This document shows positions 1-64,000 of a stretch of 64,000 nt of DNA, piece after piece. Location of the stretch: the NCBI GenBank assembly GCA_965238175.1, contig CBDEGZ010000003.1, positions 396,357 through 460,356 on the forward strand, given 5' to 3'. The position numbers and the translations under genes are program-made. The notes beneath the pieces were generated by a model. The model saw nothing but the letters and a program-made list of their open reading frames with translations. It was not told the origin of the DNA and did no database searches. The DNA is from Gammaproteobacteria bacterium. GTDB taxonomy: Bacteria > Pseudomonadota > Gammaproteobacteria > CAJXQU01. How positions within the stretch are numbered: position 1 is the first letter of the stretch; every line of letters begins with the position of its first letter.

Positions 1-204
1 CCAATCATCAATCATTGGGAGTCGTTAGCAGATGTTCCTGTTTCAACAGACGAATCTGATGCGATGAGTAAAGATCTAAAAAAGCGTGGCTTTAAATTTG
101 TTGGAACAACAATCTGTTACGCATTTATGCAAGCTGTAGGGATAGTGAATGATCATACAACAGATTGTTTTTGCTATATGCCCATAATCAATGAAACCTC
201 TTGA
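1..204 (+). CDS. tag: DNA-3-methyladenine glycosylase I, C-terminal part (5' end outside window)
   Basis: Frame-1 translation ends ...KDLKKRGFKFVGTTICYAFMQAVGIVNDHTTDCFCY*. This matches the conserved Tag C-terminus (FVGPTxxYAFMQAxGxVNDH). Confidence 0.6.
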   Translation, partial: PIINHWESLADVPVSTDESDAMSKDLKKRGFKFVGTTICYAFMQAVGIVNDHTTDCFCYMPIINETS

Positions 205-218
205 ATTAATATATACGT

Positions 219-240
219 GCCACCTGCATTTCCAGGTGGC
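219..240. terminator. Hairpin between convergent tag and cupin genes
   Basis: GCCACCTG-catttc-CAGGTGGC, an 8-bp perfect stem in a convergent intergenic region. The U-tract is weak. Confidence 0.35.
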
Positions 241-296
241 ATGGGTATAGATCAATTATGGCTTTTTATTATTTTAAAACCTGTCCTAGTTATAGG

Positions 297-647
297 CTAA
301 TAAAACACAGCCAACCAAATTGTTTCGATGTCTGGATTTGTCCAACTGACTCGATGTTTTTGATGCGCTGTGATCAAAATTGAATCACCTTCACCTAGAG
401 TAATCTTCTCATCTTGATCAAAAATTTCCAGCTCGGCTTCGCCTTTTAGCAATAAAACAAATTCATTCTGTTCTTGATCATAATAAAATTCTTTGGGTGA
501 GCATTGTCCACGAGAGACAATTCGCTCGATGCGAACAGTCTTTGAACTTGCAAGAATTTCGGACAGTTCTTTGGGCAAATCTTCTGGGATATCTTTAAAT
601 AGGTTCGTCTTTTTCACGGATAAAACTTTCCAGACTTTCTTGATCAA
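297..647 (-). CDS. Cupin-domain protein
   Basis: 116-aa ORF with a small beta-barrel-like composition and a conserved His/Glu pattern (ITAHQKHRV). It overlaps the next ORF by 53 nt, so its start is uncertain. Confidence 0.5.
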   Translation of the reverse strand: MIKKVWKVLSVKKTNLFKDIPEDLPKELSEILASSKTVRIERIVSRGQCSPKEFYYDQEQNEFVLLLKGEAELEIFDQDEKITLGEGDSILITAHQKHRVSWTNPDIETIWLAVFY

Positions 648-834
648 AAGGCCAATCTAGTTCAGTTCCGGATTGTTTTTTCACAACGGGGATCCTTATC
701 CCGTATTGTTCAACTAACGTTTCTGATCCCGATATATCGATGTGTTCAAGCTCGACATTTTCTATTAAATCAAATAATGCATTTGCTTGTTCACAAAGAT
801 GACAGTCTTGCGTCCCGTAGAGAGCTAGCTTCAT
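595..834 (-). CDS. Glutaredoxin-like thioredoxin-fold protein
   Basis: 79 aa with a CHLC (CxxC) motif near the N-terminus (MKLALYGTQDCHLCEQ). It is stop/start-coupled to the upstream PQQ dehydrogenase gene. Confidence 0.55.
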   Translation of the reverse strand: MKLALYGTQDCHLCEQANALFDLIENVELEHIDISGSETLVEQYGIRIPVVKKQSGTELDWPFDQESLESFIREKDEPI

Positions 835-2570
835 TATTCGATGTTTGTAGTTTCAGTTTTTTGATCCATCACCTTTTCATCTTGTGAATTTTTCTCTGTC
901 ATCTTTTGCTTTTCGATTGTTTCCGCTTCTTCTGGTGTTATAACGTCTGGAAAGGCAAAAAAGTGCAGGCCTTTAGTTGAAGTAAACAGTACGAATTGCT
1001 TGTCTTTAAACATGAACGTCACCGGCGCACCATCAATGTTAACTTGGGTTTCGTGCGACCAAAGTTCTTCACCCGTTTTTGCATTAAGCGCATGGACAAC
1101 ACCGGTTGGCTCTGGATAAAAAAGCACATTGCCTGCGGTGGTTAATACTCCTCCTGTCCAAATCCAAGATTTTTCTTTTTTCTCCCAAACGATTTTTCCC
1201 GTTTCTGGCGAAATCGCAGAGACAATTCCATAGCCATTTTCATCTTCTTTTTCGATAACTTCACCACCAAGCCACTCAACACCACCTTCTCGATCGGCAG
1301 GGTTTAAGGTGAAATCCATCGGCAAATGTAGTGCAAGTAGATAAAAAAGATCGGTCTTAGGCGACCATGAAGGTGCTGCCCAATTTGCACCACCACGCGC
1401 TCCAGGAGCTATGTTTATACCTTCAGTCGTAGGACTAGCGAACAGATTTTTTTGTGGAACAAAGTTTTCTGATCGGGTTATAACTTTCCCGGTTTTTCGA
1501 TCTAGGGTGTATAACCAGCCTGACTTCGATGCATGACTCACAGCGGCCAATTTTTGATCACCGACTTTCACATCATGTAATATCAGTGGGCTGGCAACGT
1601 CATAATCCCAACGATCATGTGGTGTGACTTGATAGTACCATTTCAAGTCACCGGTATTGATATCCAGTGCGACAATGGAATTTGTATATAAATTATCACC
1701 CGGACGAACACTGTCATCTAAGTTAGGTGAAGGATTACCGACACCGACATATAAAAGTTTTAATTCGGCATCATAGGCTGGTGTCGTCCAAACAGAGCCT
1801 CCACCGGTTTTCCAAGCATCTGGGTATTGATCTTTATTAGCTTTTTCTTTTTCGATATCTCGATGAAGATCATCACCTCGCTCAGTTTTTTCTACCCAAT
1901 TTCCAAACCAGCCACCGTCTTCAGGAGAGGGGACAGTCCAAAATCGCCAACATTTCTCACCCGTGTCAATATCATAAGCATCTACAAAACCACGAATTCC
2001 ATACTCACCACCAGCACTACCAACAATGACTTTATTACCAACAACTTGTGGTGCCATTGTATAAGAATAGCCATCTTCTGAATCGATATCAGATGCCTGT
2101 GTTGTCCAAAGTTCTTTACCAGTTTGACTATCCAAAGCAATGATAGTGGCATTTAATGCTGATAGAAAAACTTTATCACCTTGAACTGCAAGCCCGCGAT
2201 TAAGTGTTCCACAACATAATGCTGTTTTTTGCCAATCTATTTCGTACTCATAGCTCCAAAGCGTTTTACCTGTATTCATATCAAGCGCAACAGCCTGATT
2301 ATTTGGCACCGTAAAATAGATAACACCATCGAGCACTACGGGCGTTGTTTGTTGTCGAGCCCCTTTTGTACTGGCAGGGAAAAAACCAACGGCTTTTAGA
2401 TCCGCAACATTTTCTGTCGTGATCTGATCAAGCATTGAGTGTCTTTGGTTAGTATGGTCATATCCTGACATTGGCCAATCATTTTTGCTGGGCTCAGCTG
2501 CTGTAACAATGACACTAGACAGAATTATACTTGCAAGAAAACTAGATTGTATGAGTGCTTGTTTAATCAT
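834..2570 (-). CDS. xoxF: PQQ-dependent methanol/ethanol dehydrogenase family, XoxF/PedH-like (lanthanide-type)
   Basis: 578 aa with an N-terminal signal peptide. It has the adjacent Cys-Cys pair (ALCCGT) typical of quinoprotein alcohol dehydrogenases and the WDYD motif (HDRWDYDVASP). The extra Asp is characteristic of lanthanide-dependent XoxF/PedH rather than MxaF (WDYA). Confidence 0.8.
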   Translation of the reverse strand: MIKQALIQSSFLASIILSSVIVTAAEPSKNDWPMSGYDHTNQRHSMLDQITTENVADLKAVGFFPASTKGARQQTTPVVLDGVIYFTVPNNQAVALDMNTGKTLWSYEYEIDWQKTALCCGTLNRGLAVQGDKVFLSALNATIIALDSQTGKELWTTQASDIDSEDGYSYTMAPQVVGNKVIVGSAGGEYGIRGFVDAYDIDTGEKCWRFWTVPSPEDGGWFGNWVEKTERGDDLHRDIEKEKANKDQYPDAWKTGGGSVWTTPAYDAELKLLYVGVGNPSPNLDDSVRPGDNLYTNSIVALDINTGDLKWYYQVTPHDRWDYDVASPLILHDVKVGDQKLAAVSHASKSGWLYTLDRKTGKVITRSENFVPQKNLFASPTTEGINIAPGARGGANWAAPSWSPKTDLFYLLALHLPMDFTLNPADREGGVEWLGGEVIEKEDENGYGIVSAISPETGKIVWEKKEKSWIWTGGVLTTAGNVLFYPEPTGVVHALNAKTGEELWSHETQVNIDGAPVTFMFKDKQFVLFTSTKGLHFFAFPDVITPEEAETIEKQKMTEKNSQDEKVMDQKTETTNIE

Positions 2571-2636
2571 TACTTACCTTGAGATTGCTGGTTTATGGGA
2601 TAATGCTTCGTTAAAACTATCAGCAGATTATTATAC

Positions 2637-3647
2637 GTGAAAACCGCCCCCAAAAATTGTCTTATAGTCGGCCCTTCCTGGGTTGGCGATATGGTTATGG
2701 CTCAGAGCCTATTTATGATCTTAAAAAAACATAACCCAAACTTAAACATTGATGTCCTCGCACCAAATTGGAGCGAACCTCTTTTAGATAGAATGCCTGA
2801 GGTGCGTGATTCAATTACGATGCCGGTTGGGCACGGAAAATTACAATTGGGCCTTCGCTATAAGATCGGAAAACAGCTACAAAATAATAACTATGACTGG
2901 GCAATCCTTTTACCCAATTCATTAAAATCTGCACTGATCCCATTTTGGGCAAACATACCAAAACGAACGGGGTTTAAAGGCGAAATGCGTTACGGGTTGC
3001 TGAATGATCTTCGTCATCTCGATAAAGCCAAATTGACGATGACCGTGCAACGATTTGTTTCTCTAGCCTTTTCTGATCAAACACACGTTCCTGAAGAATA
3101 TCCACGTCCAAGTTTAAAACTCGATCAAAAAATCGTTAAAGATTCCTTAGAAAAATTTGATCTTAAAACAGAAAAACCTGTTCTCGCTTTATGCCCCGGT
3201 GCGGAATACGGTCCAGCCAAACGCTGGCCCATTGAATACTTTGCAGAAGTTGCTCAAATCAAGTATCAGGAAGGGTGGCAAGTTTGGATATTTGGATCAG
3301 AAAAAGATCAAAAAGTCTCAGAATCGATCTCTGATCAATCGGGAGTGGTATGTATAAACCTTGCTGGCAAAACTACACTTGCGGAAGCGATAGATCTTCT
3401 CTCACAAGCAAGCTATGTTATTACAAATGACTCAGGTCTAATGCATGTTGCCGCGGCACTTGATCGACCGTTGACTGTACTTTATGGCTCTTCCGATCCA
3501 AACTTTACACCGCCTCTGAACGAACAAGCAAAGATAATTTCATTGGGACTCGAATGTAGTCCATGCTTTCAACGAGAATGTCCATTCGAACATTTAAACT
3601 GTTTGCGGGAAATAAGGCCTGAAAAAGTAATTTCTTCGTTCAAATAA
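2637..3647 (+). CDS. waaF: ADP-heptose--LPS heptosyltransferase II
   Basis: The N-terminus CLIVGPSWVGDMVMAQSLF...DVLAPNWSEPLLDRMPEV is near-identical in pattern to enterobacterial and Pseudomonas WaaF. It is a GT9-family protein. Confidence 0.85.
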   Translation: MKTAPKNCLIVGPSWVGDMVMAQSLFMILKKHNPNLNIDVLAPNWSEPLLDRMPEVRDSITMPVGHGKLQLGLRYKIGKQLQNNNYDWAILLPNSLKSALIPFWANIPKRTGFKGEMRYGLLNDLRHLDKAKLTMTVQRFVSLAFSDQTHVPEEYPRPSLKLDQKIVKDSLEKFDLKTEKPVLALCPGAEYGPAKRWPIEYFAEVAQIKYQEGWQVWIFGSEKDQKVSESISDQSGVVCINLAGKTTLAEAIDLLSQASYVITNDSGLMHVAAALDRPLTVLYGSSDPNFTPPLNEQAKIISLGLECSPCFQRECPFEHLNCLREIRPEKVISSFK

Positions 3648-3813
3648 TCGGATCATAAAAACACTAAGTTTCAGGTAGGTAACCTTCATTTCTAGCTTTA
3701 TTTCCCTTTGGTTGAGACATTTCTTATTAACAGAGATTATTTTACAACATTTTGATAATCTAGATGTTATTTATTAATTCTTCAAATTTCATTAAAAATA
3801 CAATATCTCAGCC

Positions 3814-4806
3814 ATGCGAATATTGATCGTTAAAACTTCCTCTTTAGGTGATGTGGTGCATATGCTGCCAGCAATCACCGATGCTGATCGAGTATTTCCA
3901 GATCTCGTTGTAGATTGGATCGTTGAAAAATCTTTTCAAAGTGTTCCAGAATGGAATTCAGCTATTAATAAAATCATTCCCGTGACAATTCGGCGCTGGC
4001 GTAAAAAAGTGTTTTCTTATAGTACTCAATCAGAAATCACCTCGGTAAAGAAAAACATTCAATCGATGAAATATGATGCAGTCATCGATGCTCAGGGACT
4101 GATCAAAAGTTCAATAATCACTCGTTTATGTCGGGGTAGGCGATACGGATATAACTTTCGTAGCGCACGCGAACCTCTCGCTAGTTTGGCTTACGATGAA
4201 CGTTTTTTAGTTTCGAAAGAACTACATGCAATTGAAAGAAACCGACAACTTACTGCACTTTCACTTGGTTATTCATACCATGACTTACCTTTAAGTTATG
4301 GCTTAGAAAATATGATCAGCGAAATTTTTTCCCAATCAAAACATAGCGAGGAGCTTTTCCCAGATAGATATGTTGTTGGCCTGCACGGCACAAGCCGTCC
4401 AGATAAAGAATGGCCAGAAGAAAATTGGGTCCAGCTTTCACAAAAATTAGCTGATCAAAAAATCACTTTACTATTACCCTGGGGTAATCATCGCGAATAT
4501 GAACGTGCAGAAAGGATTGCTGAGAAAGGCAACACCGTCGTTCTACCAAAACTTGATCTAGATAGTCTTGCTGAAATTATTTGCAGATCAAAAGCAGTCG
4601 TTGGAATGGATACTGGATTGATGCATATTGCAGCCGCTCTAGGGAAACCAGGTGTGGCTATTTATCCTGCGACGAAGCCTGAATTAACCGGTGTAATTTC
4701 GGGAGCTGTTCATCAGCCTATTATTAATCTTGAAGGCTTAGTGTCGGCAGACATGGTTATGGAACGTTTAAAATTTTCTAATTGGGCAACAAATAGAAAG
4801 TTATAA
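3814..4806 (+). CDS. waaC: ADP-heptose--LPS heptosyltransferase I
   Basis: MRILIVKTSSLGDVVHMLPAITDA...DWIVEKSFQSVPEWNSAINKIIPVTIRRWRK matches the WaaC N-terminal consensus. Gene order waaF-waaC matches Pseudomonas. Confidence 0.85.
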   Translation: MRILIVKTSSLGDVVHMLPAITDADRVFPDLVVDWIVEKSFQSVPEWNSAINKIIPVTIRRWRKKVFSYSTQSEITSVKKNIQSMKYDAVIDAQGLIKSSIITRLCRGRRYGYNFRSAREPLASLAYDERFLVSKELHAIERNRQLTALSLGYSYHDLPLSYGLENMISEIFSQSKHSEELFPDRYVVGLHGTSRPDKEWPEENWVQLSQKLADQKITLLLPWGNHREYERAERIAEKGNTVVLPKLDLDSLAEIICRSKAVVGMDTGLMHIAAALGKPGVAIYPATKPELTGVISGAVHQPIINLEGLVSADMVMERLKFSNWATNRKL

Positions 4807-5068
4807 ATACACTCGCTATTTTCATGTCCTTTTAAATAACTTGAACTAAAAGTAAGATGCTAATAACACGGCTATGAAGCTATAAATTCCTGTTCAAACT
4901 TCCAGTATTACTGGCCTATAAACCACCACTAAAATACGTTGTTCCGTTAAAGGTCCCAGACCGCGCTACATGGACCATCAAAACCACCATACCAAATCAT
5001 CATGTACCCGAGTGGCTGACCGACGAACCCTACAAGAAATGCTAATAACTTTTTCGCACGCTGCATAT

Positions 5069-5284
5069 CTATAGGTCTAAAACATACTCCGTCCCACAAT
5101 ACGGGCACTTCGCTTTACCCGTTTCTTCAATAGGTAAAAACACGCGAGGATGCGAGTTCCATAAAGAAGACTCGGGCATCGGACAATGAAGCGGCAAATC
5201 AGATCTAGCCACTTCTGTTGGCTCATTTTCCAGGGTTTTATTTTGATCTTCAGCAGAATTAGTCATTAGATATATGAAAGCCAT
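5069..5284 (-). CDS. Small zinc-finger protein (CPYCG motif)
   Basis: 71 aa with C-x25-CPYCGTEY, possibly a Zn ribbon. It lies immediately downstream of ilvE on the same strand. The start may be Met7. Confidence 0.45.
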   Translation of the reverse strand: MAFIYLMTNSAEDQNKTLENEPTEVARSDLPLHCPMPESSLWNSHPRVFLPIEETGKAKCPYCGTEYVLDL

Positions 5285-6207
5285 TGTGGATATTCTGATC
5301 GTCGGCCATGGACTTGATCAAAATACATAGTTTGCAGTTTTTCGGTAATCAGGCCACGCGAACCCTCTCCAATCACTCGGCCATCCAATTCCTGGATAGG
5401 CGTAACCTCAGCAGCCGTTCCACAGAAAAAAGCTTCTTCCGCCACATAGACCTCGTCACGCGTGATTCTTTTTTCTTTTACTTCAACACCAATATCCATG
5501 GCAAAGGTCATCAGCGTATCTCGAGTAATACCTTCCAGTGCTGACGTCAGATCTGGCGTATAAATGACACCGTTTCTAACGATAAAAATATTCTCACCAC
5601 TACCTTCGGCAACGTATCCTTCATTATCCAGCAACAGTGCTTCGTCATAACCGCACTCTAATGCTTCTTGTAAGGCCAACATTGAATTCATGTAATTGCC
5701 GTTCGCCTTCGCCTTACACATTGTGATATTAACATGATGCCGCGTGTATGAAGAAGTCCGTACACGGATGCCTTTTTCCAACGCTTCTTGTCCCATATAA
5801 GCACCCCATTCCCATGCCGCAACCATCACATGAGTACTGAGATTATCCGCACGCAAACCCATACCTTCCGAGCCATAAAAACACATAGGACGGAGATAGG
5901 CGGAATCAAGATTGTTTTCTTTCACAACTGAAAGACAAGCATTGTTTATTGTTTCTTTGTCGTAAGGCATATCCATTCTTAAAATATGCGCGGATCGAAA
6001 TAATCGATCGGTATGTTCTTGCAGGCGAAAAATCGCCGTGCCCTTTTCCGCATGGTATGCACGCACACCTTCAAAAACACCTAAGCCATAATGTAAAGTA
6101 TGTGTAAGTACGTGGGTTGTTGCTTCACGCCAGGGAACCATCTCACCGTCTAACCAAATCACGCCATCTCGATCTGACATTGTCATTGCTTTTTGTTTAT
6201 TACTCAT
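5266..6207 (-). CDS. ilvE: Branched-chain amino acid aminotransferase
   Basis: 313 aa with a class IV aminotransferase pattern (GLGVFEGVRAY...EAFFCGTAAEVTPI). Confidence 0.9.
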   Translation of the reverse strand: MSNKQKAMTMSDRDGVIWLDGEMVPWREATTHVLTHTLHYGLGVFEGVRAYHAEKGTAIFRLQEHTDRLFRSAHILRMDMPYDKETINNACLSVVKENNLDSAYLRPMCFYGSEGMGLRADNLSTHVMVAAWEWGAYMGQEALEKGIRVRTSSYTRHHVNITMCKAKANGNYMNSMLALQEALECGYDEALLLDNEGYVAEGSGENIFIVRNGVIYTPDLTSALEGITRDTLMTFAMDIGVEVKEKRITRDEVYVAEEAFFCGTAAEVTPIQELDGRVIGEGSRGLITEKLQTMYFDQVHGRRSEYPQWLSYI

Positions 6208-6210
6208 CTA

Positions 6211-9093
6211 TCAATCTTCTTCTATTAGTTTGTTCCAAATTTTTGTTACGCCTTCTCGATATGCTTTATATTCAGTTTCAGAGACAAGCGCCGGTTTTTC
6301 TTGCAGGGCTAGTTGATGACTGTCTGCGCGATAACTAAAATAAGCGTCGCGCAATAATTCCGTTTCTTCAGTTTTTAGTAATTTCAAATCAGACAGAGTC
6401 TCAAGCAATCTTAAATTGTCTGTGTAAGTTTTTAATTCCTTATGATCCGTCGCCCAACACAACACACTATATTGTACTATAAATTCAATATCGGCCATCC
6501 CTCCGATACCCTGTTTTAAATCAAACATCCCTTTAACCTTTTTTGCCAGATTTTCGCGCATCTTTTCGCGCATCTCTCGAACGTCTTTTTTCAGTTCTTT
6601 TTGATTCCTTTTTCGCGATAAAATCGAACTGCGCACATTATTAAATGCATCCCGGATCACATGACCACCTGAAATTGATCTGGCGCGAACTAATGCCTGA
6701 TGTTCCCAAGTCCATGCTTTCTCTTGTTGATATTCTGCAAAGGCCTCCATACTCGTTACTAAAAATCCAGACATTCCACTGGGTCGCAGACGCGTATCAA
6801 TTTCATAGGTTCTTCCTGCCTGCGTTACTGCAGTCAAAATATGGATCAATCGTTGGCCTAGCCGATTGAAAAAGACATTATTATCGACCTGTTTTTTACC
6901 ATCAGTAAATTGAGCTTCTCCATGACTATCATGAACAAAAACAACATCAAGATCAGATCCATATCCCAATTCAAGCCCTCCTAATTTCCCATAGGCAATG
7001 ATCGCGAAATTCGCCGAAACATTTTTTCCCTTGCTTGTAAAACAAGGCTTACCATAACGTGCGACCATTTCTCCCCAGGCAAGATCTGCTGCAGCAGAAA
7101 GTACTACCTCAGCAATACAAGATAAGTAATTACTTACTTCAGCTAAGGGTGATTTTCCTGTTATATCAGCAGCAGCAATACGCAGTACTTGTGAATGTCT
7201 GAAATGTCTCAAAATATCCATTTGTCTTTCTAAATCATCTTGATGCACATTGAACAATTGATCATTGATAAATGTTACAAGTTCAATTTGTTCAGGTGAT
7301 GAGTATAAGCTTTCACGGTCAATTAACTCATCCAATAAAATAGGTTGATTGGAAATGTAATCTGCAATCCAGGGGCTTACCGCACATAGTTTTATCAATC
7401 TCCCTAACGCATCGGGATGCTCCTTTAGTAAAGATAAATAAACACTACGTTTAACCACCGAGTCAATTAAGTTGAGTACTCGTTGTAGCGCGACAGTTTG
7501 ATCATTATTTGCGACATTAGAGATCCCTTCCAAAACGAGTGGCATAAGCCGATCGAGGCGTTCTCGTGCATCATTGCTTAATTGTGCAAGAGCGTATACT
7601 TCCCGTGTTTGATCAATCATCTGCAGAATTTCTAACGGCTGATCAAAACCCAATTTTACCAATGCTTGTTCTGCATCTTCCTGATCAATTTCATTCATCC
7701 AAACGGCGGTTAAATCTGTTGATACTTTATCTTTTTCTTCGTCTTCACCGGTTTTGAGCAATGAAGCGAATCGAGTTGAAACACGACCACGATGTTTATC
7801 AAGCTCTAGTAAAAACCCCTCCCAATTCTCAAAACCCATTCCAAAAGCAACTCTTGCTCGATCAAGTTCTGATGTAGGCAATGCTTGTGTTTGTTGATCC
7901 GCAATTTCTTGAATGCGATGTTCAGTATTACGTAAAAAGACATAGGCTTCTCGCAGATCTTTTTGTTCTTTTTTATTTAAAATTTCCAGATTTTCTAATA
8001 CCGACAGAACTTCAAGAATTTTTCTGGCTTGTAACTCAGGTTCACGTCCCCCTCGTAGCAACTGAAAAGTTTGTCCGATAAATTCCACCTCCCGGATCCC
8101 TCCTGGGCCTAGCTTCACATCGCTTGTCATCCCTTTACGTAATACTTCACGATCGATCATTTCTTTCATTTTACGAATTGCATCATAAGCACCGTAATCT
8201 AGATAACGTCGAAACACGAAAGGTTGTAGCATCTTCATCAATCCAGCACCGGCGCCTTTATCGCCGGCAGCAATGTTGGCTTTGATCATCGCGTAGCGCT
8301 CCCAGTCACGTGCATGGGAGACATAATATTCTTCCATCGCGTCAAAATTTAAAGCCAACGCACCACTTTCCCCAAATGGCCGGAGGCGCATATCCATGCG
8401 AAAAACAAAACCATCTTCGGTCATCTCATTAAAGACCTTGATCAATTGTTTGCCGAGACGAATAAAAAATTCCTGATTGTCTAAGGATTTTTTCAAGCCC
8501 ATTTTTTGAGCATTTGTTTCACCGGCTTCTGGGAAAGCAAAAATTAGATCAATATCAGATGAAAAATTAAGCTCATGCGCGCCCAATTTTCCCATCGAGA
8601 CAATGACCATTTTTTGTAACTCGCCATCTTCGTTTGCTGGTTGTCCAAAACGTTCGGCTAACCATTGATGCAATAAGGATAATGTTTGATCGAGCATTTC
8701 TTCAGCCAATAAAGACAAATCACTGGTTGTTTCTTCGAGATCTACAAACCCCGCAATATCGCGCCATGCTATGCGCACCATCTCGCGATTACGGAATTGA
8801 CGCATCACACACATCAGATCCTCTTCTTCTTCAATGCCGTTTATTTTTTTTTTAAACAGTTTTGTGTAATCTTTGCGTGTACGTTTTTTTTCCAGATCAG
8901 AGTTGATAATAAGTTGCTTAAATTCTTGTGGATAGCGCAGACAATAATTTGCCACAAATTGACTGCATGACAGAACTTTTTTTGCTACAGGATTATTGAT
9001 CAAGTCTGCCAGATCAGAGTCTAGCTCAGATAATAAACATTTGATCTGTTGGTCTAGTATTACAGGAAGTGTCTCAGAGGATTTTTTAGCCAT
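6211..9093 (-). CDS. glnE: Bifunctional glutamine synthetase adenylyltransferase/adenylyl-removing enzyme
   Basis: 960 aa with two nucleotidyltransferase domains carrying the GxGxxxRxE...DLD motif (GKLGAHELNFSSDIDLIF; GKLGGLELGYGSDLDVVF). Confidence 0.9.
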   Translation of the reverse strand: MAKKSSETLPVILDQQIKCLLSELDSDLADLINNPVAKKVLSCSQFVANYCLRYPQEFKQLIINSDLEKKRTRKDYTKLFKKKINGIEEEEDLMCVMRQFRNREMVRIAWRDIAGFVDLEETTSDLSLLAEEMLDQTLSLLHQWLAERFGQPANEDGELQKMVIVSMGKLGAHELNFSSDIDLIFAFPEAGETNAQKMGLKKSLDNQEFFIRLGKQLIKVFNEMTEDGFVFRMDMRLRPFGESGALALNFDAMEEYYVSHARDWERYAMIKANIAAGDKGAGAGLMKMLQPFVFRRYLDYGAYDAIRKMKEMIDREVLRKGMTSDVKLGPGGIREVEFIGQTFQLLRGGREPELQARKILEVLSVLENLEILNKKEQKDLREAYVFLRNTEHRIQEIADQQTQALPTSELDRARVAFGMGFENWEGFLLELDKHRGRVSTRFASLLKTGEDEEKDKVSTDLTAVWMNEIDQEDAEQALVKLGFDQPLEILQMIDQTREVYALAQLSNDARERLDRLMPLVLEGISNVANNDQTVALQRVLNLIDSVVKRSVYLSLLKEHPDALGRLIKLCAVSPWIADYISNQPILLDELIDRESLYSSPEQIELVTFINDQLFNVHQDDLERQMDILRHFRHSQVLRIAAADITGKSPLAEVSNYLSCIAEVVLSAAADLAWGEMVARYGKPCFTSKGKNVSANFAIIAYGKLGGLELGYGSDLDVVFVHDSHGEAQFTDGKKQVDNNVFFNRLGQRLIHILTAVTQAGRTYEIDTRLRPSGMSGFLVTSMEAFAEYQQEKAWTWEHQALVRARSISGGHVIRDAFNNVRSSILSRKRNQKELKKDVREMREKMRENLAKKVKGMFDLKQGIGGMADIEFIVQYSVLCWATDHKELKTYTDNLRLLETLSDLKLLKTEETELLRDAYFSYRADSHQLALQEKPALVSETEYKAYREGVTKIWNKLIEED

Positions 9094-9160
9094 CCCTCAT
9101 TCTAAACCGTCGAAGAATAAAGGCAAAAGTTCAAGCTACAGGAAAACACTTTACTTATTG

Positions 9161-9982
9161 TTATCTCGGGTTATAAAAACCAAAACAAGCTCGGAAGAGC
9201 ACGACTAATAGTGAAAAATTATCCCGCATGCCGTTTATTTTGGTCGGAATTTCTCCCTGAGGATATTGCCTGTTTGTAGGTAGCTCTATGCATAAAAACC
9301 CAAGCTTTGGTGCTCTATATGACAAGTAAGCCAATAGTTCGTAGGTCATAAAAATATCTCGGAAGGGCGCTATTCTTTCATCAAGTAATAATTTACGACT
9401 GTATGCACGAAAACCTTGTGTGGTATCTGTCCAGCGAAATCTGGAAAATAAACTCAACATTGGTGCATGGATATAGCGAATAGCGAAATCACGTGATTTA
9501 GGCGTATTCTTTTGCGCTCCTCCTTCGATATAACGAGATGCTTGTATGAAATCAACTCCCTTTTTTAAAGTGTTAATAAAATCAGAAATAGGATCAGGAT
9601 CATCTTTATCATTTCCATCAATGGTTATGATCCCTTCATATCCTTGCTCTAGTGCAAATGCATAGCCACAACGAAGTTGGGCGCTCAACTTACCTGGCCC
9701 TGTTTTTTGCAATAAACCTTTGACGCCTTTACTTGTAAGCAGAGTAGGTTCCAGCGAACCATCGGTAGACCCCCCATCGATGATGATGATATCTGCAAAC
9801 TGTTCTATTTTTAACACCGACATCTTATCAATAAGAGAAATAATCCTATTACCTTCGTTAATAACTGGGATAACGACACAATAGTCCTGTTTGCGCTGCT
9901 CCCAAAAAAGCACTTCGTATGCCGGAACTTTCCAATTCGTGTGATCTTTAGATATTGATCCTTTATTTGTCGTCAAGTTCAT
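9161..9982 (-). CDS. Family-2 glycosyltransferase (DPM1/GtrB-like, soluble type)
   Basis: 273 aa with VVIPVINEG...IIIDGGSTDGS (DxD-type GT-A motifs). It is the last gene of the operon. Confidence 0.7.
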   Translation of the reverse strand: MNLTTNKGSISKDHTNWKVPAYEVLFWEQRKQDYCVVIPVINEGNRIISLIDKMSVLKIEQFADIIIIDGGSTDGSLEPTLLTSKGVKGLLQKTGPGKLSAQLRCGYAFALEQGYEGIITIDGNDKDDPDPISDFINTLKKGVDFIQASRYIEGGAQKNTPKSRDFAIRYIHAPMLSLFSRFRWTDTTQGFRAYSRKLLLDERIAPFRDIFMTYELLAYLSYRAPKLGFLCIELPTNRQYPQGEIPTKINGMRDNFSLLVVLFRACFGFYNPR

Positions 9983-9988
9983 CTGAAA

Positions 9989-10345
9989 TCACCCCACATG
10001 CGATGCTATCAAAGTAACACCGAGGATCACCAGAATAATCCCTAACGCGATAGTCCAGTGAAAGGGCTCACGTAATACCAACGCTGAAAACAGTGCGATC
10101 ACGGTTATCGTTCCGGAGGTTAATAGTGGGTGTGCTACGTTCAAAGGAAAACGAGATAGTGATGCGGCATATAACAAGAATGCACCTCCGTAGAGAACTA
10201 ACCCTAGCCAGAAAGGCCAGTTTCGAAGTGCGGCCATAGGATCAGCTAAGGAAGGAAAAGTATGGGGTGGCATCATCGCGTACTTAACCATAATACTGGC
10301 CGAAGCATTTGCAGCAATACCTAAAATAAGAATGATCCACTTCAC
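9989..10345 (-). CDS. SMR/EamA-like 4-TM small membrane protein (ArnE/ArnF- or GtrA-like flippase subunit)
   Basis: 118 aa with four predicted TM helices. The N-terminus MKWIILILGIAANASASIMVKYAM resembles ArnE/ArnF. Confidence 0.55.
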   Translation of the reverse strand: MKWIILILGIAANASASIMVKYAMMPPHTFPSLADPMAALRNWPFWLGLVLYGGAFLLYAASLSRFPLNVAHPLLTSGTITVIALFSALVLREPFHWTIALGIILVILGVTLIASHVG

Positions 10346-11178
10346 GATTTTAAACCTGTATTAGTATTTCTATATGACATGATCGCTACTTTGATAGCAC
10401 GTTCAATTGCGACAATATGAGACTCATTTTTTGTTGCTAACATCTCGATGCTGATAATATGGTTCGGTAAAGATTTCAGTAAGAATTCTGCATTTGTAGC
10501 ATGATCACAACCACCATCACCTAGAGGCAATAGATCTGGTTCGCTGGCATGTATATGCCCAATCAGAGAAGAATAGTCTTTCAGTATATCCTCGGCGTTT
10601 TCACCATTGATGGTAAGTGCTCCAGTATCGTACTGCATTTTGATCGAGGGGTGATCAATTTGACGAACCATATAAGCCGTTTCTGCGCCGGTTGTCATAA
10701 AGTTTGCACCGTAACACTCAGGGTTGGGTTCTAGACAAAGGATAACTCCATATGAAAGTGCAATATCACCGAGCTTACGGAAGAAATTACTAGCCATTTC
10801 ATTAGCTTCATTCTCACCTAACGATCCTTTATCTCTATTTTTAGGGGAACCAAAAACCAGTCGAGTGGCATTAAGTCCAGCACCGATCCGACATATTGAT
10901 TCTAGATGCTGCAACATTGCTTTCTGGCTTTTATCAGCCCCAAATACATTTAATCCTGATGTACCGAAAAGTAATGCCTGCATACCGGTAATTTCGATGC
11001 CCCGATCATCCCACCACTGGCGAACTTGGGCTATCTCTTGATCAGTTGCATGTGTCGGATCAGAAAAATATTTCCCCGGAGCAATATCGATCGCATCAAT
11101 ATTGTATTGATGAAGTAACTTTACGATAGAGGCATCTTCCGTCGTATCCCAGGCAATATTCGATATCGCCAACCTCAT
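10342..11178 (-). CDS. Sugar-phosphate isomerase/epimerase (xylose-isomerase-like TIM barrel)
   Basis: 278 aa with MRLAISNIAWDT... and conserved His/Glu/Asp positions typical of the AP-endonuclease-2/XI TIM-barrel family. It overlaps its neighbours by 4 nt on each side. Confidence 0.6.
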   Translation of the reverse strand: MRLAISNIAWDTTEDASIVKLLHQYNIDAIDIAPGKYFSDPTHATDQEIAQVRQWWDDRGIEITGMQALLFGTSGLNVFGADKSQKAMLQHLESICRIGAGLNATRLVFGSPKNRDKGSLGENEANEMASNFFRKLGDIALSYGVILCLEPNPECYGANFMTTGAETAYMVRQIDHPSIKMQYDTGALTINGENAEDILKDYSSLIGHIHASEPDLLPLGDGGCDHATNAEFLLKSLPNHIISIEMLATKNESHIVAIERAIKVAIMSYRNTNTGLKS

Positions 11179-11969
11179 TTTATTTCGCCCATTTTCGATT
11201 TAGCCGTAACAGGTTCAGATTGTGCGTAAGCACGAATAGCCTGAATAGTGTCAGATCTGGAATATTGATAGTGACCTGAAACCCCGAAAAGATTTGCATA
11301 TTGTGTGCGGAAATCATACACGGCTGGACTTCTGGACAAAACATGATCGAATGACTTACCAAACCCCGACATTGATGCATCTCTTACACTAATTGGCTCC
11401 GCTGTCAGGTGGATAAGCTTTAGCCCAGCGACAAGGCAGGTTTTGATGTCAAACCATAAATTAACCATAGGATAAAACTGGAAAACGCCACGACTATCAA
11501 TGGCATCAAGATTGTTATTATTCAAAAAATCATAGATAACATTTTTGAGCAAACCCGGACCGACAAGACCAGGTAGACGAACAATCAAACATTCAGGGAA
11601 GTGACTTTCAACAAACTTTTCCAACCTTCTCCTGTTCAGACCATAAGCTTGCAGGCCATCTTCATTTACCACAACAGTTTCATCTACTTCTAATACATCT
11701 TTATACACATCCACCGTGCTGATCAAAATAAACGTTTTACACCGGACAGTTTTCAGACGGGCGATTAAGCTTTCAATATTTTCAGAATCTTCTTTAGGAT
11801 TTTTATTCGCAATCCATTTTTTTGCAGACGCACCCGCACAAACAATAGTGTCGAATGTTTGCCCTTCAATCTCACGAATATTCGTTGAGCGATAGAGTGA
11901 TGTAAACGTTGTTTGTTTTAGTAGTGTGCTACCGACAAACCCGGTGTGCCCAATTAATGCTTTTTTCAC
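11175..11969 (-). CDS. NAD(P)-dependent epimerase/dehydratase (short SDR)
   Basis: 264 aa with an N-terminal Rossmann GHTGFVGSTLL motif. It is stop/start-overlapped with the TIM-barrel gene. Confidence 0.6.
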   Translation of the reverse strand: MKKALIGHTGFVGSTLLKQTTFTSLYRSTNIREIEGQTFDTIVCAGASAKKWIANKNPKEDSENIESLIARLKTVRCKTFILISTVDVYKDVLEVDETVVVNEDGLQAYGLNRRRLEKFVESHFPECLIVRLPGLVGPGLLKNVIYDFLNNNNLDAIDSRGVFQFYPMVNLWFDIKTCLVAGLKLIHLTAEPISVRDASMSGFGKSFDHVLSRSPAVYDFRTQYANLFGVSGHYQYSRSDTIQAIRAYAQSEPVTAKSKMGEIK

Positions 11970-12011
11970 AAAACTTCCTCAATCACACTACAATTGAAAG
12001 TGTTTTTAATC

Positions 12012-13136
12012 TTATACAAAGCTTTCAGCATCGAGTCTCTCAAATACATCATAAATATTATCAATTTTACCACCGAGGATAGAATAACAGTTTGGTAGTT
12101 CCGGATGTTTTTCATACAAAATTGGCCTACCATCATCCACCTCATTTTTCACCAAAACAGTTTTGATCTCAAACAACGACTCGACATAGTTTGCTTCTGA
12201 AATAGCCAAAAGATATCTTGCAGTATCACGTAACATACGATCTACTCGGCTTAAGCGCTCGTAATGGTTCATTTTTGTATAAGGATTATTATCAGACTCA
12301 TCACTCCAATCTAGATGCGGTGTATACCGTACATGTGAGAGCGTGTGTAACCCGCGTGAAGGAAATGGCATCATTGAAAAAAATGGTCCATCCATTACAG
12401 TAATTCCTAAACCTTCAAGGGAAGGGGGCATCTTTAAAAGCGCCATCTCTGTGATCTCATGTTTAAGCTGTGTAGCAGTCCCAGGATAATCTCCCGACAA
12501 CTGGTTTAACCCACTGTATGTACAATTAAAAACATAATCGCCAAATATAGATTCTTCTTTCTTGTGTTTAGTTTCAACGACGACATTGAGTCCTTTAGAT
12601 CCTTTTAAAATATTGGTTACTCGGGTGTCAAAACAAACTTTTACGCCATACTTTTTCAGTTCTTTTTGCACACTCTCAGCAAGCTTTTTCGAATCGAAAA
12701 CATATTCTTTAACTAAATAAGCACTTTCGATCAGACGCGGTTCAAATAATGAAAAAACATTTGAGCCAGCAGTCTCTATTTCCGCACCAATTTCATCACA
12801 AAACCGCTCAAATTGAGTAGCGGTAACCTTGGAATTCTTACGTGCAATAGCGTATATATTCTCGAAATCTTGTCTGATTACCTCAGGCCAATCTTGTATA
12901 AATCGCGAAAGATTTATTCTACTTCGACTCGCTGTCGTTAAACTGCGTGGATAGTGATAGCCATTATGTACCCGAGCCTGATTATTATACGAAGCTCGCG
13001 TCATCAAAGCAGATTCCTGCTCAACTACCAGTATATTTTTAAGCCCCCGATACTTGGCAAGATAAATAGCAATAAGCGAACCGTAAACCCCTCCCCCAAT
13101 AATCACCGCTTGCTGGGTTAAATCATGATCAAGCAT
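12012..13136 (-). CDS. FAD-dependent oxidoreductase (DAO/GR2-like)
   Basis: 374 aa with an N-terminal dinucleotide-binding motif VIIGGGVYGSLIAIYLAK. Confidence 0.65.
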   Translation of the reverse strand: MLDHDLTQQAVIIGGGVYGSLIAIYLAKYRGLKNILVVEQESALMTRASYNNQARVHNGYHYPRSLTTASRSRINLSRFIQDWPEVIRQDFENIYAIARKNSKVTATQFERFCDEIGAEIETAGSNVFSLFEPRLIESAYLVKEYVFDSKKLAESVQKELKKYGVKVCFDTRVTNILKGSKGLNVVVETKHKKEESIFGDYVFNCTYSGLNQLSGDYPGTATQLKHEITEMALLKMPPSLEGLGITVMDGPFFSMMPFPSRGLHTLSHVRYTPHLDWSDESDNNPYTKMNHYERLSRVDRMLRDTARYLLAISEANYVESLFEIKTVLVKNEVDDGRPILYEKHPELPNCYSILGGKIDNIYDVFERLDAESFV

Positions 13137-14161
13137 TAGGGCTCAGGTTTTACGTAACTTTCGGTATTCCCAGAATTGTTTAACACCCCTTCTTCGATAT
13201 TCAGTTTCTCATGACGGGTAATAAGAGCACTGGAGAACTCCTGTGCAACATGATATTTGGGACCTTCGTTGGTAAGGCTTGCCATATGAAGAATATATTC
13301 ACCGAGAATAAGGAGTACAATAGATATCAGGAAAAACATCCCTGATTGCTGAAGAGATAAACTAACCCATCCCGCTGCCACATCATCTTTTAGCAAAGCA
13401 ATAGCGAGAATATAGACTGAATAAATCAAGTTTGCCGCTGCTCCAAATAAAGACAGCGTTGTGACAAGACGCATTGGCGTATGAGTCGTTGAAACTAATA
13501 AACGGATCCCCTGATCAAGACTCGTTCTTAAATGTTTTTTCCTGGCAAACGTAGGAACACTGCTGTATTTCAGATTAACGCGTGAAAACCCACCTGTTGC
13601 AGGGAGGTGTCGATATGTTATTGCTGGCTGTGGATGTTGCAAAATGAAGTTGACAACGTTCTTACTCAGCACTCGATAGGGTGGAGCTTCTTCAGCTAAA
13701 CGAATATCGTTAAACCATTTATAAAGCCGATTGAAAATAGAATTTGCATATCGATAAGAACGACTCGAAGCAACTTTTTGATCATTACTTGCAAAAACTA
13801 CATCGATACCATTTGTCGCCTTCTCCAGCATTACTGGTAGAAACTCAAGACCCTCCGTAAAGGGATCTATTGCAACAACAAAATCTCCCAGTGAGTTTTC
13901 AAGCCCTAATGAAGACGCAGTATCTTTATCGACCTCTTTGGTCAATGCATAGACTTGCAGATTAGGAAGACCATTTTCACCTGCCAGACTTTTCAGAATT
14001 GAAATACTATCGTCTTCAGATGCGTTATCAACAATAATCAATTCATAATCGCTAACCAGATCAGCAAGAAAACCGGTTGTCTCTTTAAGTAAGTTTTCGA
14101 CAAGTTCAGATTGATTTCTTAATACAACAATGACTGAAAGAAACACTGGGAAAAAGGGCAC
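13136..14161 (-). CDS. Family-2 glycosyltransferase with C-terminal TM helices (polyprenyl-phosphate sugar synthase-like, ArnC/DPM1 type)
   Basis: 341 aa with GT-A motifs (IIVDNASEDDS) followed by two C-terminal TM segments (LSLFGAAANLIYSVYILAI...MFFLISIVLLILGEYIL). This architecture is typical of lipid-carrier glycosyltransferases. Confidence 0.7.
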   Translation of the reverse strand: MPFFPVFLSVIVVLRNQSELVENLLKETTGFLADLVSDYELIIVDNASEDDSISILKSLAGENGLPNLQVYALTKEVDKDTASSLGLENSLGDFVVAIDPFTEGLEFLPVMLEKATNGIDVVFASNDQKVASSRSYRYANSIFNRLYKWFNDIRLAEEAPPYRVLSKNVVNFILQHPQPAITYRHLPATGGFSRVNLKYSSVPTFARKKHLRTSLDQGIRLLVSTTHTPMRLVTTLSLFGAAANLIYSVYILAIALLKDDVAAGWVSLSLQQSGMFFLISIVLLILGEYILHMASLTNEGPKYHVAQEFSSALITRHEKLNIEEGVLNNSGNTESYVKPEP

Positions 14162-14315
14162 TTAAATACTCTCACGTCTCGCACCAAATACTGAGGTACA
14201 AGCAGAAGTTATGAATGAAGAGTTAGTATAATTTGAACACCCAAATAAGTCACCTGTAAACTGTTTAGACTCTGTGTTTTAGAACTTTTTGTCTAAAACT
14301 TATAAAACCATCCAA

Positions 14316-14352
14316 AATAAAAAGCCCCGCTGTCAGAAACAAACGGGGCCTT
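14316..14352 (-). terminator. Rho-independent terminator of groESL
   Basis: On the minus strand: GGCCCCG-loop-CGGGGC followed by TTTTTATTTT. Confidence 0.6.
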
Positions 14353-14414
14353 CAGGTTCTAAAGAATATCCTTAATTAAAAGATATTTCTTCAAACAAAC
14401 AACATAAATGTAGA

Positions 14415-16082
<1,668 letters not shown>

Positions 16083-16104
16083 TTAAATTCGATTTTAGTT
16101 CTGA

Positions 16105-16392
16105 TTATTCGATAACGCCCATGATGTCATCTTCGCGCATGACAACCACTTCTTCACCATCAATTTTAATCTCAGTTCCAGAATATTTACCAAATAGAAC
16201 TGTATCGCCTACTTTCACATCAAGCGCTTGTATATTGCCTTGATCGTTAGCTTTACCAGAACCAGCAGCGATTACTTCGCCACGCATTGGTTTTTCAGTT
16301 GCAGAATCAGGGAGAACAATCCCGCCTGCACTTGTAGTTTCTTCTTCCATACGGCGTACAACAACGCGGTCATGTAATGGACGGATTTTCAT
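16105..16392 (-). CDS. groES: Co-chaperonin GroES
   Basis: 95 aa matching the GroES consensus [14 protein letters not shown]... Confidence 0.97.
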
Positions 16393-16480
16393 CTTTTAAG
16401 GTCTCCTAAAAACAGATAAAAGTTAAACAAACAGATTAAATTAGTAGCACTCTATCGAGGTGGTTGCTAATTATAGGTTT

Positions 16481-16510
16481 GCATATGGGGCTGTCAAGAT
16501 AAACTTCAAG
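16481..16510 (-). promoter_or_regulatory. Sigma-32 heat-shock promoter of groESL
   Basis: Minus strand reads CTTGAA-N14-CCCCATAT, matching the sigma-32 consensus CTTGAA / CCCCATnT. It lies about 90 nt upstream of the groES start. Confidence 0.6.
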
Positions 16511-16542
16511 TACAATTGGTCAATTAAAATAGAATTCCTTCA

Positions 16543-17022
16543 AAACCAGAGCTTTCAGGTGGATAAAATAAGATCACTTAGCCGTACCTTCATCAAAAGA
16601 AGTGAAAAACTTGCGCCTATCAATCTGCCACTTTCGCCACGCGAAAAAAGAGCCAAAGCAAAGAAAGCCTTGAAACGTCTGAGAACCATCGGCCACATCC
16701 TGCTCCGTGAACTCAGACACAAGCTCCCCAGTCACTGCCTTTCGAGTGCCATCAAAAAACCTTTTATGCTATGAGCGAGTACTGGCACAACAGCCCAAAG
16801 ATAAAAACAAAACCTACTCACTACATGACAACCATACTTTACCTGACGTATTCATGCATATCGAAACGTCACGGGCAAAGCCGTCCACAACCGTTTGCGT
16901 TCGAGACTATCGCAGCCATCATTGGCTATCTGAAATCAGATTTTCGGATATCAAGAAACTTCCTCAAAGGTATATCAGGCAATGAAATTAATCTGCTAAT
17001 GACAGCACTGTCTGGAACTTGA
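16543..17022 (+). pseudogene. IS5-family transposase remnant (frameshifted, no intact ORF)
   Basis: Three overlapping frame fragments are present. The last ends ...DFRISRNFLKGISGNEINLLMTALS, resembling the IS5/IS903-type C-terminus (…[27 protein letters not shown]). No intact DDE ORF and no clear inverted repeats were found. Confidence 0.4.
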
Positions 17023-17174
17023 AGAAATGGCTAGTCGCCATTTATCTGGCCTTATTTTTGTGGCTTAAAAGGTATGCTATACAGAATCAAAATCAACCCA
17101 GCATCAATGCAACGTTAAATCGAGGTTGCTCAGAGCCAAAGGCTTCTCTGGCAAATATCCATATCGTAAGTTGA

Positions 17175-17327
17175 AACTTTTTCAGAGGCGACTACTTTAG
17201 TGAATTTAATGCATTTTATGATGAGCGTGCACAAGCCTTACCGGATACGCTCCCTGAAATGTTCGAAAACCGCGCATGGAAAGAGGTTGTCGATAAGGCT
17301 GGCGGCGTTAGCATTCAGTACATATAA
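17175..17327 (+). pseudogene. Orphan C-terminal gene fragment (unknown protein)
   Basis: 50-codon stop-to-stop stretch NFFRGDYFSEFNAFYDERAQALPDTLPEMFENRAWKEVVDKAGGVSIQYI* with coding-like composition. It has no start codon or upstream reading frame. Confidence 0.25.
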
Positions 17328-17876
17328 CCAAGAAAGGAAAACAATAAATGTCATTAGAATATATCAATGTTTGTTTTAGAACAGCCGGACTTTAGATTGT
17401 GTTTCAATATTTTTACATATTGAAATTGAACCCGTTTTTTCAATCGGTGAAAAGCTTAATAAAATTAACGAAGAAGCCTATATGAGTGTCAAAGTCCAAA
17501 AACTGGACGCCCTTAGTAAATCGTAAAATTGAGAGTGTAGAAGTGATCTGGCATTGGGTGAGGCCGGTATATTCGAGAAGAAAACGTACTACCCTCAAAA
17601 CGTCTTACTAAAGTTTTCGGGTGAGGCCTCAGTCGTAATATCTACAATGGAAATAACTGATACTTCTCATTGGGGTATGGCTGACAATATTGTGGTATTT
17701 TTCAATGAACAAGTGGCTAGCAAATATAAGGCTTTAAATGCATAACAAAGCTGTCATAGGGACATTTTTTGCTTTGCTGTGTTGGGGGGTGGCTACGCCA
17801 CTTTACCTCAAAACCCCACTACACAAAAATGCCCTATACTGCAGCGTTATGTGATTACGAAAGTGAGTTCCAAGTA

Positions 17877-18317
17877 ATGAAAGGTGTAATATTCGTTGGT
17901 CTGCAAGCCAGTGGTAAGTCCTATTTTTATCTCAGGAAGCTTTATAAAACTCACCTACGCCTTAATATGGATATGCTAAAAACACGGCATAGGGAAAATA
18001 TTCTATTTAATGCATGCTTGGAATCGAAACAACCTGTTGTAATTGATAATACTAACTCTACGAAAAATGAGCGTGAAAAATACATTAGCGGTTTTAAGAA
18101 TCACCGTTTTGAGGTTATAGGGTTTTACTTTGCTTCCAGCTTGTCTGAATGCTTAGAAAGGAATGCATCCAGAAAGGGTAAAGAGAGAATACCAGACGTA
18201 GGTCTGAAAGGAACATACAGTAAGCTGGAATTGCCTACTTATTCTGAAGGTTTTGACAAGTTGTATTATGTATCCATGAAAAATGATGAATTTCTCATAG
18301 AGGAGTGGCAAAGATGA
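17877..18317 (+). CDS. Polynucleotide 5'-hydroxyl kinase (T4 Pnk kinase-domain-like P-loop protein)
   Basis: It has a Walker A motif GLQASGKS. VVIDNTN...ERNASRKGKERIPDVGLKGTY parallels T4 Pnk VIISDTNLN...[20 protein letters not shown]. The listed six-frame ORF begins at 17769, but the P-loop position favours Met at 17877. It overlaps the downstream TLP gene by 13 nt. Confidence 0.7.
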   Translation: MKGVIFVGLQASGKSYFYLRKLYKTHLRLNMDMLKTRHRENILFNACLESKQPVVIDNTNSTKNEREKYISGFKNHRFEVIGFYFASSLSECLERNASRKGKERIPDVGLKGTYSKLELPTYSEGFDKLYYVSMKNDEFLIEEWQR

Positions 18318-19078
18318 AGTTCAAGGAATTAGATAAGAAATTACGAGTTTTTGAAACCGCACATGATCATTGTGTTTTACCTGGCGTGTACATTGTAGCT
18401 AGAATTGACGGAAGATGTTTTACAACTTTAACCAAAGATAAACATCCGTTTGAAGCCCCCTATGACCCTAAGTTCAGAGATATGATGATTGAAACTGTGA
18501 AACATTTAATGCAATGTGGTTTCAAAGTTCTTTATGGATATACTCAAAGCGATGAAATATCACTGCTCTTAGATTTAAATGAGAATACATTCGAAAGAAA
18601 GGAACGAAAGATCAATTCAGTGCTAGCGGGAGAGGCAAGTGCGAAGTTTAGTTTGCTTCTTGGCGATATCGGAGCTTTTGATTGCCGTATTTGTCAACTT
18701 CCGAATAGGCAACTTGTAATCGACTACTTTCGCTGGAGAAACGAAGATGCCCATAGAAACGCCTTAAATTCCCACTGTTATTGGAGCCTTAGGAAGGAGG
18801 GTGTATCTCCAAAAGAGTCAGCTGCTACCTTTACAAAAATGTCTGTGGCGCAGAAAAATGAGTTCCTTTTTCAAAAAGGCACTAATTTTAATGATTTGCC
18901 AAGTTGGCAAAAAAGAGGACTGGGGGTGTATTGGGAGTCTTACGAAAAAGACGGCCTTAACCCAAGTACGAGGGAAAAGGTTAAAACTAATCGTAATCTT
19001 CTTAAGACCAATCTAGATCTCCCTATGAAAGAAAAATATAGCGATTTTATTCGTAACTTCGTGTCTGAACTCGTATAA
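18305..19078 (+). CDS. Thg1-like protein (TLP), tRNA 3'-5' nucleotidyltransferase
   Basis: MAKMKFKELDKK...YIVARIDGRCF...YGYTQSDEISLLL aligns with human and yeast Thg1 (MAKSKFEYV...VVVRLDGRNF...AYGQSDEYSFVF). The metal-binding Asp of RIDG and the SDE carboxylates are present. Confidence 0.85.
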   Translation: MAKMKFKELDKKLRVFETAHDHCVLPGVYIVARIDGRCFTTLTKDKHPFEAPYDPKFRDMMIETVKHLMQCGFKVLYGYTQSDEISLLLDLNENTFERKERKINSVLAGEASAKFSLLLGDIGAFDCRICQLPNRQLVIDYFRWRNEDAHRNALNSHCYWSLRKEGVSPKESAATFTKMSVAQKNEFLFQKGTNFNDLPSWQKRGLGVYWESYEKDGLNPSTREKVKTNRNLLKTNLDLPMKEKYSDFIRNFVSELV

Positions 19079-19231
19079 CAAACGGCTCTACACAAACACC
19101 CAAACCTACGAGGTTTTTGTGGATTTAGCTATGCTACACTTTACCATAAAACCTCTCCGGCTTCGGTGCTGGTAAGCCGAGCGCTAGGCTAAAAATTACT
19201 CATCTATATACATTTAATAAAGAGGATATAA

Positions 19232-20008
19232 GTGAAAACGTTCTTAAAAATACTTGCCGGTATAGGTGCTATAGTGGTAATTGTTATTGTTGCCGTATTA
19301 TTCATGACTTCTGGCATGTCTGACACGGCAGACAAGTTCTTTGAGTCTGTGAAATCTGATAATTATGATGAGGCGTACTCATTATTATCAGAAGACTTTA
19401 AGAACAATACAAGCAAGAGTCAACTTAAAGAATACCTAACTAAAAATGCGCTAACCCATTTTAAAAAAGCAAGTTGGGAAAGTCGATCTACTAATGGAGG
19501 ACGTGGTGAGTTAACAGGCTCTATTATAACTGAATCAGGTGGTGGTGTACCAGTTTCTCTTAGTTTCATTAAAGGCGAAAACGATTGGAAAATATACTCA
19601 ATTAGAAAGCCCACCTCTGGCATACAAGAAGAAACTGAAACTGCACAAATCCCATCCGAAAAAGACCAAGTCAAGCTAGTTAATGAATCTATGCATCTAT
19701 TTGCTGTTTCTGTAAAAGAAAAAAACATGTCTAAGATGTTTGATCATGTTTCAAACCTTTGGCAAAAGCAAATCAGCGTTATCGAATTTGATGAAATATT
19801 CGGCTCATTTTATCAATTTGGTGATGCACTAATGATACTGGATCAACACTCACCACAATTTTCAGAAAAAGGCTCAATCAATGAAGAAGGGGTTTTATTG
19901 CTAAAAGGTTTATACCCCACCAAACCAAGTCAATTATATTTTGAACAAAAATACATCTATGAGGGTTTAGGTTGGAAGTTAATAGGACTCAATGTCAATA
20001 TTAAATAG
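19232..20008 (+). CDS. Membrane-anchored hypothetical protein (N-terminal TM, two tandem NTF2-like/DUF4878-like repeats)
   Basis: 258 aa. An N-terminal TM helix (ILAGIGAIVVIVIVAVLFM) is followed by two similar segments of about 100 aa. An RBS (aaagaggat) precedes the start. Confidence 0.5.
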   Translation: MKTFLKILAGIGAIVVIVIVAVLFMTSGMSDTADKFFESVKSDNYDEAYSLLSEDFKNNTSKSQLKEYLTKNALTHFKKASWESRSTNGGRGELTGSIITESGGGVPVSLSFIKGENDWKIYSIRKPTSGIQEETETAQIPSEKDQVKLVNESMHLFAVSVKEKNMSKMFDHVSNLWQKQISVIEFDEIFGSFYQFGDALMILDQHSPQFSEKGSINEEGVLLLKGLYPTKPSQLYFEQKYIYEGLGWKLIGLNVNIK

Positions 20009-20126
20009 AAAGACTAACAAAAACATTAAGTCGTTTTCTGCACTCACTGGGGTGTTCCGCTCGCATCTCGCTACGCCCCCTTTATGTTGGCGTTACATTA
20101 ATGTTACATTGAATTTAGGTGAAAGA

Positions 20127-20900
20127 ATGAGCAAATACATGCTAGTTATTTTTGCGCTTACGTTTTCCTGCTTTGCTTTTTCTCAAGGTGAGCAAAGCTC
20201 TGCTAAATATGTGACATATGGAGAGCTAATTAACTCTTTAGAAGAAATCGCAAAAAATAGCTTTGAAGATTCTGAAGTTCTTAGACGTGAATTTGTTAAA
20301 TTACAAAAGTCTCATGATGTGTCAAGTAGTGAGAATATTTATCGTAAATTCGTGCGAGTGCGAATGGCTTTCGAGGCCACAAGAGATTCAGGATTATGGC
20401 AATTACGCTGGGCTGTAACGAACAAAGAACCAAATTCCAGTTCAATTTGGAGTCAATGGAATCATCTTTCAAATCCGAAGTATATTGAAGAAAATGATGC
20501 GGAGCCCACTGCTGTGGCGGAATGTGATGAGCTTTCGGCGTTATTTGCCTTCATTTCCAGAGGGTTAGGTGTGAAGAACGTCGGCCTCTTCTGGCCAACT
20601 TGGAACCATACTGTGGCCGTGTGGACGACGGAAAACAAGAACGGTAATCTTGTGCGTATTGTTATCCCTACATCTCAAATATTCATTAGCGAAAATGCAA
20701 CATTGGGCACTAAAGAGTTTGATCCTTATAAACAGAAAAATATTTATGAATATAGCCGTAAGGATATACAGAAAGATCATAAGATCTCAGCGGGGTTGGC
20801 GGAAATGATGATCCGGCAGGTTAAAGAATACGGCGCTAAGCCATCCTCTTATTTGCAAGACCGTAGAAATCGGCTATCTCAACTGTTTGGTGGATCATAA
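20127..20900 (+). CDS. Secreted hypothetical protein, possibly transglutaminase-like (papain-fold) family
   Basis: A signal peptide MSKYMLVIFALTFSCFAFSQ is preceded by an RBS (aggtgaaaga). The Cys context ECDELSALFAFISRGLG and a downstream His (WNHTVAVW) resemble TGc-superfamily catalytic motifs; this is recalled from memory rather than aligned. The listed six-frame ORF starts at 19992. Confidence 0.45.
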   Translation: MSKYMLVIFALTFSCFAFSQGEQSSAKYVTYGELINSLEEIAKNSFEDSEVLRREFVKLQKSHDVSSSENIYRKFVRVRMAFEATRDSGLWQLRWAVTNKEPNSSSIWSQWNHLSNPKYIEENDAEPTAVAECDELSALFAFISRGLGVKNVGLFWPTWNHTVAVWTTENKNGNLVRIVIPTSQIFISENATLGTKEFDPYKQKNIYEYSRKDIQKDHKISAGLAEMMIRQVKEYGAKPSSYLQDRRNRLSQLFGGS

Positions 20901-21574
20901 ACTTTAAGTCAGCAGGACGCCGCTCGCGGTGCCTCTTGTCGTCACCCATGCAATAAGCGATATAGCATTTCAAATAAAACTTTCACACAAGCCTAGTGAA
21001 AAAGATATTCTGGAAAATTTAGTGTCTGTTGGAAAGAAATTTTATTCAAACATTCAGTTTATGGAAAGTAGGCTTAAATAACTTAGGTATAAACAAGAAC
21101 AATTAAGAAGGACAAACCTCCGTAGCTTGCCCTCATTGCAGGCATTATGTGTATTGAGGATAATTAGTGACTTTAGAAAATCTAAATGATAACGAAATTA
21201 GTATTGTTGGCGAGTACCTAGATAATGCTGCAAATGGGCCATTTTTCCCAACTGGGAGTTTGAAACATTGTTTGGAGTTAGTAGAAAAGAAATCAAAAAT
21301 GTCGCAAATAACTTCCCCAATGTTGTGACAGTCCAGAAGAAAAAAATAATGATAGTTCGCTCATTATTAACAACACACTTGTTAGTTTAGTTGGTTACCC
21401 GCATCAATTCGATGGCAAATTGAAATGATTTAAAACTTTTAAAGGCCTTGGCTTCTTTGGCAATTCTGACCAGAATCAATAGTTCATCCAACAGCTCTCG
21501 TAAAACGAAAAGATGAGGTCATTTATCTCTTGCAGCATTGGCCTTCATAATCTGGGAAACTACTTCGCGACTTT

Positions 21575-22606
<1,032 letters not shown>

Positions 22607-22664
22607 TTATTGCCCCAATCGTACAATCATTAAGTGTCGTCGAAAGCGTGCTATTATACGAAGC

Positions 22665-23972
22665 ATGGTGCAATCCTCCAATGATATTATCCCTTTCCCA
22701 TCAAAACCACGTATTTATAAACGATCAGAGCACAATATTTCACGCGACGCCATCTCGGAACAAGCATTAAAAGTACTCTATCGACTCCAACAAGCAGGTT
22801 ACCAGGCGCATCTTGTTGGAGGTGGTGTACGTGATATTTTACTCGGCGTGGCTCCCAAAGATTTTGATATCGCGACCGATGCCAAGCCCGAACAGGTTCG
22901 TGAACTATTTCGAAATTGCAGATTAATCGGTCGTCGTTTTCGGCTTGCACACGTCCATTTTGGTCGTGAGATTATCGAAGTTGCAACGTTTCGGGCCAAT
23001 CATGAAACAGGCGGTGATCGATTAATCGAAGACGGTATGATCCTGCGTGACAATGTTTATGGTGATATTGATGATGATGTCTGGCGACGCGACTTTACTG
23101 TCAATGCGCTTTACTACAATATCGCCGATTTTTCGATCGTTGATTATGTCGGTGGCGTCGAAGATGTAAAAGCAGGGCTGATTAAATTCATCGGCGATCC
23201 GGAAGAACGTTACCGTGAAGATCCTGTGCGAATGCTACGCGCGATCAGATTCGCGGCTAAACTCGATTTCACAATCGATCGAGCTACAGAAAAGTCGATC
23301 TCGGAACTCACCTATCTGCTCGGCGACATTCCAACCGCGCGCTTATTTGAGGAAGTAAACAAACTCTTCCTCAGCGGTTATGCTCTAAAAACCTTTACGC
23401 AACTCCGTCATTACGGATTATTTGATCAATTATTTCCACAAGTTGAAAAGAGCCTGCAAGAAGAAAAAAATAGCTTTACAGAAAAAATATTGATCCAGGC
23501 GCTAAAAAATACCGATGAACGAATTGCGATCGGCAAACCAATTAACCCTGCTTTTCTATACTCGGTAATGTTGTGGCAACCAATGCAAGAACATCTCAAC
23601 CACTTCCTTAGCAATGGTGCCCACCCCGTAGAAGCTCAGCGCTTGGCCGCGGATACGGTCATCTCAAAACAAATCGCGAAAGTGGCTGTTCCGCGACGAT
23701 TTACTCATATGGTACGTGAGATCTGGGAACTGCAGCACCGCTTACAAAATCGACGTGGTAAGAAACCTTATAACCTACTACACAACAAACGTTTCCGGGC
23801 AGCGTATGACTTTTTGCTACTGCGGTCAGAAGTCGATGAAACCCAAAAAGAACTAGCTGATTGGTGGACTGAGTTTCAGGATGTTGATGAAGATCGTCAG
23901 CGTGAAATGCAAACCGGTTTACCTGCGGATAAATCAAAACGTCGTCGTTCAAGAAAACGCAAAAAGTCTTAA
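22665..23972 (+). CDS. pcnB: Poly(A) polymerase I
   Basis: HLVGGGVRDILLGVAPKDFDIATDA...RFRLAHVHFGREIIEVATFR is the PcnB signature. The start is placed at 22665 (MVQSS...) because the longer frame overlaps hemB. Confidence 0.85.
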   Translation: MVQSSNDIIPFPSKPRIYKRSEHNISRDAISEQALKVLYRLQQAGYQAHLVGGGVRDILLGVAPKDFDIATDAKPEQVRELFRNCRLIGRRFRLAHVHFGREIIEVATFRANHETGGDRLIEDGMILRDNVYGDIDDDVWRRDFTVNALYYNIADFSIVDYVGGVEDVKAGLIKFIGDPEERYREDPVRMLRAIRFAAKLDFTIDRATEKSISELTYLLGDIPTARLFEEVNKLFLSGYALKTFTQLRHYGLFDQLFPQVEKSLQEEKNSFTEKILIQALKNTDERIAIGKPINPAFLYSVMLWQPMQEHLNHFLSNGAHPVEAQRLAADTVISKQIAKVAVPRRFTHMVREIWELQHRLQNRRGKKPYNLLHNKRFRAAYDFLLLRSEVDETQKELADWWTEFQDVDEDRQREMQTGLPADKSKRRRSRKRKKS

Positions 23973-24037
23973 TTTTAAAGCTTTAAATCACCGAAAACGG
24001 CACTGAATCTGTCCGAACATTTCAGTACAATAATCAA

Positions 24038-24535
24038 ATGTCAGAATTCAACGCCTATATTGGTCTCGGAAGTAATCTCGAAGATCCTATCAAACAAGTT
24101 CGTACCGCGCTCCAAGAGTTAGATCAAATTAAATCAAGCAAATTGATCAAACATTCATCGCTTTATAAAAGTGATCCTGTTGGGCCTGCTGGTCAGCCGG
24201 ATTACATTAATGCCGTTGCTGAGATCAAAACGCGACTCAAGCCAATAACTTTATTACAAGCTTTGCAGGCAATAGAACAGGATCATCAACGCGTTCGTTT
24301 AAAACGTTGGGGTCCTCGAACGTTGGATCTTGATCTCTTGATTTATGCGGATCAAAAAATTGATGAGCCGGATTTAATCGTCCCACATATTATGATCGCA
24401 GAACGTTCATTTGTACTTTACCCTCTGGCAGAAATTGCATCTGATATCCAAATTCCAGGGTTAGCATCAATGCCAGAGTTGCTTAAAAACGTGTCCAGAA
24501 AAGGACTTTCTAAATTATCAAACGAGACCTTTTAG
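24038..24535 (+). CDS. folK: 2-amino-4-hydroxy-6-hydroxymethyldihydropteridine pyrophosphokinase
   Basis: 165 aa with AYIGLGSNLEDP...PRTLDLDLL, the HPPK consensus. Confidence 0.85.
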   Translation: MSEFNAYIGLGSNLEDPIKQVRTALQELDQIKSSKLIKHSSLYKSDPVGPAGQPDYINAVAEIKTRLKPITLLQALQAIEQDHQRVRLKRWGPRTLDLDLLIYADQKIDEPDLIVPHIMIAERSFVLYPLAEIASDIQIPGLASMPELLKNVSRKGLSKLSNETF

Positions 24536-24570
24536 TTTGGTTTGTGTAGTTAGTTTAAGAGTAGCAAGGA

Positions 24571-25212
24571 ATGAATAATCCTCTCAAATATATTGTGGTT
24601 GAAGGTTCGATTGGGGTTGGAAAAACAACACTGGCGAAACGCTTAGCAAAGCATTTTGGATCGGATCTTATCCTCGAAGGCGCAGCCGAAAATCCTTTCT
24701 TACCCTCATTTTATGAGAATCCAGCGGGTGCGGCACTCGCCGCTCAGCTTTTCTTCTTATTTCAGCGCATTGAACAGATCAAATCGATGATTCAGGACGA
24801 CATGTTTAATCCAGTGCGCGTTGCTGATTTTATGCTCGAAAAAGATCGCTTGTTTGCGGAACTGACATTGACAGAAGAGGAACTGAAGTTATACGACCAG
24901 GTCTACGCTGAAATGGCTGTTGATGCACCAACCCCCGATCTGGTGATCTATTTGCAAGCACCCATAGAAATTTTGTTAGCGCGGATAAAAAAACGCGGAA
25001 TTGATCATGAACAGGGAATGGATGCAGATTATCTTCAACGATTAAGTGAAGCCTATGTGCGATTTTTCTATCACTACAAAAAAGCGCCTTTGCTGATCAT
25101 AAACACAACCGAGGTAAATTTTGCCGAAGGTGAAGAAGATTTTGCTATGCTACTCTCTCACATCAGAGAATTACCCAGAGGCGTAACCTACTTTAATCAA
25201 ATGACGAATTAA
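24571..25212 (+). CDS. Deoxynucleoside kinase (dNK family)
   Basis: P-loop YIVVEGSIGVGKTTLAKRLA with dNK-family downstream motifs. Confidence 0.75.
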   Translation: MNNPLKYIVVEGSIGVGKTTLAKRLAKHFGSDLILEGAAENPFLPSFYENPAGAALAAQLFFLFQRIEQIKSMIQDDMFNPVRVADFMLEKDRLFAELTLTEEELKLYDQVYAEMAVDAPTPDLVIYLQAPIEILLARIKKRGIDHEQGMDADYLQRLSEAYVRFFYHYKKAPLLIINTTEVNFAEGEEDFAMLLSHIRELPRGVTYFNQMTN

Positions 25213-25214
25213 AC

Positions 25215-26033
25215 ATGAAAAAAGTATCTCCAAAAAAATCCCAAAAAATATCAGTCACCCGACTACGTCAAATGAAAAAAGAGGGCGAAAAAATCGCCAT
25301 TTTAACGTCTTATGACGCGACCTTTTCCGCATTATTAGATGAAGCAGGTGTCGATGTACAACTTGTGGGGGATTCGCTTGGCATGGTCATCCACGGTCAA
25401 GATTCCACCGTCTCCGTGACTATCGAAGATATGATCTACCATTCTTCCATAGTCAGTCAGGCAAACAAGCGTAGTTTGATCATCACTGATATGCCGTTTA
25501 TGAGCTATGCAACACCAGAACAAGCCATGACAAACGCTGCGAGATTAATGAGTGAAGGCGGGGCAGAAGTGATCAAAATGGAAGGTGGTGCATGGTTAGA
25601 AGAGACCATCTCTCTACTTAGTTCACGGGGAATTCCTGTCTGTGCTCATTTAGGTTTATTACCACAATCGGTTCATAAATTAGGTGGTTATCGAGTTCAT
25701 GGTCGTGATAAGACTAGTGCAAAACAGATCCTGAAAGATGCAAAAAATCTGGAAAAAGCCGGCGCTGAAATAATGGTTATTGAGCTTGTGACCAGAAAGC
25801 TTGCTGCAGAGATCTGCGAGGCTGTTTCAATTCCCGTTATTGGAATTGGGGCGGGTTCAGATTGCGACGGCCAAGTGTTGGTTTTACATGACATGCTTGG
25901 AATTGGTGGGCGTTACATGAAAATGTGTAAAAACTTTATGGCCGAAAGTGACAGCATTCAAAACGCGATCAAAAACTATGTGGAAGAAGTCAAAACCGGC
26001 TCTTTCCCTGCTAATGAGCACGGTTTCGACTAA
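25215..26033 (+). CDS. panB: 3-methyl-2-oxobutanoate hydroxymethyltransferase
   Basis: 272 aa with the PanB consensus (ILTSYDATFSALLDEAGVDV...). Its stop overlaps the panC start. Confidence 0.9.
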   Translation: MKKVSPKKSQKISVTRLRQMKKEGEKIAILTSYDATFSALLDEAGVDVQLVGDSLGMVIHGQDSTVSVTIEDMIYHSSIVSQANKRSLIITDMPFMSYATPEQAMTNAARLMSEGGAEVIKMEGGAWLEETISLLSSRGIPVCAHLGLLPQSVHKLGGYRVHGRDKTSAKQILKDAKNLEKAGAEIMVIELVTRKLAAEICEAVSIPVIGIGAGSDCDGQVLVLHDMLGIGGRYMKMCKNFMAESDSIQNAIKNYVEEVKTGSFPANEHGFD

Positions 26034-26890
26034 TGAATACCATTATCCACGTTGCCGAACTAAGAAGTCAGGTGAAAAAATGGCGCATGGCAGGCGAAAG
26101 TATTTGCTTAGTTCCGACGATGGGAAATCTGCATGAAGGTCATCTTGCATTGGTCGACCGGGCTAAACAGTTATCTGATCATGTCATCGCGTCGATTTTT
26201 GTTAATCCGATGCAATTTATTCAGGGCGAAGATTTTGCAACCTATCCACGAACAATGGAGCAGGATAGCCTCGCTTTATTTGAACGGGGTGTGAACACTC
26301 TATTCTCGCCCGAAGTTGATGAAGTTTATCCCGCTGGTTTAGAAAACCACACCGAAGTTTCAGTTCCGGCATTGGATGGTTTTCTCTGCGGCGCTTCAAG
26401 ACCAGGACATTTCAGCGGTGTTGCTACGGTCGTTTCAAAATTATTCAATCTAGTACAACCTGACACGGCCATCTTTGGTCAAAAAGATTATCAGCAACTG
26501 CTAGTGATCAAACACATGGTCAACGATTTATGCATGCCTATCGACATACAATCTTTACCAACCGTCAGAGAAGAAGATGGGCTCGCACTCAGCTCACGTA
26601 ATGGTTATTTAACTGAAAAAGATCGAAAAACAGCGCCAGCGATATATCAACAGCTGACCGAAATAACTGAGCAGATCAAAAATGGAAATATAAACTTTTC
26701 TGATCTGGAAAAAACCGGTAAAGAAAGTTTAAAACAACTGGGTTTTGAACCTGAATATTTAAGTATTCGTCGTCAAGATGATCTCAATATCGCAGATCAA
26801 AAACGCGATCAAAAACTCATTATTCTTGTCGCCGCACGACTAGGCACAACTCGTCTTATCGACAATATATTGGTATCTCGATCATTATGA
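26033..26890 (+). CDS. panC: Pantoate--beta-alanine ligase
   Basis: 285 aa with LVPTMGNLHEGHLALV (HIGH-type motif). Confidence 0.9.
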   Translation: MNTIIHVAELRSQVKKWRMAGESICLVPTMGNLHEGHLALVDRAKQLSDHVIASIFVNPMQFIQGEDFATYPRTMEQDSLALFERGVNTLFSPEVDEVYPAGLENHTEVSVPALDGFLCGASRPGHFSGVATVVSKLFNLVQPDTAIFGQKDYQQLLVIKHMVNDLCMPIDIQSLPTVREEDGLALSSRNGYLTEKDRKTAPAIYQQLTEITEQIKNGNINFSDLEKTGKESLKQLGFEPEYLSIRRQDDLNIADQKRDQKLIILVAARLGTTRLIDNILVSRSL

Positions 26891-27648
26891 CTATTGAAAA
26901 AGAAACCGCGAACAGGGCAAATACAGCAGCCGTTATTATCATCGGAAACGAAATTCTTTCTGGTCGCACACAGGATATTAACCTTTCTTATCTGGGAAAA
27001 CGTTTTGATCAATTAGGTATTAGTTTGGTCGAAGCGCGCATTGTTCGCGATGTTCCGGAAGAAATCATTGATGCGGTTAATCATCTAAGAAACGAGTATG
27101 AGTATGTATTCACTACTGGTGGAATCGGTCCTACACATGACGATATAACTACCGACTGTATCGCTCAAGCTTTTGGCGTTAACATTGAAATTAACCCTGA
27201 AGCAGTAAAATACGTTGCCCATGGTGATAAGCCAGATCAAATTTCGGACGCTCGAATGAAAATGGCAAAAATCCCAGTCGGTGCAACACTGGTGGATAAT
27301 CCTGTCAGCGGTGCACCAGGCTATCGACTTGAAAATGTCTATGTCTTCGCCGGCGTACCCAACATTATGCAAGCAATGTTTGAAGGAATGGCACATGAAC
27401 TTGTTGGTGGCGATCCTGTTTTGACCAAAACCGTCAGCACACACATGCGCGAAAGCCAGATAGCTGAAGGATTAGAAAAACTACAAAATGAATATCCAGA
27501 TATCAATATTGGAAGCTACCCGTTTTATAAAGAGCAACGCTTTGGTGTGAACATTGTCACTCGTGGCACAGATCAAAAGGAACTTGAAACGCTTGATCAA
27601 AAATTACGTGATTTGATTATTAAACTTGGACATCAACCAATCAAATAA
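26887..27648 (+). CDS. CinA-like N-terminal (MoCF-binding) domain protein
   Basis: 253 aa with AVIIIGNEILSGRTQDINLSYLGKRF...TTGGIGPTHDDIT, the competence/damage-inducible CinA N-domain / molybdopterin-binding fold. Confidence 0.65.
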   Translation: MTIEKETANRANTAAVIIIGNEILSGRTQDINLSYLGKRFDQLGISLVEARIVRDVPEEIIDAVNHLRNEYEYVFTTGGIGPTHDDITTDCIAQAFGVNIEINPEAVKYVAHGDKPDQISDARMKMAKIPVGATLVDNPVSGAPGYRLENVYVFAGVPNIMQAMFEGMAHELVGGDPVLTKTVSTHMRESQIAEGLEKLQNEYPDINIGSYPFYKEQRFGVNIVTRGTDQKELETLDQKLRDLIIKLGHQPIK

Positions 27649-27675
27649 TGGTAAAGAAGGCAAAAATGAGCTGGC

Positions 27676-29262
27676 TTATAAATCCTTAAATTTCAGATTA
27701 TATTTATTTAAGTAAACTCTTATTCGCTGTGAATCATTATTAGTTTCCTTTTTTGAACTACTTCGATTAAAAAGTTGCCTACCTGCATCAGCCATACTTT
27801 TGCTTTCTTTGCAGAGACGAATAACATGTGTAAGTTGTGCCTGTTCAAACAAATCTAGATTTTCATAAGCTCCACTTGTGAGCGTATTTTTAAGCAGCTC
27901 ATCATCACTATTGCTTTTAGAATCTTTGTAACCATTCCAATCCATCTGTAATCGCTGTATTTCATGATCAACAATACTCTCCGTAATTCGGCCACCCGTC
28001 GCTAAGGTTGCCATTCGGGTGATACTCGAATTCAGATCACGAAAGTTTGCTTTCCATTCAGCGAAAGAACTTAACGAGAACGCAAGGTATTTTGATTTTG
28101 CCGAGCTGTTAAAACCAATTTTATGATTCATATCCTGTGCATAGCGTTGAAGTTCATATTCTATATTTGGTTCAATATCTTCATAACGTTCTTTGAGTGA
28201 AGGCAGCTGGTAGTTCCACAAGTTGATTCTGGCTAGTAGATCTTCTCTGAATTTACCTTCTTCAACGAGTTGATAGAGATTGCGATTTGTTCCTGCGATG
28301 AGCTGAAAATCGCTGCTGACTTTTTGATCGGAACCAAACGGAGTAAACACTTTTTCTTCAATCGCTCGTAGTAACATGGCTTGTTCGTCTAAACCGAGCT
28401 CACCGATTTCATCCAAAAAAAGTAACCCGTGATTTGCTTCTAATAATAATCCATTTCGATTATTCACAGCTCCTGTATAGGCGCCCTTTATATGCCCAAA
28501 CAGCGTAGACATGGCATTATCACCACGCAATGTTGCGCAATTAACTTCGACTAATTGCCCTTTAAGCTGTGTGCGCTGCTGTTTTAATTCGTATATTTTT
28601 TTGGCTAAATGTGACTTGCCAACACCAGTTGGTCCCATCAATAAAATAGGCGCTTTTGATCGAATAGCAACTTGCTCAATTTCATCAATAAGTTGGTTAT
28701 ATCGTTTATTGCGGGTTTCGATTCCATCTTTAAGATAACTAATGTCTTGTTGGGCATCGCGGTTAAATCGAGAGGCAATTTGATCATAACGAGAAAGATC
28801 CAGATCAATAGTAAATAACTCACCATGCGCACCTTCTTTACTCGGTGCAGTCTGAATCAGTTTACCCGGGAAATAATTCGCTTCAGTCAGCAGATAAATA
28901 CAGATCTGTGCGACGTGCGTTCCTGTCGTGATATGAAAATGGTAGTTGTTATTTTCAGGATCAAAATTGTAAGCATGTGAAAAGTCGTGCAGTTGACTAT
29001 AGACCTGCTCAAAATCCCAGGGATCATCATAGTCTACAAGGTAAATAGAAATCTCAATATCCAGGCAAAGAGTGCTGATGTCTTTTAAAGTGAGGTCTAA
29101 TAATGCCTGATCTTGTTTGTGATAGATCAGGATCAATTCATCAACTGGAAACTCATGGTGCATCAACAATGACATGGTTGGACGCCAGCGTAACCAGCGC
29201 TTACTTCCAAGGCCTACATTATCAAGACGAGAGCCTAAAATCCCAATAACTATATTATTCAT
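27676..29262 (-). CDS. rtcR: Sigma-54-dependent transcriptional regulator RtcR
   Basis: 528 aa, co-linear with E. coli RtcR throughout. Shared segments include GSKRWLRWRPT, HITTGTHVAQICIYLL, GPTGVGKSHLA, EVNCATLRGDNAMSTLFGHIKGAYTGA, FREDLLARINLW and TRMATLATGGRIT. Confidence 0.9.
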   Translation of the reverse strand: MNNIVIGILGSRLDNVGLGSKRWLRWRPTMSLLMHHEFPVDELILIYHKQDQALLDLTLKDISTLCLDIEISIYLVDYDDPWDFEQVYSQLHDFSHAYNFDPENNNYHFHITTGTHVAQICIYLLTEANYFPGKLIQTAPSKEGAHGELFTIDLDLSRYDQIASRFNRDAQQDISYLKDGIETRNKRYNQLIDEIEQVAIRSKAPILLMGPTGVGKSHLAKKIYELKQQRTQLKGQLVEVNCATLRGDNAMSTLFGHIKGAYTGAVNNRNGLLLEANHGLLFLDEIGELGLDEQAMLLRAIEEKVFTPFGSDQKVSSDFQLIAGTNRNLYQLVEEGKFREDLLARINLWNYQLPSLKERYEDIEPNIEYELQRYAQDMNHKIGFNSSAKSKYLAFSLSSFAEWKANFRDLNSSITRMATLATGGRITESIVDHEIQRLQMDWNGYKDSKSNSDDELLKNTLTSGAYENLDLFEQAQLTHVIRLCKESKSMADAGRQLFNRSSSKKETNNDSQRIRVYLNKYNLKFKDL

Positions 29263-29401
29263 AAATATATAATTATATATTTATAGATAGATTTCAAGAA
29301 TATTATCTATCATCATATTTCTACTAAAACACATCATAAAAAAAATATTAATTTATATATTTCAATAACTTAAATATAAATTTCCAAGCTTGCAAAAAAG
29401 C

Positions 29402-29417
29402 TGGCAGGCCCATTGCA
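29402..29417 (+). promoter_or_regulatory. Sigma-54 (-24/-12) promoter for rtcB
   Basis: TGGCAG-gccca-TTGCA matches TGGCAC-N5-TTGCW. It lies about 70 nt upstream of the rtcB start, in the AT-rich rtcR/rtcB divergent region. Confidence 0.65.
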
Positions 29418-29484
29418 ATAATCTCTATCGAAAACAATTGAAACGAATACTAAATTACTAAACAAGAATAGAAGGAAGATCAAA

Positions 29485-30738
29485 ATGGACCAGCAAAACA
29501 ACATTAAAAACTCAAGCAACTATGACGTGTTATACGCAAATATTTCGAGAGTACCGGTTAAGTCATGGACCAAAGGTGTGCCGTTTGATCAGAATTCAAA
29601 GGATCAATTATTGAGCCTTTCGCAAATGCCTTTTATCCATAAATGGATTGCGGCAATGCCTGATGTTCATGTTGGGAAAGGGGCCACGATAGGAAGCGTC
29701 ATCCCAACATTTGGTGCGGTTATTCCTGCTGCCGTCGGTGTGGATTTAGGTTGCGGAATGATGGCAGCAAAAACGACTCTGACGGCCAATGACCTGCCTG
29801 ACGATTTAGCTGATATGCGTAGCGCAATTGAAAGTTTGGTTCCACATGGTCGCTCTGCTCGACGTCGTGGTGGTCGTGATAAAGGTAGCTGGGGAAATAT
29901 ACCAGATGATGTGGCTGAAGCATGGTCGCCACTAGCTGATGGATTTGATCGCCTGGTTGAAAAGCATCCGTTTTTGAAGAATACCAATAACGTCGCGCAT
30001 TTAGGAACATTGGGAACAGGTAATCACTTTGTAGAGATCTGCCTGGACGAAAATGAGGATGTCTGGGTGATGTTACATAGCGGATCTCGTGGTGTGGGTA
30101 ATGCGATTGGAAGACATTTTATCGAAAAAGCACAACGAGATATGGAACGCTGGTTTATTCATTTGCCTGATCGAGATCTGGCTTATATACCAGAGGGCAG
30201 CGAGCAGTTTGGTCACTATATTTCTGCAGTGTCATGGGCACAAGATTTTGCCCGCATTAATCGTGAAATAATGATGCAGCGAACATTGCAAGCCATGACT
30301 GATGTTTTACCAATAGCATTTACGGCTGATGTAGAAGCGGTGAATTGTCACCATAACTACATCCGTAAAGAGAACCACTACGACGAAAACGTGTGGGTCA
30401 CTCGAAAAGGTGCGGTGAGTGCTCGCAAAGGCGAAATGGGCATTATCCCAGGAAGTATGGGTGCGAAATCATTCATCGTTCGAGGGCTTGGAAATGAAGA
30501 AAGCTTTTGTAGTTGTAGCCATGGAGCAGGACGTGTGATGTCACGTACTCAAGCAAAAAAAGTAGTTTCATTAGCAGAACACGTTCAAGCCACGAAAGGT
30601 GTGGAATGCCGTAAAGATGCGAGTGTAATTGATGAAACTCCAGCAGCGTATAAACCGATTGAACAAGTCATGGAAGCACAAAATGATCTTGTGGAAATAG
30701 TACATACCTTAAAGCAGGTCGTGTGCGTAAAAGGATAA
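29485..30738 (+). CDS. rtcB: RNA-splicing ligase RtcB (3'-phosphate/5'-hydroxyl RNA ligase)
   Basis: 417 aa, near-colinear with E. coli RtcB. Shared segments include MPDVHVGKGATIGSVIPT, GTLGTGNHFVEICLDE, HSGSRGVGNAIG, NCHHNY and SFCSCSHGAGRVMSRT. Confidence 0.92.
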   Translation: MDQQNNIKNSSNYDVLYANISRVPVKSWTKGVPFDQNSKDQLLSLSQMPFIHKWIAAMPDVHVGKGATIGSVIPTFGAVIPAAVGVDLGCGMMAAKTTLTANDLPDDLADMRSAIESLVPHGRSARRRGGRDKGSWGNIPDDVAEAWSPLADGFDRLVEKHPFLKNTNNVAHLGTLGTGNHFVEICLDENEDVWVMLHSGSRGVGNAIGRHFIEKAQRDMERWFIHLPDRDLAYIPEGSEQFGHYISAVSWAQDFARINREIMMQRTLQAMTDVLPIAFTADVEAVNCHHNYIRKENHYDENVWVTRKGAVSARKGEMGIIPGSMGAKSFIVRGLGNEESFCSCSHGAGRVMSRTQAKKVVSLAEHVQATKGVECRKDASVIDETPAAYKPIEQVMEAQNDLVEIVHTLKQVVCVKG

Positions 30739-30753
30739 GCGCGGAAAGCAGAT

Positions 30754-30778
30754 GCTGGAATGGGCCAGCACCTTTTAG
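30754..30778 (+). terminator. Putative terminator after rtcB
   Basis: GCTGG-aatggg-CCAGC followed by ACCTTTT. The U-tract is short. Confidence 0.35.
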
Positions 30779-30930
30779 GAAAGAAGAATTCTGTATATTT
30801 CTGTTAAAAAAGTAGTTAGGAAAATACAACAAAGAATCTCAATCTTTACAAACTTGCGGAGCTGGTTTTAACCAGCCTGACACCAGGTTCTTTGAGCCAA
30901 TGTGTATCGGTTTGTGCGGGTTAGATAACT

Positions 30931-30996
30931 ATCGTTATAGCTAAATGGTAAAGCGCTGGAAACAGTCATGTGATGGTTCGACTCCATCTAACGATG
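30931..30996 (+). ncRNA. Truncated tRNA-like element (66 nt): intact acceptor, D-like and T arms, no normal anticodon arm
   Basis: The 7-bp acceptor (ATCGTTA/TAACGAT) is perfect and is followed by U8A9. D-like GCT-AAATGGTAA-AGC. T-arm GATGG-TTCGACT-CCATC. Only 16 nt separate the D arm from the T stem, where about 22 are expected. No CCA is present. Confidence 0.5.
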
Positions 30997-30998
30997 CT

Positions 30999-31072
30999 AT
31001 CACTATAGCTCATATGGTTAGAGCAGTTGACTCAAAATCAATTTGTAGCCGGTTCGAATCCGGCTAGTGAAC
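30999..31072 (+). tRNA. Non-canonical tRNA-like gene (74 nt), Met/Ile-family-like body with anticodon loop CTCAAAA (CAA) and an A1·A72 mismatch
   Basis: D-arm AGCTCATATGGTTAGAGCA resembles E. coli elongator tRNA-Met (AGCTCAGTTGGTTAGAGCA). The anticodon arm GTTGA-CTCAAAA-TCAAT gives anticodon CAA with a 5-nt variable loop, so it is not a class-II tRNA-Leu. T-arm GCCGG-TTCGAAT-CCGGC. The acceptor ATCACTA/TAGTGAA has a terminal A·A mismatch. It starts 2 nt after the preceding tRNA-like element and encodes no CCA. Confidence 0.5.
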
Positions 31073-31159
31073 CGCCGAAAGGCACCAACTTACACATTAA
31101 AGTGTATTGAAATAATGTCTGAAAGGACAATGTAAAACGCTCCAGACAGCAGATCATTT

Positions 31160-31234
31160 ATGAAAAATATTCTAGTTGTTGAAGATTTCACCTTCTTCGG
31201 AAGAGGCAGTTCAGAGATAACAAGAGTGGCCTGA
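31160..31234 (+). pseudogene. Truncated response-regulator receiver-domain stub
   Basis: The 24-codon ORF MKNILVVEDFTFFGRGSSEITRVA* has a typical receiver-domain N-terminus (MKxILVVED) that terminates after about 20 aa. Confidence 0.3.
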
Positions 31235-31418
31235 ATAGGTCTGAATAGACTTGAAGCGTCAACATGCAAACGACCTTTGTGGTGGGTTTGTAACTTGCGA
31301 ATTTATGAGACTTTTCAATAGAGATAATTCTGTTGTCATCGCCATAATCATCCCAGGATACATAAACCAACGAGCTAGTTTGTATGTGGAGCGTTTACAT
31401 TTTTTAAGGAGAATTAGT

Positions 31419-32582
31419 ATGTTTTTTATGAAAAAAATTATCGTTCCTGAAACGCATCATGCTTTGTTATTCAAAGACGAGCCGTTCAGTAATGTACTTA
31501 TGCCAGGTGTTTATAATTTGCTCGACTTAAGAAATCGAATTAGATTTTCTCTAGTTGATATTTCTAACACCTTAGAAAATGGTGTAAATGATCAGGCGAT
31601 GAAAGTTTTAAAACTACATCCTGAAAAAATGAACGCACACGTACAAATCTGGGAAACCGGAGAACATGAAGTAGGACTTGCTTATCAAGACAATATCTTG
31701 AAAGAAATTAAAGCACCTGCCGAACGTGGCGCTTATTGGACAGGTTTTGGTGAAGTAACGATCAAAAAAATCGATATTTCTGAAATCTTCAAGCTGGATA
31801 AAACACTCGCAAGAATGGTGTTAGCCGCTAAAGACTCCTTGCTTAAAAACTCAGCAATTAGCGCAGTGACTACGGCTACTATTCCAGAACGTCATTTTGG
31901 TTTTTTGGAAGTTGGTGGTGAACAGCACTCTAAGTTAGACGCAGGTATCCATGTTTGGTGGAAATTCAATCGTAACCTAAAGGTTAAACAGATTGATTTA
32001 AGGCTACAAAACATGGAAGTTAATGGACAAGAAATTTTGACCAAAGACCGTGTTGGTTTGCGTGTTAATTTATCTGCTACCTGGCAAGTCAGTGATGCAA
32101 AACGTGTGTCTGCAGAATTAGCAGATCATACTGATTATTTGTACCGTGAATTGCAGTTAGCATTGCGTACGATTGTTTCCACTCAAACATTGGATGAGTT
32201 GCTTGTCGATAAAAATAAACTGAATCAAAAAATTCAAGAGATTGTTGTCAGTAAAGCCTCTCAATACGGCATTGAGTTAAAAACGGTTGGTGCAAGAGAT
32301 ATTGTTTTACCCGGTGAAATGAAAACGATTTTGAGCCAAGTTGTTGAAGCCGAAAAAATGGCTGAAGCAAATTTGATCAAACGTAGAGAAGAAACCCAGG
32401 CGACAAGATCATTGCACAACACTGCAAAAGTGATGGAAGGAAACCCAACCCTTTTACGTTTGAAAGAACTGGAAGTGCTAGAAAAAATCACATCACAGAT
32501 CAGTACGCTAAATGTTTATGGTGGCTTGGATGGCGTTATGAACGACATGGTTCGTATCCCATCGACAGCTGCTAAGACATGA
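31419..32582 (+). CDS. SPFH/band-7 (stomatin/flotillin-like) domain protein
   Basis: The start is placed at 31419 (MFFMKK...), where a strong RBS AAGGAGAA lies 6 nt upstream. An SPFH-like core is followed by a coiled-coil-rich tail (…LSQVVEAEKMAEANLIKRREETQATR…). The listed six-frame ORF begins at 31251. Confidence 0.65.
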   Translation: MFFMKKIIVPETHHALLFKDEPFSNVLMPGVYNLLDLRNRIRFSLVDISNTLENGVNDQAMKVLKLHPEKMNAHVQIWETGEHEVGLAYQDNILKEIKAPAERGAYWTGFGEVTIKKIDISEIFKLDKTLARMVLAAKDSLLKNSAISAVTTATIPERHFGFLEVGGEQHSKLDAGIHVWWKFNRNLKVKQIDLRLQNMEVNGQEILTKDRVGLRVNLSATWQVSDAKRVSAELADHTDYLYRELQLALRTIVSTQTLDELLVDKNKLNQKIQEIVVSKASQYGIELKTVGARDIVLPGEMKTILSQVVEAEKMAEANLIKRREETQATRSLHNTAKVMEGNPTLLRLKELEVLEKITSQISTLNVYGGLDGVMNDMVRIPSTAAKT

Positions 32583-32672
32583 TGTTTTTTTAGAATGGAG
32601 TTAAGCACAAAACTTAGCTCCATTTCTCAACTCTCTTTTAATCAAATCTATAGAAACCAAAATTAAGAAGGT

Positions 32673-33104
32673 TTGAGTATGAAAAGTAGCAAACAAAGAA
32701 GATTGGAAATTAAAGAAAAAAGGAGAAAAAAAGCTGCAAAGTTAAAAATTAGTACTTTTGAGGTTTGTGATCCTCTTCCTAAAGGGGCTGTCTTATCAAG
32801 CTCAATGGAACTCCGCCATAATAATATTTATTGTGTTTTACCACTTTTTTATGTCGATAAAGCTTATAGTTGTCAGGACTGTGGTTCAAAAGAATTATGG
32901 ACAGCTAAACAACAAAAATGGTGGTACGAAATTGCAAAAGGTAATATTTATTCTAGCGCAGTAAAATGTTTGAAATGCCGAAAAAAAATAAAACCAGAAA
33001 AAGAGACTCAAAAAAACACATGGAAAAAATGGCACTTAAAGAACCCCATCCAAATGAGGCTTTTTTTAAGAAACGTTAATTATTTCAGGAAAAAATCAAG
33101 ATAA
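32673..33104 (+). CDS. Lysine-rich zinc-ribbon protein
   Basis: 143 aa with a basic N-terminal segment, CQDCGSKE...KCLKCRKK (two CxxC pairs) and a Lys-rich C-terminus. Confidence 0.4.
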   Translation: MSMKSSKQRRLEIKEKRRKKAAKLKISTFEVCDPLPKGAVLSSSMELRHNNIYCVLPLFYVDKAYSCQDCGSKELWTAKQQKWWYEIAKGNIYSSAVKCLKCRKKIKPEKETQKNTWKKWHLKNPIQMRLFLRNVNYFRKKSR

Positions 33105-33178
33105 TATCGGTTGAAAATTACCAGAAGAATATACCGAAACGACTATATCATGAAAATTAGTTGTAGAAGTTTAGACCC

Positions 33179-34376
33179 AATCTGACACATCACTAAATCA
33201 AGCGGAGCGTAGCGACGCTTGATTTAGTGAGAGTTACCCGCTTTGATGTAACTGCAACGTAAACATCAAAACACAAAGAGGTAACTCTCATGATTCATAC
33301 TAATGACAAAGTTATAAAACATAAAGTTGGTCTACTCAATCTCGCTGAAGAACTCGGCAATGTCTCAAAAGCCTGCAAGATGATGGGTTTGTCCAGAGAT
33401 ACATTTTATCGCTACAAAGAAGCGGCTGATGAAGGCGGTGTAGAAGCCTTGTTTGATCGTAATCGGCGTACCCCAAATCTTAAAAACAGAATCGACCCGG
33501 CTATTGAAACCGTTGTGCTCGAGTATGCACTGGAAGAGCCCGCACATGGTCAAACGCGCACCAGTAACGAGCTGCGCAAACGGGGAACATTTGTCTCACC
33601 CAGTGGCGTTCGTTGTATCTGGCTTCGTCATGGTCTTGCTTGCTTTAAAGATCGCCTGAAGGCATTGTCTGATAAGGTAGCTGGTGAAGGCTTGATCCTC
33701 ACTGAGTCTCAAGTCGCGGCGATGGAACGCAAAAAAGACGACGATGAGGCTTGTGGCGAGATAGAAACGGCACACCCTGGTTATCTTGGCTCGCAAGATA
33801 CTTACTATGTCGGTACTTTCAAAGGCATTGGTCGGGTTTATCAACAAACGTTTGTTGATACTTACAGCAAGGTCGCTCACGCGAAACTGTACCCGACTAA
33901 AACACCGATTACGGCAGCTGACATGCTCAATGACCGCGTCCTCCCATTCTACGAACAACAACGTTTGCCTATGTTGCGCATTTTGACAGATAGAGGGACG
34001 GAGTATTGTGGGCGAGCTGACCAGCATGATTATCAGCTTTATATGGCGTTGAACAATATCGAACACACCAAAACCAAGGTCAAATCACCTCAGACGAATG
34101 GTATTTGTGAGCGATTCCATAAGACGATCCTCAATGAGTTTTATCAAGTCGCTTTGCGTAAGAAAATTTACCAATCGATTGATGAACTGCAACTCGACCT
34201 TGACGAATGGTTGCTCAAATACAATACTCAACGAACTCACCAAGGCAAAATGTGCTGCGGGAGGACGCCGATGGAAACACTCATCGACGGACAAGCTATC
34301 TGGAAGGAAAAGTTTGTGAATTAAACTTAACCTGACAGTCGGTTACTGATAATTGGGTAACTGTCAGATCAAATCT
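33179..34376 (+). mobile_element. IS481-family insertion sequence
   Basis: It contains a 344-aa transposase bounded by imperfect inverted termini that share ATCTGACA (left 33179-33186) and TGTCAGAT (right, about 34369-34376). A hairpin CACTAAATCAAGCG/CGCTTGATTTAGTG lies inside the left end. Confidence 0.55.
33290..34324 (+). CDS. IS481-family DDE transposase (integrase core domain)
   Basis: It has an N-terminal HTH (LSRDTFYRYKEA) and an rve-type integrase core (DTYYVGTFKGIGRVYQQTFVDTYSKVAHAKLY...TDRGTEY...KSPQTNGICERFHKT). Confidence 0.85.
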   Translation: MIHTNDKVIKHKVGLLNLAEELGNVSKACKMMGLSRDTFYRYKEAADEGGVEALFDRNRRTPNLKNRIDPAIETVVLEYALEEPAHGQTRTSNELRKRGTFVSPSGVRCIWLRHGLACFKDRLKALSDKVAGEGLILTESQVAAMERKKDDDEACGEIETAHPGYLGSQDTYYVGTFKGIGRVYQQTFVDTYSKVAHAKLYPTKTPITAADMLNDRVLPFYEQQRLPMLRILTDRGTEYCGRADQHDYQLYMALNNIEHTKTKVKSPQTNGICERFHKTILNEFYQVALRKKIYQSIDELQLDLDEWLLKYNTQRTHQGKMCCGRTPMETLIDGQAIWKEKFVN

Positions 34377-34672
34377 GAATTTCTACAAATTAGTACCATC
34401 AGTACCCACACTCTGTGTATATACCTTGTGAGCTTGGTGCAACACCCGAAGCAACCAACGTTGGAGCCAATATCTGCTTCTTGCTCTATGAGCTCGCAAG
34501 GCCTGTCTTCTAAACCAGCAAACTTTTTTACCTGTACAAACGTTTCTTCAGCGATTTCCTCAACAGAATTTATTGCAGCAGGAAAAAACGCTTTGGTGGG
34601 CAATACTAAAACTATTTCTTTGAAAAAAGCATCACCACCAAAATGTTTCAACTTGAAACTGAAAATCCTCAT
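34364..34672 (-). pseudogene. Possibly truncated ORF upstream of gloA, abutting the IS481 end
   Basis: The 102-aa ORF has its 3' end exactly at the IS right terminus, and its C-terminal 30 aa look non-native (…RVWVLMVLICRNSDLI). Confidence 0.3.
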
Positions 34673-34758
34673 CCGACAAGATTCGCTTCGATTTAAAAAT
34701 ACCTAACATAAATCCGAATATCTATTCGTGGCACAACTCTTAAATTGCAAGTTTTGAA

Positions 34759-35139
34759 TTAATCACCAAGCAATTCAACCATATAACCATCCGGATCTTT
34801 TACAAAAGCAATAACCGTTGTTCCACCCTTCATTGGTCCCGCTTCACGAACAACCTCACCGCCTCGTGCTTTGATTTCTTCTGCGGTTTTATAAACATCA
34901 TCCACACCTATTGCGATATGGCCATAAGCATTTCCTAAATCATAACTTTCTGTTCCCCAATTATGGGTCAATTCTAATACTGTCGACTCCGATTCATCAC
35001 CATAACCAACAAATGCGAGCGTAAACTCACCTTCGGGGTAATCATTTTTACGTAATAATTTCATACCCAGAACACCCGTATAAAACTCCAAAGAGCGATT
35101 TAAACTGCCCACTCTTAACATCGTATGTAGCATTCTCAT
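34759..35139 (-). CDS. gloA: Lactoylglutathione lyase (glyoxalase I)
   Basis: 126 aa with [29 protein letters not shown]... Confidence 0.85.
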
Positions 35140-35203
35140 CAGCGCGATCCTGTTTTTTATTTTTAGCCTCTTTTCTAGAGGCTGTTGTGTTGATCTTTTT
35201 TGA

Positions 35204-36220
35204 TCAAATATTTTTCTTTACTTTTTTTACGGTATAAATAAAAATCGTCATGCTTAATAATAACAGCGCAGCCACGCCATTATGCGCAACAGCAACATGT
35301 AGTGGTAACCCCATCGCGATATTTGCGATACCTAAGGTCACTTGTAATAACAGGAAAAAACCCATTAATAACGCCGCTTTTTGGATTGAACTGTGCTCAT
35401 TTCTCATTGCTAGCAGAAACAAAATCGATAGCGTGAAAAAAGTGGCTATGGCACCTATTCGATGCATCATATGAATTGCAGTTCGTGCATCGGTTTTTAA
35501 AACACCGAATTCATAATCGATTCCTAAACCTCTCCAAAGCGTAAAACCTTCCTTAAAATCCATTGCTGGCCACCAGTAGTTTTGGCATGTTGGAAAATCT
35601 GGACAAATCAAAGCTGCGTAATTACTGCTTGTCCAACCGCCTAAAAAAATTTGTATAAAAAGAACAATAAATCCAAATATAGCTAAGGGTAAAAGTACAC
35701 CTGTTTTACTTTCCGGTGTTGTAATTATTTTTCTCTCACGTGTTGCTATAACCACCCACGTCAGCAAAACCATTGTCGTCATCCCGCCAAGCAGATGTCC
35801 GGTAACAACTAATGGTTTCAATAGCAGGGTTACTGTCCACATTCCAAGTAGCCCCTGAAAAATGACAAGACCAACTAACACAATTGGAATAATAACCGGC
35901 TGATCAGGATCTCGCCGATTACGCCAGGCTAAAAAAGCCATGATCAAAATCAAAAAACCCAATGTGCTAGCCAAATATCGATGGATCATTTCTTTCCAAG
36001 CTTTTTCTGGCTCTAACTCTCTATGTAACTCATTACTTTCTTCATCTCTAAAACTATCATCTATGTGTTCGCTGGTTTCCGGTACCAGCAGATTTCCATA
36101 ACAACCTGGCCAATCCGGGCAACCAAGACCGGCATCAGACAATCGGACATAAGCGCCCAACACTATGACACAAAGCACGAGTATTAAAGTAAGCCGAGCA
36201 AGCGAGTTAAACGTTTTCAT
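35204..36220 (-). CDS. ctaA: Heme A synthase (CtaA/COX15 family)
   Basis: 338 aa, polytopic, with a [12 protein letters not shown] loop-Cys motif and conserved His residues in the TM helices. Confidence 0.7.
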
Positions 36221-36927
36221 AAAATTTGATCTTTGGTTTTTTCTAAAGTATTAGTGATTTTTTCTGGTATGTACTGATCTTGTTTCATTTGTTCAATTAT
36301 TTTTTGATCTATATGGGGAACAAATTGAACCGGAATGCCTAAGTGTTTTTCTAATGTATCCAAAGTTTCTTCTAATTTTTCATAATCTGCATCTATTTGA
36401 TTTGCCACACAAGCAATCAAACCCAGACCTTTTTCTTGTATTGCCTGGGCAGTTAACAAAGCATGATTTATACAGCCAAGCCGTAAACCAACAACCAGAA
36501 TCACCGGAAGCCCAAGTACAACAGCTAGATCAGACATATACCGATCATCACTGATTGGAACTTGCCAACCACCAACTCCTTCCACCAAAACAAAATCAGT
36601 GCTATCCGAGATAACAGAAAATTTTTCAAGAATAGTATCAAGATCAATTTTCTGATCAAGATCTTTAGCAGCAAAATGTGGAGATACAGATGGCTGAAAC
36701 GCATACGGGTTGATCAAACCATAATCTAGCTCAAGATTTGACTGCTGCATGATCAAATCCGCATCTTCATTTCTCAAACCTTGGCTGGTTTTATAACAAC
36801 CACTTGCGATAGGTTTCATACCTACAGTATTCAAACCAGAACTGGACAATAACTTGATCAAACTCGCCGTGATGATTGTTTTACCAACACCCGTATCCGT
36901 ACCCGTAATAAAATAGCCCTTAGTCAT
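36217..36927 (-). CDS. bioD: Dethiobiotin synthetase
   Basis: The P-loop FITGTDTGVGKT and a position at the end of the bio operon support the call. Confidence 0.85.
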   Translation of the reverse strand: MTKGYFITGTDTGVGKTIITASLIKLLSSSGLNTVGMKPIASGCYKTSQGLRNEDADLIMQQSNLELDYGLINPYAFQPSVSPHFAAKDLDQKIDLDTILEKFSVISDSTDFVLVEGVGGWQVPISDDRYMSDLAVVLGLPVILVVGLRLGCINHALLTAQAIQEKGLGLIACVANQIDADYEKLEETLDTLEKHLGIPVQFVPHIDQKIIEQMKQDQYIPEKITNTLEKTKDQIL

Positions 36928-36937
36928 ATTTCAAACT

Positions 36938-37798
36938 TCAACTTCTTCGAGTAATTTCTGAAATAGGAAAGTGAGCGACAGTACTCCCATCTTGAGGGCG
37001 CATCGATTCGAGCGGAACCCATGCATGTGCATAAACTATCTCATAAGTAAGTGGTAACTTACCTTCAACCCGTTGTCTTTCATAGGCCTCTTCCAACTCG
37101 TTAATCGCCTTACGACCTAACAAACCTTTTGCTCGATCAGACGAAGCATTCGTAGCACCCAGACTTTTAAGATCAAAAAGCAACGATTTCGTATCTGTAT
37201 AAGTTAATGTATAACGATCAACATCTAACACTGGTGCACCAAAACCATTCTTAATCAAAGCGTCACCAATAATATGCATATCTAGAAAATCATGTATATG
37301 AACATCCGCCTCAACCTCTTGCCACGCAGCTCGTAATTCTTTCAAAGTATCTGGGCCCACCGTCGTAAAACTAAGTAAACCACCTGTACGTAAAATTCGA
37401 CGAAACTCCTTAACCACATTATTTATATCATTGCTCCATTGAAGCGCTAGATTAGAAAAGATCAAATCAACAGAATCACTTCTTAATGGAAGGTGATCAA
37501 TATCCGCACAAATCAAATTTGTTCTACTCCTGAAACTGGAGAGCTTTTTTTGATGCTCTCGCAACATACCCTGAGCAATATCGATCGCATAAACACGGCT
37601 TTTTTTATAAAGCTTCTCTAGTTTTAAAGATCCTGTTCCCGTACCAGATCCTAAATCAACAATTCGTCTTGGATCAATTTTCGTAACCGATAATCTCTCA
37701 AGATGTTCAGCAAGCACCGCTTGTTGAACTATAGCTACATCCTCATAGCTGGATGATGCTCGGCTGAAAGATTTTGCAACTTTGTTTTTATCTAACAT
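36938..37798 (-). CDS. bioC: Malonyl-ACP O-methyltransferase
   Basis: A SAM-methyltransferase motif VDLGSGTG within the bioFHCD context. Confidence 0.75.
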   Translation of the reverse strand: MLDKNKVAKSFSRASSSYEDVAIVQQAVLAEHLERLSVTKIDPRRIVDLGSGTGTGSLKLEKLYKKSRVYAIDIAQGMLREHQKKLSSFRSRTNLICADIDHLPLRSDSVDLIFSNLALQWSNDINNVVKEFRRILRTGGLLSFTTVGPDTLKELRAAWQEVEADVHIHDFLDMHIIGDALIKNGFGAPVLDVDRYTLTYTDTKSLLFDLKSLGATNASSDRAKGLLGRKAINELEEAYERQRVEGKLPLTYEIVYAHAWVPLESMRPQDGSTVAHFPISEITRRS

Positions 37799-38553
37799 TT
37801 AGCAATATGCTCATGGATAAGCTCTGCAACTTGATCTGTTTCAGTTACGAAAGGAATATGGCCCGAATTAGATATTATCCTGGTTTTTATTCTTGGGTTT
37901 AATAATTTGATCTGCTTTTCAACAGCAACCGGCACAAGTGTATCTCTTTCTCCAAAGATCATCATCGCTGGTGTCTTTAGATCTTTGAGATTTTCTCTCA
38001 AATCGGTATTTAATAAAATCTGCAACCCTTGTTCTAAAACTACAGGTTCTATTTTTGATTTTGAAAGACTATGTAATTCTCGAATCCACGAACGTGGATT
38101 TTTATTTCCTGATGTCACGAGACGACCAAACTTATCACGCGTCATCGCTGGCTCTTTATTGTAAGCCAAAATAAAACCTTCTAGGACTTTTTGATCCATC
38201 GCCTCTGACCAATTTTCCTTTTTTACAAAACAAGGCGTACTTGCGATCAATATCAAGCTTTTCACACATTCAGGCTCAGTTTTAGCCAACTCCAACGCAA
38301 CCAAACCACCCATAGACCAACCAATAAATACAGCAGGCTCAATAACTTTGTCCCTAATATAACTTGACATTGACGATAGTGAGTACCCACACAATACCTT
38401 TTCACCACCATATCCTGGCAAGTTTATTTTTTGAGTCCGATAGTTCTTTTCAAAAACTTCATTTATTGCTTCAAACACACCTGAATCAAAACCCCAACCA
38501 TGGATCATAACAATAAGAGGGAGGTTCCCCTTATTAGATGGCAAGTACATCAC
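37792..38553 (-). CDS. bioH: Pimeloyl-ACP methyl ester esterase (alpha/beta hydrolase)
   Basis: An alpha/beta-hydrolase nucleophile elbow GWSMGG lies between bioF and bioC, as in Pseudomonas bioBFHCD. Confidence 0.7.
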   Translation of the reverse strand: MMYLPSNKGNLPLIVMIHGWGFDSGVFEAINEVFEKNYRTQKINLPGYGGEKVLCGYSLSSMSSYIRDKVIEPAVFIGWSMGGLVALELAKTEPECVKSLILIASTPCFVKKENWSEAMDQKVLEGFILAYNKEPAMTRDKFGRLVTSGNKNPRSWIRELHSLSKSKIEPVVLEQGLQILLNTDLRENLKDLKTPAMMIFGERDTLVPVAVEKQIKLLNPRIKTRIISNSGHIPFVTETDQVAELIHEHIAKC

Positions 38554-39700
38554 CCAATGCTGAAATCAATGAATCTATATGCTTTTTTTCATGCGCAGCA
38601 GAAAATGTAATGCGTAATCTCGAAGTATTTTCAGGAACGGTTGGAGGTCGAATTGCTGATATTTTTATGCCTTTTTCTAAAAGCAGCTGACTACTCTTTA
38701 ACGCTTGATCACTATCTCCGACAATTATTGGTTGAATAGGCCCATGCGCATTTTCTGATATCGGAATATTTCGCGCAGAGGCCTGCCCTCGAAAATAACC
38801 CACAAGATCAAATAATTTTTCTCGCCTCCAACTTTCCTTTTTTACTAGCTCTAAGGATTTAAGAATTGCTGCAGCCATAGCTGGCGGCATTGCCGTTGAA
38901 TAAATATATGAACGAGCTTTTTGGATCAATGTTTCAATCAACTTTTCTGATCCGGCCACGAAAGCACCCGAAATACCAAATGCTTTTCCAAAAGTGGCTA
39001 CCATTACTGGAACGTGTTCCTCGTTCAAACAAGCTTCATTCAAACGTCCAGCCCCATTTTCACCATAAATCCCAAAACCATGAGCATCATCGACATAACT
39101 ATTAACCGCATGTCTATGACAAATATCTGAGAATTTTTTCAGAGGTGCAAAATCACCATCCATACTAAAAAGACTTTCTGTAACAACCCATGATTGATTT
39201 TGATCTACCTTGCTTAATAATCCTTCTAAATTAGTCATGTCCAAATGATGGTAACGTCGTAATTTTGCAGCAGATAATTTAGCTCCATCTATCAATGAGG
39301 CATGTGCAAACTTATCCATGATCAAATTAGTATTCTTATCAGCTAATGCGCTTAATATACCGACATTTGCTACAAAACCACTAGAAAAAAGCAAAACTTT
39401 ACTGCGCTTTGTAAATTCAGCCAAAGCATCTTCTAATTGTTGGTGGATTTTTGTATGGCCTGTAATTAAGGCAGAAGCGCCACTACCTACACCATAATCT
39501 TTTAACCCCTCATGCGCCGCTGAAATAATTTCTGGATGGTTAGCTAACCCTAAATAATCATTGCTACAAAAATTCAGATACTCCTGGTTATCGATGTGAA
39601 TGAACGCTGTTTGATGGTTTTGTCGCACAGATCGGAGCCGATAGAGGTTTTCCTGACGTTGCGTTTGTAGATAATTTTCTAACTGATCATCAAGCGACAT
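38534..39700 (-). CDS. bioF: 8-amino-7-oxononanoate synthase
   Basis: A PLP-dependent class-II aminotransferase fold with a Lys motif (ATFGKAFGISGAFVAG). Confidence 0.85.
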   Translation of the reverse strand: MSLDDQLENYLQTQRQENLYRLRSVRQNHQTAFIHIDNQEYLNFCSNDYLGLANHPEIISAAHEGLKDYGVGSGASALITGHTKIHQQLEDALAEFTKRSKVLLFSSGFVANVGILSALADKNTNLIMDKFAHASLIDGAKLSAAKLRRYHHLDMTNLEGLLSKVDQNQSWVVTESLFSMDGDFAPLKKFSDICHRHAVNSYVDDAHGFGIYGENGAGRLNEACLNEEHVPVMVATFGKAFGISGAFVAGSEKLIETLIQKARSYIYSTAMPPAMAAAILKSLELVKKESWRREKLFDLVGYFRGQASARNIPISENAHGPIQPIIVGDSDQALKSSQLLLEKGIKISAIRPPTVPENTSRLRITFSAAHEKKHIDSLISALGDVLAI

Positions 39701-40714
39701 TTAGATCGGTTTCATTCCAACTCGACTTAATAAAACCTGATCACGCTTGTGTTGTGGATTATCAGTGGTAAGTAATTTTTCACCATAAAATATGGAATTT
39801 GCTCCAGCCATAAAACATAGAACCTGATGTTCATCATTCATTTCTGTTCTACCTGCTGACAAACGCAACATGGAGGCTGGCATCATTATACGAGCGATAG
39901 CAATAATTTTTACAACTTCAAACGGATCAATATCTTGCTCACCTTCCAATGGAGTACCAACAACTTTTACCAGAACATTTATTGGTACACTTTCCGGATG
40001 TTTGGACATATTAGCTAAAGATAGCAACAAATCGACACGATCTTCTTCACTTTCACCCATACCAACAATACCACCACAACAAACATTAATGTCTGCATCT
40101 CTTACATTTTGTAATGTGTCCAAACGTTCCTGATAGGTACGTGTGCTGATAATATTCTCGTAATAGGATTCCGACGAATCAAGGTTATGGTTGTAATAAT
40201 CAAGCCCAGCTTCTTTCATAGAAACAGCTTGTTCCGAGGTTATCATTCCCAAAGTGACACAGCTTTCTAAACCTAGCGATTTTACTTCTTTGATCATTTC
40301 AGTGATTTTATCCAAATCACGATCTTTCAATTCTCGCCAAGCAGCCCCCATACAAAACCGGCTAGCCCCTTTGTCTTTAGCAGCTTGTGCAGCGACTTTT
40401 ACCTCTTCCAACTCCATTAATTTTTCGGGTTTTAACCCTGTGTTGTATTTAATGCTCTGAGGACAATAGGCACAATCTTCACTACAACCACCGGTTTTAA
40501 TGTTGAGCAAGGTACTAAGTTGCACTTCTGATGCATTGAAAAATGATCGATGAAGTGTTTGCGCTTGATACAAAGTCTCGAATAAAGGTTGAACAAACAA
40601 TTTTTCAACCTCCGTTCGGGTCCAATCATTACGAATTTGATCAGATTGTTTTAAGTCGTGTTGTTCAATATTAGCGATTTTTTTTTCAATGTTTACTGTT
40701 TGCTGAACTGACAT
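39701..40714 (-). CDS. bioB: Biotin synthase
   Basis: A radical-SAM CSEDCAYC motif and the YNHNLDSS signature. Confidence 0.92.
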
Positions 40715-40758
40715 GCTGTACCTTACATTTATATTTTATTATTTAATTCTGCATCTTT

Positions 40759-41544
40759 ATGGATGATATCATGAGATCGCTCCAATCCATCAGACAAGTA
40801 TATAAACAGTCTCTTTCACACCTGAAAAGTAATTATTTGATCGAGGCAAAAACATTTTGTATTTTATGTGGGGAGAAATGTAATAAAATAAAAACTTTTG
40901 AAAGAACACTTCTATGCACTGCCTGTACAAAAGATCTTCCACTCATAGAAAACCCTTGTCATGTTTGTGGTATACCATTGCCTTCTAAAAACAGTACGAC
41001 GACATGTGGAAGGTGTTTAAACACAGCACCTTATTATCAAAAAAGCACTATTCCACTTCAATATGAATTCCCTGTAACCATATTAGTTAAACAGTTGAAA
41101 TATAATGATAAATTATTGTTTTCTGAGCTACTTTCACAATTATTAATCGAAAATATTCAACAAAACTCTAACCCTGTTCCTGAAGTTATTATCCCAGTAC
41201 CGCTACACCCATATCGCTTAATAAAACGTGGTTTTAATCAATCTGAATTAATAGCGAAAAAACTATCTAAAAAGCTAGAGATCCCTGTTGATCTAAAAAG
41301 TTGTAAACGGATTAAAAACACCTTACATCAAACCAACTTTACTATTAAGGAAAGAAAGAAAAACATCCGTAATGCTTTTTCGATCAACGAGTGTTTTTCT
41401 GCAAAACACATAGCGATTGTGGATGATGTTGTAACAACCGGCAGTACGGCCAACGAATTAGCCAGAATGTTTCAGAAATCTGGCACAGAACAAATCGAGA
41501 TCTGGGCTTGCGCTCGCACAGTTCCTGATCAACCAACTATCTGA
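40759..41544 (+). CDS. comF: ComF-family protein (phosphoribosyltransferase domain)
   Basis: An N-terminal Cys-rich Zn-finger and a C-terminal PRTase motif IVDDVVTTGST. It is divergent from bioB, as in Pseudomonas. Confidence 0.7.
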   Translation: MDDIMRSLQSIRQVYKQSLSHLKSNYLIEAKTFCILCGEKCNKIKTFERTLLCTACTKDLPLIENPCHVCGIPLPSKNSTTTCGRCLNTAPYYQKSTIPLQYEFPVTILVKQLKYNDKLLFSELLSQLLIENIQQNSNPVPEVIIPVPLHPYRLIKRGFNQSELIAKKLSKKLEIPVDLKSCKRIKNTLHQTNFTIKERKKNIRNAFSINECFSAKHIAIVDDVVTTGSTANELARMFQKSGTEQIEIWACARTVPDQPTI

Positions 41545-41570
41545 GTATGCATCAAAACCCTAAACATCTA

Positions 41571-43976
<2,406 letters not shown>

Positions 43977-43995
43977 CTAGTGTTTAGTGCGAGCA

Positions 43996-45066
43996 TTATA
44001 GCACTTCTTGAAAGTTCCCATGTTCCACGTGAAACAGTTTAGCTTTTTGTATGAAACCTGCTGGAATTAAGTTTTTTTCTGTAGCAGTAATAAATTGCTG
44101 TGTTTGTATAGAAGATAACATTTCTATCATGCTTTCTTTTCTTTCTGAATCTAATTCAGCTGGCAAATCGTCAACAAGCAGTATCGCTTTTTTAGCGACT
44201 AGCTGTTTGAGTAATAAAATTTTTGTTATTTCTAAAGCTGTTGCGAGAAGTTTAGTTTGTCCTCTAGATAAGACTTGAGCAGCAAACTGTTTATTAGTTT
44301 TTATCAATAGATCAGACCTGTGCGGACCTCTTCTTGTATAACCTGCTACAAAATCTTTTTCTCGACACGTTTCTATCGTTTCTCTAAATTCACCCTCACC
44401 CCAACCATTTTCATACATTAATGTGACTGGAAACTCACAGTATTTAGTCAACTCTCGTTGAAAGGTACTATCAAATTGATCAATAACTTTCTTCCGCTGT
44501 TGATCTATTACTTCTGCGGATTGAATTAATTTCTCATCCCAACCCAATAATTCGTTTATAGACCTTCTTTTTCTTAAAAGAACATTTCGTTGTTTGAGTA
44601 TTTTGTAATAGGTTTGCCAATGTTGATAATAATCTTGTTTCACGTGGAACAATAGCCAATCTATCAACTTTCTTCTTTTTATTGGACCCCCAAGAATTAA
44701 TTGATGGTTTTCAGGTGTTAATAAAACAATCGGCTGGATAGTAGCAAGCTTTGCAGCACTGTTTATCTTTTCACCCGCATATTTTATTAAAGTATTTCTT
44801 TTATCTCTCTCTATCCCTAAGGTTCTAATATTTTCTGCTTGTTTTATTTTTGAGACTATTTGTAGCTTTAATTTGCCATTTTTTATTATGTGCTCTGCTC
44901 TTGAGCTGCGAAACGATCTTGATAAAAAAAGTAGATGTATAGCCTCTAATAGACTGCTTTTGCCGCTAGCATTTTTCCCTGTTATCACATTCAAATAACC
45001 TGACGGCTTTAGTATTGCAATCTCAATATTGCGTAGATCTTTTATCTGTAGTGATTCTATTGTCAC
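43996..45066 (-). CDS. recF: DNA replication and repair protein RecF
   Basis: Walker A GKNASGKSSLLEA within the dnaA-dnaN-recF-gyrB synteny. Confidence 0.9.
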   Translation of the reverse strand: MTIESLQIKDLRNIEIAILKPSGYLNVITGKNASGKSSLLEAIHLLFLSRSFRSSRAEHIIKNGKLKLQIVSKIKQAENIRTLGIERDKRNTLIKYAGEKINSAAKLATIQPIVLLTPENHQLILGGPIKRRKLIDWLLFHVKQDYYQHWQTYYKILKQRNVLLRKRRSINELLGWDEKLIQSAEVIDQQRKKVIDQFDSTFQRELTKYCEFPVTLMYENGWGEGEFRETIETCREKDFVAGYTRRGPHRSDLLIKTNKQFAAQVLSRGQTKLLATALEITKILLLKQLVAKKAILLVDDLPAELDSERKESMIEMLSSIQTQQFITATEKNLIPAGFIQKAKLFHVEHGNFQEVL

Positions 45067-45083
45067 TGTAAGTTGAATAATTC

Positions 45084-46184
45084 TTATAAACGCATAGGCA
45101 TAATTACATAACGACTTTCACTATCTTCAGACGATGTTATCAAACAACTACTATCAGAATCTTTTAACTCAAGGATAACTTGATCAGATTTTATAATATT
45201 AAGTACGTCCAAAAGGTATGAAACATTGAATCCAATCTCCATACTCTCTCCAGAATAAATAACTTCTATTTCTTCTTCTGCTGTTTCTTGTTCCGGATTA
45301 TTTGCTGAGGAGATAATTTTTCCTTCTTCTAAAACCATTCGGATCCCTCTGAATTTTTCATTCGAAAGTATTGATGTTCTTGCCATACCACTACGTAATT
45401 TCTCCCTGTCAGCAAAAACCTTTTTATTACTGCCTTGGGGAATTACACGATCATAATCTGGGAATTTTCCATCAATGAGTTTTGTCGTTAAAGATTGGTT
45501 CTCTGTGATAACGCGTAAGTGACTAGAACTTATTACTATTTCTACGTTTTTGTCATTACCTGCTAACAAACGGTTTATTTCAAGAACCCCTTTTCTTGGC
45601 ACAATAATTTGTAATAACTTGTCAAGCCCTGTTGAAAAGCGAGTTTCTGATAATGCAAGTCTGTGTCCATCTGTCGCTACCGCTCGTATGTTTTCTCCAT
45701 CTAATTCAATTAATAAACCATTTAGATAGTACCTAACATCCTGATGAGCCATTGCAAATTGAGTATTTTCTAATAATTTTTTTATGGTTGTTTCTGGTAA
45801 ATTAAGTGTGCTTTTTTGATCTAAATTTTCAATTGCTGGGAAATGATCAGCAGACATAGTACTTAGTGTGAATTTACTTTTGCCGCTGTGTATTTTTATT
45901 TTTTCTTCTTCAACGATTAATTCTACATTTGATCCATCTGGTAAAGCTTTAATAATATCTAAAAACTTTCTGGCAGGAATTGTTGTTTTACCAATACCTT
46001 CTGAAACATGTGGAATAACAAAACAAGATTCAACTTCCATATCTGTTGCTGTTAGTTTTAACGTTTCCTTCTCAACTTGTAAAAGAACATTTGAAAGGAT
46101 CGGTAAACTTTGTCTTCTTTCTACAACACCTGAAATGGCTAAAAGAGGTTCCAGGAGTTCTTGTTTATTAATTAATATATTCAT
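45084..46184 (-). CDS. dnaN: DNA polymerase III beta sliding clamp
   Basis: 366 aa in the position expected for dnaN. Confidence 0.9.
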   Translation of the reverse strand: MNILINKQELLEPLLAISGVVERRQSLPILSNVLLQVEKETLKLTATDMEVESCFVIPHVSEGIGKTTIPARKFLDIIKALPDGSNVELIVEEEKIKIHSGKSKFTLSTMSADHFPAIENLDQKSTLNLPETTIKKLLENTQFAMAHQDVRYYLNGLLIELDGENIRAVATDGHRLALSETRFSTGLDKLLQIIVPRKGVLEINRLLAGNDKNVEIVISSSHLRVITENQSLTTKLIDGKFPDYDRVIPQGSNKKVFADREKLRSGMARTSILSNEKFRGIRMVLEEGKIISSANNPEQETAEEEIEVIYSGESMEIGFNVSYLLDVLNIIKSDQVILELKDSDSSCLITSSEDSESRYVIMPMRL

Positions 46185-46307
46185 ATTTAAACCTTATTAT
46201 TGTTATAATTAAGGAACTCTAATTCTGTTAGTAACTAATTAAAAACCTTTATTATCAAATAATTAACTTGTTTGTATCTTTTCTTATAAACCTAGTTGAA
46301 AGCTGCA

Positions 46308-46316
46308 TTTATCCTG
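46308..46316. promoter_or_regulatory. DnaA-box-like site (TGTGGATTA = TAATCCACA) in the dnaA-dnaN spacer
   Basis: It has one mismatch to TTATCCACA. A second variant, TTATCAACA, lies about 70 nt downstream in a very AT-rich 219-nt spacer. Confidence 0.35.
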
Positions 46317-46403
46317 TGGATTAAATCTGAATAACTTACTTAGTAAAAGCATACATTTTTACTCCACAAGCTTACCAACAAATTTATCAACAGTCAGGTT
46401 CGT

Positions 46404-47768
46404 TTAAGTTGTTAGTATTCTATACAAGTTTGTATAGTCCTCATTTATTCTTGGTTCTGCTTTACAAAGCTCATCTATTTTTCTACAGGCGTGTAGAACA
46501 GTTGTGTGATCTCGGCCACCAAAAGCATCACCTATTTCAGGAAGGCTATGGTTTGTAAGGCTTTTTGAAAGCGCCATGGCAATTTGCCTGGGTCTGGCGA
46601 TGGATCTATTTCTTCTTTTCGAGTTCATGTCAATTACTCGTAGTTTGAAATATTCAGCAACTATTTTTTTTATGCTCTCAATGGTGACCAGCTTATCCTG
46701 TACAGCTAGTAGATCATTAAGTGCCTCTTTAGCAAAATCGAGCGTCACAGGATGGCCGGTAAATTTTGTATAAGCGATTATCCGTCGTAAGGCGCCTTCC
46801 AAATCTCGCACATTAGATTTGAAACGTTCACCCACCAAAAAAGCCACATCATCGGGTAAATCTATGTTCTCGATAACTGCCTTACTTTTCAGAATTGCAA
46901 CACGTGTTTCGAGCTCTGGCGGATCAATTGCAACAGTTAAACCCCAACCAAAACGGGATTTTAATCTTTCTTCTACACCAGAGACCTCTTTTGGATAACG
47001 ATCACAGGTTAATACGATCTGATGCTCACCTTCTTGTAATGCATTGAAAGTATGGAAAAATTCTTCTTGAGATCGTTCCTTCCCGGCAAAAAACTGTATG
47101 TCGTCTATTAACAAAACGTCCACGGATCGGTAAAAACGTTTAAACTCGTTAATGGTGTTATGTTGAAGCGCCTTAACCATATCAGCGACAAAACGCTCAG
47201 AATGTAGATAGACAACATTTGCGCTTGGGTTTAACTCCAGAATTTTGTTTCCTATTGCATGCATACAATGCGTTTTCCCAAGTCCAACACCACCACAGAT
47301 AAACAAAGGGTTATATGCAGTGCCTGGGTTTTCAACAACTTGTAAAGCCGCGGCCTTAGCTAATTGATTAGATTTACCTTCAACTAAATTTTCAAAGGTA
47401 TAATCTTTTTTAAGGCGGGTTGACGCTTTATATTTACTTTTTGTTGAGCTTACAGAGTTTGTCTGTGTCTTAATGGCATTAATTTTATTAGAATTAACCG
47501 AAGTAATAGGGGCCACTGTGCTCTTGGAGGTACCAATACTTAATTCCAGTGAAAATGTTTCATTATTGGAAAGTTTTGTCAGTATTGTATTGATATTTTT
47601 AATATATTTGTCTTCAACCCAATCAAGAACAAAGCGGTTTGGTGCAAGAAGTTTGATTGAATTGTTTTCCTCAATGGCATGCAGAGGGCGGATCCAAGTG
47701 CTGAACTGATCTTGGGGGATTTCTGTTTCTAGTTTTTCTAGACAGCGGTTCCAAAGTGGGTTACTCAC
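46404..47768 (-). CDS. dnaA: Chromosomal replication initiator protein DnaA
   Basis: AAA+ motifs ([16 protein letters not shown]) and the C-terminal DNA-binding signature. Confidence 0.97.
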
Positions 47769-47839
47769 GAGGACTTATGAAACTCCCTATTAGTTGTTAT
47801 AGTAATTAAACAGTAAATGATATACCCCTTAATAAAAGT

Positions 47840-47848
47840 TATCCACAG
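47840..47848 (+). promoter_or_regulatory. Consensus DnaA box TTATCCACA upstream of dnaA
   Basis: A perfect 9-mer lies 72 nt upstream of the dnaA start in the rpmH-dnaA divergent region. Confidence 0.55.
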
Positions 47849-47992
47849 GTAAGTTGATAGTGTTAGGCTGGATTATGAGAACTTAGATTAGAGGCTGAAT
47901 TTAAGAATACTGAAGATATAATTGACATTAAATTCAGAGAAGAAGTATGATCGCGTCCCTTTTGCTACAGATCTATAGAGAATAGAAATCTC

Positions 47993-48127
47993 ATGAAAAG
48001 AACATTTCAACCAAGTAATCTCAAGAGAAAACGTCGTCACGGTTTTAGAAAAAGAATGAAAACACGTGCAGGCCGTGCCATCCTGAAGGCAAGAAGAGCT
48101 AAAGGTCGTCATAAGTTATCTGCTTGA
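47993..48127 (+). CDS. rpmH: 50S ribosomal protein L34
   Basis: [44 protein letters not shown] (44 aa). It is below the six-frame ORF length cutoff but matches L34 unmistakably. Confidence 0.9.
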
Positions 48128-48163
48128 TTCTAGAACAGTTGTACGAAGTTCAGAGAAAAAAGG

Positions 48164-48493
48164 GTGCGCCAAAGTTACAATCTTAGAGAATCTGCTGATT
48201 ATCAACAGGTTTTTAAAAAAAATGAAAGTTTGCGCGATAAAAACTGGTTAATTTTGTACCGTTCAAATACATTAGAATTTGCGCGATTAGGTTTGGCTGT
48301 TTCAAAAAAGAACGTTAAAAAAGCGACTCAAAGGAATCGTATAAAAAGAATTATCAGAGAAACATTTCGAAAAAAAAAAGCAATGATAGTACCTACGGAT
48401 ATTATAGTTCTTGTGCGTCATGGTATTTCTGAAAAGAGCAACCGGGAGTTGATAAATTCCATAAATAGTCTCTGGTACAAATTGGAGAGCTAA
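48164..48493 (+). CDS. rnpA: RNase P protein component
   Basis: 109 aa, basic, in the position expected after rpmH. Confidence 0.85.
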   Translation: MRQSYNLRESADYQQVFKKNESLRDKNWLILYRSNTLEFARLGLAVSKKNVKKATQRNRIKRIIRETFRKKKAMIVPTDIIVLVRHGISEKSNRELINSINSLWYKLES

Positions 48494-48531
48494 TGAAGTT
48501 CTAGTTAAATGGCTTAAACGGTTCTAGTGAT

Positions 48532-48783
48532 ATGAAGAAACTTCTTGTGATGTTAATACGAGGTTACCAGATTTTAATAAGTCCTTGGCTTGGCCATCGC
48601 TGTCGTTTCTTTCCCTCTTGTTCAAATTATGCAACCGAAGCGATCACTTCTTTTGGTGCTTTAAAAGGTAGTTACCTTTCGGTAAAACGGGTTTGTCGAT
48701 GTCATCCCTTTCACCCAGGTGGTTTTGATCCTGTTCCCCTAAAAGCGGATCAAAATACAAAACATCAATCCTCAGGAATATAA
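48532..48783 (+). CDS. yidD: Membrane protein insertion efficiency factor YidD
   Basis: 83 aa matching the YidD consensus ([27 protein letters not shown]). Confidence 0.85.
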
Positions 48784-48806
48784 ATAATTAAAACAGGAAA
48801 TTTTTA

Positions 48807-50450
48807 ATGGACAATATGAGATTGATGTTGTTTGCAGCACTTGGATTTGTCATGTTGTCCTTGTGGCAAGCATGGCAGCAAGATTATGGTGAGCGGCCTG
48901 AGCCACTAACGTTAGAACAGCAAGAAAATATAGACTCAGCACCAACATCTATACAAACAAACATGGATGATATTCCAGTTGCTGTTATTAGTGATGATCA
49001 ACCTGTACTTGAGAACCTTGTTGAGCCACTAACAAAATCCGGTAAGCGAATTGTAGTAGAAACGGATGTTTTTAAAGCTGTAATAAATACACAAGGTGGC
49101 GATATTCGTGGGACGGCGTTAAAAGAATTTCCGGTGACATCTGATCGGCCAGATATTCCTTTTGTACTTTTTAACGATAACGAAAGTACATTTTATGCCA
49201 GCCAAGGGGGCATCCTTAGTAAACAAGCTGCTGCAAATCATCATAGTGTTTTTACTTCCACTTCTGAAAACTATGTTTTAGCTAACGGGCAAGATTCATT
49301 AGATGTCGTTTTAACCTGGTCTGAGGGTGAAATAGATATTGAGAAAATAATAACCTTTCATCGTGGTGAATATCTGATCGACGTTACCTACCGAGTAAAA
49401 AATAATTCTTCGGAAAACTGGAGTGGTCGTTTTTATGAACAGCTAAATCGTAAACACGCTAATGAGGGTCGTAGAATGTTGCCAACGTTCACGGGTGCTG
49501 CGATTTCCAGCCCCGAAAAACGTTACGAAAAAATGAATTTCGACGATTTAGCAGACGAACCAATTTCAAGAGATGGAACTGAAGGTTGGGTCGCGATGAT
49601 TGAGCATTATTTTGTTAGCGCGTTAATCCCCAAAAGTGTTGATAGCTATCATTACTATAGCAAAGTACTTGATAATGGACGTTATGTAATCGGACTCTAT
49701 GGGCCACAACAAAACATTGCACCAGGTGAAGTAAAAGAAGCAACAGTGAAAGTATATTCTGGTCCGAAAACCCAGAAAGTATTAGAGAAAATTGCACCAG
49801 GACTCGAATTAACGGTTGATTATGGTGTGTTATGGTTTATTGCTAAACCAATTTTCTGGTTATTAGATACCATACACTCTGTCGTTGGAAACTGGGGTTG
49901 GGCGATTATCCTTGTCACAGTTGTGATCAAAGCTATTTTTTATCCTCTCTCAGCGATGGGCTACAAATCGATGGCTAGAATGCGAAAAGTAACCCCACGC
50001 ATGACGGTAATTCGTGAAAGATATAGTAAAGATAAGGCCAGAATGAATCAGGCAATGATGGAGCTCTATAAAGAAGAAAAAATAAATCCACTCGGAGGGT
50101 GCTTTCCAATTTTGATTCAGATCCCGGTATTTCTTGCTTTGTATTGGGTGTTGCTAGAAAGCGTCGAAATGCGACAAGCACCGTTTATGCTTTGGATTCA
50201 GGATCTTTCGATTAAAGATCCGTTTTTTGTTCTACCGCTTATTATGGGTATCAGTATGTTTATTCAACAAAAGTTGAATCCGCCACCACCCGATCCTTTA
50301 CAGGCAAAAGTGATGCAATTTTTACCGGTTGTTTTCACCATATTCTTTGCCTTTTTCCCAGCAGGATTGGTGTTGTATTGGGTAACAAATAATATCCTTT
50401 CAATTGCTCAACAATGGACGATTACCAAGCGTATCGAAGCGGCAGCATAA
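48807..50450 (+). CDS. yidC: Membrane protein insertase YidC
   Basis: 547 aa with a periplasmic domain and a conserved C-terminal 5-TM core. Confidence 0.92.
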   Translation: MDNMRLMLFAALGFVMLSLWQAWQQDYGERPEPLTLEQQENIDSAPTSIQTNMDDIPVAVISDDQPVLENLVEPLTKSGKRIVVETDVFKAVINTQGGDIRGTALKEFPVTSDRPDIPFVLFNDNESTFYASQGGILSKQAAANHHSVFTSTSENYVLANGQDSLDVVLTWSEGEIDIEKIITFHRGEYLIDVTYRVKNNSSENWSGRFYEQLNRKHANEGRRMLPTFTGAAISSPEKRYEKMNFDDLADEPISRDGTEGWVAMIEHYFVSALIPKSVDSYHYYSKVLDNGRYVIGLYGPQQNIAPGEVKEATVKVYSGPKTQKVLEKIAPGLELTVDYGVLWFIAKPIFWLLDTIHSVVGNWGWAIILVTVVIKAIFYPLSAMGYKSMARMRKVTPRMTVIRERYSKDKARMNQAMMELYKEEKINPLGGCFPILIQIPVFLALYWVLLESVEMRQAPFMLWIQDLSIKDPFFVLPLIMGISMFIQQKLNPPPPDPLQAKVMQFLPVVFTIFFAFFPAGLVLYWVTNNILSIAQQWTITKRIEAAA

Positions 50451-50491
50451 GCTGTTGGTGTAAATGTGTTTTGAACAGATAATAATCGGCA

Positions 50492-51829
50492 ATGTCTGAA
50501 CAACAAGACACGATTGCAGCAATTGCAACCCCACCAGGTTCTGGCGGGGTTGGAGTAATCCGGATCTCTGGCCCACAAGTCACAACAATAACCGTTTCCA
50601 TTGTTGGTGATTTACCTCAATCCAGAACAGCAATCTATCGATCTTTTCGATCATCAAACGATCAAATACTTGATCAAGGTCTTGCGTTATTTTTCCCAGG
50701 TCCCGATTCATTTACGGGTGAAGATGTTTTAGAGCTCCATGGACACGGTGGTTCTGTCGTTATGAATCGACTCCTAAAACGAGTTCTTGAATTGGGTGCA
50801 AGGCAAGCAAATCCTGGAGAGTTTTCTGAACGTGCTTTCTTGAATGGAAAGGTAGATTTAATCCAAGCCGAAGCCGTCGCAGATTTGATTAATAGCGCAA
50901 GTGAACAAGCAGCAATCAGCGCAATTCGATCACTTTCGGGTGAATTTTCAAAGTTAGTTACACGACTAAAAGATCAGATCATTTCCATGCGTATGTTAAT
51001 CGAAGCGCATATGGATTTTACTGATGAAGAATTAGATATTCCGGTTGCTACTTTCCAGCAATCTATTCAAGCTGCGATTGATCAAAATCAGAATATTTTA
51101 GATAAAGCGCGGCAAGGTGCGGTACTAAACGAAGGCCTAAGGATTGCGATTATTGGTGAACCTAATGTTGGGAAATCAAGTTTACTAAACAGCTTACTAC
51201 AACAAGATCGTGCCATTGTGACAGATATTCCCGGAACGACGCGTGACACATTGACGGAAAAATTTTTAATAGACGGTGTACCTTTTGTGATTACAGATAC
51301 AGCGGGTTTACGAACCACAAATGATCCTGTCGAATTAGAAGGAATAAACCGAACGAACTTGTCGATGGAAACGGCAGATCTGGTTTTGATCATGTCTGAG
51401 TATCCAAAAATAGCAGAACAAATATCAACAGAGATCAAAAGCAAGATCTATGTAGTAAACAAAATTGATCAAGCGCAAGATGTTAAAGCCAAGATCAAAA
51501 TGGCTGTAGCTCTCTCCCCTGCTGAAATCCAACTTTCAGCAAAAACCGGAGAAGGTTTGGATTTGTTAAAGAAAGAATTATTAAAATTTGCTGGAGTCGA
51601 TACAGGTGCAGAAGGAATTTTCACAGCTAGGCAACGGCACATCGAGGCACTCGAAAACACACGAGAGTTTTTAAATATTGCAGAACCTTGTCTAACAAGT
51701 AGTGAAACTTTTGATCTGGCGGCTGAAAACCTACGCTTAGCATTACATTCCTTAGGTGAAATTACCGGCGAATTTACTACCGAAGATTTACTCGGTGAAA
51801 TTTTTTCAGGTTTTTGTATCGGAAAATAA
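50492..51829 (+). CDS. mnmE: tRNA modification GTPase MnmE
   Basis: G-domain motifs GEPNVGKSSL and DTAG, and a C-terminal CIGK motif. Confidence 0.92.
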   Translation: MSEQQDTIAAIATPPGSGGVGVIRISGPQVTTITVSIVGDLPQSRTAIYRSFRSSNDQILDQGLALFFPGPDSFTGEDVLELHGHGGSVVMNRLLKRVLELGARQANPGEFSERAFLNGKVDLIQAEAVADLINSASEQAAISAIRSLSGEFSKLVTRLKDQIISMRMLIEAHMDFTDEELDIPVATFQQSIQAAIDQNQNILDKARQGAVLNEGLRIAIIGEPNVGKSSLLNSLLQQDRAIVTDIPGTTRDTLTEKFLIDGVPFVITDTAGLRTTNDPVELEGINRTNLSMETADLVLIMSEYPKIAEQISTEIKSKIYVVNKIDQAQDVKAKIKMAVALSPAEIQLSAKTGEGLDLLKKELLKFAGVDTGAEGIFTARQRHIEALENTREFLNIAEPCLTSSETFDLAAENLRLALHSLGEITGEFTTEDLLGEIFSGFCIGK

Positions 51830-51836
51830 ATTGAAA

Positions 51837-52262
51837 ATGGATCAGAAAAACTGTACTTTTTTACGCAGAATGGGCGCGATATTTTACGACAGCCTGTTAC
51901 TATTTTCTGTTCTTTTATTTGCAACGATACCAGCTTTGGTTATAAGCAGTGGTGAAGCAATTGACTCGCAAAATATTTATTTCCAGATTTACTTAATTTT
52001 CGTCGCAGCACTCTATTTTATCCTGCCATGGAAAATTCGTGGGCAAACGCTCGGTATGCAAAGCTGGAAAATAAAACTGGTTTCAGACAATGGTGATCGA
52101 ATAAATTATCAACAAGCGATTAAACGGATCTTGTTTTCATGTTTGTCCTGGGCTCCGGCAGGACTGGGTTTTATCTGGAGTATTTTTGATCAAGAAAACC
52201 TTGCCTGGAATGATCGATTATCGAAAACAAAATTGATTCATATTCTTGAAAAAAATAATTGA
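51837..52262 (+). CDS. RDD-family membrane protein
   Basis: RRMGAIFYDSLLLFSVLLFATIP. The start is placed at Met 51837, just after the mnmE stop. The listed six-frame ORF starts at 51756 inside mnmE. Confidence 0.55.
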   Translation: MDQKNCTFLRRMGAIFYDSLLLFSVLLFATIPALVISSGEAIDSQNIYFQIYLIFVAALYFILPWKIRGQTLGMQSWKIKLVSDNGDRINYQQAIKRILFSCLSWAPAGLGFIWSIFDQENLAWNDRLSKTKLIHILEKNN

Positions 52263-52350
52263 TTTTAAGCTCCAGGCGGTTTCCAGTCAGGTCGAGTATT
52301 TGCGAAAACAGCAGATCACAATACTGACTGTATAATACTTTTAGTTGTTG

Positions 52351-52962
52351 TCATAACATTCCTTCTTTGATTATAAACTCAACAATATCCTGTAATCCTT
52401 GACCTGCTTTTAGGTTAGTAAAAACATACGGCTTATCAACACGCATTCGCTGTGTATCACTATCCATCACATCAAGGGAGGCGCCAACATAAGGCGCAAG
52501 ATCAATTTTATTGATGACTAATAGATCGGATCTCGTAATACCGGGACCACCTTTTCTCGGTATCTTTTCGCCTTCAGCGACATCGATGACATAAATCGTA
52601 ATATCGGCTAATTCTGGGCTGAAAGTGGCAGAAAGGTTATCGCCACCACTTTCGATGAAGATGAGATCTAAATCAGTAAACTGATTACTTAAATCTTCAA
52701 CAGCGGCTAAATTCATCGATGCATCTTCCCGGATCGCTGTATGAGGACAACCACCAGTTTCAACACCCACAATTCGATCTGCTGAAAGTGCTTCACTTTT
52801 TGTTAGGAATTGTGCATCTTCTTTGGTGTAAATATCATTAGTGACGACGGCTAATTGATAATCATCGCGCATGGTTTTGCATAAAGCATCTAGCAAAGCA
52901 GTTTTTCCTGAGCCGACTGGACCGCCGACACCAATGCGTAAAGGGGCTTTTTGTGTATTCAT
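52351..52962 (-). CDS. ureG: Urease accessory GTPase UreG
   Basis: P-loop [11 protein letters not shown] and a CPH metal-binding motif ([11 protein letters not shown]). Confidence 0.92.
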
Positions 52963-52981
52963 AGTGTGCTCTCAAATTTTT

Positions 52982-53662
52982 TTATGATCTAAATAAACGT
53001 GTGTATTGTGTTTCATGTTTTGTGCTTGCATAGGCTAACGCGGGTGACGAGCTGCCGATATTTTCATCAGTTATTTTCAAACCTTGTTCGACCGCCGTGG
53101 CAAGTGGTTGAGCCAGATCACGTAAAATTCGCTGTCCGGCCATTTGGCCTAATGGAATTAGTTTTACCCCAGAAATCACAAGGTTTTCCAGCCAGGACCA
53201 TGCAAATCCCTGTGCGCCAATTGATAAAGGAATTTGCCATCGATTCAGGGCGACAGCAAAACCTGCTGTCTGGGATTTTGATAAAACGGGTTTCCATTCT
53301 AATTCCAGATCTATTTCTAGATCTTCTAATAATCGTACCATTGCTCTACCGCGATTTATTTCCTCAAGTCTAAGCTCACGGGTTTCCCGGTGAGCAAGTA
53401 AGATATCAACCCAATGTGTTAAATCGACAGCATCTGAATTACGGCTTGCCTGTGTCATTCTGACTAACACTGGGATTTCCAGATAATGAACATTCGTGCT
53501 AATCAAGTCTGCTAACCAATCCTGTAATTCAACTTCATTGCACACCCACCCGCACTCAACTGCCCACTCCAAACCTTGAGAATAAGTAAACCCGCCAACG
53601 GGCAACGCGCTACTTGATAACTGCATCAAGTGAATAAGGCTGGTATTTGAAATCGGGTTCAT
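52982..53662 (-). CDS. ureF: Urease accessory protein UreF
   Basis: LMQLSSSALPVGGFTYSQGLEWAVE matches the UreF N-terminal consensus. The start is chosen at MNPIS...; the alternative is 33 nt upstream. Confidence 0.8.
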   Translation of the reverse strand: MNPISNTSLIHLMQLSSSALPVGGFTYSQGLEWAVECGWVCNEVELQDWLADLISTNVHYLEIPVLVRMTQASRNSDAVDLTHWVDILLAHRETRELRLEEINRGRAMVRLLEDLEIDLELEWKPVLSKSQTAGFAVALNRWQIPLSIGAQGFAWSWLENLVISGVKLIPLGQMAGQRILRDLAQPLATAVEQGLKITDENIGSSSPALAYASTKHETQYTRLFRS

Positions 53663-53673
53663 ATAATTACAAA

Positions 53674-53871
53674 TTAAGATCGAACATAGATCCATCTAAT
53701 CAGTACAATCAAAAAAGCTGCAAGAGCAACAGGCCAGACATGTTCAGGATTGGTAAAAACATGTCGTATATTTTCTAGTAAAGTTACACCATGTTGTTGG
53801 TGAGCATGTACTAATACTGGGAAGAAGCTGATAAGTACGAAAAGTATTTTATTCATGAGTTTTCCTTTCAT
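53674..53871 (-). CDS. Small His-containing membrane protein inside the urease operon (HupE/UreJ N-terminal-like fragment?)
   Basis: 65 aa: a signal-peptide-like segment ending VHA, then HQQHG and one TM helix. It loosely resembles the first about 60 aa of HupE/UreJ nickel permeases, which begin signal peptide-HxxxHxG. Confidence 0.3.
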   Translation of the reverse strand: MKGKLMNKILFVLISFFPVLVHAHQQHGVTLLENIRHVFTNPEHVWPVALAAFLIVLIRWIYVRS

Positions 53872-53874
53872 TAT

Positions 53875-54372
53875 TTAATGTTCATGGTGATGTGAACCAC
53901 CAGTACGATAAGCACCAGCTTCGGGTTCGAACGGTGCTTGTACAACAGTCACATCCAGACCCAATCCAGCTAACATCTGATCTAAAACATGATCATGTAG
54001 ATATTGAATACTGTCGGGTTTAATTTGAAGTGCCACATGTCGATTGCCTAAGTGATAGCAAGCTCTTGCTAACAACCAGGTATCTTTGCAATGCACGGAC
54101 GATAATGTTTCCTCCGCAGCGACAACCTTAACGATAGTGCCCTCATCACTTGTTAATAAATCACCATTTTGGAGTATTTGTCCTCGTTCTAAGTACAAAC
54201 CAACTTCTCGTCCATCGTCTAATACAGCTCGCAAACGACACTTGACCCTACTGGACAATGGCAATGTAAGCGTGGCGTGTTCTTTGGTTTTTTCAGTGAG
54301 TTTTTGGATTAAATTAATCATATCAAAACAGGAAATAGCGTTGGGCAAGTGGTAATTCAGCTGCTGGCTCAC
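53875..54372 (-). CDS. ureE: Urease accessory protein UreE
   Basis: The His-rich C-terminus GGSHHHEH is a nickel-binding tail. The gene lies between ureC and ureF. Confidence 0.85.
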
Positions 54373-56023
54373 AGGTTAATAATTCGCCATCTGCAAAGAC
54401 CTGATATGTTTGAGAGTCAACTTCAATTTCAGGTTGGTAGTCATTCAGTACCATATCGGTTTTGGTGATATTTCGACAATTTTTTACCACACCCACCATG
54501 CTCTTTAATCCAAGTTGTCCTGCGAGATCATCTTGTTGCGCCGCCTGTGAAACAAAGGTCATTTTTGTTGCATAGCGGGCGCCACCAAACGTTGCAAACA
54601 TAGGCCGATAATGTACGGGTTGAGGTGTTGGAATAGAGGCATTTGGATCACCCATGGGTGCTGCGGCAATCATACCGCCCTTGATAATCAAATTTGGCTT
54701 TGTTGCAAAAAAGGCAGGATCCCATAACACAAGATCAGCCAACTTACCGACCTCAACGGATCCCACCTCATGAGATATGCCATGTGTTATTGCCGGATTT
54801 ATAGTGTATTTAGCGATATAGCGTTTAGCTCTAAAATTATCAGCTTCGCGATCATTATCTAAAGCGCCGCGTTGCACTTTCATTTTATGGGCGGTTTGCC
54901 ATGTTCGAGTGATCACTTCACCAACGCGGCCCATAGCTTGTGAGTCCGATGCAATCATCGAAAAGGCGCCTAAATCATGCAAAATATCCTCAGCAGCAAT
55001 GGTTTCTCGTCGGATCCGAGACTCTGCAAACGCCACATCTTCAGCAATATTGGGATCAAGGTGATGGCAGACCATCAACATATCTAGATGTTCGTCAACG
55101 GTATTAATAGTGTAAGGCCTGGTTGGGTTAGTCGACGACGGTAAAACAAAAGGCTCACCACAGGCTTTGATAATATCGGGGGCGTGGCCGCCGCCAGCAC
55201 CTTCGGTATGATAGGTGTGAATTGTTCTCCCTTTCATAGCTGCTAAAGTATGCTCAACAAAACCAGATTCGTTTAAGGTGTCAGTATGAATTGCGACTTG
55301 CACATCCATTTTGTCTGCCACAGATAAACAAGTATCGATCGATGCCGGCGTTGTGCCCCAATCTTCATGTAATTTCAGGCCGATGGCACCTGCACGCACC
55401 TGTTCTTCAAGTGGTGCCCGGTTGCTGGCATTACCTTTAGCCAGATAACCAATATTGATCGGTAAATCTTCCGCCGCCTGTAGCATGCGATGCATATTCC
55501 AAATGCCTGGTGTACAAGTTGTGGCATTGGTGCCGGTTGCGGGTCCTGTGCCGCCGCCCAACATTGTTGTCACACCGGACATTAAAGCTTCTTCAATCTG
55601 TTGAGGACAAATAAAATGAATATGTGAATCGATTCCACCAGCCGTTAAAATCTGACCTTCGCCAGCAATAACTTCGGTTCCAGGTCCAACTAAGATAGTC
55701 ACGCCCGGCTGGATATCAGGGTTGCCTGCCTTACCAATACCGACAATACGACCATGCTTAATACCGATATCGGCTTTAATAATACCCCAGTGATCCAGTA
55801 TCAATGCATTTGTGATAACGAGATCAACAACGTCAGCATCATTACCTTGGCATTGTCCCATACCATCCCGAATTACTTTGCCGCCACCAAATTTGACTTC
55901 ATCACCATAGACAGTGTGATCCTTTTCGATTTCTATCCAGAGCTCAGTATCACCCAAACGAACACGGTCACCGGTGGTTGGGCCATACATTTCCATATAG
56001 GCTTGTCTGTTAATGGCCGTCAT
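54323..56023 (-). CDS. ureC: Urease alpha subunit
   Basis: 566 aa with MVCHHLD and the active-site His/Lys carbamate region, the urease alpha consensus. Confidence 0.97.
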
Positions 56024-56337
56024 GATTTATGCTCCAGGGCACCCATAACTTCAGCGTTAAAACCATAAACATGACGTCTACCTACATAAGTGACCAATTC
56101 GACTTCACGTGTCTGGCCAGGTTCGAATCGTACCGCAGTACCTGCTGCTATATTCAGTCTGAAACCGTAAGCCTTTTTACGATCGAATATCAAAGCGGGA
56201 TTGATTTCAAAAAAGTGATAATGAGAGCCAACTTGTATCGGCCGATCACCTGTATTGGCGACATCAACACTGACCGTTTCTCGGCCTGTATTTAGTGTAA
56301 TATCGCCTTCTGCAACAATGACTTCACCTGGAATCAT
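56020..56337 (-). CDS. ureB: Urease beta subunit
   Basis: 105 aa matching the UreB consensus MIPGEV... Confidence 0.92.
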
Positions 56338-56360
56338 GAGTTATTCTCCTGTGTTGAATT

Positions 56361-56663
56361 TCATACAATAGGGTCATGGACAGTGACCAGTTTGGTCCCA
56401 TCTGGAAATGTGGCTTCAACTTGTACATCATGAATCATTTCGGCTACTCCAGGCATGACATCATCACGACCCAATAACGTACGGCCGTAATTCATTAGTT
56501 CTGCCACACTCATGCCATCACGCGCACCTTCTAAAATGGCTGCGCTGATATAAGCGATCGCTTCTGGATGATTGAGTTTTAAACCACGTGCTTTACGGCG
56601 TTCGGCCAATAGTCCAGCGGTAAATAACAATAGTTTGTCTTTTTCTCTTGGAGTTAAATTCAT
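56361..56663 (-). CDS. ureA: Urease gamma subunit
   Basis: 100 aa matching Ure[24 protein letters not shown]. Confidence 0.92.
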
Positions 56664-56678
56664 TGTAATAATCCTGAT

Positions 56679-57521
56679 TTAAGTAGCCCATATTCGTGGA
56701 GGACAAGCTGTTTTTTTCAAAATAGCGGGTCTTAATACTGACCATATCGAAGTAAATAACTTGCGACATTCAGCCGTTGAATGACCCAGGTATCTGATCA
56801 ATAAACAATCTTCTAGCATTGTTGCAGCAACAAGAGGTGAATGATTGTCTGGTAAAGTGTCACGAACAGCGTCTAATAGCTGTTCATCTGTTGGACAGGC
56901 AATAAGGTTTGCCATAACAGGGTTACCGCGTAAGCCAGCTGGAGCAGCTAATCTGTCTGCCATGATCTGTATGCATTCCATCACTACAGGCCGACCCTCT
57001 TTGTACAAAGAAAAATCCAAATCTAAGCGACCGGATGAAAAGTGTTCTTGATTAGTCGGTAAACCAAGGCAATGTGTTTCCCAGCCTAAAAAATGAGTAT
57101 TTGCGGCTAAATCTATCCGTGTATGCATCTGTACTTGTGCGCCCGGGAAATAGATGTTTTCTTGTGGCAACCATTCCAGAATTCCGAGTTCATCGACATG
57201 CAAATTTTGTTGTTGATGAGCAGTGTCACCTTGGCTACGATAAAACTTCGTTGCTCCAGGGGTGGTTAATAATGTGTGAGCTTGTTTTTGAACATCAGCA
57301 TTAATTGTTAGAGTATCTCCGCCGACAACCCCACCGGGGGGATGAAGCAGGTACAAATGACAGACGTCACCTTCTGGATAAAAAGCACGTTGAACACTCA
57401 ATGGCCCACGTTGTTGACGCTGTGACAACACTGTTTTTTGATCCCGACGACAAAACTGTAAATCGAGCTGCGCTTGCCAACCTGTCGATTCTGCGATGTC
57501 GGTGTCCATGACTTGCTTCAT
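56679..57521 (-). CDS. ureD: Urease accessory protein UreD
   Basis: 280 aa at the first position of the ure operon, with UreD-like motifs. Confidence 0.8.
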   Translation of the reverse strand: MKQVMDTDIAESTGWQAQLDLQFCRRDQKTVLSQRQQRGPLSVQRAFYPEGDVCHLYLLHPPGGVVGGDTLTINADVQKQAHTLLTTPGATKFYRSQGDTAHQQQNLHVDELGILEWLPQENIYFPGAQVQMHTRIDLAANTHFLGWETHCLGLPTNQEHFSSGRLDLDFSLYKEGRPVVMECIQIMADRLAAPAGLRGNPVMANLIACPTDEQLLDAVRDTLPDNHSPLVAATMLEDCLLIRYLGHSTAECRKLFTSIWSVLRPAILKKTACPPRIWAT

Positions 57522-58213
57522 ACAGTTAGATATTCCTTAACAAGATCGTCATTGAGATCAGCGATATTACCGCTTGCTACCGCTCTACCACGCTCCATAA
57601 TCACAAAGTGATCAGCGACTTTTCTGGTGATCGGTAATTTTTGTTCAACCAATAAAACAGTTAAACCTATTTCTTTATTGAGGCGATTAATAATGTCTCC
57701 AATTTCTTGTACGATATTGGGTTGGATCCCTTCCGTTGGTTCATCCAGAATCAACATTTTTGGATCGAGTACCAAGGCACGTCCAATTGCTAATTGCTGT
57801 TGTTGTCCACCAGAAAGATCACCACCGCGGCGGCCTAACATTTCCTTTAAAACTGGAAACATTTCGTAGATAAAATCAGGAATCGTTCGACTTTTATCTC
57901 TGCGAGCTGACAAGCCGATTTTGAGGTTTTCTTCTACCGTTAACAAAGGGAATATTTGTCGCCCTTGTGGTACATAACCTATGCCTAGTCCAGCTCGTTG
58001 TTCGGCAGAAAAGGTGGTTAAATCGTGATTTTCAAAGATCATGCTGCCAGATTGAATAGGTAAGACACCCATCACACTTTGTACTAATGTTGTTTTACCA
58101 ACACCATTTCGACCCATAATACAGGTACATTTTCCTTTAGCGATATCGAGTTCCAAATCCCATAAAGTATGGCTTTCACCATAAAACTGATTGAGTTTTT
58201 TGATTTTTAACAC
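57518..58213 (-). CDS. urtE: Urea ABC transporter ATP-binding protein UrtE
   Basis: ABC ATPase with Walker A GRNGVGKTT and the LSGGQQQ signature. It is the last of five transporter genes upstream of ure. Confidence 0.85.
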   Translation of the reverse strand: MLKIKKLNQFYGESHTLWDLELDIAKGKCTCIMGRNGVGKTTLVQSVMGVLPIQSGSMIFENHDLTTFSAEQRAGLGIGYVPQGRQIFPLLTVEENLKIGLSARRDKSRTIPDFIYEMFPVLKEMLGRRGGDLSGGQQQQLAIGRALVLDPKMLILDEPTEGIQPNIVQEIGDIINRLNKEIGLTVLLVEQKLPITRKVADHFVIMERGRAVASGNIADLNDDLVKEYLTV

Positions 58214-58215
58214 TT

Positions 58216-59046
58216 TTAACTCCCTAGATATACTTCAATAACGCGAGGATCATTTTGCACCTCATCCATACTGCCTTCAGCCAATACGGAGCCCTGGTGC
58301 AATACCGTCACTGTTTTAGCAATAGAACGGACAAAATCCATATCATGCTCAACCACCACAACTGAATGCTCACCTGCTAATGAAGTTAATAATTCACCAG
58401 TCTTATCCATTTCCTGGTGTGTCATACCCGCAACAGGCTCATCAACCAATAATAGCCGTGGTCGTTGCATCAGCAACATGCCGATTTCCAGCCATTGCTT
58501 TTGACCATGAGACAGTACGCCTGCACGTTGCATAGCATGTTCTTGTAGGCCAATTTTGACTAAAACAAGGTCGATATCATCACGTTGTTCACCTGTTAAT
58601 CGTGCAAATAAGGTTGTCCAAACACCTTTATTGCCGTGCATTGCTAATGCTAAATTTTCAAACACGGTATGATTTTCAAACACGGTCGGTTTTTGAAATT
58701 TACGTCCGATACCTGCGTTAGCAATGTCCGGTTCGCTCATATTCAATAAATTCATCGTCTGACCGAAATAAACCGTACCAGTGTCAGGCCGTGTTTTGCC
58801 GGTAATAATATCCATCATTGTCGTTTTACCTGCACCATTAGGGCCGATAATGCAGCGCAACTCACCATCATTGATATAAAGGTTAAGGTCGTTTATGGCT
58901 TTAAAACCATCGAAGCTTACGGACACGTCTTCCATATAGAGGATGATGTTTTTCTTAACATCAAGGTTGGGGTTGATTTCGGGCATCAAAAAATCAAAGA
59001 CTTGATCGCGACGCATCAATTTTCGAACATCTTCTAAAGCACTCAT
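58216..59046 (-). CDS. urtD: Urea ABC transporter ATP-binding protein UrtD
   Basis: ABC ATPase with GPNGAGKTT and LSHGQKQ. Confidence 0.85.
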   Translation of the reverse strand: MSALEDVRKLMRRDQVFDFLMPEINPNLDVKKNIILYMEDVSVSFDGFKAINDLNLYINDGELRCIIGPNGAGKTTMMDIITGKTRPDTGTVYFGQTMNLLNMSEPDIANAGIGRKFQKPTVFENHTVFENLALAMHGNKGVWTTLFARLTGEQRDDIDLVLVKIGLQEHAMQRAGVLSHGQKQWLEIGMLLMQRPRLLLVDEPVAGMTHQEMDKTGELLTSLAGEHSVVVVEHDMDFVRSIAKTVTVLHQGSVLAEGSMDEVQNDPRVIEVYLGS

Positions 59047-60131
59047 GCGTGCGCCTCCTTATGGCGATTGAATAAACCGGCCACGCCACGAGGTAAATAC
59101 ATAGTGGCGAAGATAAATAAGCCTCCTAAAGCATAGAGCCAAACTTCCGGTAGTGCTCCTGTAAAGTAGGTCTTAGATAAGTTCACTAAAATAGCGCCAA
59201 CAACGGCACCATAGAGTGTAGAACGACCACCAATGGCAACCCAGATAACAACCTCTATTGAAAATAAGGGTGAAAATTCACCAGGATTAATAATCGCCAC
59301 TTGAGAGACATATAATGCACCGGCGATACCCGCTAAAATTGCCGAAAACGTGAAGATCCATAACTTTACGTTTTCAACGCGGTAGCCAAGAAAACGTAAT
59401 CTATCTTCGCTATCTCTGACAGCAATGGCGACACGCCCTAATTTAGATTGCACGATAGCGCGACAGGCGATATAGCCACCTGCAAGTGCGATGGCAGAAG
59501 CGAGGAATAAACTAATTCGGGTGGTATCACTTTGTAATGAAAACCCAAGAATATCTTTAAAGTCGGTTAGGCCGTTATTACCACCAAACCCCATTTCGTT
59601 ACGGAAAAAGGCCAGCATTAATGCGTAGGTCAATGCCTGTGTGATAATCGATAAATATACACCCGTGACGCGAGAACGAAAGGTCAGCCAACCAAATAAA
59701 AAGGCCATCACACCGGGTACAAAAATAATCATTAAGGCAGCAAACCAGAAATGATCAAACCCGAGCCAGAACCACGGCAATTCTTTCCAATCAAGAAAGA
59801 CCATAAAGTCCGGTAAAATTGGATCACCATAGACACCTCGATCACCAATTTGACGCATCAAATACATGCCCATGGCGTAACCACCCAAGGCAAAAAAAGC
59901 ACCATGGCCCAAGGTTAAAATACCCAAAATGCCCCAGACTAAATCGACGGCTATCGCTAATAAGGCATAGGTTAAATATTTACCGAGCAAGGTGACCGTG
60001 TAAGTGCTTATATGAAACACATTGCCTTCAGGTACAAACAAGTTAAGTAGTGGCACAATCATGCTAACTGTCAACAGCACTATTAAGAAAATTTGACCAC
60101 CACGATCATTTTTTAGAATATTCATCAACAT
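59043..60131 (-). CDS. urtC: Urea ABC transporter permease UrtC
   Basis: A branched-chain-type (LivM-like) permease fold within the urt context. Confidence 0.85.
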   Translation of the reverse strand: MLMNILKNDRGGQIFLIVLLTVSMIVPLLNLFVPEGNVFHISTYTVTLLGKYLTYALLAIAVDLVWGILGILTLGHGAFFALGGYAMGMYLMRQIGDRGVYGDPILPDFMVFLDWKELPWFWLGFDHFWFAALMIIFVPGVMAFLFGWLTFRSRVTGVYLSIITQALTYALMLAFFRNEMGFGGNNGLTDFKDILGFSLQSDTTRISLFLASAIALAGGYIACRAIVQSKLGRVAIAVRDSEDRLRFLGYRVENVKLWIFTFSAILAGIAGALYVSQVAIINPGEFSPLFSIEVVIWVAIGGRSTLYGAVVGAILVNLSKTYFTGALPEVWLYALGGLFIFATMYLPRGVAGLFNRHKEAHA

Positions 60132-60178
60132 AATCTCTCTCCATCACACTTATATTTATTCACAGGTTTAATCTTGTT

Positions 60179-61786
60179 TTAAGCCGAACGGCCCTTTTGT
60201 GGAAACAGCCCTTTCGGTCGTTTCTGAATAAATAAAATAATGAATATTAAAACCAATATTTTTGCTAATACGGCACCAGACCAAGGTTCTAGTAATTTAT
60301 TGGTGACGCCTAAACCTAAGCCCGCGATTAAAGTGCCCCACAAATTACCGACTCCCCCAAACACCACGACCATGAAGGAATCGATGATATAAGCTTGGCC
60401 CAGATTAGGGCCAACATTGGTGAGTTGGCTTAATGCGACGCCCGCGACACCGGCTATCCCTGAACCCAAGCCAAAAGTTATTGCATCAACCCAATTTGCT
60501 TTAACACCCATCGACCGCGCCATAGATCGGTTTTGTGATACTGCGCGAACCTGTAAACCCAGGCGGGTTTTGTTGAGAATGGCAAATAAAGCAGCAAACA
60601 CGATCAGGCTGAAGATGATGATATAAAGTCGGTTCCATGTCAGTGCTAATACGTCATTGATCTGCCAGACACCACTCATCCATGACGGTGCTTCGACGGC
60701 CATATTGAGGGGGCCAAATAGTGATCGAACAAGTTGCTGAAGAACTAAGCTAACCCCAAAAGTGGCCAATAATGTTTCTAGTGGCCGGCCATATAAAAAG
60801 CGAATAATGCCGCGTTCAATTAGAATTCCGACAATACCTGAAACAATAAATGCTAATGGGATAGCAATAAGAACAGAATATTCGATCAGATTAGGTAACC
60901 AGGCTTGCACGAGATAAGTGGTATAAGCACCTAGCATAATAAGTTCGCCGTGAGCCATATTAATAACGCCCATAACGCCGAAAGTGATTGCGAGTCCTAT
61001 CGCGGCTAATACCAAAACCGAGCCAAGGCTTAAGCCAAAGAACAGCGTCTCTATTTTGTTGTAACGTTGCACTCTGATATCGATTTTTTTTAATACGTTT
61101 CGAGCGGCTCTTTTGATTTTGGGATCAACATCACTGGAGATAAGATCAGCTAGTACCTGTTGAACACTGGGGTGGACACTGTCTTTAAGTTGTGAAATTA
61201 GTGCTAATGTGTCGCCCTGGCCGGATTTAAGTTTCAATGTGGCAATGGCAACGTTAAGTAATGTTTTAACGTCGTCATTTTGCTCGATCGCGAGGCGGGT
61301 TTCTAAAGCGGTTATTTGTTCAATATCAATTTGGCTTAATGCTTGTTGTATAGCATGAATGCGGATATTTGCAGCGTCATCATTAAGCTCGATCATCGCC
61401 AGGGTATCACGCAATTTTGTCCGAATTTTGTTATTGATAATAATTTTTTTCCATGCTTTACCCGGTTCACCGGCTATGGTTTCGCCAGTCAACACATTTG
61501 TTATTTTTGCAGCTCCTTTCTTCTTGATAATCGCCACAACTTTATCTGACTTTCTGTAGTACAACTCACTACTCAAGAGTGCGTTGATGACACCCGGTAG
61601 CCGATCATCGCCTGTTGTTGTAATGGTATTGATCGCCTGAGTACGTACTTTTATTTTGGAAGCAGTGAGCTTATTTAAAGCAGATGAGAAATTGGACGGT
61701 ATTGATTCAACAGTCGCGGATAGGGCTGAAATAATTGGTAAGATTGTAAAAATCAGAACCAATAAAAATTTAGTTATGTGCGTCAT
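60179..61786 (-). CDS. urtB: Urea ABC transporter permease UrtB (with long N-terminal periplasmic extension)
   Basis: 535 aa. An N-terminal extension of about 240 aa is followed by a LivH-like permease core. Confidence 0.85.
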   Translation of the reverse strand: MTHITKFLLVLIFTILPIISALSATVESIPSNFSSALNKLTASKIKVRTQAINTITTTGDDRLPGVINALLSSELYYRKSDKVVAIIKKKGAAKITNVLTGETIAGEPGKAWKKIIINNKIRTKLRDTLAMIELNDDAANIRIHAIQQALSQIDIEQITALETRLAIEQNDDVKTLLNVAIATLKLKSGQGDTLALISQLKDSVHPSVQQVLADLISSDVDPKIKRAARNVLKKIDIRVQRYNKIETLFFGLSLGSVLVLAAIGLAITFGVMGVINMAHGELIMLGAYTTYLVQAWLPNLIEYSVLIAIPLAFIVSGIVGILIERGIIRFLYGRPLETLLATFGVSLVLQQLVRSLFGPLNMAVEAPSWMSGVWQINDVLALTWNRLYIIIFSLIVFAALFAILNKTRLGLQVRAVSQNRSMARSMGVKANWVDAITFGLGSGIAGVAGVALSQLTNVGPNLGQAYIIDSFMVVVFGGVGNLWGTLIAGLGLGVTNKLLEPWSGAVLAKILVLIFIILFIQKRPKGLFPQKGRSA

Positions 61787-61915
61787 TGCATTAACTCTTT
61801 AAATTGAAATCGATGTATTCAAAAATAGATCAATAGGAAATTTGTTTATAATTTGGGATTTAATAAGAAAAGTGCGTAACCAGAGGTTACGCACTTTTCT
61901 CTTTAACAGATTTAC

Positions 61916-63223
61916 TTAAAAATTTTGACCAGAACATTTAAATGTTTTGACGTTGTAGTTACCGCAAGCAAGCGGTGCACGCCAATCTGAAATAATGTCT
62001 TTAGATCCTTCTAAGTAGTCGGACCAGGCATCGCCGACAACTAAACCAGATGTTTCCCATACCGTACCAAACTGGCCATCATCTTGAATCTCACCAATAA
62101 GCACCGGTTTTGTTATATGATGGTTTGGCATCATCGCTGAGTAACCACCTGTCAGGTTAGGTACAGAAACACCAATAATCGCCTCCTGCACGGCAGTGGG
62201 ATCTGTTGTGCCTGCTTTTTCGACTGCTTTAACCCACATATTGAAACCTATGTAATGGGCTTCCATCGGGTCATTGGTGACACGATTTTCATCTTTAGTG
62301 TAATTATGCCAGGCAGAAATAAATTCAGAATTACTGTCCGCTTCTACACTCATAAAATAGTTCCAGGCAGCAAGGTGACCGACCAGAGGTTTGGTATCCA
62401 TGCCTGACAACTCTTCCTCACCAACCGAGAAAGCAACAACAGGAATGTCTTCAGCAGAAATACCTTGATTCGCTAATTCTTTATAGAAAGGAACGTTAGC
62501 ATCACCATTGATGGTTGAAATGACCGCTGTTTTTTTGCCTGCAGAACCAAACTTTTTAACATCCGACACAATGGACTGCCAATCAGAATGACCAAACGGT
62601 GTGTAATTGATCATAATATCTTCAGCTGCGATGCCTTTTGATTTCAAATAAGCTTCAAGAATTTTATTGGTTGTGCGAGGGTATACATAGTCTGTCCCTG
62701 CCAACACCCAGCGTTCCACCTCAAGGTCATCCATCAAATAATCAACAGCTGGTATCGCTTGTTGATTTGGTGCAGCACCCGTGTAGAAGACATTTTTAGA
62801 GGATTCTTCACCTTCATATTGCACAGGGTAAAATAGGAGACTGTTAGCTTCTTCAAAGACAGGCAATACTGATTTACGTGATACCGATGTCCAGCAACCA
62901 AAGACCGCTGACACCTTCTTTTTATCGACTAACTCTTTCGCCTTTTCAGCAAATAATGGCCAGTTTGAAGCCGGATCAACGACAACCGCCTCAAGTTGTT
63001 GACCCAACACGCCGCCTTTTTTATTTTGCTCTTCGATCAGCATCAACATTGTATCTTTTAATGTTGTCTCACTGATCGCCATCGTGCCTGATAACGAATG
63101 TAATACACCGACTTTTATTGTGTCATCAGCGGCATAGAGTGAGCCAGACATAGTGCTTATTAGTAGACTGCCTGATACGAGTGACGTGACTAAACTACGT
63201 TTAAAATTTTGTTTATTACTCAT
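61916..63223 (-). CDS. urtA: Urea ABC transporter substrate-binding protein UrtA
   Basis: 435 aa with a signal peptide and a LivJ-like periplasmic binding fold. It is the first gene of urtABCDE. Confidence 0.85.
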   Translation of the reverse strand: MSNKQNFKRSLVTSLVSGSLLISTMSGSLYAADDTIKVGVLHSLSGTMAISETTLKDTMLMLIEEQNKKGGVLGQQLEAVVVDPASNWPLFAEKAKELVDKKKVSAVFGCWTSVSRKSVLPVFEEANSLLFYPVQYEGEESSKNVFYTGAAPNQQAIPAVDYLMDDLEVERWVLAGTDYVYPRTTNKILEAYLKSKGIAAEDIMINYTPFGHSDWQSIVSDVKKFGSAGKKTAVISTINGDANVPFYKELANQGISAEDIPVVAFSVGEEELSGMDTKPLVGHLAAWNYFMSVEADSNSEFISAWHNYTKDENRVTNDPMEAHYIGFNMWVKAVEKAGTTDPTAVQEAIIGVSVPNLTGGYSAMMPNHHITKPVLIGEIQDDGQFGTVWETSGLVVGDAWSDYLEGSKDIISDWRAPLACGNYNVKTFKCSGQNF

Positions 63224-63259
63224 GGTTCATTTCTCCAGAATGTTTAAAGGTTGGGGATA

Positions 63260-64000
63260 TTAGTATTGGTACTGAAGCCCGACTTTGAAGGTATCAAGGT
63301 CTTTACCACCGCTTGATGCTATGTCACCAGTTTGGTACATGACGGAGATCCGTGCGTTGTGGCCGTCGATGATGTAGTTAAAGCCAATATCGAGCTCATC
63401 ACTGTCTGCCCCCGCATCTGGGCTTATATCAGTAAAGCGAACATAAGGCTGAAATTTACCGATACCGACTTCAATTGGGATTAAGTAGAGTGCCGTAGCT
63501 GTCCAGGCATCGCCTTCAAACAGACCAATTCCGCCGGCCTTGCTATCAGTATCAAAATTTTTATATTCCGCTTCGACTGTTACAACACCCTCATTTTCAA
63601 GTACGGTTTCGTACAAAGCATCAATGCTATAACCTTTAAAATCACCCGGATCCACAGCTGTGCCGGTACCATCTTCTTGATATTGCATTGCTAAACCGAC
63701 AGTAAAAATGTCGCTTTCATTACCGTAATAAGTACTACTGGTGTAATACCCTGGGTTCTTTTCAACGTTTAAGAAGTTGTAACTTAAACGAGCACCATAT
63801 AAAAAGTTGTCATCTTCATTCGATATACCTTCCAAACCTTCGAAAACGCCTAGCGCGTAAGTGAATTTGCCCTTGCTTCCCAAAGCACCCCAGACGGTGA
63901 TGCCATCATCACGACCATATACACCCGCACCACCATCATTGTGGGTTACACTTTGATCTGACGGGTAAAAGGGTGTTTTATTGAAGTCGTAAGTATTCGC
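63260..64000 (-). CDS. Outer-membrane beta-barrel porin (5' end outside window), possibly urea/amide-associated
   Basis: The frame is open to the window edge. Alternating amphipathic beta-strands and a C-terminal ...FKVGLQYQY aromatic terminus are present. It lies immediately upstream of urtA. Confidence 0.5.
   Translation of the reverse strand, partial: ANTYDFNKTPFYPSDQSVTHNDGGAGVYGRDDGITVWGALGSKGKFTYALGVFEGLEGISNEDDNFLYGARLSYNFLNVEKNPGYYTSSTYYGNESDIFTVGLAMQYQEDGTGTAVDPGDFKGYSIDALYETVLENEGVVTVEAEYKNFDTDSKAGGIGLFEGDAWTATALYLIPIEVGIGKFQPYVRFTDISPDAGADSDELDIGFNYIIDGHNARISVMYQTGDIASSGGKDLDTFKVGLQYQY

Follow-up and report, generated by a model that had tools for sequence, protein, structure and literature searches.

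What is made by six co-directional genes that combine two GT2 proteins with a FAD oxidoreductase, an SDR-like protein, a TIM barrel and a small membrane protein, and that sit between groEL and glnE, away from any O-antigen locus? The genes lie in a window of 64 kb (the whole stretch of DNA that was analysed) from a 3.3-Mb gammaproteobacterial genome. The initial annotation had described six overlapping minus-strand genes at positions 9161-14161, and an ORF check of the window returned the same coordinates. The domain assignments of the six ORFs were checked against Pfam and NCBIfam, and the locus reads as follows, in the direction of transcription.

14162-14350, minus strand: region upstream of the operon, with the intrinsic terminator of groEL and then a promoter-like match
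13136-14161, minus strand: GT2A, a GT2 with two C-terminal TM segments (341 aa)
12012-13136, minus strand: FAD/DAO protein (374 aa)
11175-11969, minus strand: SDR-like protein (264 aa)
10342-11178, minus strand: xylose-isomerase-like TIM barrel (278 aa)
9989-10345, minus strand: 4-TM SMR/DMT-like protein (118 aa)
9161-9982, minus strand: GT2B, the second GT2, soluble (273 aa)

Reading the junctions, we found that the GT2A stop and the start of the FAD gene overlap as TAATG, with base 13136 common to both as first claimed, and that the SDR and TIM genes overlap as ATGA at 11175-11178, likewise in agreement. The remaining overlap, at 10342-10345, had also been given as ATGA and is instead GTGA, the start codon of the SMR gene being GTG. 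The SDR gene likewise has a GTG start, which follows a 42-nt gap containing the ribosome-binding site GAGGAAG, and 6 nt precede the last gene, GT2B. Upstream, a GC-rich hairpin and T-run (approximately 14350-14313) close groEL, so that the cluster has its own upstream region; the promoter-like GTGACT-17-TATACT found there at 14253-14225 matches the consensus only, and the region has no more matches of this kind than expected from shuffling. Genes for LPS core heptosyltransferases are located 4-5 kb from the operon.

The arrangement recurs well outside this genome. A five-gene core, comprising both GT2 genes and those for the FAD, SDR-like and TIM-barrel proteins, was present in all 22 complete loci examined, which come from Alpha-, Beta- and Gammaproteobacteria, from Saccharibacteria and from a Bdellovibrio-like MAG, five groups at phylum or class level; a neighbourhood comparison had been proposed for the Gammaproteobacteria. 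Gene order is identical, with approximately 60-70% protein identity, in Aeromonas, Pseudomonas, Legionella, Paraburkholderia, Massilia and others. The six-gene operon is real, its order and content being conserved far beyond chance. The cassette is also very widespread and mobile on plasmids and temperate phages: it accounts for most of what a 10.8-kb Psychrobacter plasmid carries, is flanked by tail genes and CI/Ogr-like regulators in two prophage-like contigs, and adjoins an integrase in Aeromonas. In Sideroxydans, Pseudomonas, Azospirillum and several MAGs it is found inside ABC-transporter O-polysaccharide loci, together with Wzt_C, rml, gmd and GT genes. Its prophage position and lifestyle resemble those of the gtrABC serotype-conversion genes, and its usual context is the modification of side chains of O-antigen or other polysaccharides, not lipid A. 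Our literature search found no publication on this cassette, which is apparently unstudied and, though not rare, has no name.

The FAD, SDR and TIM genes are one module. The epimerisation by FAD and SDR proteins that the initial annotation had put forward remains the best explanation of their presence, with the TIM barrel added as an integral third step; natural fusions join it to the SDR-like protein in some genomes and, in one case, to the FAD protein as well. Domain searches did not move the FAD and SDR proteins to an unrelated pathway. The FAD protein, proposed from its sequence to convert a sugar hydroxyl into a ketone, belongs to the DAO superfamily (Pfam DAO, 5.6e-19) and is remotely GlpD/GlpO/LhgO-like: its best NCBIfam matches, far below their cut-offs, are type 2 glycerol-3-phosphate oxidase and L-2-hydroxyglutarate oxidase, its PDB match is GlpO (4x9m), and a fold search gave E. 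coli GlpD and GlpO as top matches. Glycerol-3-phosphate dehydrogenases and oxidases oxidise a secondary alcohol adjacent to a phosphate ester. The SDR-like protein, the proposed keto-reductase, shows a weak Pfam Epimerase match and none in NCBIfam; its invariant residues in alignments (GxxGxxG, S84/T85, Y109, and R113 in place of Lys) suggest an atypical extended-SDR-like NAD(P) enzyme that keeps the catalytic Tyr and Ser/Thr, Y109 aligning in profiles with the catalytic Tyr of the UDP-GlcA 4-epimerase 6zl6. Its fold neighbours are UXS, GalE and RmlD; the two structure models used in these fold searches are of low confidence (pLDDT 63 and 67). The TIM protein (Pfam AP_endonuc_2, 3.6e-22), in turn, has as best PDB relatives the D-psicose and D-tagatose 3-epimerases (E approximately 1e-13 to 1e-14), along with the 3-keto-D-glucoside 4-epimerase YcjR, and its invariant E150, D184, H210 and E245 align with E150, D183, H209 and E244 of the epimerase 3vnk. 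This conserved Glu/Asp/His/Glu metal and catalytic tetrad of ketose 3-epimerases implies an oxidise-epimerise-reduce sequence, with the TIM protein as the proposed metal-dependent epimerase working beside the keto group, a logic shared with the ycjQRS guloside/glucoside pathway of E. coli.

GT2B is likely a soluble, DPM1-like polyprenyl-phosphate sugar synthase with an unusual donor site, judging from its sequence. It matches Pfam Glycos_transf_2, and in the PDB it comes closest to dolichol-phosphate mannose synthase (5mlz, 2e-11), with ArnC and GtrB ranking next. Alignments show that it retains the equivalents of D94, R122 and the TDTTxGFR Asp, giving no confident placement of that of R200, and that in all members D96 is replaced by Asn and the following Gln by Lys. 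This D-x-N...K site is non-canonical, and the donor may therefore be unusual or the activity different.

Taking together which genes are present and conserved, their active-site residues, the fusions among them and the surroundings in which they occur, we infer, at about an even chance, a periplasmic glycosylation system of the Gtr-like 'three-component' kind, of which the cassette is the donor-synthesis half and includes a sugar-remodelling module of its own. GT2B, probably in complex with GT2A as a membrane-anchored, catalytically degenerate GtrB paralogue, would transfer a hexose to undecaprenyl phosphate from a nucleotide sugar, UDP-Glc and GDP-Man both being hinted at. The GlpD-like FAD enzyme would then turn one ring hydroxyl, probably at C2 or C3, into a ketone, the TIM-barrel enzyme would invert the neighbouring carbon via an enediolate, and the SDR-like enzyme would reduce the ketone with NAD(P)H, yielding a rare epimer by an irreversible conversion on the carrier. 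The SMR-like protein would flip this product to the periplasm, where a variable polytopic, GT-C-like transferase, absent from the window, would place the sugar on O-antigen or another surface glycan. The likeliest product of the cassette is an unusual sugar, built on a lipid carrier in the membrane and destined for a cell-surface polysaccharide.

The same end use would be served if the trio remodelled a nucleotide sugar or sugar-1-phosphate and GT2B then loaded the rare sugar onto undecaprenyl phosphate, which we regard as possible, if on the unlikely side. The invariant D-x-N...K motif of GT2B suggests such a non-standard donor, the modelled structural neighbours of the SDR-like protein are all nucleotide-sugar enzymes, and one member of the family carries a fused GFO/IDH/MocA sugar dehydrogenase domain. 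Furthermore, distant FAD and SDR-TIM homologues, including SDR-TIM and SDR-TIM-FAD fusions in giant-virus-like contigs, occur there and in jumbo-phage-like contigs beside ordinary GT2 genes, without GT2A, GT2B or a flippase, so that the module can act on some other glycosyl substrate. However, the SDR-like protein lacks some 40-70 residues relative to the nucleotide-sugar enzymes that it resembles, and these could make up the nucleotide-binding region; the FAD gene, moreover, always adjoins that of membrane-anchored GT2A in the cassette clade, often with translational coupling. Nucleotide sugars are normally epimerised by single SDR or cupin enzymes, and DprE1/DprE2 is, to our knowledge, the sole established two-enzyme epimerisation by an FAD oxidase and an NAD(P)H reductase. 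That system, analogous and not homologous to the cassette, has a lipid-linked sugar as its substrate, and ORF13 of Citrobacter youngae O2 is a further precedent for remodelling on the carrier (PMC11127046).

The export half of the pathway preferred here, remodelling on the carrier, accords with the small membrane protein, which had been likened to flippase subunits. It matches Pfam TMEM234 and EamA just above their cut-offs, and NCBIfam ArnE and ArnF far below theirs; a GtrA-family protein takes its place in the Alphaproteobacteria Cereibacter and Sphingomonas and in Saccharibacteria, which fits the role of a putative flippase for a lipid-linked sugar. Against this role, our locus survey found no recognisable flippase in four loci. 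Together with the O-polysaccharide loci, plasmids and prophages, the exchange for GtrA leaves an uncharacterised lipid-linked-sugar pathway for the envelope, as first suggested, as the best explanation, the lipid A context excepted. A polytopic membrane protein adjoins or is embedded in each of the 19 other loci surveyed and both prophage-like contigs. These partners are variable: of ten scanned, a single one has a recognised GT-C-type Pfam match, to GtrII (4e-10), and four further ones gave none; one family, with an invariant Asp directly following TM1, occurs as a fusion with GT2B in two genomes, and another had no match in a PDB search.

Within the 64-kb window, neither an ArnT-like transferase, whose absence had been pointed out before, nor any polytopic one was found, making this the only checked locus without an adjacent polytopic protein. 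The operon could thus be a horizontally acquired orphan without a cognate transferase, inactive or merely tying up undecaprenyl phosphate. Its insertion between groEL and glnE would agree with this, as would the best database homologue of the FAD protein being only 69% identical, as against a 91% identical relative for GyrB, indicating that close relatives seem to lack the cassette. We nevertheless consider an orphan unlikely: all six ORFs are intact, every family-invariant residue and the translational coupling are retained, the GC content is like that of the flanks, the heptosyltransferase genes are near, and the transferase may lie elsewhere in the genome.

The initial annotation had assigned lipid-carrier loading to the membrane-anchored GT2A, which our alignments do not support. 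GT2A has a GtrB/ArnC-like GT-A domain (Pfam Glycos_transf_2), a juxtamembrane region and two C-terminal TM helices, and in profile searches matches the GtrB structure 5eke over its full length (E 3e-40) and ArnC at approximately 1e-25 to 1e-28. Aligned with E. coli ArnC and GtrB, every GT2A lacks the second DXD Asp, R122 and R200, with no confident placement of D157. All three residues are essential in GtrB, and both acceptor-phosphate arginines are said to be conserved throughout the lipid-phosphate GTs (PMC4728340); GT2A is therefore probably a pseudo-glycosyltransferase or membrane partner. A GT2A-GT2B fusion exists as a single ORF. That both GT2s are active, making two lipid-linked donors or a lipid-linked disaccharide, with a GT2A mechanism independent of the canonical residues, seems quite improbable: strong purifying selection on GT2A (approximately 60-68% identity among proteobacteria, GT-A domain included) and an acidic residue that precedes the YR motif by 5-6 positions in proteobacterial GT2A, an ArnC-type position, would favour it, but the ER..G.SK motif is also deleted, and in the Cereibacter homologue the GT-A domain is even more degenerate while the membrane part is still conserved.

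Finally, a role unrelated to the envelope, in which a small glycoside or compatible solute would be catabolised or synthesised in the cytoplasm via a keto-sugar, as in ycjQRS, and a soluble glycoside would be the product of the GT2s, is highly improbable in spite of the ycjQRS precedent for the oxidise-epimerise-reduce logic and a very weak NCBIfam match of GT2B to glucosyl-3-phosphoglycerate synthase, as no sugar transporter, kinase or glycoside hydrolase/phosphorylase accompanies the cassette, whose companions are GtrB-type, SMR/GtrA and polytopic proteins, O-polysaccharide genes and prophage conversion positions.

The cassette comprises six co-directional genes on the minus strand of the window, and an ORF check returned exactly the coordinates that the initial annotation had assigned to them:

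14161-13136, minus strand: gene 1, membrane-anchored GtrB/ArnC-like GT2 of 341 aa (GT2A)
13136-12012, minus strand: gene 2, DAO-like FAD protein
11969-11175, minus strand: gene 3, SDR-like protein
11178-10342, minus strand: gene 4, xylose-isomerase-like TIM barrel
10345-9989, minus strand: gene 5, SMR-like protein of 118 aa, putative flippase
9982-9161, minus strand: gene 6, soluble DPM1-like GT2 of 273 aa (GT2B)

All six genes are intact. The overlaps described for them were confirmed for TAATG, with one base in common, and for ATGA, but the third overlap is GTGA and not ATGA; the two remaining junctions are short gaps of 42 and 6 nt. The cassette is flanked by groES-groEL upstream and glnE-ilvE downstream, with no difference in GC content from these flanks. 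Because groEL is terminated by a GC-rich hairpin and a T-run (approximately 14350-14313), the cluster starts from a 5' region of its own, with one promoter-like match in it. Pfam and NCBIfam supported the domain calls for all six ORFs, and none of the six proteins reached a curated equivalog cut-off of NCBIfam. An anti-phage defence system was discarded, since PADLOC matches none of the six proteins.

GT2A was initially considered a polyprenyl-phosphate sugar synthase. In profile comparisons against the PDB it showed full-length homology to GtrB (5eke, E = 3e-40, residues 6-307) and ArnC (5e-25 to 3e-28), and the two C-terminal TM helices proposed for it were recovered as two hydrophobic segments, following the GT-A domain and the juxtamembrane helices. 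In GtrB, metal and UDP are bound at D94-x-D96, D157 acts as catalytic acid, and R122 and R200, universally conserved in lipid-phosphate GTs, are ligands of the acceptor phosphate; mutation of any of these key residues abolishes activity (PMC4728340). We therefore aligned both GT2 families of the cassette with E. coli ArnC and GtrB. In the nine GT2A sequences aligned, D94 is kept but D96 is replaced by F, L, M, A, E, T or S in every case, and the Gln after the DXD is deleted. Neither arginine is present: the R122 column contains N, A or S, and the R200 column T, K, A, S or D, with deletion of the ER..G.SK motif. The alignment is ambiguous around D157, where the GtrB-type position is occupied by P, R, Q, H, K, G or Y, and the ArnC-type position by E/D in the proteobacterial sequences, with the Psychrobacter plasmid, like Saccharibacteria, as an exception. 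The membrane part is among the best-conserved regions of the protein. Lacking the second Asp of the DXD, R122 and R200, GT2A is probably not the synthase that it was taken for.

The GT-A homology of GT2B was best with DPMS (5mlz, 2e-11), followed by ArnC (1e-7) and GtrB (2e-5) in PDB profile searches, and its matches to NCBIfam AglJ and PpgS were far under the cut-offs. The equivalents of D94 and R122 are invariant, as is the Asp of the ArnC/DPMS-type motif TDTTxGFR, at the D157 position; D96 is changed to Asn and the Gln to Lys in 10 of 10 members. The R200 column contains Pro, with an invariant R238 a few residues upstream, in a stretch where the alignment is ambiguous. In the Psychrobacter plasmid pA22P4, GT2A and GT2B form a single uninterrupted ORF of 592 codons (L018:5410-7188, L018 being the plasmid locus). 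The gene table of this plasmid contains only the GT2B part, starting at 6403, where the first codon is Ile and not Met, and leaves the upstream half unannotated. From the residue alignment, the conservation of the GT2A membrane part, the DPMS match and the fused ORF, we infer that GT2B is probably the catalytic protein and GT2A its membrane partner or scaffold; gene linkage and the one fusion suggest the partnership itself. This organization is reminiscent of eukaryotic DPM1-DPM2-DPM3, in which a soluble DPM1-type GT2 without TM helices has separate membrane partners, in that GT2B always accompanies the membrane-anchored GT2A and is fused with it in one plasmid. The partners differ in kind, since GT2A is a degenerate GtrB paralogue of full length, and DPM2 and DPM3 are tiny and not GTs.

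The remaining cytoplasmic enzymes form a trio. The TIM protein matches Pfam AP_endonuc_2 (3.6e-22), and among solved structures it is closest to ketose 3-epimerases and, after these, to the 3-keto-glucoside 4-epimerase YcjR (6wn6, E = 1.7e-7). Its invariant residues E150, D184, H210 and E245 align with E150, D183, H209 and E244 of the D-psicose 3-epimerase 3vnk, which we take to be the metal and catalytic residues, as in DPEase and DTEase structures. Scores for NCBIfam IolO (49 bits) and PsicseEpim (32 bits) were well below the cut-offs of 300, and by sequence the protein is a separate subfamily, outside the D-psicose 3-epimerase, IolO and YcjR equivalogs. The SDR-like protein keeps the GxxGxxG motif, the Ser/Thr and a catalytic Tyr aligned with the tyrosine that is mutated (Y149F) in PDB entry 6zlj of UDP-GlcA 4-epimerase, and has an invariant Arg in place of Lys. 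It shows only weak Pfam matches, to Epimerase and NAD_binding_10, and in a coarse fold comparison with a low-confidence AlphaFold model (pLDDT 63) it lies nearest to epimerases and reductases of nucleotide sugars.

The FAD protein is a deep-branching member of the DAO family, matching only DAO and Pyr_redox-type models in Pfam. HMM, PDB sequence and fold searches placed it nearest to, yet remote from, glycerol-3-phosphate oxidase/dehydrogenase and L-2-hydroxyglutarate oxidase, its low-confidence AlphaFold model (pLDDT 67) giving coarse fold neighbours only. Membership of GlpD/GlpO was rejected, with 38.6 bits for NCBIfam GlpO type 2 against a cut-off of 460, as was identification with GlpD by profile comparison (hhalign against E. 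coli GlpD, 31% probability over 79 columns). Glycerol-3-phosphate and L-2-hydroxyglutarate oxidases/dehydrogenases act on a secondary alcohol, and in glycerol-3-phosphate the oxidised alcohol lies beside the phosphate ester, the same geometry as the C2-OH of any glycosyl phosphate.

Viral contigs contain distant SDR-TIM fusions beside an FAD gene, as well as one SDR-TIM-FAD triple fusion, indicating that FAD, TIM and SDR are one functional unit. In its simplest reading, the trio would oxidise the sugar, epimerise the adjoining carbon and reduce the product, a ycjQRS-type chemistry that the flavoprotein would make one-directional, as in DprE1/DprE2. The SDR-TIM fusions, of around 500 aa, were found in five IMG/VR contigs (L035:11027-12520, L036:8485-9990, L037:2326-3912, L039:11036-12559 and L042:1231-2700), and the triple fusion, of 783 aa, in a sixth (L041:7038-9389). 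Three of the fusion-bearing contigs are labelled as giant-virus MAGs and the neighbours checked were GT2-like genes, which suggests that large viruses also use the three-enzyme sugar module. Two viral contigs of 180-190 kb (L032:11127-12074 and L034) carry a 36%-identical FAD homologue followed, in place of the SDR-TIM pair, by an ORF whose N-terminus resembles an aldo/keto reductase on reading of the sequence, which may be another oxidase-reductase variant. Additionally, in the metagenomic protein P0294 (781 aa) a GFO/IDH/MocA sugar-dehydrogenase-type domain is fused N-terminally to a cassette-type FAD protein.

The FAD protein has thousands of relatives in databases, of which the best 120 are all 65-69% identical and have generic names only; an exhaustive search with its profile retrieved 649 clusters (50% identity) at E <= 1e-30 among 1.84 billion representatives. 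The SDR-like protein is equally widespread, and most of its relatives lack a Pfam domain, being labelled as hypothetical, 'NAD(P)-dependent oxidoreductase', 'dTDP-4-dehydrorhamnose reductase' or 'pyridine nucleotide transhydrogenase'. Present genome annotation misses the cassette, all of whose genes have names that are generic or wrong, the last of these being an example.

We mapped the six proteins, by tblastn and HMMs, in loci from genomes, metagenomes, plasmids and viral contigs. A five-gene core (SDR, TIM, FAD, GT2A and GT2B) was present in all 22 complete non-redundant loci, from Aeromonas, Pseudomonas, Legionella, Psychrobacter, Paraburkholderia, Massilia, Sideroxydans, Methylococcaceae, Azospirillum, Cereibacter, Sphingomonas, a Pseudobdellovibrionaceae MAG and several Saccharibacteria. 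Gene order depends on the lineage, and the pairs GT2A-FAD and SDR-TIM are constant neighbours. In Sideroxydans and three metagenomic contigs the cassette lies within ABC-transporter O-polysaccharide loci containing rml genes, numerous GTs and a Wzt that carries a carbohydrate-binding domain at its C-terminus. Likewise, it is preceded by rmlBDAC in Pseudomonas lactucae, surrounded by gmd, GT4, GT9 and ABC-transporter genes in Azospirillum, and adjoined by polysaccharide genes in Sphingomonas. It is also found in mobile settings, making up most of the cargo of plasmid pA22P4 (10.8 kb) and adjoining an integrase in Aeromonas media. Two IMG/VR contigs contain the full cassette and a polytopic membrane protein between tail genes (a tape-measure protein and a phrog_52 tail protein) and lysogeny regulators (a CI-like repressor and another transcriptional regulator), which is the classic site of lysogenic-conversion cargo. 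These genomic contexts point to surface glycans as the field of the cassette. Neighbouring genes gave a mixed signal as to the donor sugar, with GalU adjacent in two loci versus ManC (mannose-1-phosphate guanylyltransferase) in two others, and were discarded as a guide to it.

The initial annotation compared the SMR-like protein, a 4-TM protein of SMR/DMT type, with ArnE/ArnF/GtrA-type flippase subunits. Family membership was not supported, with 24 bits against 99 for ArnF, 17 against 92 for ArnE and no match to the GtrA Pfam model; the protein barely exceeded the cut-offs of TMEM234 (30.8 versus 30.1) and EamA (28.3 versus 28.2). Its role fared better. Cereibacter and Sphingomonas have a protein annotated as GtrA family at the equivalent place, and in Saccharibacteria the cassette has unambiguous members of the GtrA family (E = 1e-18 to 1e-20) at its flanks; this swap of small-flippase families is good evidence that the SMR-like protein is a probable flippase. 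Neither an SMR-like nor a GtrA flippase was found in four of the surveyed loci.

At least one polytopic partner of approximately 420-1090 aa, with 6-15 predicted TM segments, is found next to or inside the cassette in the 19 other surveyed loci (19/19), and both prophage-like contigs also have one. These partners, candidate GT-C-like final transferases, are highly diverse, as are the serotype-specific transferases of Gtr systems. Pfam analysis of the first 10 yielded one GtrII match (4e-10) and one weak ALG3 match, and of four further ones none, a result that does not identify the partners in general as GT-C. The largest polytopic family extends from Saccharibacteria to Proteobacteria, has an invariant Asp directly after TM1 ('YPGFMSxDS ... 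DWHPP') and is fused to GT2B in two genomes; it has no Pfam match, and its profile has no match in the PDB. Three polytopic proteins from other loci (L005:7321-8781, L007:13961-16036 and L008:13740-15566) have in common a C-terminal domain of around 80-100 aa that ends in '...G(Y/F)PHK(V/I)EV' and may be a periplasmic glycan-binding module; two of them are large and lie beside the cassette, and the third is weakly similar to an acyltransferase-3 protein (PF01757) of another locus.

In agreement with the earlier statement that the window has no ArnT-like final transferase, tblastn with 14 polytopic partners of other loci found none there. The only window proteins with at least six predicted TM segments resemble, by their N-terminal sequences, a CtaA/COX15-type haem A synthase and two transporter permeases. 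Of the three components of a Gtr system, the window has candidates for synthase and flippase and lacks the polytopic transferase, for which a recognised GtrII match exists at one other locus; it thus appears to encode only the donor-synthesis part.

In prophages of Shigella, Salmonella and E. coli, gtrABC encodes the Und-P-glucose synthase GtrB, the flippase GtrA and a serotype-specific GT-C. The cassette likewise has a GtrB homologue together with a DPM1/GtrB-type synthase candidate, a small membrane flippase candidate (a true GtrA in some lineages) and, elsewhere, variable polytopic partners, one of them matching GtrII, and it occurs on prophages, integrase islands and plasmids and in O-antigen loci. 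Unlike gtrABC, it always includes three extra cytoplasmic enzymes (FAD, TIM and SDR); its GtrB-like protein lacks essential residues, and the candidate for the synthase is another GT2, soluble and with the motif D-x-N...K; and here the flippase is SMR/DMT-like instead of GtrA, without a transferase gene in the window. By analogy, the cassette would work like gtrABC plus a remodelling step.

E. coli ycjQRS encodes a glucoside 3-dehydrogenase, the 3-keto-glucoside 4-epimerase YcjR and a second dehydrogenase, and resembles the trio in converting a glycoside to a keto-sugar that is epimerised at the adjacent carbon by a xylose-isomerase-like TIM barrel and reduced. However, it is catabolic, soluble and reversible, and uses two NAD-dependent dehydrogenases of other families, with neither a flavoprotein nor membrane components. 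As in arn (pmrHFIJKLM), an ArnC-like GT2 with two C-terminal TM helices is accompanied by SMR-type proteins like ArnE/ArnF, and a sugar would be modified after attachment to Und-P (in arn by the deformylase ArnD), but the cassette has no homologues of ArnA, ArnB, ArnD or ArnT, and its context elsewhere is usually O-polysaccharide and not lipid A, the acceptor of aminoarabinose in arn. The eustigmatophyte/bacterial 'ebo' six-gene cluster was rejected, its set (UbiA prenyltransferase, sugar-phosphate cyclase, TatD and others) being different.

Conceptually, the nearest systems appear to be the mycobacterial DPA pathway and the Citrobacter youngae O2 system. The former comprises the FAD oxidase DprE1, the NADH reductase DprE2, the flippase Rv3789 and GT-C arabinosyltransferases, and has a two-enzyme logic that the cassette would share, with epimerisation of a polyprenyl-phosphate sugar by flavin oxidation and then nicotinamide reduction, before flipping and GT-C transfer (PMC11127046). 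The initial annotation treated this as analogy, with a different FAD fold, and rightly so: the cassette proteins fall outside the VAO-type (FAD_binding_4 plus ALO) and adh_short families. The FAD enzyme is DAO/GlpD-like and not homologous to DprE1, the reductase resembles an extended SDR and not the classical SDR DprE2, and the carrier sugar would be made by a GT2 instead of a UbiA-type phosphoribosyltransferase. The cassette also has the TIM-barrel epimerase, which implies a change at a second stereocentre. C. youngae O1/O2 have three-component pentofuranose systems (Kelly et al. 2024, PMC11127046) with periplasmic side-chain glycosylation, located within ABC-transporter O-polysaccharide loci, and, as an auxiliary cytoplasmic enzyme, the SDR epimerase ORF13, whose presumed substrate is the Und-P sugar before export. 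They differ in their PRPP-dependent polyprenyl phosphoribose synthase, MATE flippase, GT136 transferase and single GalE-like epimerase, and have none of the five cassette core proteins. Their authors knew of no other O-polysaccharide side-chain epimerases (PMC11127046). In Bacillus, according to a commentary, PRPP-type systems have FAD oxidoreductases and NAD(P) epimerases as neighbours, in an architecture different from that of the cassette. The absence of a match to the arn, gtr and DPA operons, noted from the outset, was borne out, their defining enzymes being absent or under curated cut-offs, and we found no published description of the gene set in open-access papers and preprints.

Within the cassette clade we favour a lipid-linked substrate, because the trio is strictly linked to a flippase and to two homologues of polyprenyl-phosphate GTs, because FAD and GT2A are adjacent and translationally coupled, and because of the DprE1/E2 precedent. 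A serious rival is that the trio acts on a nucleotide sugar and that the odd donor site of GT2B is adapted to the product; it gains from the viral SDR-TIM fusions, which occur without GT2A, GT2B or flippase and beside ordinary GT2 genes, indicating that the remodelling module is not tied to a lipid carrier. Returning to the lipid-linked substrate, we tentatively propose, as a possibility with the odds against it, that GT2A is a pseudo-glycosyltransferase scaffold, keeping the lipid-phosphate channel of GtrB but not its catalysis, that joins GT2B and FAD in a membrane metabolon. This would irreversibly convert Und-P hexose, via a keto intermediate and with inversion of two stereocentres, to a rare hexose without a nucleotide-activated precursor, and temperate phages and plasmids would spread the module as a new class of serotype-conversion cassette.

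The cassette is of solid interest for bacterial glycobiology. Should the model of remodelling on the lipid carrier be right, it would represent a widespread, so far unnamed route to rare-sugar decoration of surface polysaccharides, spanning Proteobacteria, Bdellovibrio-like bacteria and Saccharibacteria, in which sugars are built straight on the lipid carrier and nucleotide-sugar pathways are bypassed. As it moves on plasmids and temperate phages, like gtrABC, it would then offer a new way for O-antigens (serotypes) and phage receptors to vary. It would also provide a natural case of a pseudo-glycosyltransferase partner, add three enzyme families to the glycoengineering toolbox and enlarge the small set of polyprenyl-phosphate-sugar enzymes, among which DprE1 is a validated drug target.

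The host belongs to a gammaproteobacterial lineage whose GyrB, encoded in the window, matches a MAG best (91%) and named genera at around 70%. The presence of gyrB and of a gene that reads like dnaA, judged by its N-terminal sequence, indicates that the window is near the replication origin. Since the closest homologue of its FAD protein is only 69% identical, the cassette seems absent from sequenced relatives, and horizontal acquisition fits. It forms an insertion between groESL and a GT9/ilvE/glnE block. The window has two GT9 LPS-core heptosyltransferase genes 4-5 kb from the cassette, beside ilvE and glnE (2637-4806 and 5266-9093), and this glnE-ilvE-waaF-waaC arrangement is also known from Pseudomonas. 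Upstream of groES, several short overlapping ORFs occupy 16460-17022, and at 17769-19078 there is an apparent RNA-repair pair, in which the start of a bacterial Thg1-like gene (tRNA-His guanylyltransferase family; Pfam Thg1, 4e-31, and Thg1C) is overlapped by an AAA_33 kinase-like gene. The transposase encoded at 33290-34324 has HTH_29 and rve integrase-core domains. Around 10 kb from the Thg1-like gene, rtcR (sigma-54 activator) and rtcB (RNA ligase) are divergent at 27676-30738 and constitute a second RNA-repair locus.

Follow-up and report, generated by a model that had tools for sequence, protein, structure and literature searches.

We found that a 64,000-nucleotide stretch of a gammaproteobacterial genome (hereafter the window) encodes an intact, overlapping pair of genes for a kinase-only polynucleotide 5'-kinase-like protein and a Thg1-like protein (TLP). 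This pair is an ordinary member of a system that has been known, as a prediction from comparative genomics, since 2010. Both enzymes are intact and keep their catalytic residues, the kinase has the fold of its clade in the predicted structure, and across genomes the two genes are conserved together, overlap, occur as a fusion, and are in places found among RNA-repair genes. We think it probable that they make up a two-gene, translationally coupled module that rebuilds RNA 5' ends.

Results

A small kinase of the polynucleotide 5'-kinase clade

The first gene of the pair (17877..18317 including the stop codon; like all features described here, on the + strand) encodes a P-loop protein of 146 aa, and its reading frame runs intact from Met 17877 to the stop at 18315-18317. 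This start fits the homologues, which have about 148 aa, two more than the window protein, and an N-terminus of the form MxG(I/V)IF. Two starts further upstream were rejected: the extension to TTG 17769 (an ORF of 182 aa) has no counterpart in the homologues, and ATG 17829 is not supported by them either. The protein matches the Pfam family AAA_33 (E 2.6e-13, 50.9 bits, cut-off 27), which is a broad one, and in profile searches the kinase parts of PNK-3'Pase, PSTK, and bacterial Pnkp were matched weakly. A profile made from 24 homologues matched the kinase domain of mouse PNKP (E 2.7e-12) and the Pnk of C. thermocellum (CthPnk; E 1e-5); PSTK and KTI12, both tRNA-binding, were detectable as relatives too. 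The scores against the NCBIfam models TIGR01663 (PNK-3'Pase; 37.9 bits, cut-off 502.8) and TIGR04075 (bacterial Pnkp; 16.4 bits, cut-off 750) lie below cut-off and the kinase segment alone was aligned, which indicates that the protein is kinase-only.

The hallmark motifs that the earlier note had described in this 146-aa protein are all present. The Walker A motif G8-L-Q-A-S-G-K-S15 (GLQASGKS, 17898..17921) aligns with the P-loop of PNKP, and its G8, S12, G13, and K14 are invariant in the 24 homologues. So is Asp32 of the N-M-D-M-L motif (codon at 17970..17972), the predicted general base that would activate the 5'-OH. This residue (LNMDML) is matched in the kinase domain of mouse PNKP by the Asp of an NRD motif (VNRDTL), and its equivalent in a stand-alone kinase of Mucor, Asp36, is reported to be essential (PMC11571804). 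The D57-N-T-N60 motif (18045..18056), of the D-x-T-N type that binds the acceptor and with D57-N60 invariant in the same homologues, is part of a stretch, VVIDNTN, that is identical between the window kinase and mouse PNKP. In the RxxxR lid motif R95-N-A-S-R99 (18159..18173), N96 and R99 do not vary among the 24 homologues, and the conservation of R95 is at least 90%.

The AlphaFold model of the kinase (pLDDT 92) has the kinase domain of mouse PNKP as its top Foldseek match (TM-score 0.82); the scores are 0.75-0.77 for the Mucorales kinases, 0.71-0.74 for CthPnk, and 0.62 for T4 Pnk. Ranks 1-17 are taken exclusively by PNKP, the Mucorales RNA 5'-OH kinases or CthPnk, after which come PSTK and PFKFB, with T4 Pnk at rank 37. 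By profile, residues, and predicted fold, the window kinase is thus a member of the polynucleotide 5'-kinase clade. The same three lines of evidence rule out a zeta-toxin or an adenylate-kinase type, identities that the earlier note had considered as alternatives.

The TLP gene and its junction with the kinase gene

The second gene (18314..19078 including the stop codon) encodes a TLP of 254 aa, a 3'-5' nucleotidyltransferase whose Thg1-family identity, first read from its motifs, is borne out by matches to the Pfam domains Thg1 (E 4.1e-31, 108 bits, cut-off 29.2) and Thg1C (E 6.1e-14, 52.7 bits, cut-off 26.3). Its best solved relative is the TLP of Methanosarcina acetivorans (MaTLP; PDB 5AXK, E 7.6e-30), and the TLP of B. 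thuringiensis (BtTLP; 4KGK, 3.6e-20) and human THG1 (3OTB, 3.8e-20) are near-tied. Asp32 of the RIDG motif (codon at 18407..18409), the first metal-binding carboxylate, lines up with the Asp of RxDG in human THG1 and in the two solved TLPs, and S79-D80-E81 (18548..18556), which provides the second and third catalytic carboxylates, aligns with the SDE of 5AXK, 4KGK, and 3OTB; both sites are invariant in 24 homologues. The search returned 7803 TLP homologues, among them a 100%-identical database entry of 254 aa. With thousands of homologues and E-values from 1e-13 to 1e-31, the features of kinase and TLP are far beyond chance.

The conserved start of the TLP is ATG 18314, because M1-K2-F3 are invariant in the 24 homologues. 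The N-terminus is therefore MKFKELD and not MAKxKFE, as had been proposed; a start at GTG 18305 is contradicted by the homologues and by the 254-aa database entry. The junction (18300..18317) comprises a GGAG at 18300-18303, the TLP ATG at 18314, and the kinase stop TGA at 18315-18317, an arrangement from which the two genes are predicted to be translationally coupled. The overlap noticed earlier is thus real, with a length of 4 nt (ATGA, 18314-18317) and not the 13 nt counted from GTG 18305.

Association of the two genes across genomes

The survey of co-occurrence that the earlier note had suggested gave concordant counts in both directions, and the outcome that the note had named as a refutation, two genes without joint conservation, did not arise. 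Among 78 informative kinase loci of GTDB genomes, 63 have a TLP gene directly downstream, 61 of these at full length, and the loci come from Gammaproteobacteria, Cyanobacteria, Chloroflexota, Planctomycetota, Myxococcota, Acidobacteriota, and Bacillota. One further kinase locus has its TLP 1.15 kb downstream, and one in Paenibacillus has a different, BtTLP-like TLP in reversed order. Starting from the TLP, the kinase is directly upstream in 58 of the 75 metagenomic loci with room upstream. The reading frames overlap by 1-14 nt in 119 of 125 adjacent pairs; the most frequent length is 11 nt (92 of the 125 pairs), followed by 14 nt (16 pairs) and 4 nt (10 pairs). About 21% of the close TLPs in the metagenomic loci lack the kinase, about 10% of the kinases lack a TLP, and 6% have TLP remnants only. 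The two genes are strongly, though not invariably, associated.

The two functions also occur in one protein. A sequence of 418 aa (P0273) carries AAA_33, Thg1, and Thg1C with no internal start Met, and we conclude that there is at least one genuine single-polypeptide fusion of kinase and TLP in nature. A second one, of 397 aa (P0256), has the same three domains and might be an assembly artefact.

In about 20 of 160 loci the pair lies inside Hen1/Pnkp, RtcB, RlaP or RNA-ligase cassettes. E.g., the gene order is Hen1-kinase-TLP-Pnkp in one locus (L051) and RtcB-kinase-TLP-Hen1-Pnkp in another (L077), and a third (L069) has a Hen1/Pnkp pair near the kinase-TLP genes as well. RlaP adjoins the pair in 5 loci, and one RlaP-kinase fusion was found (P0327); RtcB is near the pair in 7 loci and PF09414 RNA ligases in 2. 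On a Deinococcus plasmid, kinase and TLP are followed, slightly further downstream, by Hen1 and nucleotidyltransferase genes. Clustering of all neighbours across the related loci gave no third conserved gene beside the pair. The 2010 prediction of this operon lists Macro-domain and RNA-ligase neighbours (PMC2904730); no Macro-domain gene was present among the neighbours that we checked.

Genomic context and origin of the pair in the window

In the window, the pair is flanked by groES/groEL upstream and by two uncharacterised ORFs, hemB, and pcnB downstream, and there is no ligase, Hen1 methyltransferase or RtcA cyclase in the operon. The genes rtcR/rtcB (27676-30738) form a separate, divergent unit 8.6-10.4 kb from the pair. 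Their distance of about 9 kb had been taken as a sign of horizontal acquisition, on which it has no bearing; the genes in between are housekeeping ones (hemB, pcnB, folK, and a deoxynucleoside kinase). No TGGCAC-N5-TTGC-like site (Sigma-54/RtcR) was seen by eye upstream of the pair.

A stretch of 1.3 kb upstream of the pair has no recognisable gene. The region 16400-17870 includes the groESL promoter, and its seven short ORFs gave a single Pfam match, at chance level. It has no DNA or protein match among 72,556 plasmids, no similarity to the 160 related loci, and no Rfam match, and the whole window has no repeat of at least 40 nt. The IS remnants and gene stubs that had been suspected here are therefore unsupported by the Pfam, plasmid, repeat, and related-locus searches.

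We also rejected the idea of a shared island. In tblastn searches, groEL, groES, the two downstream ORFs, and hemB were absent from every other locus, pcnB gave one weak match of 59 aa (in L159) that was not counted as synteny, and no third neighbour is conserved. The evidence for horizontal transfer of the pair is circumstantial and consists of its patchy distribution, its unshared flanks, and a slightly lower G+C content. A phage origin was dismissed, since phage genomes essentially lack the kinase and phage TLPs have an identity of about 30%; of 38 kinase relatives on viral contigs, only one has an adjacent kinase-TLP pair. Nor does the pair qualify as a known defence system, the kinase, the TLP, and the two downstream ORFs having no match in PADLOC-DB 2.0.

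Discussion

A putative module for rebuilding RNA 5' ends

In the mechanism that we favour, the small kinase would move a phosphate from an NTP onto the 5'-OH end of an RNA, the type of end produced by metal-independent endoribonucleases and ribotoxins. The TLP would then activate the resulting 5'-monophosphate with ATP or GTP, and extend the RNA in the 3'-5' direction by the nucleotides that it lacks, copying the opposite strand; in a tRNA truncated at its 5' end, the copied strand would be the 3' side of the acceptor stem. Three points of this scheme are inferred: the action of the kinase on RNA 5'-OH ends, the succession of the two steps in vivo, and the nature of the natural substrate. Bacterial and archaeal TLPs do repair 5'-truncated tRNAs in vitro from a 5'-monophosphate, whose activation the reaction requires (PMC3061083). 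Our literature searches found no published work that tested the kinase or the coupled reaction biochemically or genetically, in agreement with the earlier note, which had called the TLP-linked kinase uncharacterised, and reviews on TLPs from 2019 and 2024 still describe the substrates of the bacterial enzymes as unknown.

If the pair is such a rebuilding module, the partner kinase implies that natural TLP substrates have 5'-OH ends, i.e., that they are nuclease products. A kinase that is conserved, often overlapping, and sometimes fused is the strongest available clue to the role of bacterial TLPs. Several observations temper this view. The best-studied bacterial TLP, that of B. thuringiensis, has no kinase neighbour, which counts against the model. 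The RNA specificity of the kinase is putative, because its closest solved relative, PNKP, is a DNA-repair enzyme. And it is not obvious why a second kinase would be needed in cassettes whose Pnkp already brings a kinase domain.

Alternative roles

Kinase and TLP might work more broadly, and two such proposals seem to us about equally unlikely. In the first, the pair would be an accessory of a wider RNA break repair and would fill gaps, not tend tRNA 5' ends alone: a 5'-OH fragment would be phosphorylated, the lost nucleotides resynthesised, and the break then sealed by RtcB, Pnkp or Rnl, with sealing in the window genome coming from the unlinked rtcB. The repair cassettes that hold the pair, the fusion of RlaP with the kinase, and the presence of rtcR/rtcB in the same window point in this direction. 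However, most loci, including that of the window, have no ligase in the fetched flanks, and the rtcB of the window is 10.4 kb away, beyond the housekeeping genes. Moreover, the ends that RtcB joins are a 3'-P or cyclic-P on one side and a 5'-OH on the other. A 5'-kinase would therefore work against RtcB instead of feeding it. In the second proposal, kinase and TLP would form a physical complex, as the conserved overlap and the natural fusions suggest, and this complex would be a general RNA gap-filling unit, acting alone or before a ligase that depends on a 5'-phosphate (Pnkp/Hen1 or Rnl). Once a ribotoxin had cut an RNA and nucleotides had been lost, the recessed 5'-OH would be phosphorylated and the missing stretch resynthesised on the complementary strand. 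Such a role would suit a kinase whose closest fold match is PNKP, an enzyme noted for its action at recessed 5' ends. If this were true, the unit would do for RNA what gap repair does for DNA; we know of no demonstration of such an RNA pathway in bacteria.

Slightly more doubtful is a role in the maintenance of tRNA-His identity, in which the TLP would, like eukaryotic Thg1, mainly add or restore G-1 opposite C73, and the kinase would only rescue 5'-OH molecules or have an unrelated role. Bacterial and archaeal TLPs, including that of Myxococcus xanthus, add G-1 templated by C73 in vitro (2019 review), and orthologues from Corallococcus, also of the Myxococcaceae, are 64-66% identical to the window TLP. 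Yet G-1 is genome-encoded in bacteria and kept by RNase P, which makes the role redundant (2019 review), and BtTLP favours 5'-truncated tRNAs of several identities 5- to 160-fold in a study where it was the sole bacterial TLP measured, alongside the archaeal MaTLP (PMC3061083). The 2019 review describes this preference as common to all bacterial and archaeal TLPs tested. The RNA-repair neighbours of the pair point elsewhere as well, and the coupled kinase is left unexplained because RNase P products carry a 5'-phosphate.

We regard it as improbable that the kinase targets something other than RNA 5'-OH ends, such as DNA 5' ends, a tRNA-linked moiety or a small molecule, its link with the TLP being regulatory or coincidental. 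The best structural and sequence match is indeed a DNA-repair kinase, the tRNA-binding PSTK and KTI12 are detectable relatives, and AAA_33 is broad; PNKP acts on DNA 5' ends and PSTK on a tRNA-linked moiety. Nevertheless, every residue that defines polynucleotide 5'-kinases is invariant, and the conserved overlap, the fusion with the TLP, and the RNA-repair neighbours favour a shared RNA substrate. Enzymes of this clade also often accept both RNA and DNA, as does the stand-alone kinase of Mucor (PMC11571804).

Finally, the unshared flanks, the 1.3 kb without a recognisable gene, the TLP remnants beside intact kinases in several other genomes, and the two residues missing from the window kinase could suggest that the pair came by horizontal transfer, is decaying, and no longer has a function in this genome, a very remote prospect given that both ORFs are full length with all invariant residues, including W144 near the C-terminus of the kinase, and that the coupling junction with its GGAG is intact.

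Relation to known systems

The novelty implied by the earlier note did not survive comparison with the literature. Anantharaman, Iyer, and Aravind (Biol Direct 2010;5:43; PMC2904730) predicted this operon from gene neighbourhoods and described a PNK-family kinase as the 'most persistent association' of bacterial Thg1. Their operon and the window pair have the same two families, adjacent on one strand, and the proposed logic is identical: the kinase supplies the 5'-phosphate needed by Thg1, for tRNA or RNA repair. There is no essential difference between the two. Conceptually, the window locus is nothing new and adds one more intact example. What this work adds to the 2010 paper are the association counts in both directions, the conserved overlap, the fusions, and the Hen1/Pnkp, RtcB, and RlaP neighbours.

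The Pnkp/Hen1 and RtcB/RtcA systems share with the pair the theme of healing the ends made by ribotoxins, and in some lineages the pair is physically inside Pnkp/Hen1 or RtcB cassettes. These systems seal two fragments, whereas the pair would resynthesise lost 5' nucleotides, and, unlike them, the pair of the window comes with no ligase, phosphatase or methyltransferase. The characterised TLPs (MaTLP, BtTLP, and that of Myxococcus xanthus) share Thg1, Thg1C, and the three carboxylates with the window TLP, which aligns at full length to the first two. BtTLP (PMC3061083, PMC3701042) is only about 28% identical to it, its plasmid gene comes after SLOG and GIY-YIG genes, and none of the studies of characterised TLPs dealt with a partner kinase.

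The window kinase shares the fold, the P-loop, the catalytic Asp, the DNTN-type motif, and RxxxR with PNKP, CthPnk, T4 Pnk, and the Mucorales kinases, at identities of only 18-26%. It has no phosphatase, ligase or FHA module and, at 146 aa, is among the smallest of its clade; it is conserved together with a 3'-5' polymerase and not with a ligase. A kinase-only architecture has been characterised before, in the RNA 5'-OH kinases of the Mucorales (KIN; PDB 9D8A, 9DRZ; PMC11571804), which are likewise stand-alone enzymes with no phosphatase. In public databases, the close homologues of the window kinase are labelled only 'AAA family ATPase' or 'ATP-binding protein'.

A polynucleotide-kinase-like protein coupled to a Thg1-like protein

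The first gene of the pair, on the forward strand, starts at Met 17877, ends with the TGA at 18315-18317, and encodes 146 residues (from the ORF listing and the sequence). Its product matches Pfam AAA_33 (E 2.6e-13), in agreement with the kinase-domain homology proposed by the earlier note, and gives weaker NCBIfam matches to the kinase portions of PNK-3'Pase, PSTK, and bacterial Pnkp. Across an alignment of 24 homologues, there is no variation at the P-loop residues (G8 and S12-G13-K14), D32, D57-N-T-N60, N96, or R99, and R95 is almost invariant. The mouse PNKP kinase domain aligns along the entire protein (phmmer), with D32 at the position of the NRD aspartate and an identical VVIDNTN segment. 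With the family profile, the match to PNKP strengthens to E 2.7e-12, and further matches appear to PSTK, the C. thermocellum Pnk domain, and the stand-alone kinases of Mucorales. The AlphaFold model (pLDDT 92) has the PNKP kinase domain as its nearest structure (TM-score 0.82), followed by the Mucorales RNA 5'-OH kinases, CthPnk, PSTK, and T4 Pnk. On sequence and modelled fold, the protein is predicted to be a polynucleotide 5'-kinase-type enzyme. A zeta-toxin or adenylate kinase identity was ruled out by the profile, the invariant residues, and the PNKP-like fold. The protein is kinase-only: its whole-protein scores stay below the cut-offs for the bifunctional equivalogs (NCBIfam PNK-3'Pase and bacterial Pnkp). 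Kinase-only RNA 5'-OH kinases have biochemical precedent in the KIN proteins of Mucor, Rhizopus, and Lichtheimia (PMC11571804). Many giant-virus MAG contigs in IMG/VR (L168-L185) encode kinase relatives that are 31-37% identical, with no adjacent TLP.

The second gene encodes a Thg1-family protein, as had been recognised from its sequence: it matches Pfam Thg1 (E 4.1e-31) and Thg1C (E 6.1e-14), and its three carboxylates D32, D80, and E81 are invariant in 24 homologues. Its best solved relative is the TLP of Methanosarcina acetivorans (MaTLP; E 7.6e-30), followed by that of Bacillus thuringiensis (BtTLP) and human THG1. BtTLP and MaTLP act preferentially on 5'-truncated tRNAs, which they restore by adding templated nucleotides in the 3'-5' direction, beginning at a 5'-monophosphate that is first activated with ATP (PMC3061083).

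The translational coupling of the two genes stands, but the GTG start at 18305 and the 13-nt overlap proposed with it do not. The conserved start is the ATG at 18314 (forward strand), since M1-K2-F3 is invariant in 24 homologues, a 100%-identical database entry has 254 residues, and a GGAG lies 10 nt 5' of this ATG. The ATG shares the sequence ATGA with the kinase stop. The resulting overlap is of the 4-nt class because the window kinase is two residues below the usual length. The 182-aa frame opening at TTG 17769 is an ORF-calling artefact, as nearly all of the 2360 kinase homologues in the database have about 148 residues and start at the equivalent Met.

Conservation of the pair

The kinase-TLP pair is a conserved functional unit, though a non-obligatory one, and several arguments support this. 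First, adjacency holds in both directions, so the pair does co-occur in other genomes. When the kinase alignment was run against GTDB, with each species represented by one genome, it yielded 80 loci spread over at least seven phyla, of which 78 were informative (the contig ended at the kinase in the other two). In 63 of the 78, only a few nucleotides at most separate the kinase end from the start of a TLP, which is full length in 61 of these; a 1.15-kb insertion separates the genes in one more, five have only a TLP remnant beside the kinase, and eight have no TLP. Conversely, 58 of 75 metagenomic TLP loci with upstream room have an adjacent kinase, and 16 have none. Second, of 125 adjacent pairs, 119 have overlapping reading frames; 92 share 11 nt, 16 share 14 nt, and 10 share 4 nt. 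Third, 1.84 billion cluster representatives were searched, and besides 65 clusters of the kinase (E 1e-30 or better) they included kinase-TLP fusions: P0273 (418 aa), whose junction lacks an internal start Met and which is therefore not an assembly artefact, and the candidate P0256 (397 aa), which may be one. Further evidence of linkage comes from the remaining one of the 78 kinase loci, in Paenibacillus vulneris (L078 5252-6432), where the order is reversed, with a BtTLP-like TLP (identity to the window TLP 27%) immediately 5' of a kinase of the window family. The two families seem to have been brought together independently here.

The kinase family also occurs in other fusions, with RlaP (P0327, 408 aa), WYL (P0316, 327 aa), and DUF2797 (P0278 and P0350, 452 and 448 aa), and several further members of about 300-330 aa have an additional region without a Pfam match. 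Several genomes of Microbulbifer and cyanobacteria have an intact kinase beside a TLP stub (19-86 aa) or no TLP (L009 6434-6562; L027 6437-6721; L067 6440-6592; L071 3165-3386; L042 6440-6496; L004, L005, and L015). Either these are repeated losses of the TLP, or the kinase can serve a purpose without it.

Genomic contexts and a proposed role in RNA repair

Among the collected loci, the pair has no regular third companion gene, and recognised RNA-repair genes surround it in about 20 of 160. Where present, these neighbours point to a role in RNA repair. The pair lies within or beside Hen1/Pnkp cassettes of cyanobacterial, Bacillota-like, and Deinococcus (plasmid) origin (L051 197-5459; L077 4752-11177; L069 2098-6029; L163 3010-7735), which gives two polynucleotide-kinase modules per cassette. 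The order is Hen1-kinase-TLP-Pnkp in the cyanobacterial L051 and RtcB-kinase-TLP-Hen1-Pnkp in L077; Hen1/Pnkp adjoin the pair in L069, and on the Deinococcus plasmid kinase-TLP is followed slightly further downstream by Hen1 and nucleotidyltransferase genes. RtcB occurs near the pair in seven loci, RlaP nucleotidyltransferases in five, and PF09414 RNA ligases and NUDIX genes in two each. On the 235-kb plasmid of B. thuringiensis serovar israelensis (L161 1324-4220), genes for a SLOG-family protein and a GIY-YIG nuclease precede a TLP that we take to be the biochemically characterised BtTLP; no kinase adjoins it, and the context differs from that of the window pair.

The best-supported reading is a two-step rebuilding of RNA 5' ends, in which we infer the specificity of the kinase, which step precedes the other, and what the substrate is. 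The kinase would convert a nuclease-made 5'-OH end into a 5'-phosphate, which the TLP would then activate before restoring the lost 5' nucleotides with the 3' strand as template; tRNA acceptor stems are the most plausible site. What the two proteins are, their catalytic residues, their coupling, and their context come from this analysis, and the TLP chemistry from the literature. We also considered that the pair provides a gap-filling step before ligation, that it maintains G-1 of tRNA-His, that the kinase has a non-RNA substrate, and that the pair is a decaying remnant.

The two-step hypothesis, also that of the earlier note, is exactly the one proposed in 2010 by Anantharaman, Iyer and Aravind (PMC2904730), in which the kinase supplies the 5'-phosphate substrate to Thg1 and the system acts in tRNA/RNA repair. 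For bacterial Thg1, their paper names adjacency to a PNK-family P-loop kinase gene as the "most persistent association". Our literature searches found no later paper testing the kinase, and TLP reviews still give the bacterial substrates as unknown. With 79-85% identity to annotated Microbulbifer proteins, the locus is an ordinary member of this known, computationally predicted system. The added comparative evidence (frame overlap, fusions, and Hen1/Pnkp/RtcB/RlaP contexts) makes a stronger case for experiments on it.

The surroundings of the pair in the window

The pair is flanked on one side by groES/groEL (14415-16392, reverse strand), upstream of which lies a perfect sigma-70 consensus (16497-16470, reverse strand; TTGACA, 16-nt spacer, TATAAT), presumably the groESL promoter. 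The roughly 1.3 kb from there to the kinase (16530-17870) contain no ORF above 104 aa and no match to Pfam, Rfam, plasmids, repeats, or any related locus; the IS remnants suggested upstream of the pair thus found no support in the Pfam, plasmid, repeat, and related-locus searches. Downstream of the TLP are two uncharacterised ORFs overlapping by 17 nt (19232-20900, forward strand), one of 258 aa with a hydrophobic N-terminus and a below-threshold DUF3887 match, the other of 302 aa without a Pfam family; neither adjoins the pair in any other collected locus. They are followed by hemB, pcnB, folK, and a deoxynucleoside kinase gene.

Both rtcR (27676-29262) and rtcB (29485-30738) are genuine genes, as had been noted, but their locus is a separate one, beyond these housekeeping genes. 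Horizontal acquisition of the pair does not follow from rtc proximity, from which it was previously argued; it is plausible because the pair is patchily distributed among phyla, shares no flanks between loci, and has a lower G+C (0.35-0.39 vs 0.40-0.45 nearby).

Directly 3' of rtcB lie two tandem tRNA-like elements (30931-31072, forward strand; 48.4 and 57.9 bits with the Rfam tRNA model). The first is without a proper anticodon stem; the second is called tRNA-Leu(CAA) by ARAGORN, but its 75 nt are under the length of a class II tRNA-Leu. A weak YrlA (Y-RNA-like) match extends across both (22.6 bits, E 0.024). The two elements may represent a non-coding, tRNA-like RNA that belongs to the rtc operon.

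Follow-up and report, generated by a model that had tools for sequence, protein, structure and literature searches.

This locus raises the question of whether the genes for RNA end healing and sealing that lie between groESL upstream and an IS481-type transposase downstream work together as one repair system or became neighbors independently. A preliminary description of the window (i.e., the whole 64-kb stretch of DNA analyzed here) had favored the former, interpreting a Pnk-like kinase, a Thg1-like protein (TLP), the ligase RtcB with its regulator RtcR, and tRNA-like RNAs as a concentration of functions selected for tRNA repair. Profile matches confirm all of these genes and RNAs together with the groESL and IS481 flanks, and Pfam matches confirm that they are interleaved with housekeeping genes (hemB, pcnB, folK, panB, and panC, besides a dNK-like kinase and a CinA-like gene). 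Both sets are real repair modules, but we consider it probable that they are unrelated to each other, were acquired laterally by separate insertions, and are incidental neighbors rather than parts of a single system. The features of these modules, A and B, are as follows:

17877-19078, forward strand: module A, the Pnk-TLP cassette (1.2 kb), two genes with overlapping start and stop codons (ATGA)
17877-18317, forward strand: Pnk, polynucleotide-kinase-like P-loop kinase of 146 aa, first gene of the cassette
18314-19078, forward strand: TLP, 3'-5' RNA polymerase of 254 aa, its ATG overlapping the kinase stop codon
27676-32624, perhaps to 33104: module B (4.95 kb), comprising rtcR, a sigma-54 promoter, rtcB, two tandem tRNA-like units, and a Band-7/SPFH gene
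27676-29262, reverse strand: rtcR, CARF / sigma-54 AAA+ / HTH activator, divergent from rtcB
29402-29417, forward strand: sigma-54 type -24/-12 promoter element TGGCAGgcccaTTGCA, 83 nt 5' of the rtcB ATG
29485-30738, forward strand: rtcB, 3'-phosphate/2',3'-cyclic-phosphate to 5'-OH RNA ligase of 417 aa
30856-30883, forward strand: leader hairpin (GCGGAGC-hairpin-CTGACAC) 5' of the tRNA-like pair
30931-30996, forward strand: tRNA-like unit 1 (Rfam tRNA, 48.4 bits)
30999-31072, forward strand: tRNA-like unit 2 (Rfam tRNA, 57.9 bits)
31074-31128, forward strand: two small GNRA-type hairpins 3' of unit 2
31419-32582, forward strand: Band-7/SPFH protein of 387 aa (Pfam Band_7, 94 bits)
32679-33104, forward strand: zf_Tbcl protein of 141 aa, a Lys/Arg-rich treble-clef zinc finger (Pfam zf_Tbcl, 49 bits)

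Pnk is composed of a kinase domain only, without a phosphatase or ligase domain, and matches Pfam AAA_33 (5.8e-13), the kinase part of TIGR01663 (PNK-3'Pase; 5.3e-10), and, partially, the kinase domain of mammalian PNKP (3e-5), with which its P-loop GLQASGKS, the Asp of LNMDML, and VVIDNTN align. Its true start is ATG 17877, where its homologs also begin, and not the TTG at 17769 previously taken as the start. TLP starts at ATG 18314, matches Pfam Thg1 (108 bits) and Thg1C (52.7 bits), and is 100% identical to P0001 over 254 aa. Its best solved relatives are the TLPs of M. acetivorans (5AXK; 7.6e-30) and B. thuringiensis (4KGK), and alignment to solved TLPs reveals that the IDGRxF and SDEIS motifs are kept. 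Biochemical data on TLPs exist for B. thuringiensis, M. xanthus, and M. acetivorans, and the family carries the annotation of a tRNA(His) guanylyltransferase. With its catalytic motifs intact, the pair appears to be a functional, bona fide RNA-repair module. Among 80 related TLP loci (compared as loci, not as whole genomes), Pnk lies directly 5' of TLP in 75, and the pairing is found in Gammaproteobacteria, Cyanobacteria, Planctomycetota, Bacteroidota, Myxococcota, Bacillota, and Acidobacteriota, while no other gene of the window is common to these 80 loci. The subfamily is unusually conserved (63-91% identity across phyla), and the cassette occurs patchily and in a new gene context each time. 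On the closest contig (L161), TLP is 91% identical and the DNA match is limited to 17872-19081.

In module B, RtcR is recognized by Pfam RtcR (234 bits) and Sigma54_activat (164 bits), by the NCBIfam RNA_repair_RtcR equivalog (752.8 bits; cut-off 650), and by the PADLOC RtcR model (786 bits). The promoter element is the sole match to a sigma-54 element with one mismatch on the forward strand of the rtcR-rtcB region, and in most sister loci with RtcR, RtcB, and SPFH genes TGGCA-N6-TTGC recurs no more than 130 nt 5' of rtcB, which supports the earlier proposal that rtcB is under RtcR/sigma-54 control as read from the sequence. RtcB matches its Pfam family over the full length (427 bits) and aligns with TTHA1785 and P. 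horikoshii RtcB, with GCGM, GNHF, HSGSRG, HHNY, and SHGAGR all present; module B thus likewise appears to be a functional, bona fide RNA-repair module. It does not end at 31072, as first described, but runs on through the previously missed Band-7/SPFH gene, whose product is the predicted partner of the tRNA-like RNAs. This protein has no obvious membrane anchor, and Foldseek searches with its AF2 model (pLDDT 80) match stomatin, HflK/C, and prohibitin over the SPFH part and long helix and, along the full protein, align major vault protein (TMq 0.41-0.44). The zinc-finger protein encoded next is a possible accessory of the module: its homologs adjoin rtcB in only 2 of 80 related RtcB loci (L097 and L160) and are absent from the 80 TLP loci, and its gene lies beyond 32624, where homology to the closest relative ends.

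The tRNA-like pair is genuine: both are structured, conserved RNAs, and covariation support is strong. Unit 1 has a 7-bp acceptor stem with D and T arms and no CCA, and a 4-bp stem capped by a GAAA tetraloop takes the place of its anticodon arm. The acceptor stem of unit 2 comprises 6 bp and carries a terminal A.A mismatch, its D and T arms are invariant, and CCA is again absent; pair 1-72 is unpaired in 11 of 15 sequences, leaving a frayed acceptor of 5-6 bp. ARAGORN annotates unit 2 as tRNA-Leu(CAA), but instead of the long variable arm that marks a true tRNA-Leu, its variable region is of class I. Across 18 loci, the stems of the acceptor and T arm of unit 1 covary, and among orthologous loci the anticodon stem of unit 2 covaries while its loop varies freely (CAA, CAT, GTT, AAG, TGG, TGC, ATT, GAAA tetraloops, and a 5-nt loop), which argues that the pair does not decode. 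The tandem scores 133.5 bits against covariance model R1, and its structure has 96% of cells paired with compensatory change in 23 of 34 pairs, a value reached by none of 500 shuffles and compared with at most 45% in slid controls; including the unit-2 acceptor stem, 93% are paired (again 0/500 shuffles). The YrlA model gives only 22.6 bits on the RNA of the window against a gathering score of 69. A presumably functional leader hairpin, read from the sequence, is also present in sister loci L090-L094 and L092, and the trailing hairpins, read in the same way (GCCgaaaGGC at 31074-31083 and GUCUgaaaGGAC at 31117-31128), have equivalents after unit 2 in sister loci by visual inspection rather than statistics (TACC...GGTA and GCCCgaaaGGGC).

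The 80 RtcB loci, again compared as loci and not as whole genomes, include 24 with Band-7 downstream of rtcB and tRNA-likes, and the order rtcR, rtcB, tandem tRNA-likes, and SPFH is repeated in around 20 metagenome loci. In the closest relative (L081), homology is confined to 27676-30776, 30831-31407 (the rtcB-SPFH spacer, 69% identical), and 31419-32624, and the genes surrounding it there are entirely different. Sister loci with a 65%-identical RtcB contain Ro60 and YrlA Y RNAs instead, and real tRNA arrays adjoin rtcB in some others.

For each module, a rival explanation was also weighed. Pnk-TLP might serve housekeeping quality control unrelated to toxins or phages, in the upkeep of the G-1 identity nucleotide of tRNA-His or in trimming and repair after normal processing errors, as would fit the family annotation, the addition of G-1 by some TLPs in vitro or in yeast (PMC6471195), and the tRNA-His genes close upstream of the cassette in 3 loci (L002, L007, and L072). 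We regard this as very unlikely, since patchy occurrence, high identity across phyla, and ever-new contexts are the signature of an accessory transferable function, and the cassette recurs beside Pnkp-Hen1, Rnl, and RtcB repair modules. In bacterial tRNA-His, moreover, G-1 is normally genome-encoded. The obligatory coupling to a 5'-OH kinase further points to nuclease-generated ends (PMC2904730). It is extremely improbable that the tRNA-likes are normal tRNA genes or decaying ones, such as a tRNA-Leu(CAA) plus a pseudogene, which adjoin rtcB by chance and without a role: both units score above the Rfam gathering threshold for tRNA, and long tRNA arrays associated with rtcB have been published (PMC8421152), but the pair keeps its position between rtcB and SPFH in around 20 loci with covarying stems, the unconstrained loops are at times GAAA tetraloops, unit 1 of the window lacks an anticodon loop altogether, and unit 2 combines its "Leu" anticodon with a class-I variable region, a frayed acceptor, and no CCA.

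More weight belongs to the view that both modules form a functional island cooperating against ribotoxins, for instance by being induced together or by using a common Band-7/tRNA-like platform, with proximity kept by selection or co-transfer. Another RNA-repair module lies no more than 10 kb from Pnk-TLP in 13 of the 80 loci (Pnkp-Hen1 in 7, Rnl with an HD-kinase in 4, RtcB in 2, and Band-7 in 1), and repair functions thus do tend to cluster loosely; as this rate exceeds random placement, the cassette may be under weak selection to stay close to a ligase module. In L002 and L020, RtcB is found 2-3 kb away from Pnk-TLP, and in L079 a Band-7 gene with tRNA(-like) genes 5' of it is found directly upstream of the cassette, hinting that both module types can share parts. 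An association of Thg1 with RNA ligase had also been noted earlier (PMC2904730). The gap between the modules is 8.6 kb (around 9 kb), and in a replicon of 3.33 Mb a gap of this size or smaller would be improbable a priori, with a probability of roughly 0.5% for one prespecified pair if the look-elsewhere effect is ignored. Nevertheless, the specific combination occurs in none of the 160 related loci: the 80 TLP loci contain neither rtcR nor an rtcB of this type, the 80 RtcB loci contain neither Pnk nor TLP, and where an RtcB does lie near TLP in another locus, it shares only 27-29% identity with ours and is not accompanied by RtcR. Among these related loci, the nearness of the two modules is not conserved. 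The modules are separated by nine housekeeping genes and by opposite-strand genes, and the genes around them are housekeeping as well. Homology to the closest relatives stops exactly at the edges of each module, and the closest named relatives of the two share no genus. RtcB requires a 5'-OH, and a 5'-phosphate end is not its substrate and blocks ligation; as Pnk removes this 5'-OH, the modules represent alternative chemical routes and not one pathway. The claim of a complete end-repair chemistry was consequently overstated, and the 64-kb window also encodes no phosphatase, RtcA, Hen1, or ATP-dependent ligase, nor an anticodon nuclease or HEPN toxin. We therefore view the functional island as unlikely. 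A concentration of repair genes beyond chance is not established, and the proximity is probably incidental or reflects at most a weak tendency of repair genes to cluster.

For two separately acquired modules, which would have entered an origin-proximal housekeeping region at different points, we infer the in vivo substrates, inducing signal in this host, and roles of the RNAs and the SPFH protein as follows. In module A, the kinase would turn RNA 5'-OH ends into 5'-phosphates, which the translationally coupled Thg1-like enzyme would activate before rebuilding missing 5' nucleotides of tRNA acceptor stems in 3'-to-5' direction with the 3' strand as template. In module B, RtcR would sense damaged RNA via its CARF domain; the signal of Salmonella RtcR is tRNA fragments with cyclic-phosphate ends. 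RtcR would then fire the sigma-54 promoter to produce one transcript of rtcB, the tandem tRNA-likes, SPFH, and possibly the zinc-finger gene, and RtcB would directly seal 2',3'-cyclic-phosphate/3'-phosphate to 5'-OH ends. The SPFH product is probably soluble and oligomeric and would together with the tRNA-likes most likely serve as scaffold, cofactor, or decoy for the ligase. The lesions would differ, with RtcB acting on nicks of which both halves persist and Pnk-TLP on 5'-truncated tRNAs, and the modules would compete for 5'-OH ends without one feeding the other.

Both modules are known kinds of system that have already been described. The Thg1-PNK operon and its predicted chemistry were published in 2010 (Anantharaman, Iyer & Aravind, Biol Direct 5:43; PMC2904730), and our cassette is one further member without essential difference, with a PNK-family P-loop kinase immediately 5' of the Thg1-like gene, the predicted conversion of 5'-OH to 5'-P followed by 3'-5' templated addition, and conserved catalytic motifs. 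Pnk also shares the 5'-kinase end-healing logic of bacterial Pnkp-Hen1 and Pnkp1-Rnl-Hen1, but these systems are absent from the window, where Pnk lacks their phosphatase/ligase domains and no Hen1 methyltransferase accompanies it. The vault particle is composed of major vault protein, the TROVE protein TEP1, and vault RNA. Module B resembles vaults and SPFH cages (stomatin, HflK/C) in its predicted Band-7 fold and its genetic link to a small structured RNA, though identity to major vault protein is only around 11%, TM-scores of the model are modest, and no membrane anchor is evident. Similar to the rtcR-(rsr-yrlBA)-rtcBA operon of Salmonella and E. coli, which encodes Ro60, Y RNA, RtcB, and RtcA (Hughes et al. 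2020; PMC7790460), it pairs a divergently encoded RtcR CARF/sigma-54 activator with an rtcB operon that also contains tRNA-mimicking noncoding RNAs and a putative RNA-binding scaffold protein, but it lacks Ro60 and RtcA, and its scaffold is Band-7 and not TROVE. Module B is a match to the RtcB / Band-7 / b7a-tRNA system already predicted by Burroughs & Aravind (2016, NAR 44:8525), as summarized in a later text that calls it predicted and unvalidated (bioRxiv 10.1101/312249), with rtcB adjoining a Band-7 gene and a tRNA-like noncoding RNA, the band-7-associated tRNA, in between. Beside the summary given there, our locus features a tandem of two tRNA-like units (shared with around 20 sister loci), conserved leader and trailing hairpins with unconstrained anticodon loops, and RtcR/sigma-54 control without RtcA.

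Gene order, reconstructed from six-frame ORFs together with Pfam and NCBIfam scans, places two RNA-repair devices on either side of a block of housekeeping genes: a cassette of a polynucleotide kinase-like P-loop kinase (Pnk) and a Thg1-like protein (TLP), and a module of rtcR, rtcB, two tandem tRNA-like RNAs (unit 1 and unit 2), and a gene for a Band-7 (SPFH) protein. The preliminary description had noted a concentration of RNA end-healing and sealing functions at 17769-31072; this observation is real, but its end coordinate cuts the rtc module short, which runs on through the Band-7 gene. The relevant features are:

14415-16392, minus strand: groEL/groES
about 16400-17870: stretch of 1.4 kb without recognisable genes, between groES and the kinase gene
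17877-18317, plus strand: P-loop kinase
18314-19078, plus strand: TLP
19232-20900, plus strand: two unrelated envelope-type ORFs
21575-22570, minus strand: hemB
22533-27648, plus strand: pcnB, folK, dNK-like kinase, panB, panC, CinA-like gene
27676-29262, minus strand: rtcR
29485-30738, plus strand: rtcB
30931-30996, plus strand: tRNA-like RNA unit 1
30999-31072, plus strand: tRNA-like RNA unit 2
31419-32582, plus strand: Band-7/SPFH protein
32679-33104, plus strand: zf_Tbcl zinc-finger protein
33290-34324, plus strand: IS481-type transposase

Elsewhere the window, which comes from a gammaproteobacterium of about 40% G+C, encodes housekeeping functions: LPS heptosyltransferases, urease, and a urea transporter, together with the bio operon, glnE, ctaA, yidC, mnmE, and gyrB-recF-dnaN-dnaA. 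Because gyrB-recF-dnaN-dnaA with yidC and mnmE beyond are present (41571-47768), the window adjoins the chromosomal replication origin and both repair modules are origin-proximal. The stretch at 16400-17870 contains short overlapping ORFs only, one of which carries a transposase-like "RLRTIGHILLRELRHKL" stretch; its degenerate part at 16400-17760 (1.3 kb) resembled an insertion-sequence remnant and found no match in Pfam or in the plasmid collection, and the whole may be a decayed mobile element at the insertion site of the cassette. Farther away, the Rfam model of the Helicobacter "5' ureB sRNA" gives a full-length match of 95 bits at 55588-55873 (plus strand) in this non-Helicobacter genome. 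This match lies antisense to the gene of the large urease subunit (54323-56023, minus strand). It is probably a by-product of coding-sequence conservation and not evidence of a conserved sRNA.

The TLP belongs to the Thg1-like family by domains and motifs alike. It carries both Thg1 domains (PF04446, 108 bits with a cut-off of 29.2; PF14413, 52.7 bits with a cut-off of 26.3), keeps the IDGxxF and SDEIS motifs intact in alignments to 5AXK and 4KGK, and aligns best with archaeal and bacterial TLPs of solved structure (E-values of 7.6e-30 for 5AXK and 3.6e-20 for 4KGK, with the human and yeast Thg1 proteins at about 4e-20). The kinase aligns with the kinase domain of mammalian PNKP, with the P-loop, the catalytic Asp, and the VVIDNTN motif in common, and shows no phosphatase domain. 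The two genes, whose starts were corrected with the help of homologs and of P0001, a database protein of 254 aa, are co-oriented, and the kinase stop codon overlaps the TLP start codon (ATGA).

Scanning one genome per species yielded 80 loci from at least seven phyla with TLPs 63-87% identical to that of the window. In 75 of these, TLP is immediately preceded by the kinase gene, and no other gene of the window is common to any of the 80. In the closest contig available (L161; TLP 91% identical), the match to the window is confined to 17872-19081 and the flanks are unrelated. Pnk-TLP is a compact mobile two-gene cassette. The ORFs at 19232-20008 and 19992-20900 were considered as further members and rejected, since they have homologs at 0/80 TLP loci and lack significant family matches, and homology to L161 stops at 19081. 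For a patchy accessory gene this TLP subfamily (L001-L080) is unusually conserved; the range of identities spans Gammaproteobacteria, Cyanobacteria, Planctomycetota, Bacteroidota, Bacillota, Myxococcota, and Acidobacteriota, so that transfer must have been recent and wide, constraint very strong, or both.

On the far side of the housekeeping block, RtcR, a CARF / sigma-54 AAA+ / HTH activator, is recognised by the equivalog model NF038308 (752.8 bits, cut-off 650) and encoded divergently from rtcB, the layout of an RtcR-regulated operon. RtcB matches PF01139 with 427 bits over model positions 1-426, and alignment with TTHA1785 shows the GCGM, GNHF, HSGSRG, HHNY, and SHGAGR motifs, all metal-binding and GMP-histidine motifs being kept. 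A sigma-54 element of the -24/-12 type (TGGCAG-N5-TTGCA, 29402-29417) lies 83 nt upstream of rtcB and is found again upstream of rtcB in most sister loci, and a simple terminator scan of the plus strand detected no terminator from rtcB to the end of the SPFH gene (PF01145, 94 bits). Among 80 metagenome loci with related RtcB, rtcB is followed by a Band-7 gene in 24, and three arrangements are apparent. The first has rtcR, rtcB, tandem tRNA-like RNAs, and SPFH as in the window (about 20 loci; RtcB 71-84% identical); the second runs from a long tRNA array through rtcB and one tRNA to SPFH and has no rtcR; the third consists of rtcR, Ro60, Y RNAs, and rtcB (RtcB about 65% identical), and Rfam confirms YrlA at one such locus (L145). 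The closest relative, L081, is homologous to the window over 27676-30776, 30831-31407, and 31419-32624 and nowhere beyond, in quite different gene surroundings. The arrays of the second arrangement comprise 9-22 seemingly complete tRNA genes upstream of rtcB, without rtcR and the sigma-54 motif (L107-L115, L125, L113, L154); at L146, an array lies next to rtcR. Long tRNA arrays have been linked with rtcB in cyanobacteria (PMC8421152), and the arrangement that includes SPFH may deserve a separate look.

The two tRNA-like RNAs between rtcB and the Band-7 gene score 48 (unit 1) and 58 bits (unit 2) with the Rfam tRNA model, and an alignment of 18 loci shows two adjacent cloverleaves with standard pairs in 96% of cells and compensatory change in 23 of 34 pairs. 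This level of pairing and covariation was reached by 0/500 shuffles, and controls with slid partners were at most 45% paired; with the acceptor stem of unit 2 added, 93% of cells are paired (again 0/500 shuffles). The 7-bp acceptor stem of unit 1 covaries, and about half of the loci encode a CCA after this unit; its copy in the window is degenerate, with a 4-bp stem and GAAA tetraloop instead of an anticodon arm and GCUA for NCCA. Unit 2 has an invariant D arm, a nearly invariant T arm, and a covarying anticodon stem whose loop differs in almost every locus, being a tetraloop or a 5-nt loop in some; its acceptor stem is 5-6 bp long, and an A-rich tail takes the place of CCA. The ARAGORN label "tRNA-Leu(CAA)" for unit 2 is misleading because the anticodon loop is free to vary, the acceptor stem is short and frayed, and there is no CCA. 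A canonical tRNA-Leu(CAA) does not fit an RNA of 74 nt with a class-I variable region and no long variable arm, in which positions 1 and 72 fail to pair in 11 of 15 sequences and the anticodon changes between nearly all orthologous loci. A reading of the pair as YrlA was likewise rejected (22.6 bits against the Rfam threshold of 69).

Hairpins on both sides of the tandem pair are conserved as well. A covariance model of the pair (R1) gives 133.5 bits for the window, 116-160 bits for sister pairs, and 99.7 bits for the divergent pair of L098; ordinary tandem tRNAs also match with up to 108 bits, so that R1 tells pairs of band 7-associated tRNAs (b7a-tRNAs) apart by score alone and not categorically. 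With R1, no tandem pair in the b7a score range was found at the TLP loci. Beyond the two units, the entire 680-nt spacer between rtcB and SPFH (30831-31407) is 69% identical to L081, including a leader hairpin, likewise conserved, and hairpins capped by GNRA loops; about 270 nt further upstream, L081 carries an additional T-loop-like element.

The SPFH protein (387 aa) is highly conserved and without apparent membrane anchor. In its AlphaFold model (pLDDT 80), N-terminal domains rich in beta structure are joined to an SPFH core and a long helix. Foldseek matches the SPFH part with the helix to stomatin, HflK/C, prohibitin, and erlin, and the whole length to major vault protein (TMq 0.41-0.44, about 11% identity), and this predicted fold would fit a protein that forms a cage or scaffold. 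Homologs of the Lys/Arg-rich treble-clef protein zf_Tbcl adjoin rtcB at only two other loci and occur at 0 TLP loci; because the gene is rare beside rtcB and lies beyond the segment common with L081, it is at most an occasional accessory. Its position varies, after SPFH in the window (32679-33104) and between rtcB and the tRNA-like RNAs or upstream of rtcB elsewhere (L097:1210-1617; L160:5487-5870).

The evidence favours two independent acquisitions for different lesions over one selected cluster of complete repair chemistry, as had been proposed before; what stands of that proposal is the presence of two RNA-repair devices. An island that recurrently combines Pnk-TLP with RtcR-RtcB is not borne out by the comparison sets, as both rtcR and rtcB of the same type are absent from all 80 TLP loci, and Pnk or TLP occurs at 0/80 RtcB loci. 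The closest named relatives of TLP (Motilimonas, Microbulbifer, Hahella, Photobacterium, Methylomicrobium, Thiodiazotropha) and of SPFH (Thiothrix, Thiolinea, Methylothermaceae, Gallionella, Cellvibrio) have no genus in common, and nine housekeeping genes separate the modules, each module having boundaries and regulation of its own. RtcB ligates 3'-phosphate or cyclic-phosphate ends to 5'-OH ends. A 5'-phosphate set by the kinase therefore blocks sealing, so that the chemistry does not chain, and the window holds no ligase or 3'-phosphatase as partner for Pnk. The pcnB and dNK-like kinase genes were rejected as repair parts, since their surroundings are the usual pcnB-folK / panBC housekeeping genes and neither occurs at related module loci. 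The dNK-like gene (24571-25212, between folK and panB) has a weak PADLOC match to VakA (46 bits) and is most likely an ordinary nucleoside kinase. For one specified pair of modules, we estimate a chance of about 0.5% for a gap of 8.6 kb on the 3.33-Mb replicon, a figure that does not count the look-elsewhere effect of windows and gene pairs.

Some proximity is found elsewhere too. At 13 of the 80 TLP loci (from Gammaproteobacteria, Planctomycetota, Bacillota, and Acidobacteriota), another repair module lies within 10 kb of Pnk-TLP: only distant paralogues in the case of RtcB (L002, L020), an RNA ligase with HD-kinase (L007, L037, L051, L062), Pnkp-Hen1 (L025/L027/L028, L034, L037, L063, L075), or a Band-7 gene directly upstream (L079). 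Pnk-TLP thus tends to sit near ligase-type repair modules, a tendency of Thg1-PNK already contained in a 2010 paper (PMC2904730). At three gammaproteobacterial loci (L002:7459-7987, L007:9006-9529, L013:284-1387), Pnk-TLP is immediately preceded by a short co-oriented array with 5-8 tRNA genes, among them Lys, Gly, Asn, His, Thr, and Cys. At L013, TLP is in addition followed directly by an MBL-fold (RNase Z-like) gene; L002 encodes RtcB, a metallophosphoesterase, and another AAA_33 kinase. In a Sedimentisphaerales MAG (L079:2200-4870), a "tRNA-Leu(TAG)" of class-I length, a tRNA-Tyr, and a Band-7 gene lie directly upstream of Pnk-TLP, the tRNA(-like) genes preceding the Band-7 gene, with a possible long-stem structured RNA at about 2560-2680. 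This single locus hints at a Band-7/tRNA-like module wired to Pnk-TLP in the place of RtcB. A more far-reaching reading, which we consider improbable, is a vault-like RNP platform of soluble Band-7 protein and tandem tRNA-like RNAs that would accept RtcB in most genomes, Pnk-TLP elsewhere, as in L079, and both enzyme sets here. Unit 2, whose frayed 5' end is genetically built in, would serve the kinase and TLP specifically, as substrate, guide, or sensor, and the 14-kb neighborhood would work as one unit.

Both devices are typical of horizontally spread conflict-related systems. As possible sources of the damage, the preliminary description had pointed to toxins and phage nucleases. A Pfam scan for toxin and repair domains covered window ORFs of at least 130 aa outside the set of structural and accessory urease genes at 53875-59046, and PADLOC was run on ten proteins of the modules and their neighbors. 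Neither Pfam among these larger ORFs nor PADLOC among the module proteins revealed anticodon nucleases, HEPN toxins, Hen1, or RtcA; PADLOC strongly recognised RtcR and otherwise matched only the dNK-like kinase, weakly.

The finding is mostly an ordinary one, two published and computationally predicted repair modules that happen to lie close together. Its value lies in a clean and compact RtcR-RtcB / b7a-tRNA / Band-7 example of a predicted system with precise parts on offer: the promoter, a covariation-supported tandem tRNA-like RNA, and a soluble SPFH protein whose predicted fold is vault- or stomatin-like. An organism with both modules suits asking whether sealing by RtcB and 5'-rebuilding by TLP answer different classes of tRNA damage, and also what tRNA mimics do; the function of the tandem mimics and of the soluble Band-7 protein is the point of most interest.

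Both modules belong to known, computationally predicted kinds. In E. coli rtcBA, RtcA is co-encoded, whereas no RTC-domain protein is found among the scanned ORFs of the window. The Ro60/Y-RNA system (rsr-yrlBA-rtcB) differs by its TROVE protein and YrlA, of which the window lacks the former and is below threshold for the latter, while L145 has both. The cassette is identical in kind to the Thg1-PNK operon, described with its proposed chemistry in 2010 (PMC2904730), with a PNK-family P-loop kinase immediately upstream and co-oriented. The system of bioRxiv 10.1101/312249, credited there to Burroughs & Aravind 2016, has RtcB beside a Band-7 protein and a "band 7-associated tRNA" that is predicted; the window corresponds to it in both respects, with a Band-7 gene adjoining rtcB and a predicted tRNA-resembling ncRNA between them.

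Follow-up and report, generated by a model that had tools for sequence, protein, structure and literature searches.

[quoted passage not shown] The RNA between the two protein genes seems best explained as part of an RNA-protein cofactor for RNA repair, a reading in which we place somewhat better than even confidence. Within the window, by which we mean the whole 64-kb stretch of DNA analysed, the locus consists of the following features:

27676-29262, minus strand: rtcR, with a CARF-type RtcR domain and a sigma54 AAA+ activator domain (Pfam RtcR 234 bits, Sigma54_activat 164 bits)
29402-29417, plus strand: sigma54 -24/-12 element TGGCAGGCCCATTGCA, 68 nt upstream of the rtcB ATG
29485-30738, plus strand: rtcB RNA ligase gene (Pfam RtcB 427 bits)
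30847-30916, plus strand: 5' module of the non-coding RNA, a three-way junction (conserved in related loci; covariation)
30931-30996, plus strand: tRNA-like module 1 (Rfam tRNA 48.4 bits; custom model R1; covariation)
30999-31073, plus strand: tRNA-like module 2 (Rfam tRNA 57.9 bits, match 30999-31072; covariation)
31074-31418, plus strand: structured leader to the Band-7 start codon (alignment of 41-68 loci shows conserved blocks)
31419-32582, plus strand: Band-7/SPFH ('slipin family') protein, 387 aa
32673-33104, plus strand: zf_Tbcl small basic treble-clef zinc-finger protein (Pfam zf_Tbcl 49 bits)

The Pfam scores bear out an initial annotation of this DNA, which had called RtcR and RtcB unambiguous; rtcR and rtcB are oriented away from each other in about 55 of the 80 related loci. 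The pattern TGGCA-N6-TTGCW has a single match in the window, the box at 29402-29417, and since about 0.34 matches are expected there by chance, this lone match is not significant by itself. Equivalent boxes are found upstream of rtcB in most related loci, and the sigma54 element first noted ahead of rtcB is thus upheld. Where rtcB directly precedes the RNA, the sole sigma54 box is the one upstream of rtcB, an arrangement seen in about 50 of the 80 related genomes. About 16 loci have no rtcB or have it at a distance of several kb; in these the RNA has a -24/-12 box of its own, 38-50 nt ahead of it, and in one of them (L015) this box is identical to that upstream of the same genome's rtcB. These arrangements agree with the functional tie between the tRNA-like RNAs and the Rtc ligase locus that was initially suggested, with substrate, decoy, inducer and scaffold as candidate roles. 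A scan of the window for intrinsic terminators gave none from rtcB to the Band-7 gene; the weak hairpin previously reported after rtcB is not conserved in relatives. A single sigma54 transcript would carry, in order, rtcB, the structured non-coding RNA (the three-way junction and the two abutting tRNA-shaped modules), the conserved leader and the coding sequence of the soluble Band-7/SPFH protein. Of the classical rtcBA arrangement, the RtcR activator, the sigma54 promoter and rtcB are present, and the co-transcribed gene for the RtcA cyclase is missing: tblastn with E. coli RtcA gave no match in the window. The same search detected rtcA in only one of the 80 relatives (L005), so that this type of locus lacks it in 79. 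The notion that the RNAs stand where rtcA would be expected, as its replacement, was rejected on that account.

The RNA and the Band-7 gene evidently form an inseparable unit, as judged from gene neighbourhoods. Using the Band-7 protein as query, we fetched 80 related loci, from Thiotrichales, Methylococcales, Cellvibrionales, Gallionella and Methylophilaceae, and the RNA profile matches the plus strand just upstream of the Band-7 gene in every one. A pattern built on module 2 only retrieved 13 metagenome contigs, all of which contain the RNA, and Band-7 follows it in all 11 that are long enough to test. The constant partner of the RNA is the downstream Band-7/SPFH gene, not rtcB. The initial annotation had pointed to the rtcB 3' flanks of relatives for comparison; the RNA does recur in relatives, but its constant neighbour is Band-7 rather than rtcB, and the Band-7 gene had gone unmentioned although it is the next gene after the RNA. 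Named isolates with the locus include Leucothrix arctica, Thiothrix caldifontis, Thiolinea disciformis, Methylomicrobium lacus, Cellvibrio fibrivorans and Simiduia litorea.

Alternative starts of the Band-7 protein lie at ATG 31305 (public annotation, 425 aa) and as far upstream as TTG 31251 (ORF list). In its predicted layout an N-terminal half rich in beta structure is joined by an SPFH domain and a long helix. The protein is predicted to be soluble and to have no membrane segment (maximum 19-residue Kyte-Doolittle average 0.85). A membrane-anchored SPFH protein of the stomatin or HflK/C type was considered and rejected, on the grounds that there is no N-terminal membrane segment or hairpin and that predictions give the N-terminal half as soluble and rich in beta structure. 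The zf_Tbcl gene follows Band-7 only in L002, L009 and the metagenome locus L210 and is therefore not part of the core; it appears to be a clade-specific accessory gene. In some related loci toxin-type genes (Fic/DOC, DUF4145) are inserted, and Methylophilaceae loci contain a genuine-looking tRNA-Pro(UGG) gene under a sigma54 promoter.

Module 1 starts 192 nt past the rtcB stop codon, and both modules exceed the gathering score of the Rfam tRNA model (29), in agreement with the earlier report of two back-to-back tRNA-shaped elements about 190 nt past rtcB. Module 1 of the window keeps the acceptor, D and T arms, but its anticodon arm is cut down to a 4-bp stem with a GAAA tetraloop; the junction after it reads G-CU-A, whereas most relatives encode N-CC-A there (about 45 of 70 species). 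Module 2 is a full cloverleaf with a 7-nt loop CUCAAAA (triplet CAA) and a 5-nt variable loop; it has an A1:A72 mismatch and no encoded CCA. The elements are thus non-canonical, as was first claimed: module 1 is devoid of an anticodon arm and module 2 puts a Leu triplet on a body with a short variable arm. The window's RNA is itself a degenerate, reduced member of the family, module 1 having neither the anticodon arm nor the CC(A) junction of most relatives. Covariation across relatives argues firmly that the double cloverleaf is maintained by selection, with 96.7% of cells paired and compensatory changes at 33 of 41 pairs, against at most 38% in slid controls. The anticodon loops are the fastest-evolving part of the RNA: between sequences with bodies of at least 95% identity, loop identity is 70-78% and that of other unpaired parts 92-99%. 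Among 70 orthologues the module 1 loop varies from 0 to 9 nt, and just 6 have one of 7 nt. Module 2 presents 17 different triplets among the 56 orthologues with 7-nt loops, while retaining the C32-U33...A37-A38 frame, and its loop has been lost in Methylophilaceae. About a quarter of the module 2 triplets have A34; to our knowledge, A34 anticodons are not normally used in bacterial tRNA sets. Since orthologues preserve the acceptor stems and the D and T loops of the tRNA elbow while their anticodon loops decay or drift, both modules appear to be tRNA mimics that are unable to decode.

The conserved RNA is larger than the two cloverleaves and includes both the 5' junction and the leader as far as the Band-7 start codon. 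The junction is closed by a stem (30847-30854 with 30909-30916) and holds a T-loop-like hairpin (30857-30879) and a second hairpin (30880-30905), with the conserved motifs GCGG, CUGAC and GUAUCG. Here 92.5% of cells are paired, compensatory changes occur at 15 of 21 pairs, and sliding the partners leaves at most 34%; the window's sequence alone folds to the same shape (z-score -3.2). The leader contains GNRA hairpins at 31074-31083 and 31117-31128, and its box ACGCUCC (31137-31143) may pair with GGAGCGU (31388-31394), shortly before the Band-7 Shine-Dalgarno sequence AAGGAG at about 31406-31411. The complementary CCUCC/GGAGG boxes show compensatory variants among loci, which are only suggestive because the search picks the best 7-mer.

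According to the cofactor reading, tRNA-processing enzymes would cut the modules out of the transcript, and a cut by RNase P just where module 2 begins would, in most species, give module 1 the encoded N-CC(A) as its 3' end. The released RNA or RNAs would bind an oligomer of the Band-7 protein, whose fold is of a ring- or cage-forming kind, and the resulting particle could act as a cofactor or scaffold that helps RtcB to find or handle cleaved tRNA-shaped substrates, in parallel with the role proposed for Ro60 and Y RNA (Rsr-YrlA) in Salmonella-type rtc operons. Gene order and the analogy with Ro and Y RNA are the grounds on which we infer that the RNA and Band-7 would form a complex and that this complex would affect RtcB. 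A bolder version, to which we assign a low probability, would take the whole 0.55-0.68 kb between rtcB and Band-7 as one modular RNA, composed of the three-way junction with its T-loop, the two tRNA mimics and a closed leader domain. With a vault-like Band-7 cage it would form an RtcR-switched RNP, the loops serving as bait or sensor in an arms race with tRNA-cleaving toxins. If true, prokaryotes would have in this particle a counterpart of vaults or Ro particles dedicated to defence against RNA damage.

Could the modules be ordinary tRNA genes, stress-induced spare or nuclease-resistant isoacceptors (here tRNA-Leu CAA) that lie beside rtcB by chance? Both pass the Rfam tRNA threshold, ARAGORN calls module 2 (and that module only) as 'tRNA-Leu(CAA)', and the tRNA-Pro(UGG) of Methylophilaceae shows that a genuine-looking tRNA can stand under a sigma54 promoter in such loci. 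However, neither module has an orthologue-conserved anticodon in a 7-nt loop, and the module 2 body stays the same whatever triplet it bears. Bacterial tRNA-Leu belongs to class II, with a long variable arm, whereas the window's 'Leu' has a 5-nt variable loop together with the A1:A72 mismatch and no CCA, and does not match Leu identity; module 1 is without an anticodon loop. We therefore consider the ordinary-tRNA reading very unlikely. The covariance-model search envisaged in the initial annotation thus passes both elements as tRNA-shaped, yet their loops and triplets are not those of ordinary tRNAs, nor are they ordinary tRNAs recurring at unrelated loci in relatives, the outcome that it had named as speaking against its proposal. 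It is no more credible that the RNA is a Y RNA of the YrlA type acting with a Ro60/Rsr protein encoded elsewhere in the genome, a chance we put at next to nothing. A preprint states that YrlA and b7a-tRNA swap partners occasionally (bioRxiv 10.1101/312249), and the YrlA model does match from the module 1 T arm to the module 2 D arm (E 0.03), but with 22.6 bits against a gathering score of 69 (Rfam RF02553), which tells against the Y-RNA-like kinship first proposed. Each acceptor stem covaries on its own, and the permuted YrlA fold is therefore contradicted. Pfam assignment of ORFs found no Rsr, Ro60 or TROVE gene in the window, as had been noted before; all ORFs there of at least 430 aa fall in other families, so a full-length Ro60/TROVE gene is impossible within it.

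Two further explanations accept the modules as mimics or structural elements, and we regard each as rather unlikely. The RNA might be a decoy, its mimics either inhibiting anticodon nucleases and other toxins that cleave tRNA by competition or serving them as sentinel substrates; by extension, cleaved mimic halves with 2',3'-cyclic phosphate could feed back on the RtcR CARF domain, RtcR having been shown to respond to tRNA halves (Hughes et al. 2020, PMC7790460). Rapidly evolving loops within the tRNA-like 7-nt frame of module 2 would fit an arms race, and the inserted toxin-type genes point in the same direction. On the other hand, module 1 is without an anticodon-type loop in 64 of 70 species and module 2 has lost its loop in Methylophilaceae. 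The A34 triplets in about a quarter of module 2 loops are understood to be carried by no bacterial tRNA, and the loops therefore do not follow real targets; nor does the idea account for the leader, the 5' junction or the obligatory Band-7 partner. Alternatively, the whole spacer might be a cis-acting processing and translational-control element of the Band-7 mRNA with no function in trans, the tRNA shapes being RNase P/Z 'punctuation' that parts the rtcB message from that of Band-7 and defines the 5' end of the latter. The RNA always immediately precedes Band-7 and shares its strand, no terminator separates it from either gene, a long-range CCUCC/GGAGG helix is possible, and the unbroken conservation from the mimics to the Band-7 Shine-Dalgarno sequence and ATG fits such a leader equally well. 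Punctuation, however, needs neither two full cloverleaves with conserved elbows nor an N-CC-A junction nor a covarying three-way junction, and the stand-alone units with their own sigma54 promoter keep everything although they have no upstream message to remove.

The role of tRNA-like RNAs in bacterial RNA-repair operons is a question that the b7a-type family shares with the Y RNAs. The architecture of the present family is clean, compact and widely conserved, with an RNA and a protein partner that are inseparable and both under sigma54/RtcR control. These features, and its presence in named isolates, make the cofactor, decoy and leader models directly testable. The analysis also yields alignments and a covariance model of the RNA, which Rfam 15 gives only as generic tRNA and which genome annotation mislabels as assorted tRNAs with odd anticodons, including stop-codon readers.

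Among known systems, E. coli rtcBA-rtcR shares the divergent rtcR, the sigma54 promoter and rtcB (60% identity between the window's RtcB and that of E. coli), but here rtcA is absent and a non-coding RNA and a Band-7 gene come after rtcB. Salmonella rsr-yrlBA-rtcBA is likewise an RtcR/sigma54 rtcB operon with a tRNA-mimicking RNA and a ring-forming RNA-binding or scaffold protein, and its YrlA also conserves tRNA elbow and acceptor features without decoding. It differs in that its partner is Ro60/TROVE rather than Band-7/SPFH, in that YrlA is one permuted tRNA-like domain on a Ro-binding stem where we see two standard-order cloverleaves, and in the rtcA that is absent here. The vault (MVP with its SPFH-like shoulder, small vault RNAs and the TROVE protein TEP1) resembles the system in a soluble protein with beta-rich, SPFH and long-helix parts that is genetically paired with small structured RNAs, an analogy only; the Band-7 protein is half the size of MVP's repeat region. 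SPFH-type genes accompany rtcB elsewhere too: in Anabaena, derepression affects rtcB together with a slipin-family operon (PMC10272220), and in P. aeruginosa an SPFH gene lies inside the rtc locus (PMC13086221). We found no bench work on the RtcB/Band-7/b7a-tRNA system in the literature. Its computational prediction is reportedly that of Burroughs & Aravind (Nucleic Acids Res 2016; 44:8525). A preprint citing Burroughs & Aravind 2016 describes a 'band 7-associated tRNA' predicted beside RtcB and a Band-7 protein and states that it has not been validated experimentally (bioRxiv 10.1101/312249). As far as that preprint describes it, the window's locus matches this already predicted system and nothing contradicts its membership: it has an RtcB-family ligase gene, an adjoining Band-7/SPFH gene and a conserved, strongly tRNA-like RNA between them, under RtcR/sigma54 control. 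It differs from the system as outlined there in being a reduced copy, whose module 1 is without an anticodon arm and CC(A), and in carrying an extra zinc-finger gene after Band-7.

We show here that the structured RNA downstream of rtcB and the Band-7/SPFH gene that follows it (Pfam Band_7, 94 bits), which the initial annotation overlooked, constitute an inseparable genetic module within the Rtc regulon. The locus is organized as follows:

27676-29262, minus strand: rtcR (Pfam RtcR, 234 bits; Sigma54_activat, 164 bits)
29402-29417: sigma54 box, TGGCAGGCCCATTGCA, the sole TGGCA-N6-TTGCW match in the 64 kb window
29485-30738, plus strand: rtcB (Pfam RtcB, 427 bits; 60% identity to E. coli RtcB)
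30847-30916: 5' three-way junction of the RNA, with a closing stem and two hairpins, the first of which has a T-loop-like UUCAAAA loop
30931-30996 and 30999-31073, plus strand: tRNA-shaped modules 1 and 2
31419-32582, plus strand: Band-7/SPFH gene, from the start codon proposed here
32673-33104, plus strand: small basic treble-clef zinc-finger gene 3' of Band-7, recurring in the closest relatives only

The domain scores and the comparison with E. coli RtcB bear out the identities initially assigned to RtcR and RtcB, and the reported lack of rtcA agrees with a tblastn search with E. coli RtcA as query, which returned no match in the window. By the same search rtcA is missing from 79 of 80 Band-7-type loci, the exception being L005, from Leucothrix arctica, in which an rtcA with 46% identity to E. 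coli RtcA lies between rtcR and rtcB (2820-3797). No Ro60/Rsr gene was found in the window, as had been stated, nor is there room for one, since each ORF of at least 430 aa belongs to another family.

Two samples tie the RNA to Band-7. In the protein-first sample an alignment of Band-7 led to 80 loci on bacterial contigs, one genome per species, from Thiotrichales, Methylococcales, Cellvibrionales, Gallionella, Sulfurirhabdus and Methylophilaceae, with Band-7 identities of 55-80%; the nearest relatives are Cocleimonas, Thiotrichaceae and Methylococcaceae metagenome-assembled genomes (74-82%). The comparison of rtcB 3' flanks that the initial annotation had proposed revealed a shared order of divergent rtcR, rtcB, a spacer of 500-1100 nt and Band-7 in about 50 of the 80 loci, and a nucleotide profile of window positions 30850-31150 matched upstream of Band-7 in all 80. 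With our double-cloverleaf covariance model, 70 loci scored 94-157 bits and the window 125 bits. In nearly every locus ARAGORN called one or two abutting same-strand "tRNAs" 250-400 nt upstream of Band-7, with scattered anticodons that included 2-nt and 4-nt "anticodons" and one stop-codon reader. The RNA-first sample was drawn from metagenome contigs with a pattern built from only the T arm and 3' acceptor strand of module 2; the RNA was present in 13 of 13 matched contigs, and Band-7 lay 3' of it in all 11 that were long enough to tell. Viral contigs yielded no instance of the RNA among the matches listed (at least 120 stretches) to a loose pattern of its 5' module, and profile matches in these stretches were confined to the tRNA part. 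In some loci mutually unrelated genes separate rtcB from the RNA (L011, 4130-6009; L015, 3894-5254; L034, 5057-6535; L063, 2779-3858; and sensor kinases in L035 and L047). These encode Fic/DOC, DUF4145, endonuclease/exonuclease/phosphatase-family, DUF5677 and HATPase/STAS-like proteins and hybrid sensor kinases, and the rtcB-RNA junction behaves like an insertion hotspot.

The sigma54 element initially reported before rtcB was recovered, and although a single match is weak proof by itself since about 0.34 are expected by chance in the window, the same type of box precedes rtcB in most related loci. In loci with rtcB immediately before the RNA, the box upstream of rtcB is the only one, and a terminator scan found no terminator in the spacer from rtcB to Band-7 in the window; co-transcription of rtcB, the RNA and the Band-7 gene would follow from these two observations. 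Predicted sigma70 promoters and terminators in the region did not exceed chance level. In about 16 loci, those of Thiothrix and Thiolinea among them, rtcB is absent or lies at a distance of 3-5 kb, and the RNA has its own TGGCAC-N5-TTGCA box 38-50 nt upstream (L012, L014-L018, L020, L022, L027, L035, L036, L046, L047, L049 and L057); the L015 box matches exactly the one before the rtcB of that genome, 4 kb away. The RNA/Band-7 unit would therefore belong to the sigma54 regulon independently of rtcB, with RtcR presumably as the regulator, and transcription of the stand-alone units probably starts just before the three-way junction. Four Methylophilaceae loci carry a tRNA-Pro(UGG) between the sigma54 box and rtcB (L073, 4852-4929; L074, 2980-3057; L078, 5054-5131; L079, 161-237), with C1-G72, A73, an encoded CCA and, in contrast to the tRNA mimics, the same anticodon in all four; this could be a true tRNA controlled by the Rtc system.

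Homologues of the Band-7 protein are annotated as slipin family proteins of about 387 aa (383-392 aa). This length and a conserved AAGGAG point to the ATG at 31419 as the true start, rather than the upstream alternatives at 31251 and 31305. The latter is the publicly annotated start (P0001, 425 aa), 38 codons too early, and the surplus N-terminal codons overlap the conserved RNA leader. The AlphaFold model (mean pLDDT 80.8) is rich in beta structure in its N-terminal half, places the SPFH domain at about residues 213-296 and has a helix of 40 residues, and no membrane segment was predicted. No further conserved gene was found downstream of Band-7 among the 80 loci. In this genome an IS-type transposase gene (HTH_29 with rve/rve_3; 33290-34324, plus strand) directly follows the zinc-finger gene, with an inverted repeat at about 33185-33235, and the downstream border of the locus is therefore disrupted.

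Elsewhere in the window (17769-19078, plus strand), the 5' end of a Thg1-like gene (Pfam Thg1 and Thg1C) overlaps a P-loop kinase-like ORF (Pfam AAA_33). Enzymes of the Thg1 type repair the 5' ends of tRNAs as 3'-5' nucleotidyltransferases, and the two genes look like a second RNA-repair pair, distinct from the rtc locus and 10 kb away from it. The pair lies in a G+C dip (0.37) beside two ORFs without a significant Pfam family, one with a weak, sub-threshold DUF3887 match. The Rfam match 5_ureB_sRNA (55588-55873, plus strand, 95 bits), from a family built on a Helicobacter antisense RNA, lies in antisense orientation to the gene for the alpha subunit of urease (54323-56023, minus strand) and may merely reflect conserved urease coding sequence. 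Clustering of gyrB (41571-43967, minus strand), dnaA (46404-47768, minus strand), yidC and mnmE within 41571-51829, and the lowest G+C of the window (0.336, at 44-46 kb), indicate that the window probably adjoins a replication origin.

In an alignment of 70 sequences that was fitted to the covariance model, and is hence biased toward its structure, 96.7% of the cells of the double cloverleaf were paired and 33 of 41 pairs had changed on both sides; the covariation score was 0.56 versus 0.19 when shuffled (0 of 500 shuffles reached the observed value), and sliding the partners by 1-3 columns left 26-38% of cells paired. A plain MAFFT alignment already contained compensatory changes in the D stems, the T stems and the second anticodon stem. 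RNAalifold on that alignment recovered neither the acceptor stems nor the first anticodon stem, and the fold presented here comes instead from a hand-written structure, a covariance model and realignment. The conserved RNA extends beyond the two cloverleaves. On its 5' side the motifs GCGG, CUGAC and GUAUCG of the three-way junction are nearly invariant, with 92.5% of cells paired and 15 of 21 pairs compensatory in the plain MAFFT alignment (slid controls at most 34%). On its 3' side a leader with two small GNRA hairpins contains CCUCC and GGAGG boxes about 200 nt apart that vary in a complementary manner (GCUCC/GGAGC in the window, CCCCC/GGGGG in L070, CCUCU/AGAGG in L074); their long-range pairing is only suggestive, because the search selects the best complement.

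The two back-to-back tRNA-like elements of the initial annotation were confirmed by the Rfam tRNA model (48.4 bits at 30931-30996 and 57.9 bits at 30999-31072; gathering score 29). ARAGORN reports module 2 alone, as tRNA-Leu(CAA), its sole tRNA call in the 64 kb. Bacterial tRNA-Leu, however, has a long variable arm. Module 2 forms a full cloverleaf whose anticodon loop reads CUCAAAA, but its variable loop has just 5 nt, A1 and A72 are mismatched and no CCA is encoded, while module 1 combines acceptor, D and T arms with a GAAA-capped 4-bp hairpin where the anticodon arm is expected; neither is thus an ordinary tRNA. Across species the module 1 loop measures 0-9 nt, and 7 nt in just 6 of 70. Module 2 has a 7-nt loop in 56 of 70, with C32, U33, A37 and A38 kept around 17 different triplets (including GUU in 12 species, CAU in 11, AUU, UGG, AAG and ACG), about a quarter of them with A34, which to our knowledge is not expected in bacterial tRNAs; the module that lacks the loop in Methylophilaceae is module 2, where GAAA has taken its place. 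On these defining features it is highly improbable that the modules are real tRNAs. The stems and both the D and T loops are conserved, with T-loop identities of 95-99% between close pairs, and the anticodon loops are the fastest-changing part of the RNA, at 70-78% identity versus 92-99% for other unpaired parts when the bodies are at least 95% identical, and 36-46% versus 56-89% at 80-90% body identity. Selection acts on the elbow and acceptor features of both tRNA bodies, and no specific sequence is selected for in the anticodon loops. Module 1 terminates in N-CC-A in about 45 of the 70 species, the A being or adjoining the first base of module 2, and because this motif abuts module 2, an RNase P cut there would give module 1 a mature-looking 3' end. 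The window has G-CU-A instead and, with its armless module 1, is a reduced member of the family, like its closest relatives L001-L009. T-arm-like or anticodon-arm-like hairpins just 5' of module 1 (L001, about 3150-3186; L009, about 6485-6511) and a third T-arm-like hairpin 3' of module 2 (L077, about 6240-6290) suggest repeated duplication and decay of tRNA modules.

A kinship with the Y RNAs mentioned initially is not supported. A YrlA-like fold, in which the acceptor strand on the 3' side of module 1 would pair with that on the 5' side of module 2, is plausible in the window alone since the acceptor stems resemble each other, but these stems covary separately across the 70 species and the Rfam YrlA model reaches 22.6 bits against a gathering score of 69, so that a YrlA-type Y RNA appears extremely improbable. 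For this RNA, that sub-threshold match is the only one in Rfam 15 besides the generic tRNA model. An unlikely alternative is a decoy or bait for anticodon nucleases, which would explain rapid anticodon-loop evolution but neither the outright loss of loops nor the non-natural triplets. A leader that acts purely in cis, on the processing and translation of Band-7, would account for conservation that continues unbroken from the modules as far as the Shine-Dalgarno sequence and the Band-7 start codon; the two complete cloverleaves and the CCA junction, both retained in the stand-alone units, speak against it, and we consider it improbable to a similar degree.

We favor a mechanism in which tRNA-processing enzymes would excise the modules, these would bind an oligomeric, soluble Band-7 protein, and the resulting particle would aid RtcB with tRNA-shaped substrates. 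In Anabaena lacking the TrcR repressor, rtcB rises 77-fold and an operon that includes a slipin-family gene 42-71-fold (PMC10272220), and in P. aeruginosa an SPFH gene lies within the rtc locus (PMC13086221). Both cases lend circumstantial support to a Band-7/RtcB mechanism.

The abstract of Burroughs and Aravind (2016) reportedly puts forward, as possible scaffolding cofactors, SPFH/Band-7 modules accompanied by "a novel tRNA-like molecule". The only full-text literature that we found on "b7a-tRNA" (band 7-associated tRNA), or on Band-7 together with RtcB, is a preprint on YrlA structure, which credits the system to those authors and describes its RNA as not validated (bioRxiv 10.1101/312249). 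Since the window locus has all of the defining features tested, it belongs to this computationally predicted kind; the initial annotation pointed to a real system, but not to a new one. The tandem organization, 5' junction, leader, quantified loop turnover, autonomous sigma54 promoter and vault-like fold may or may not already feature in the 2016 work. A Band-7/RNA particle that assists RtcB would parallel the role that the preprint proposes for Ro60 and its Y RNA (bioRxiv 10.1101/312249).
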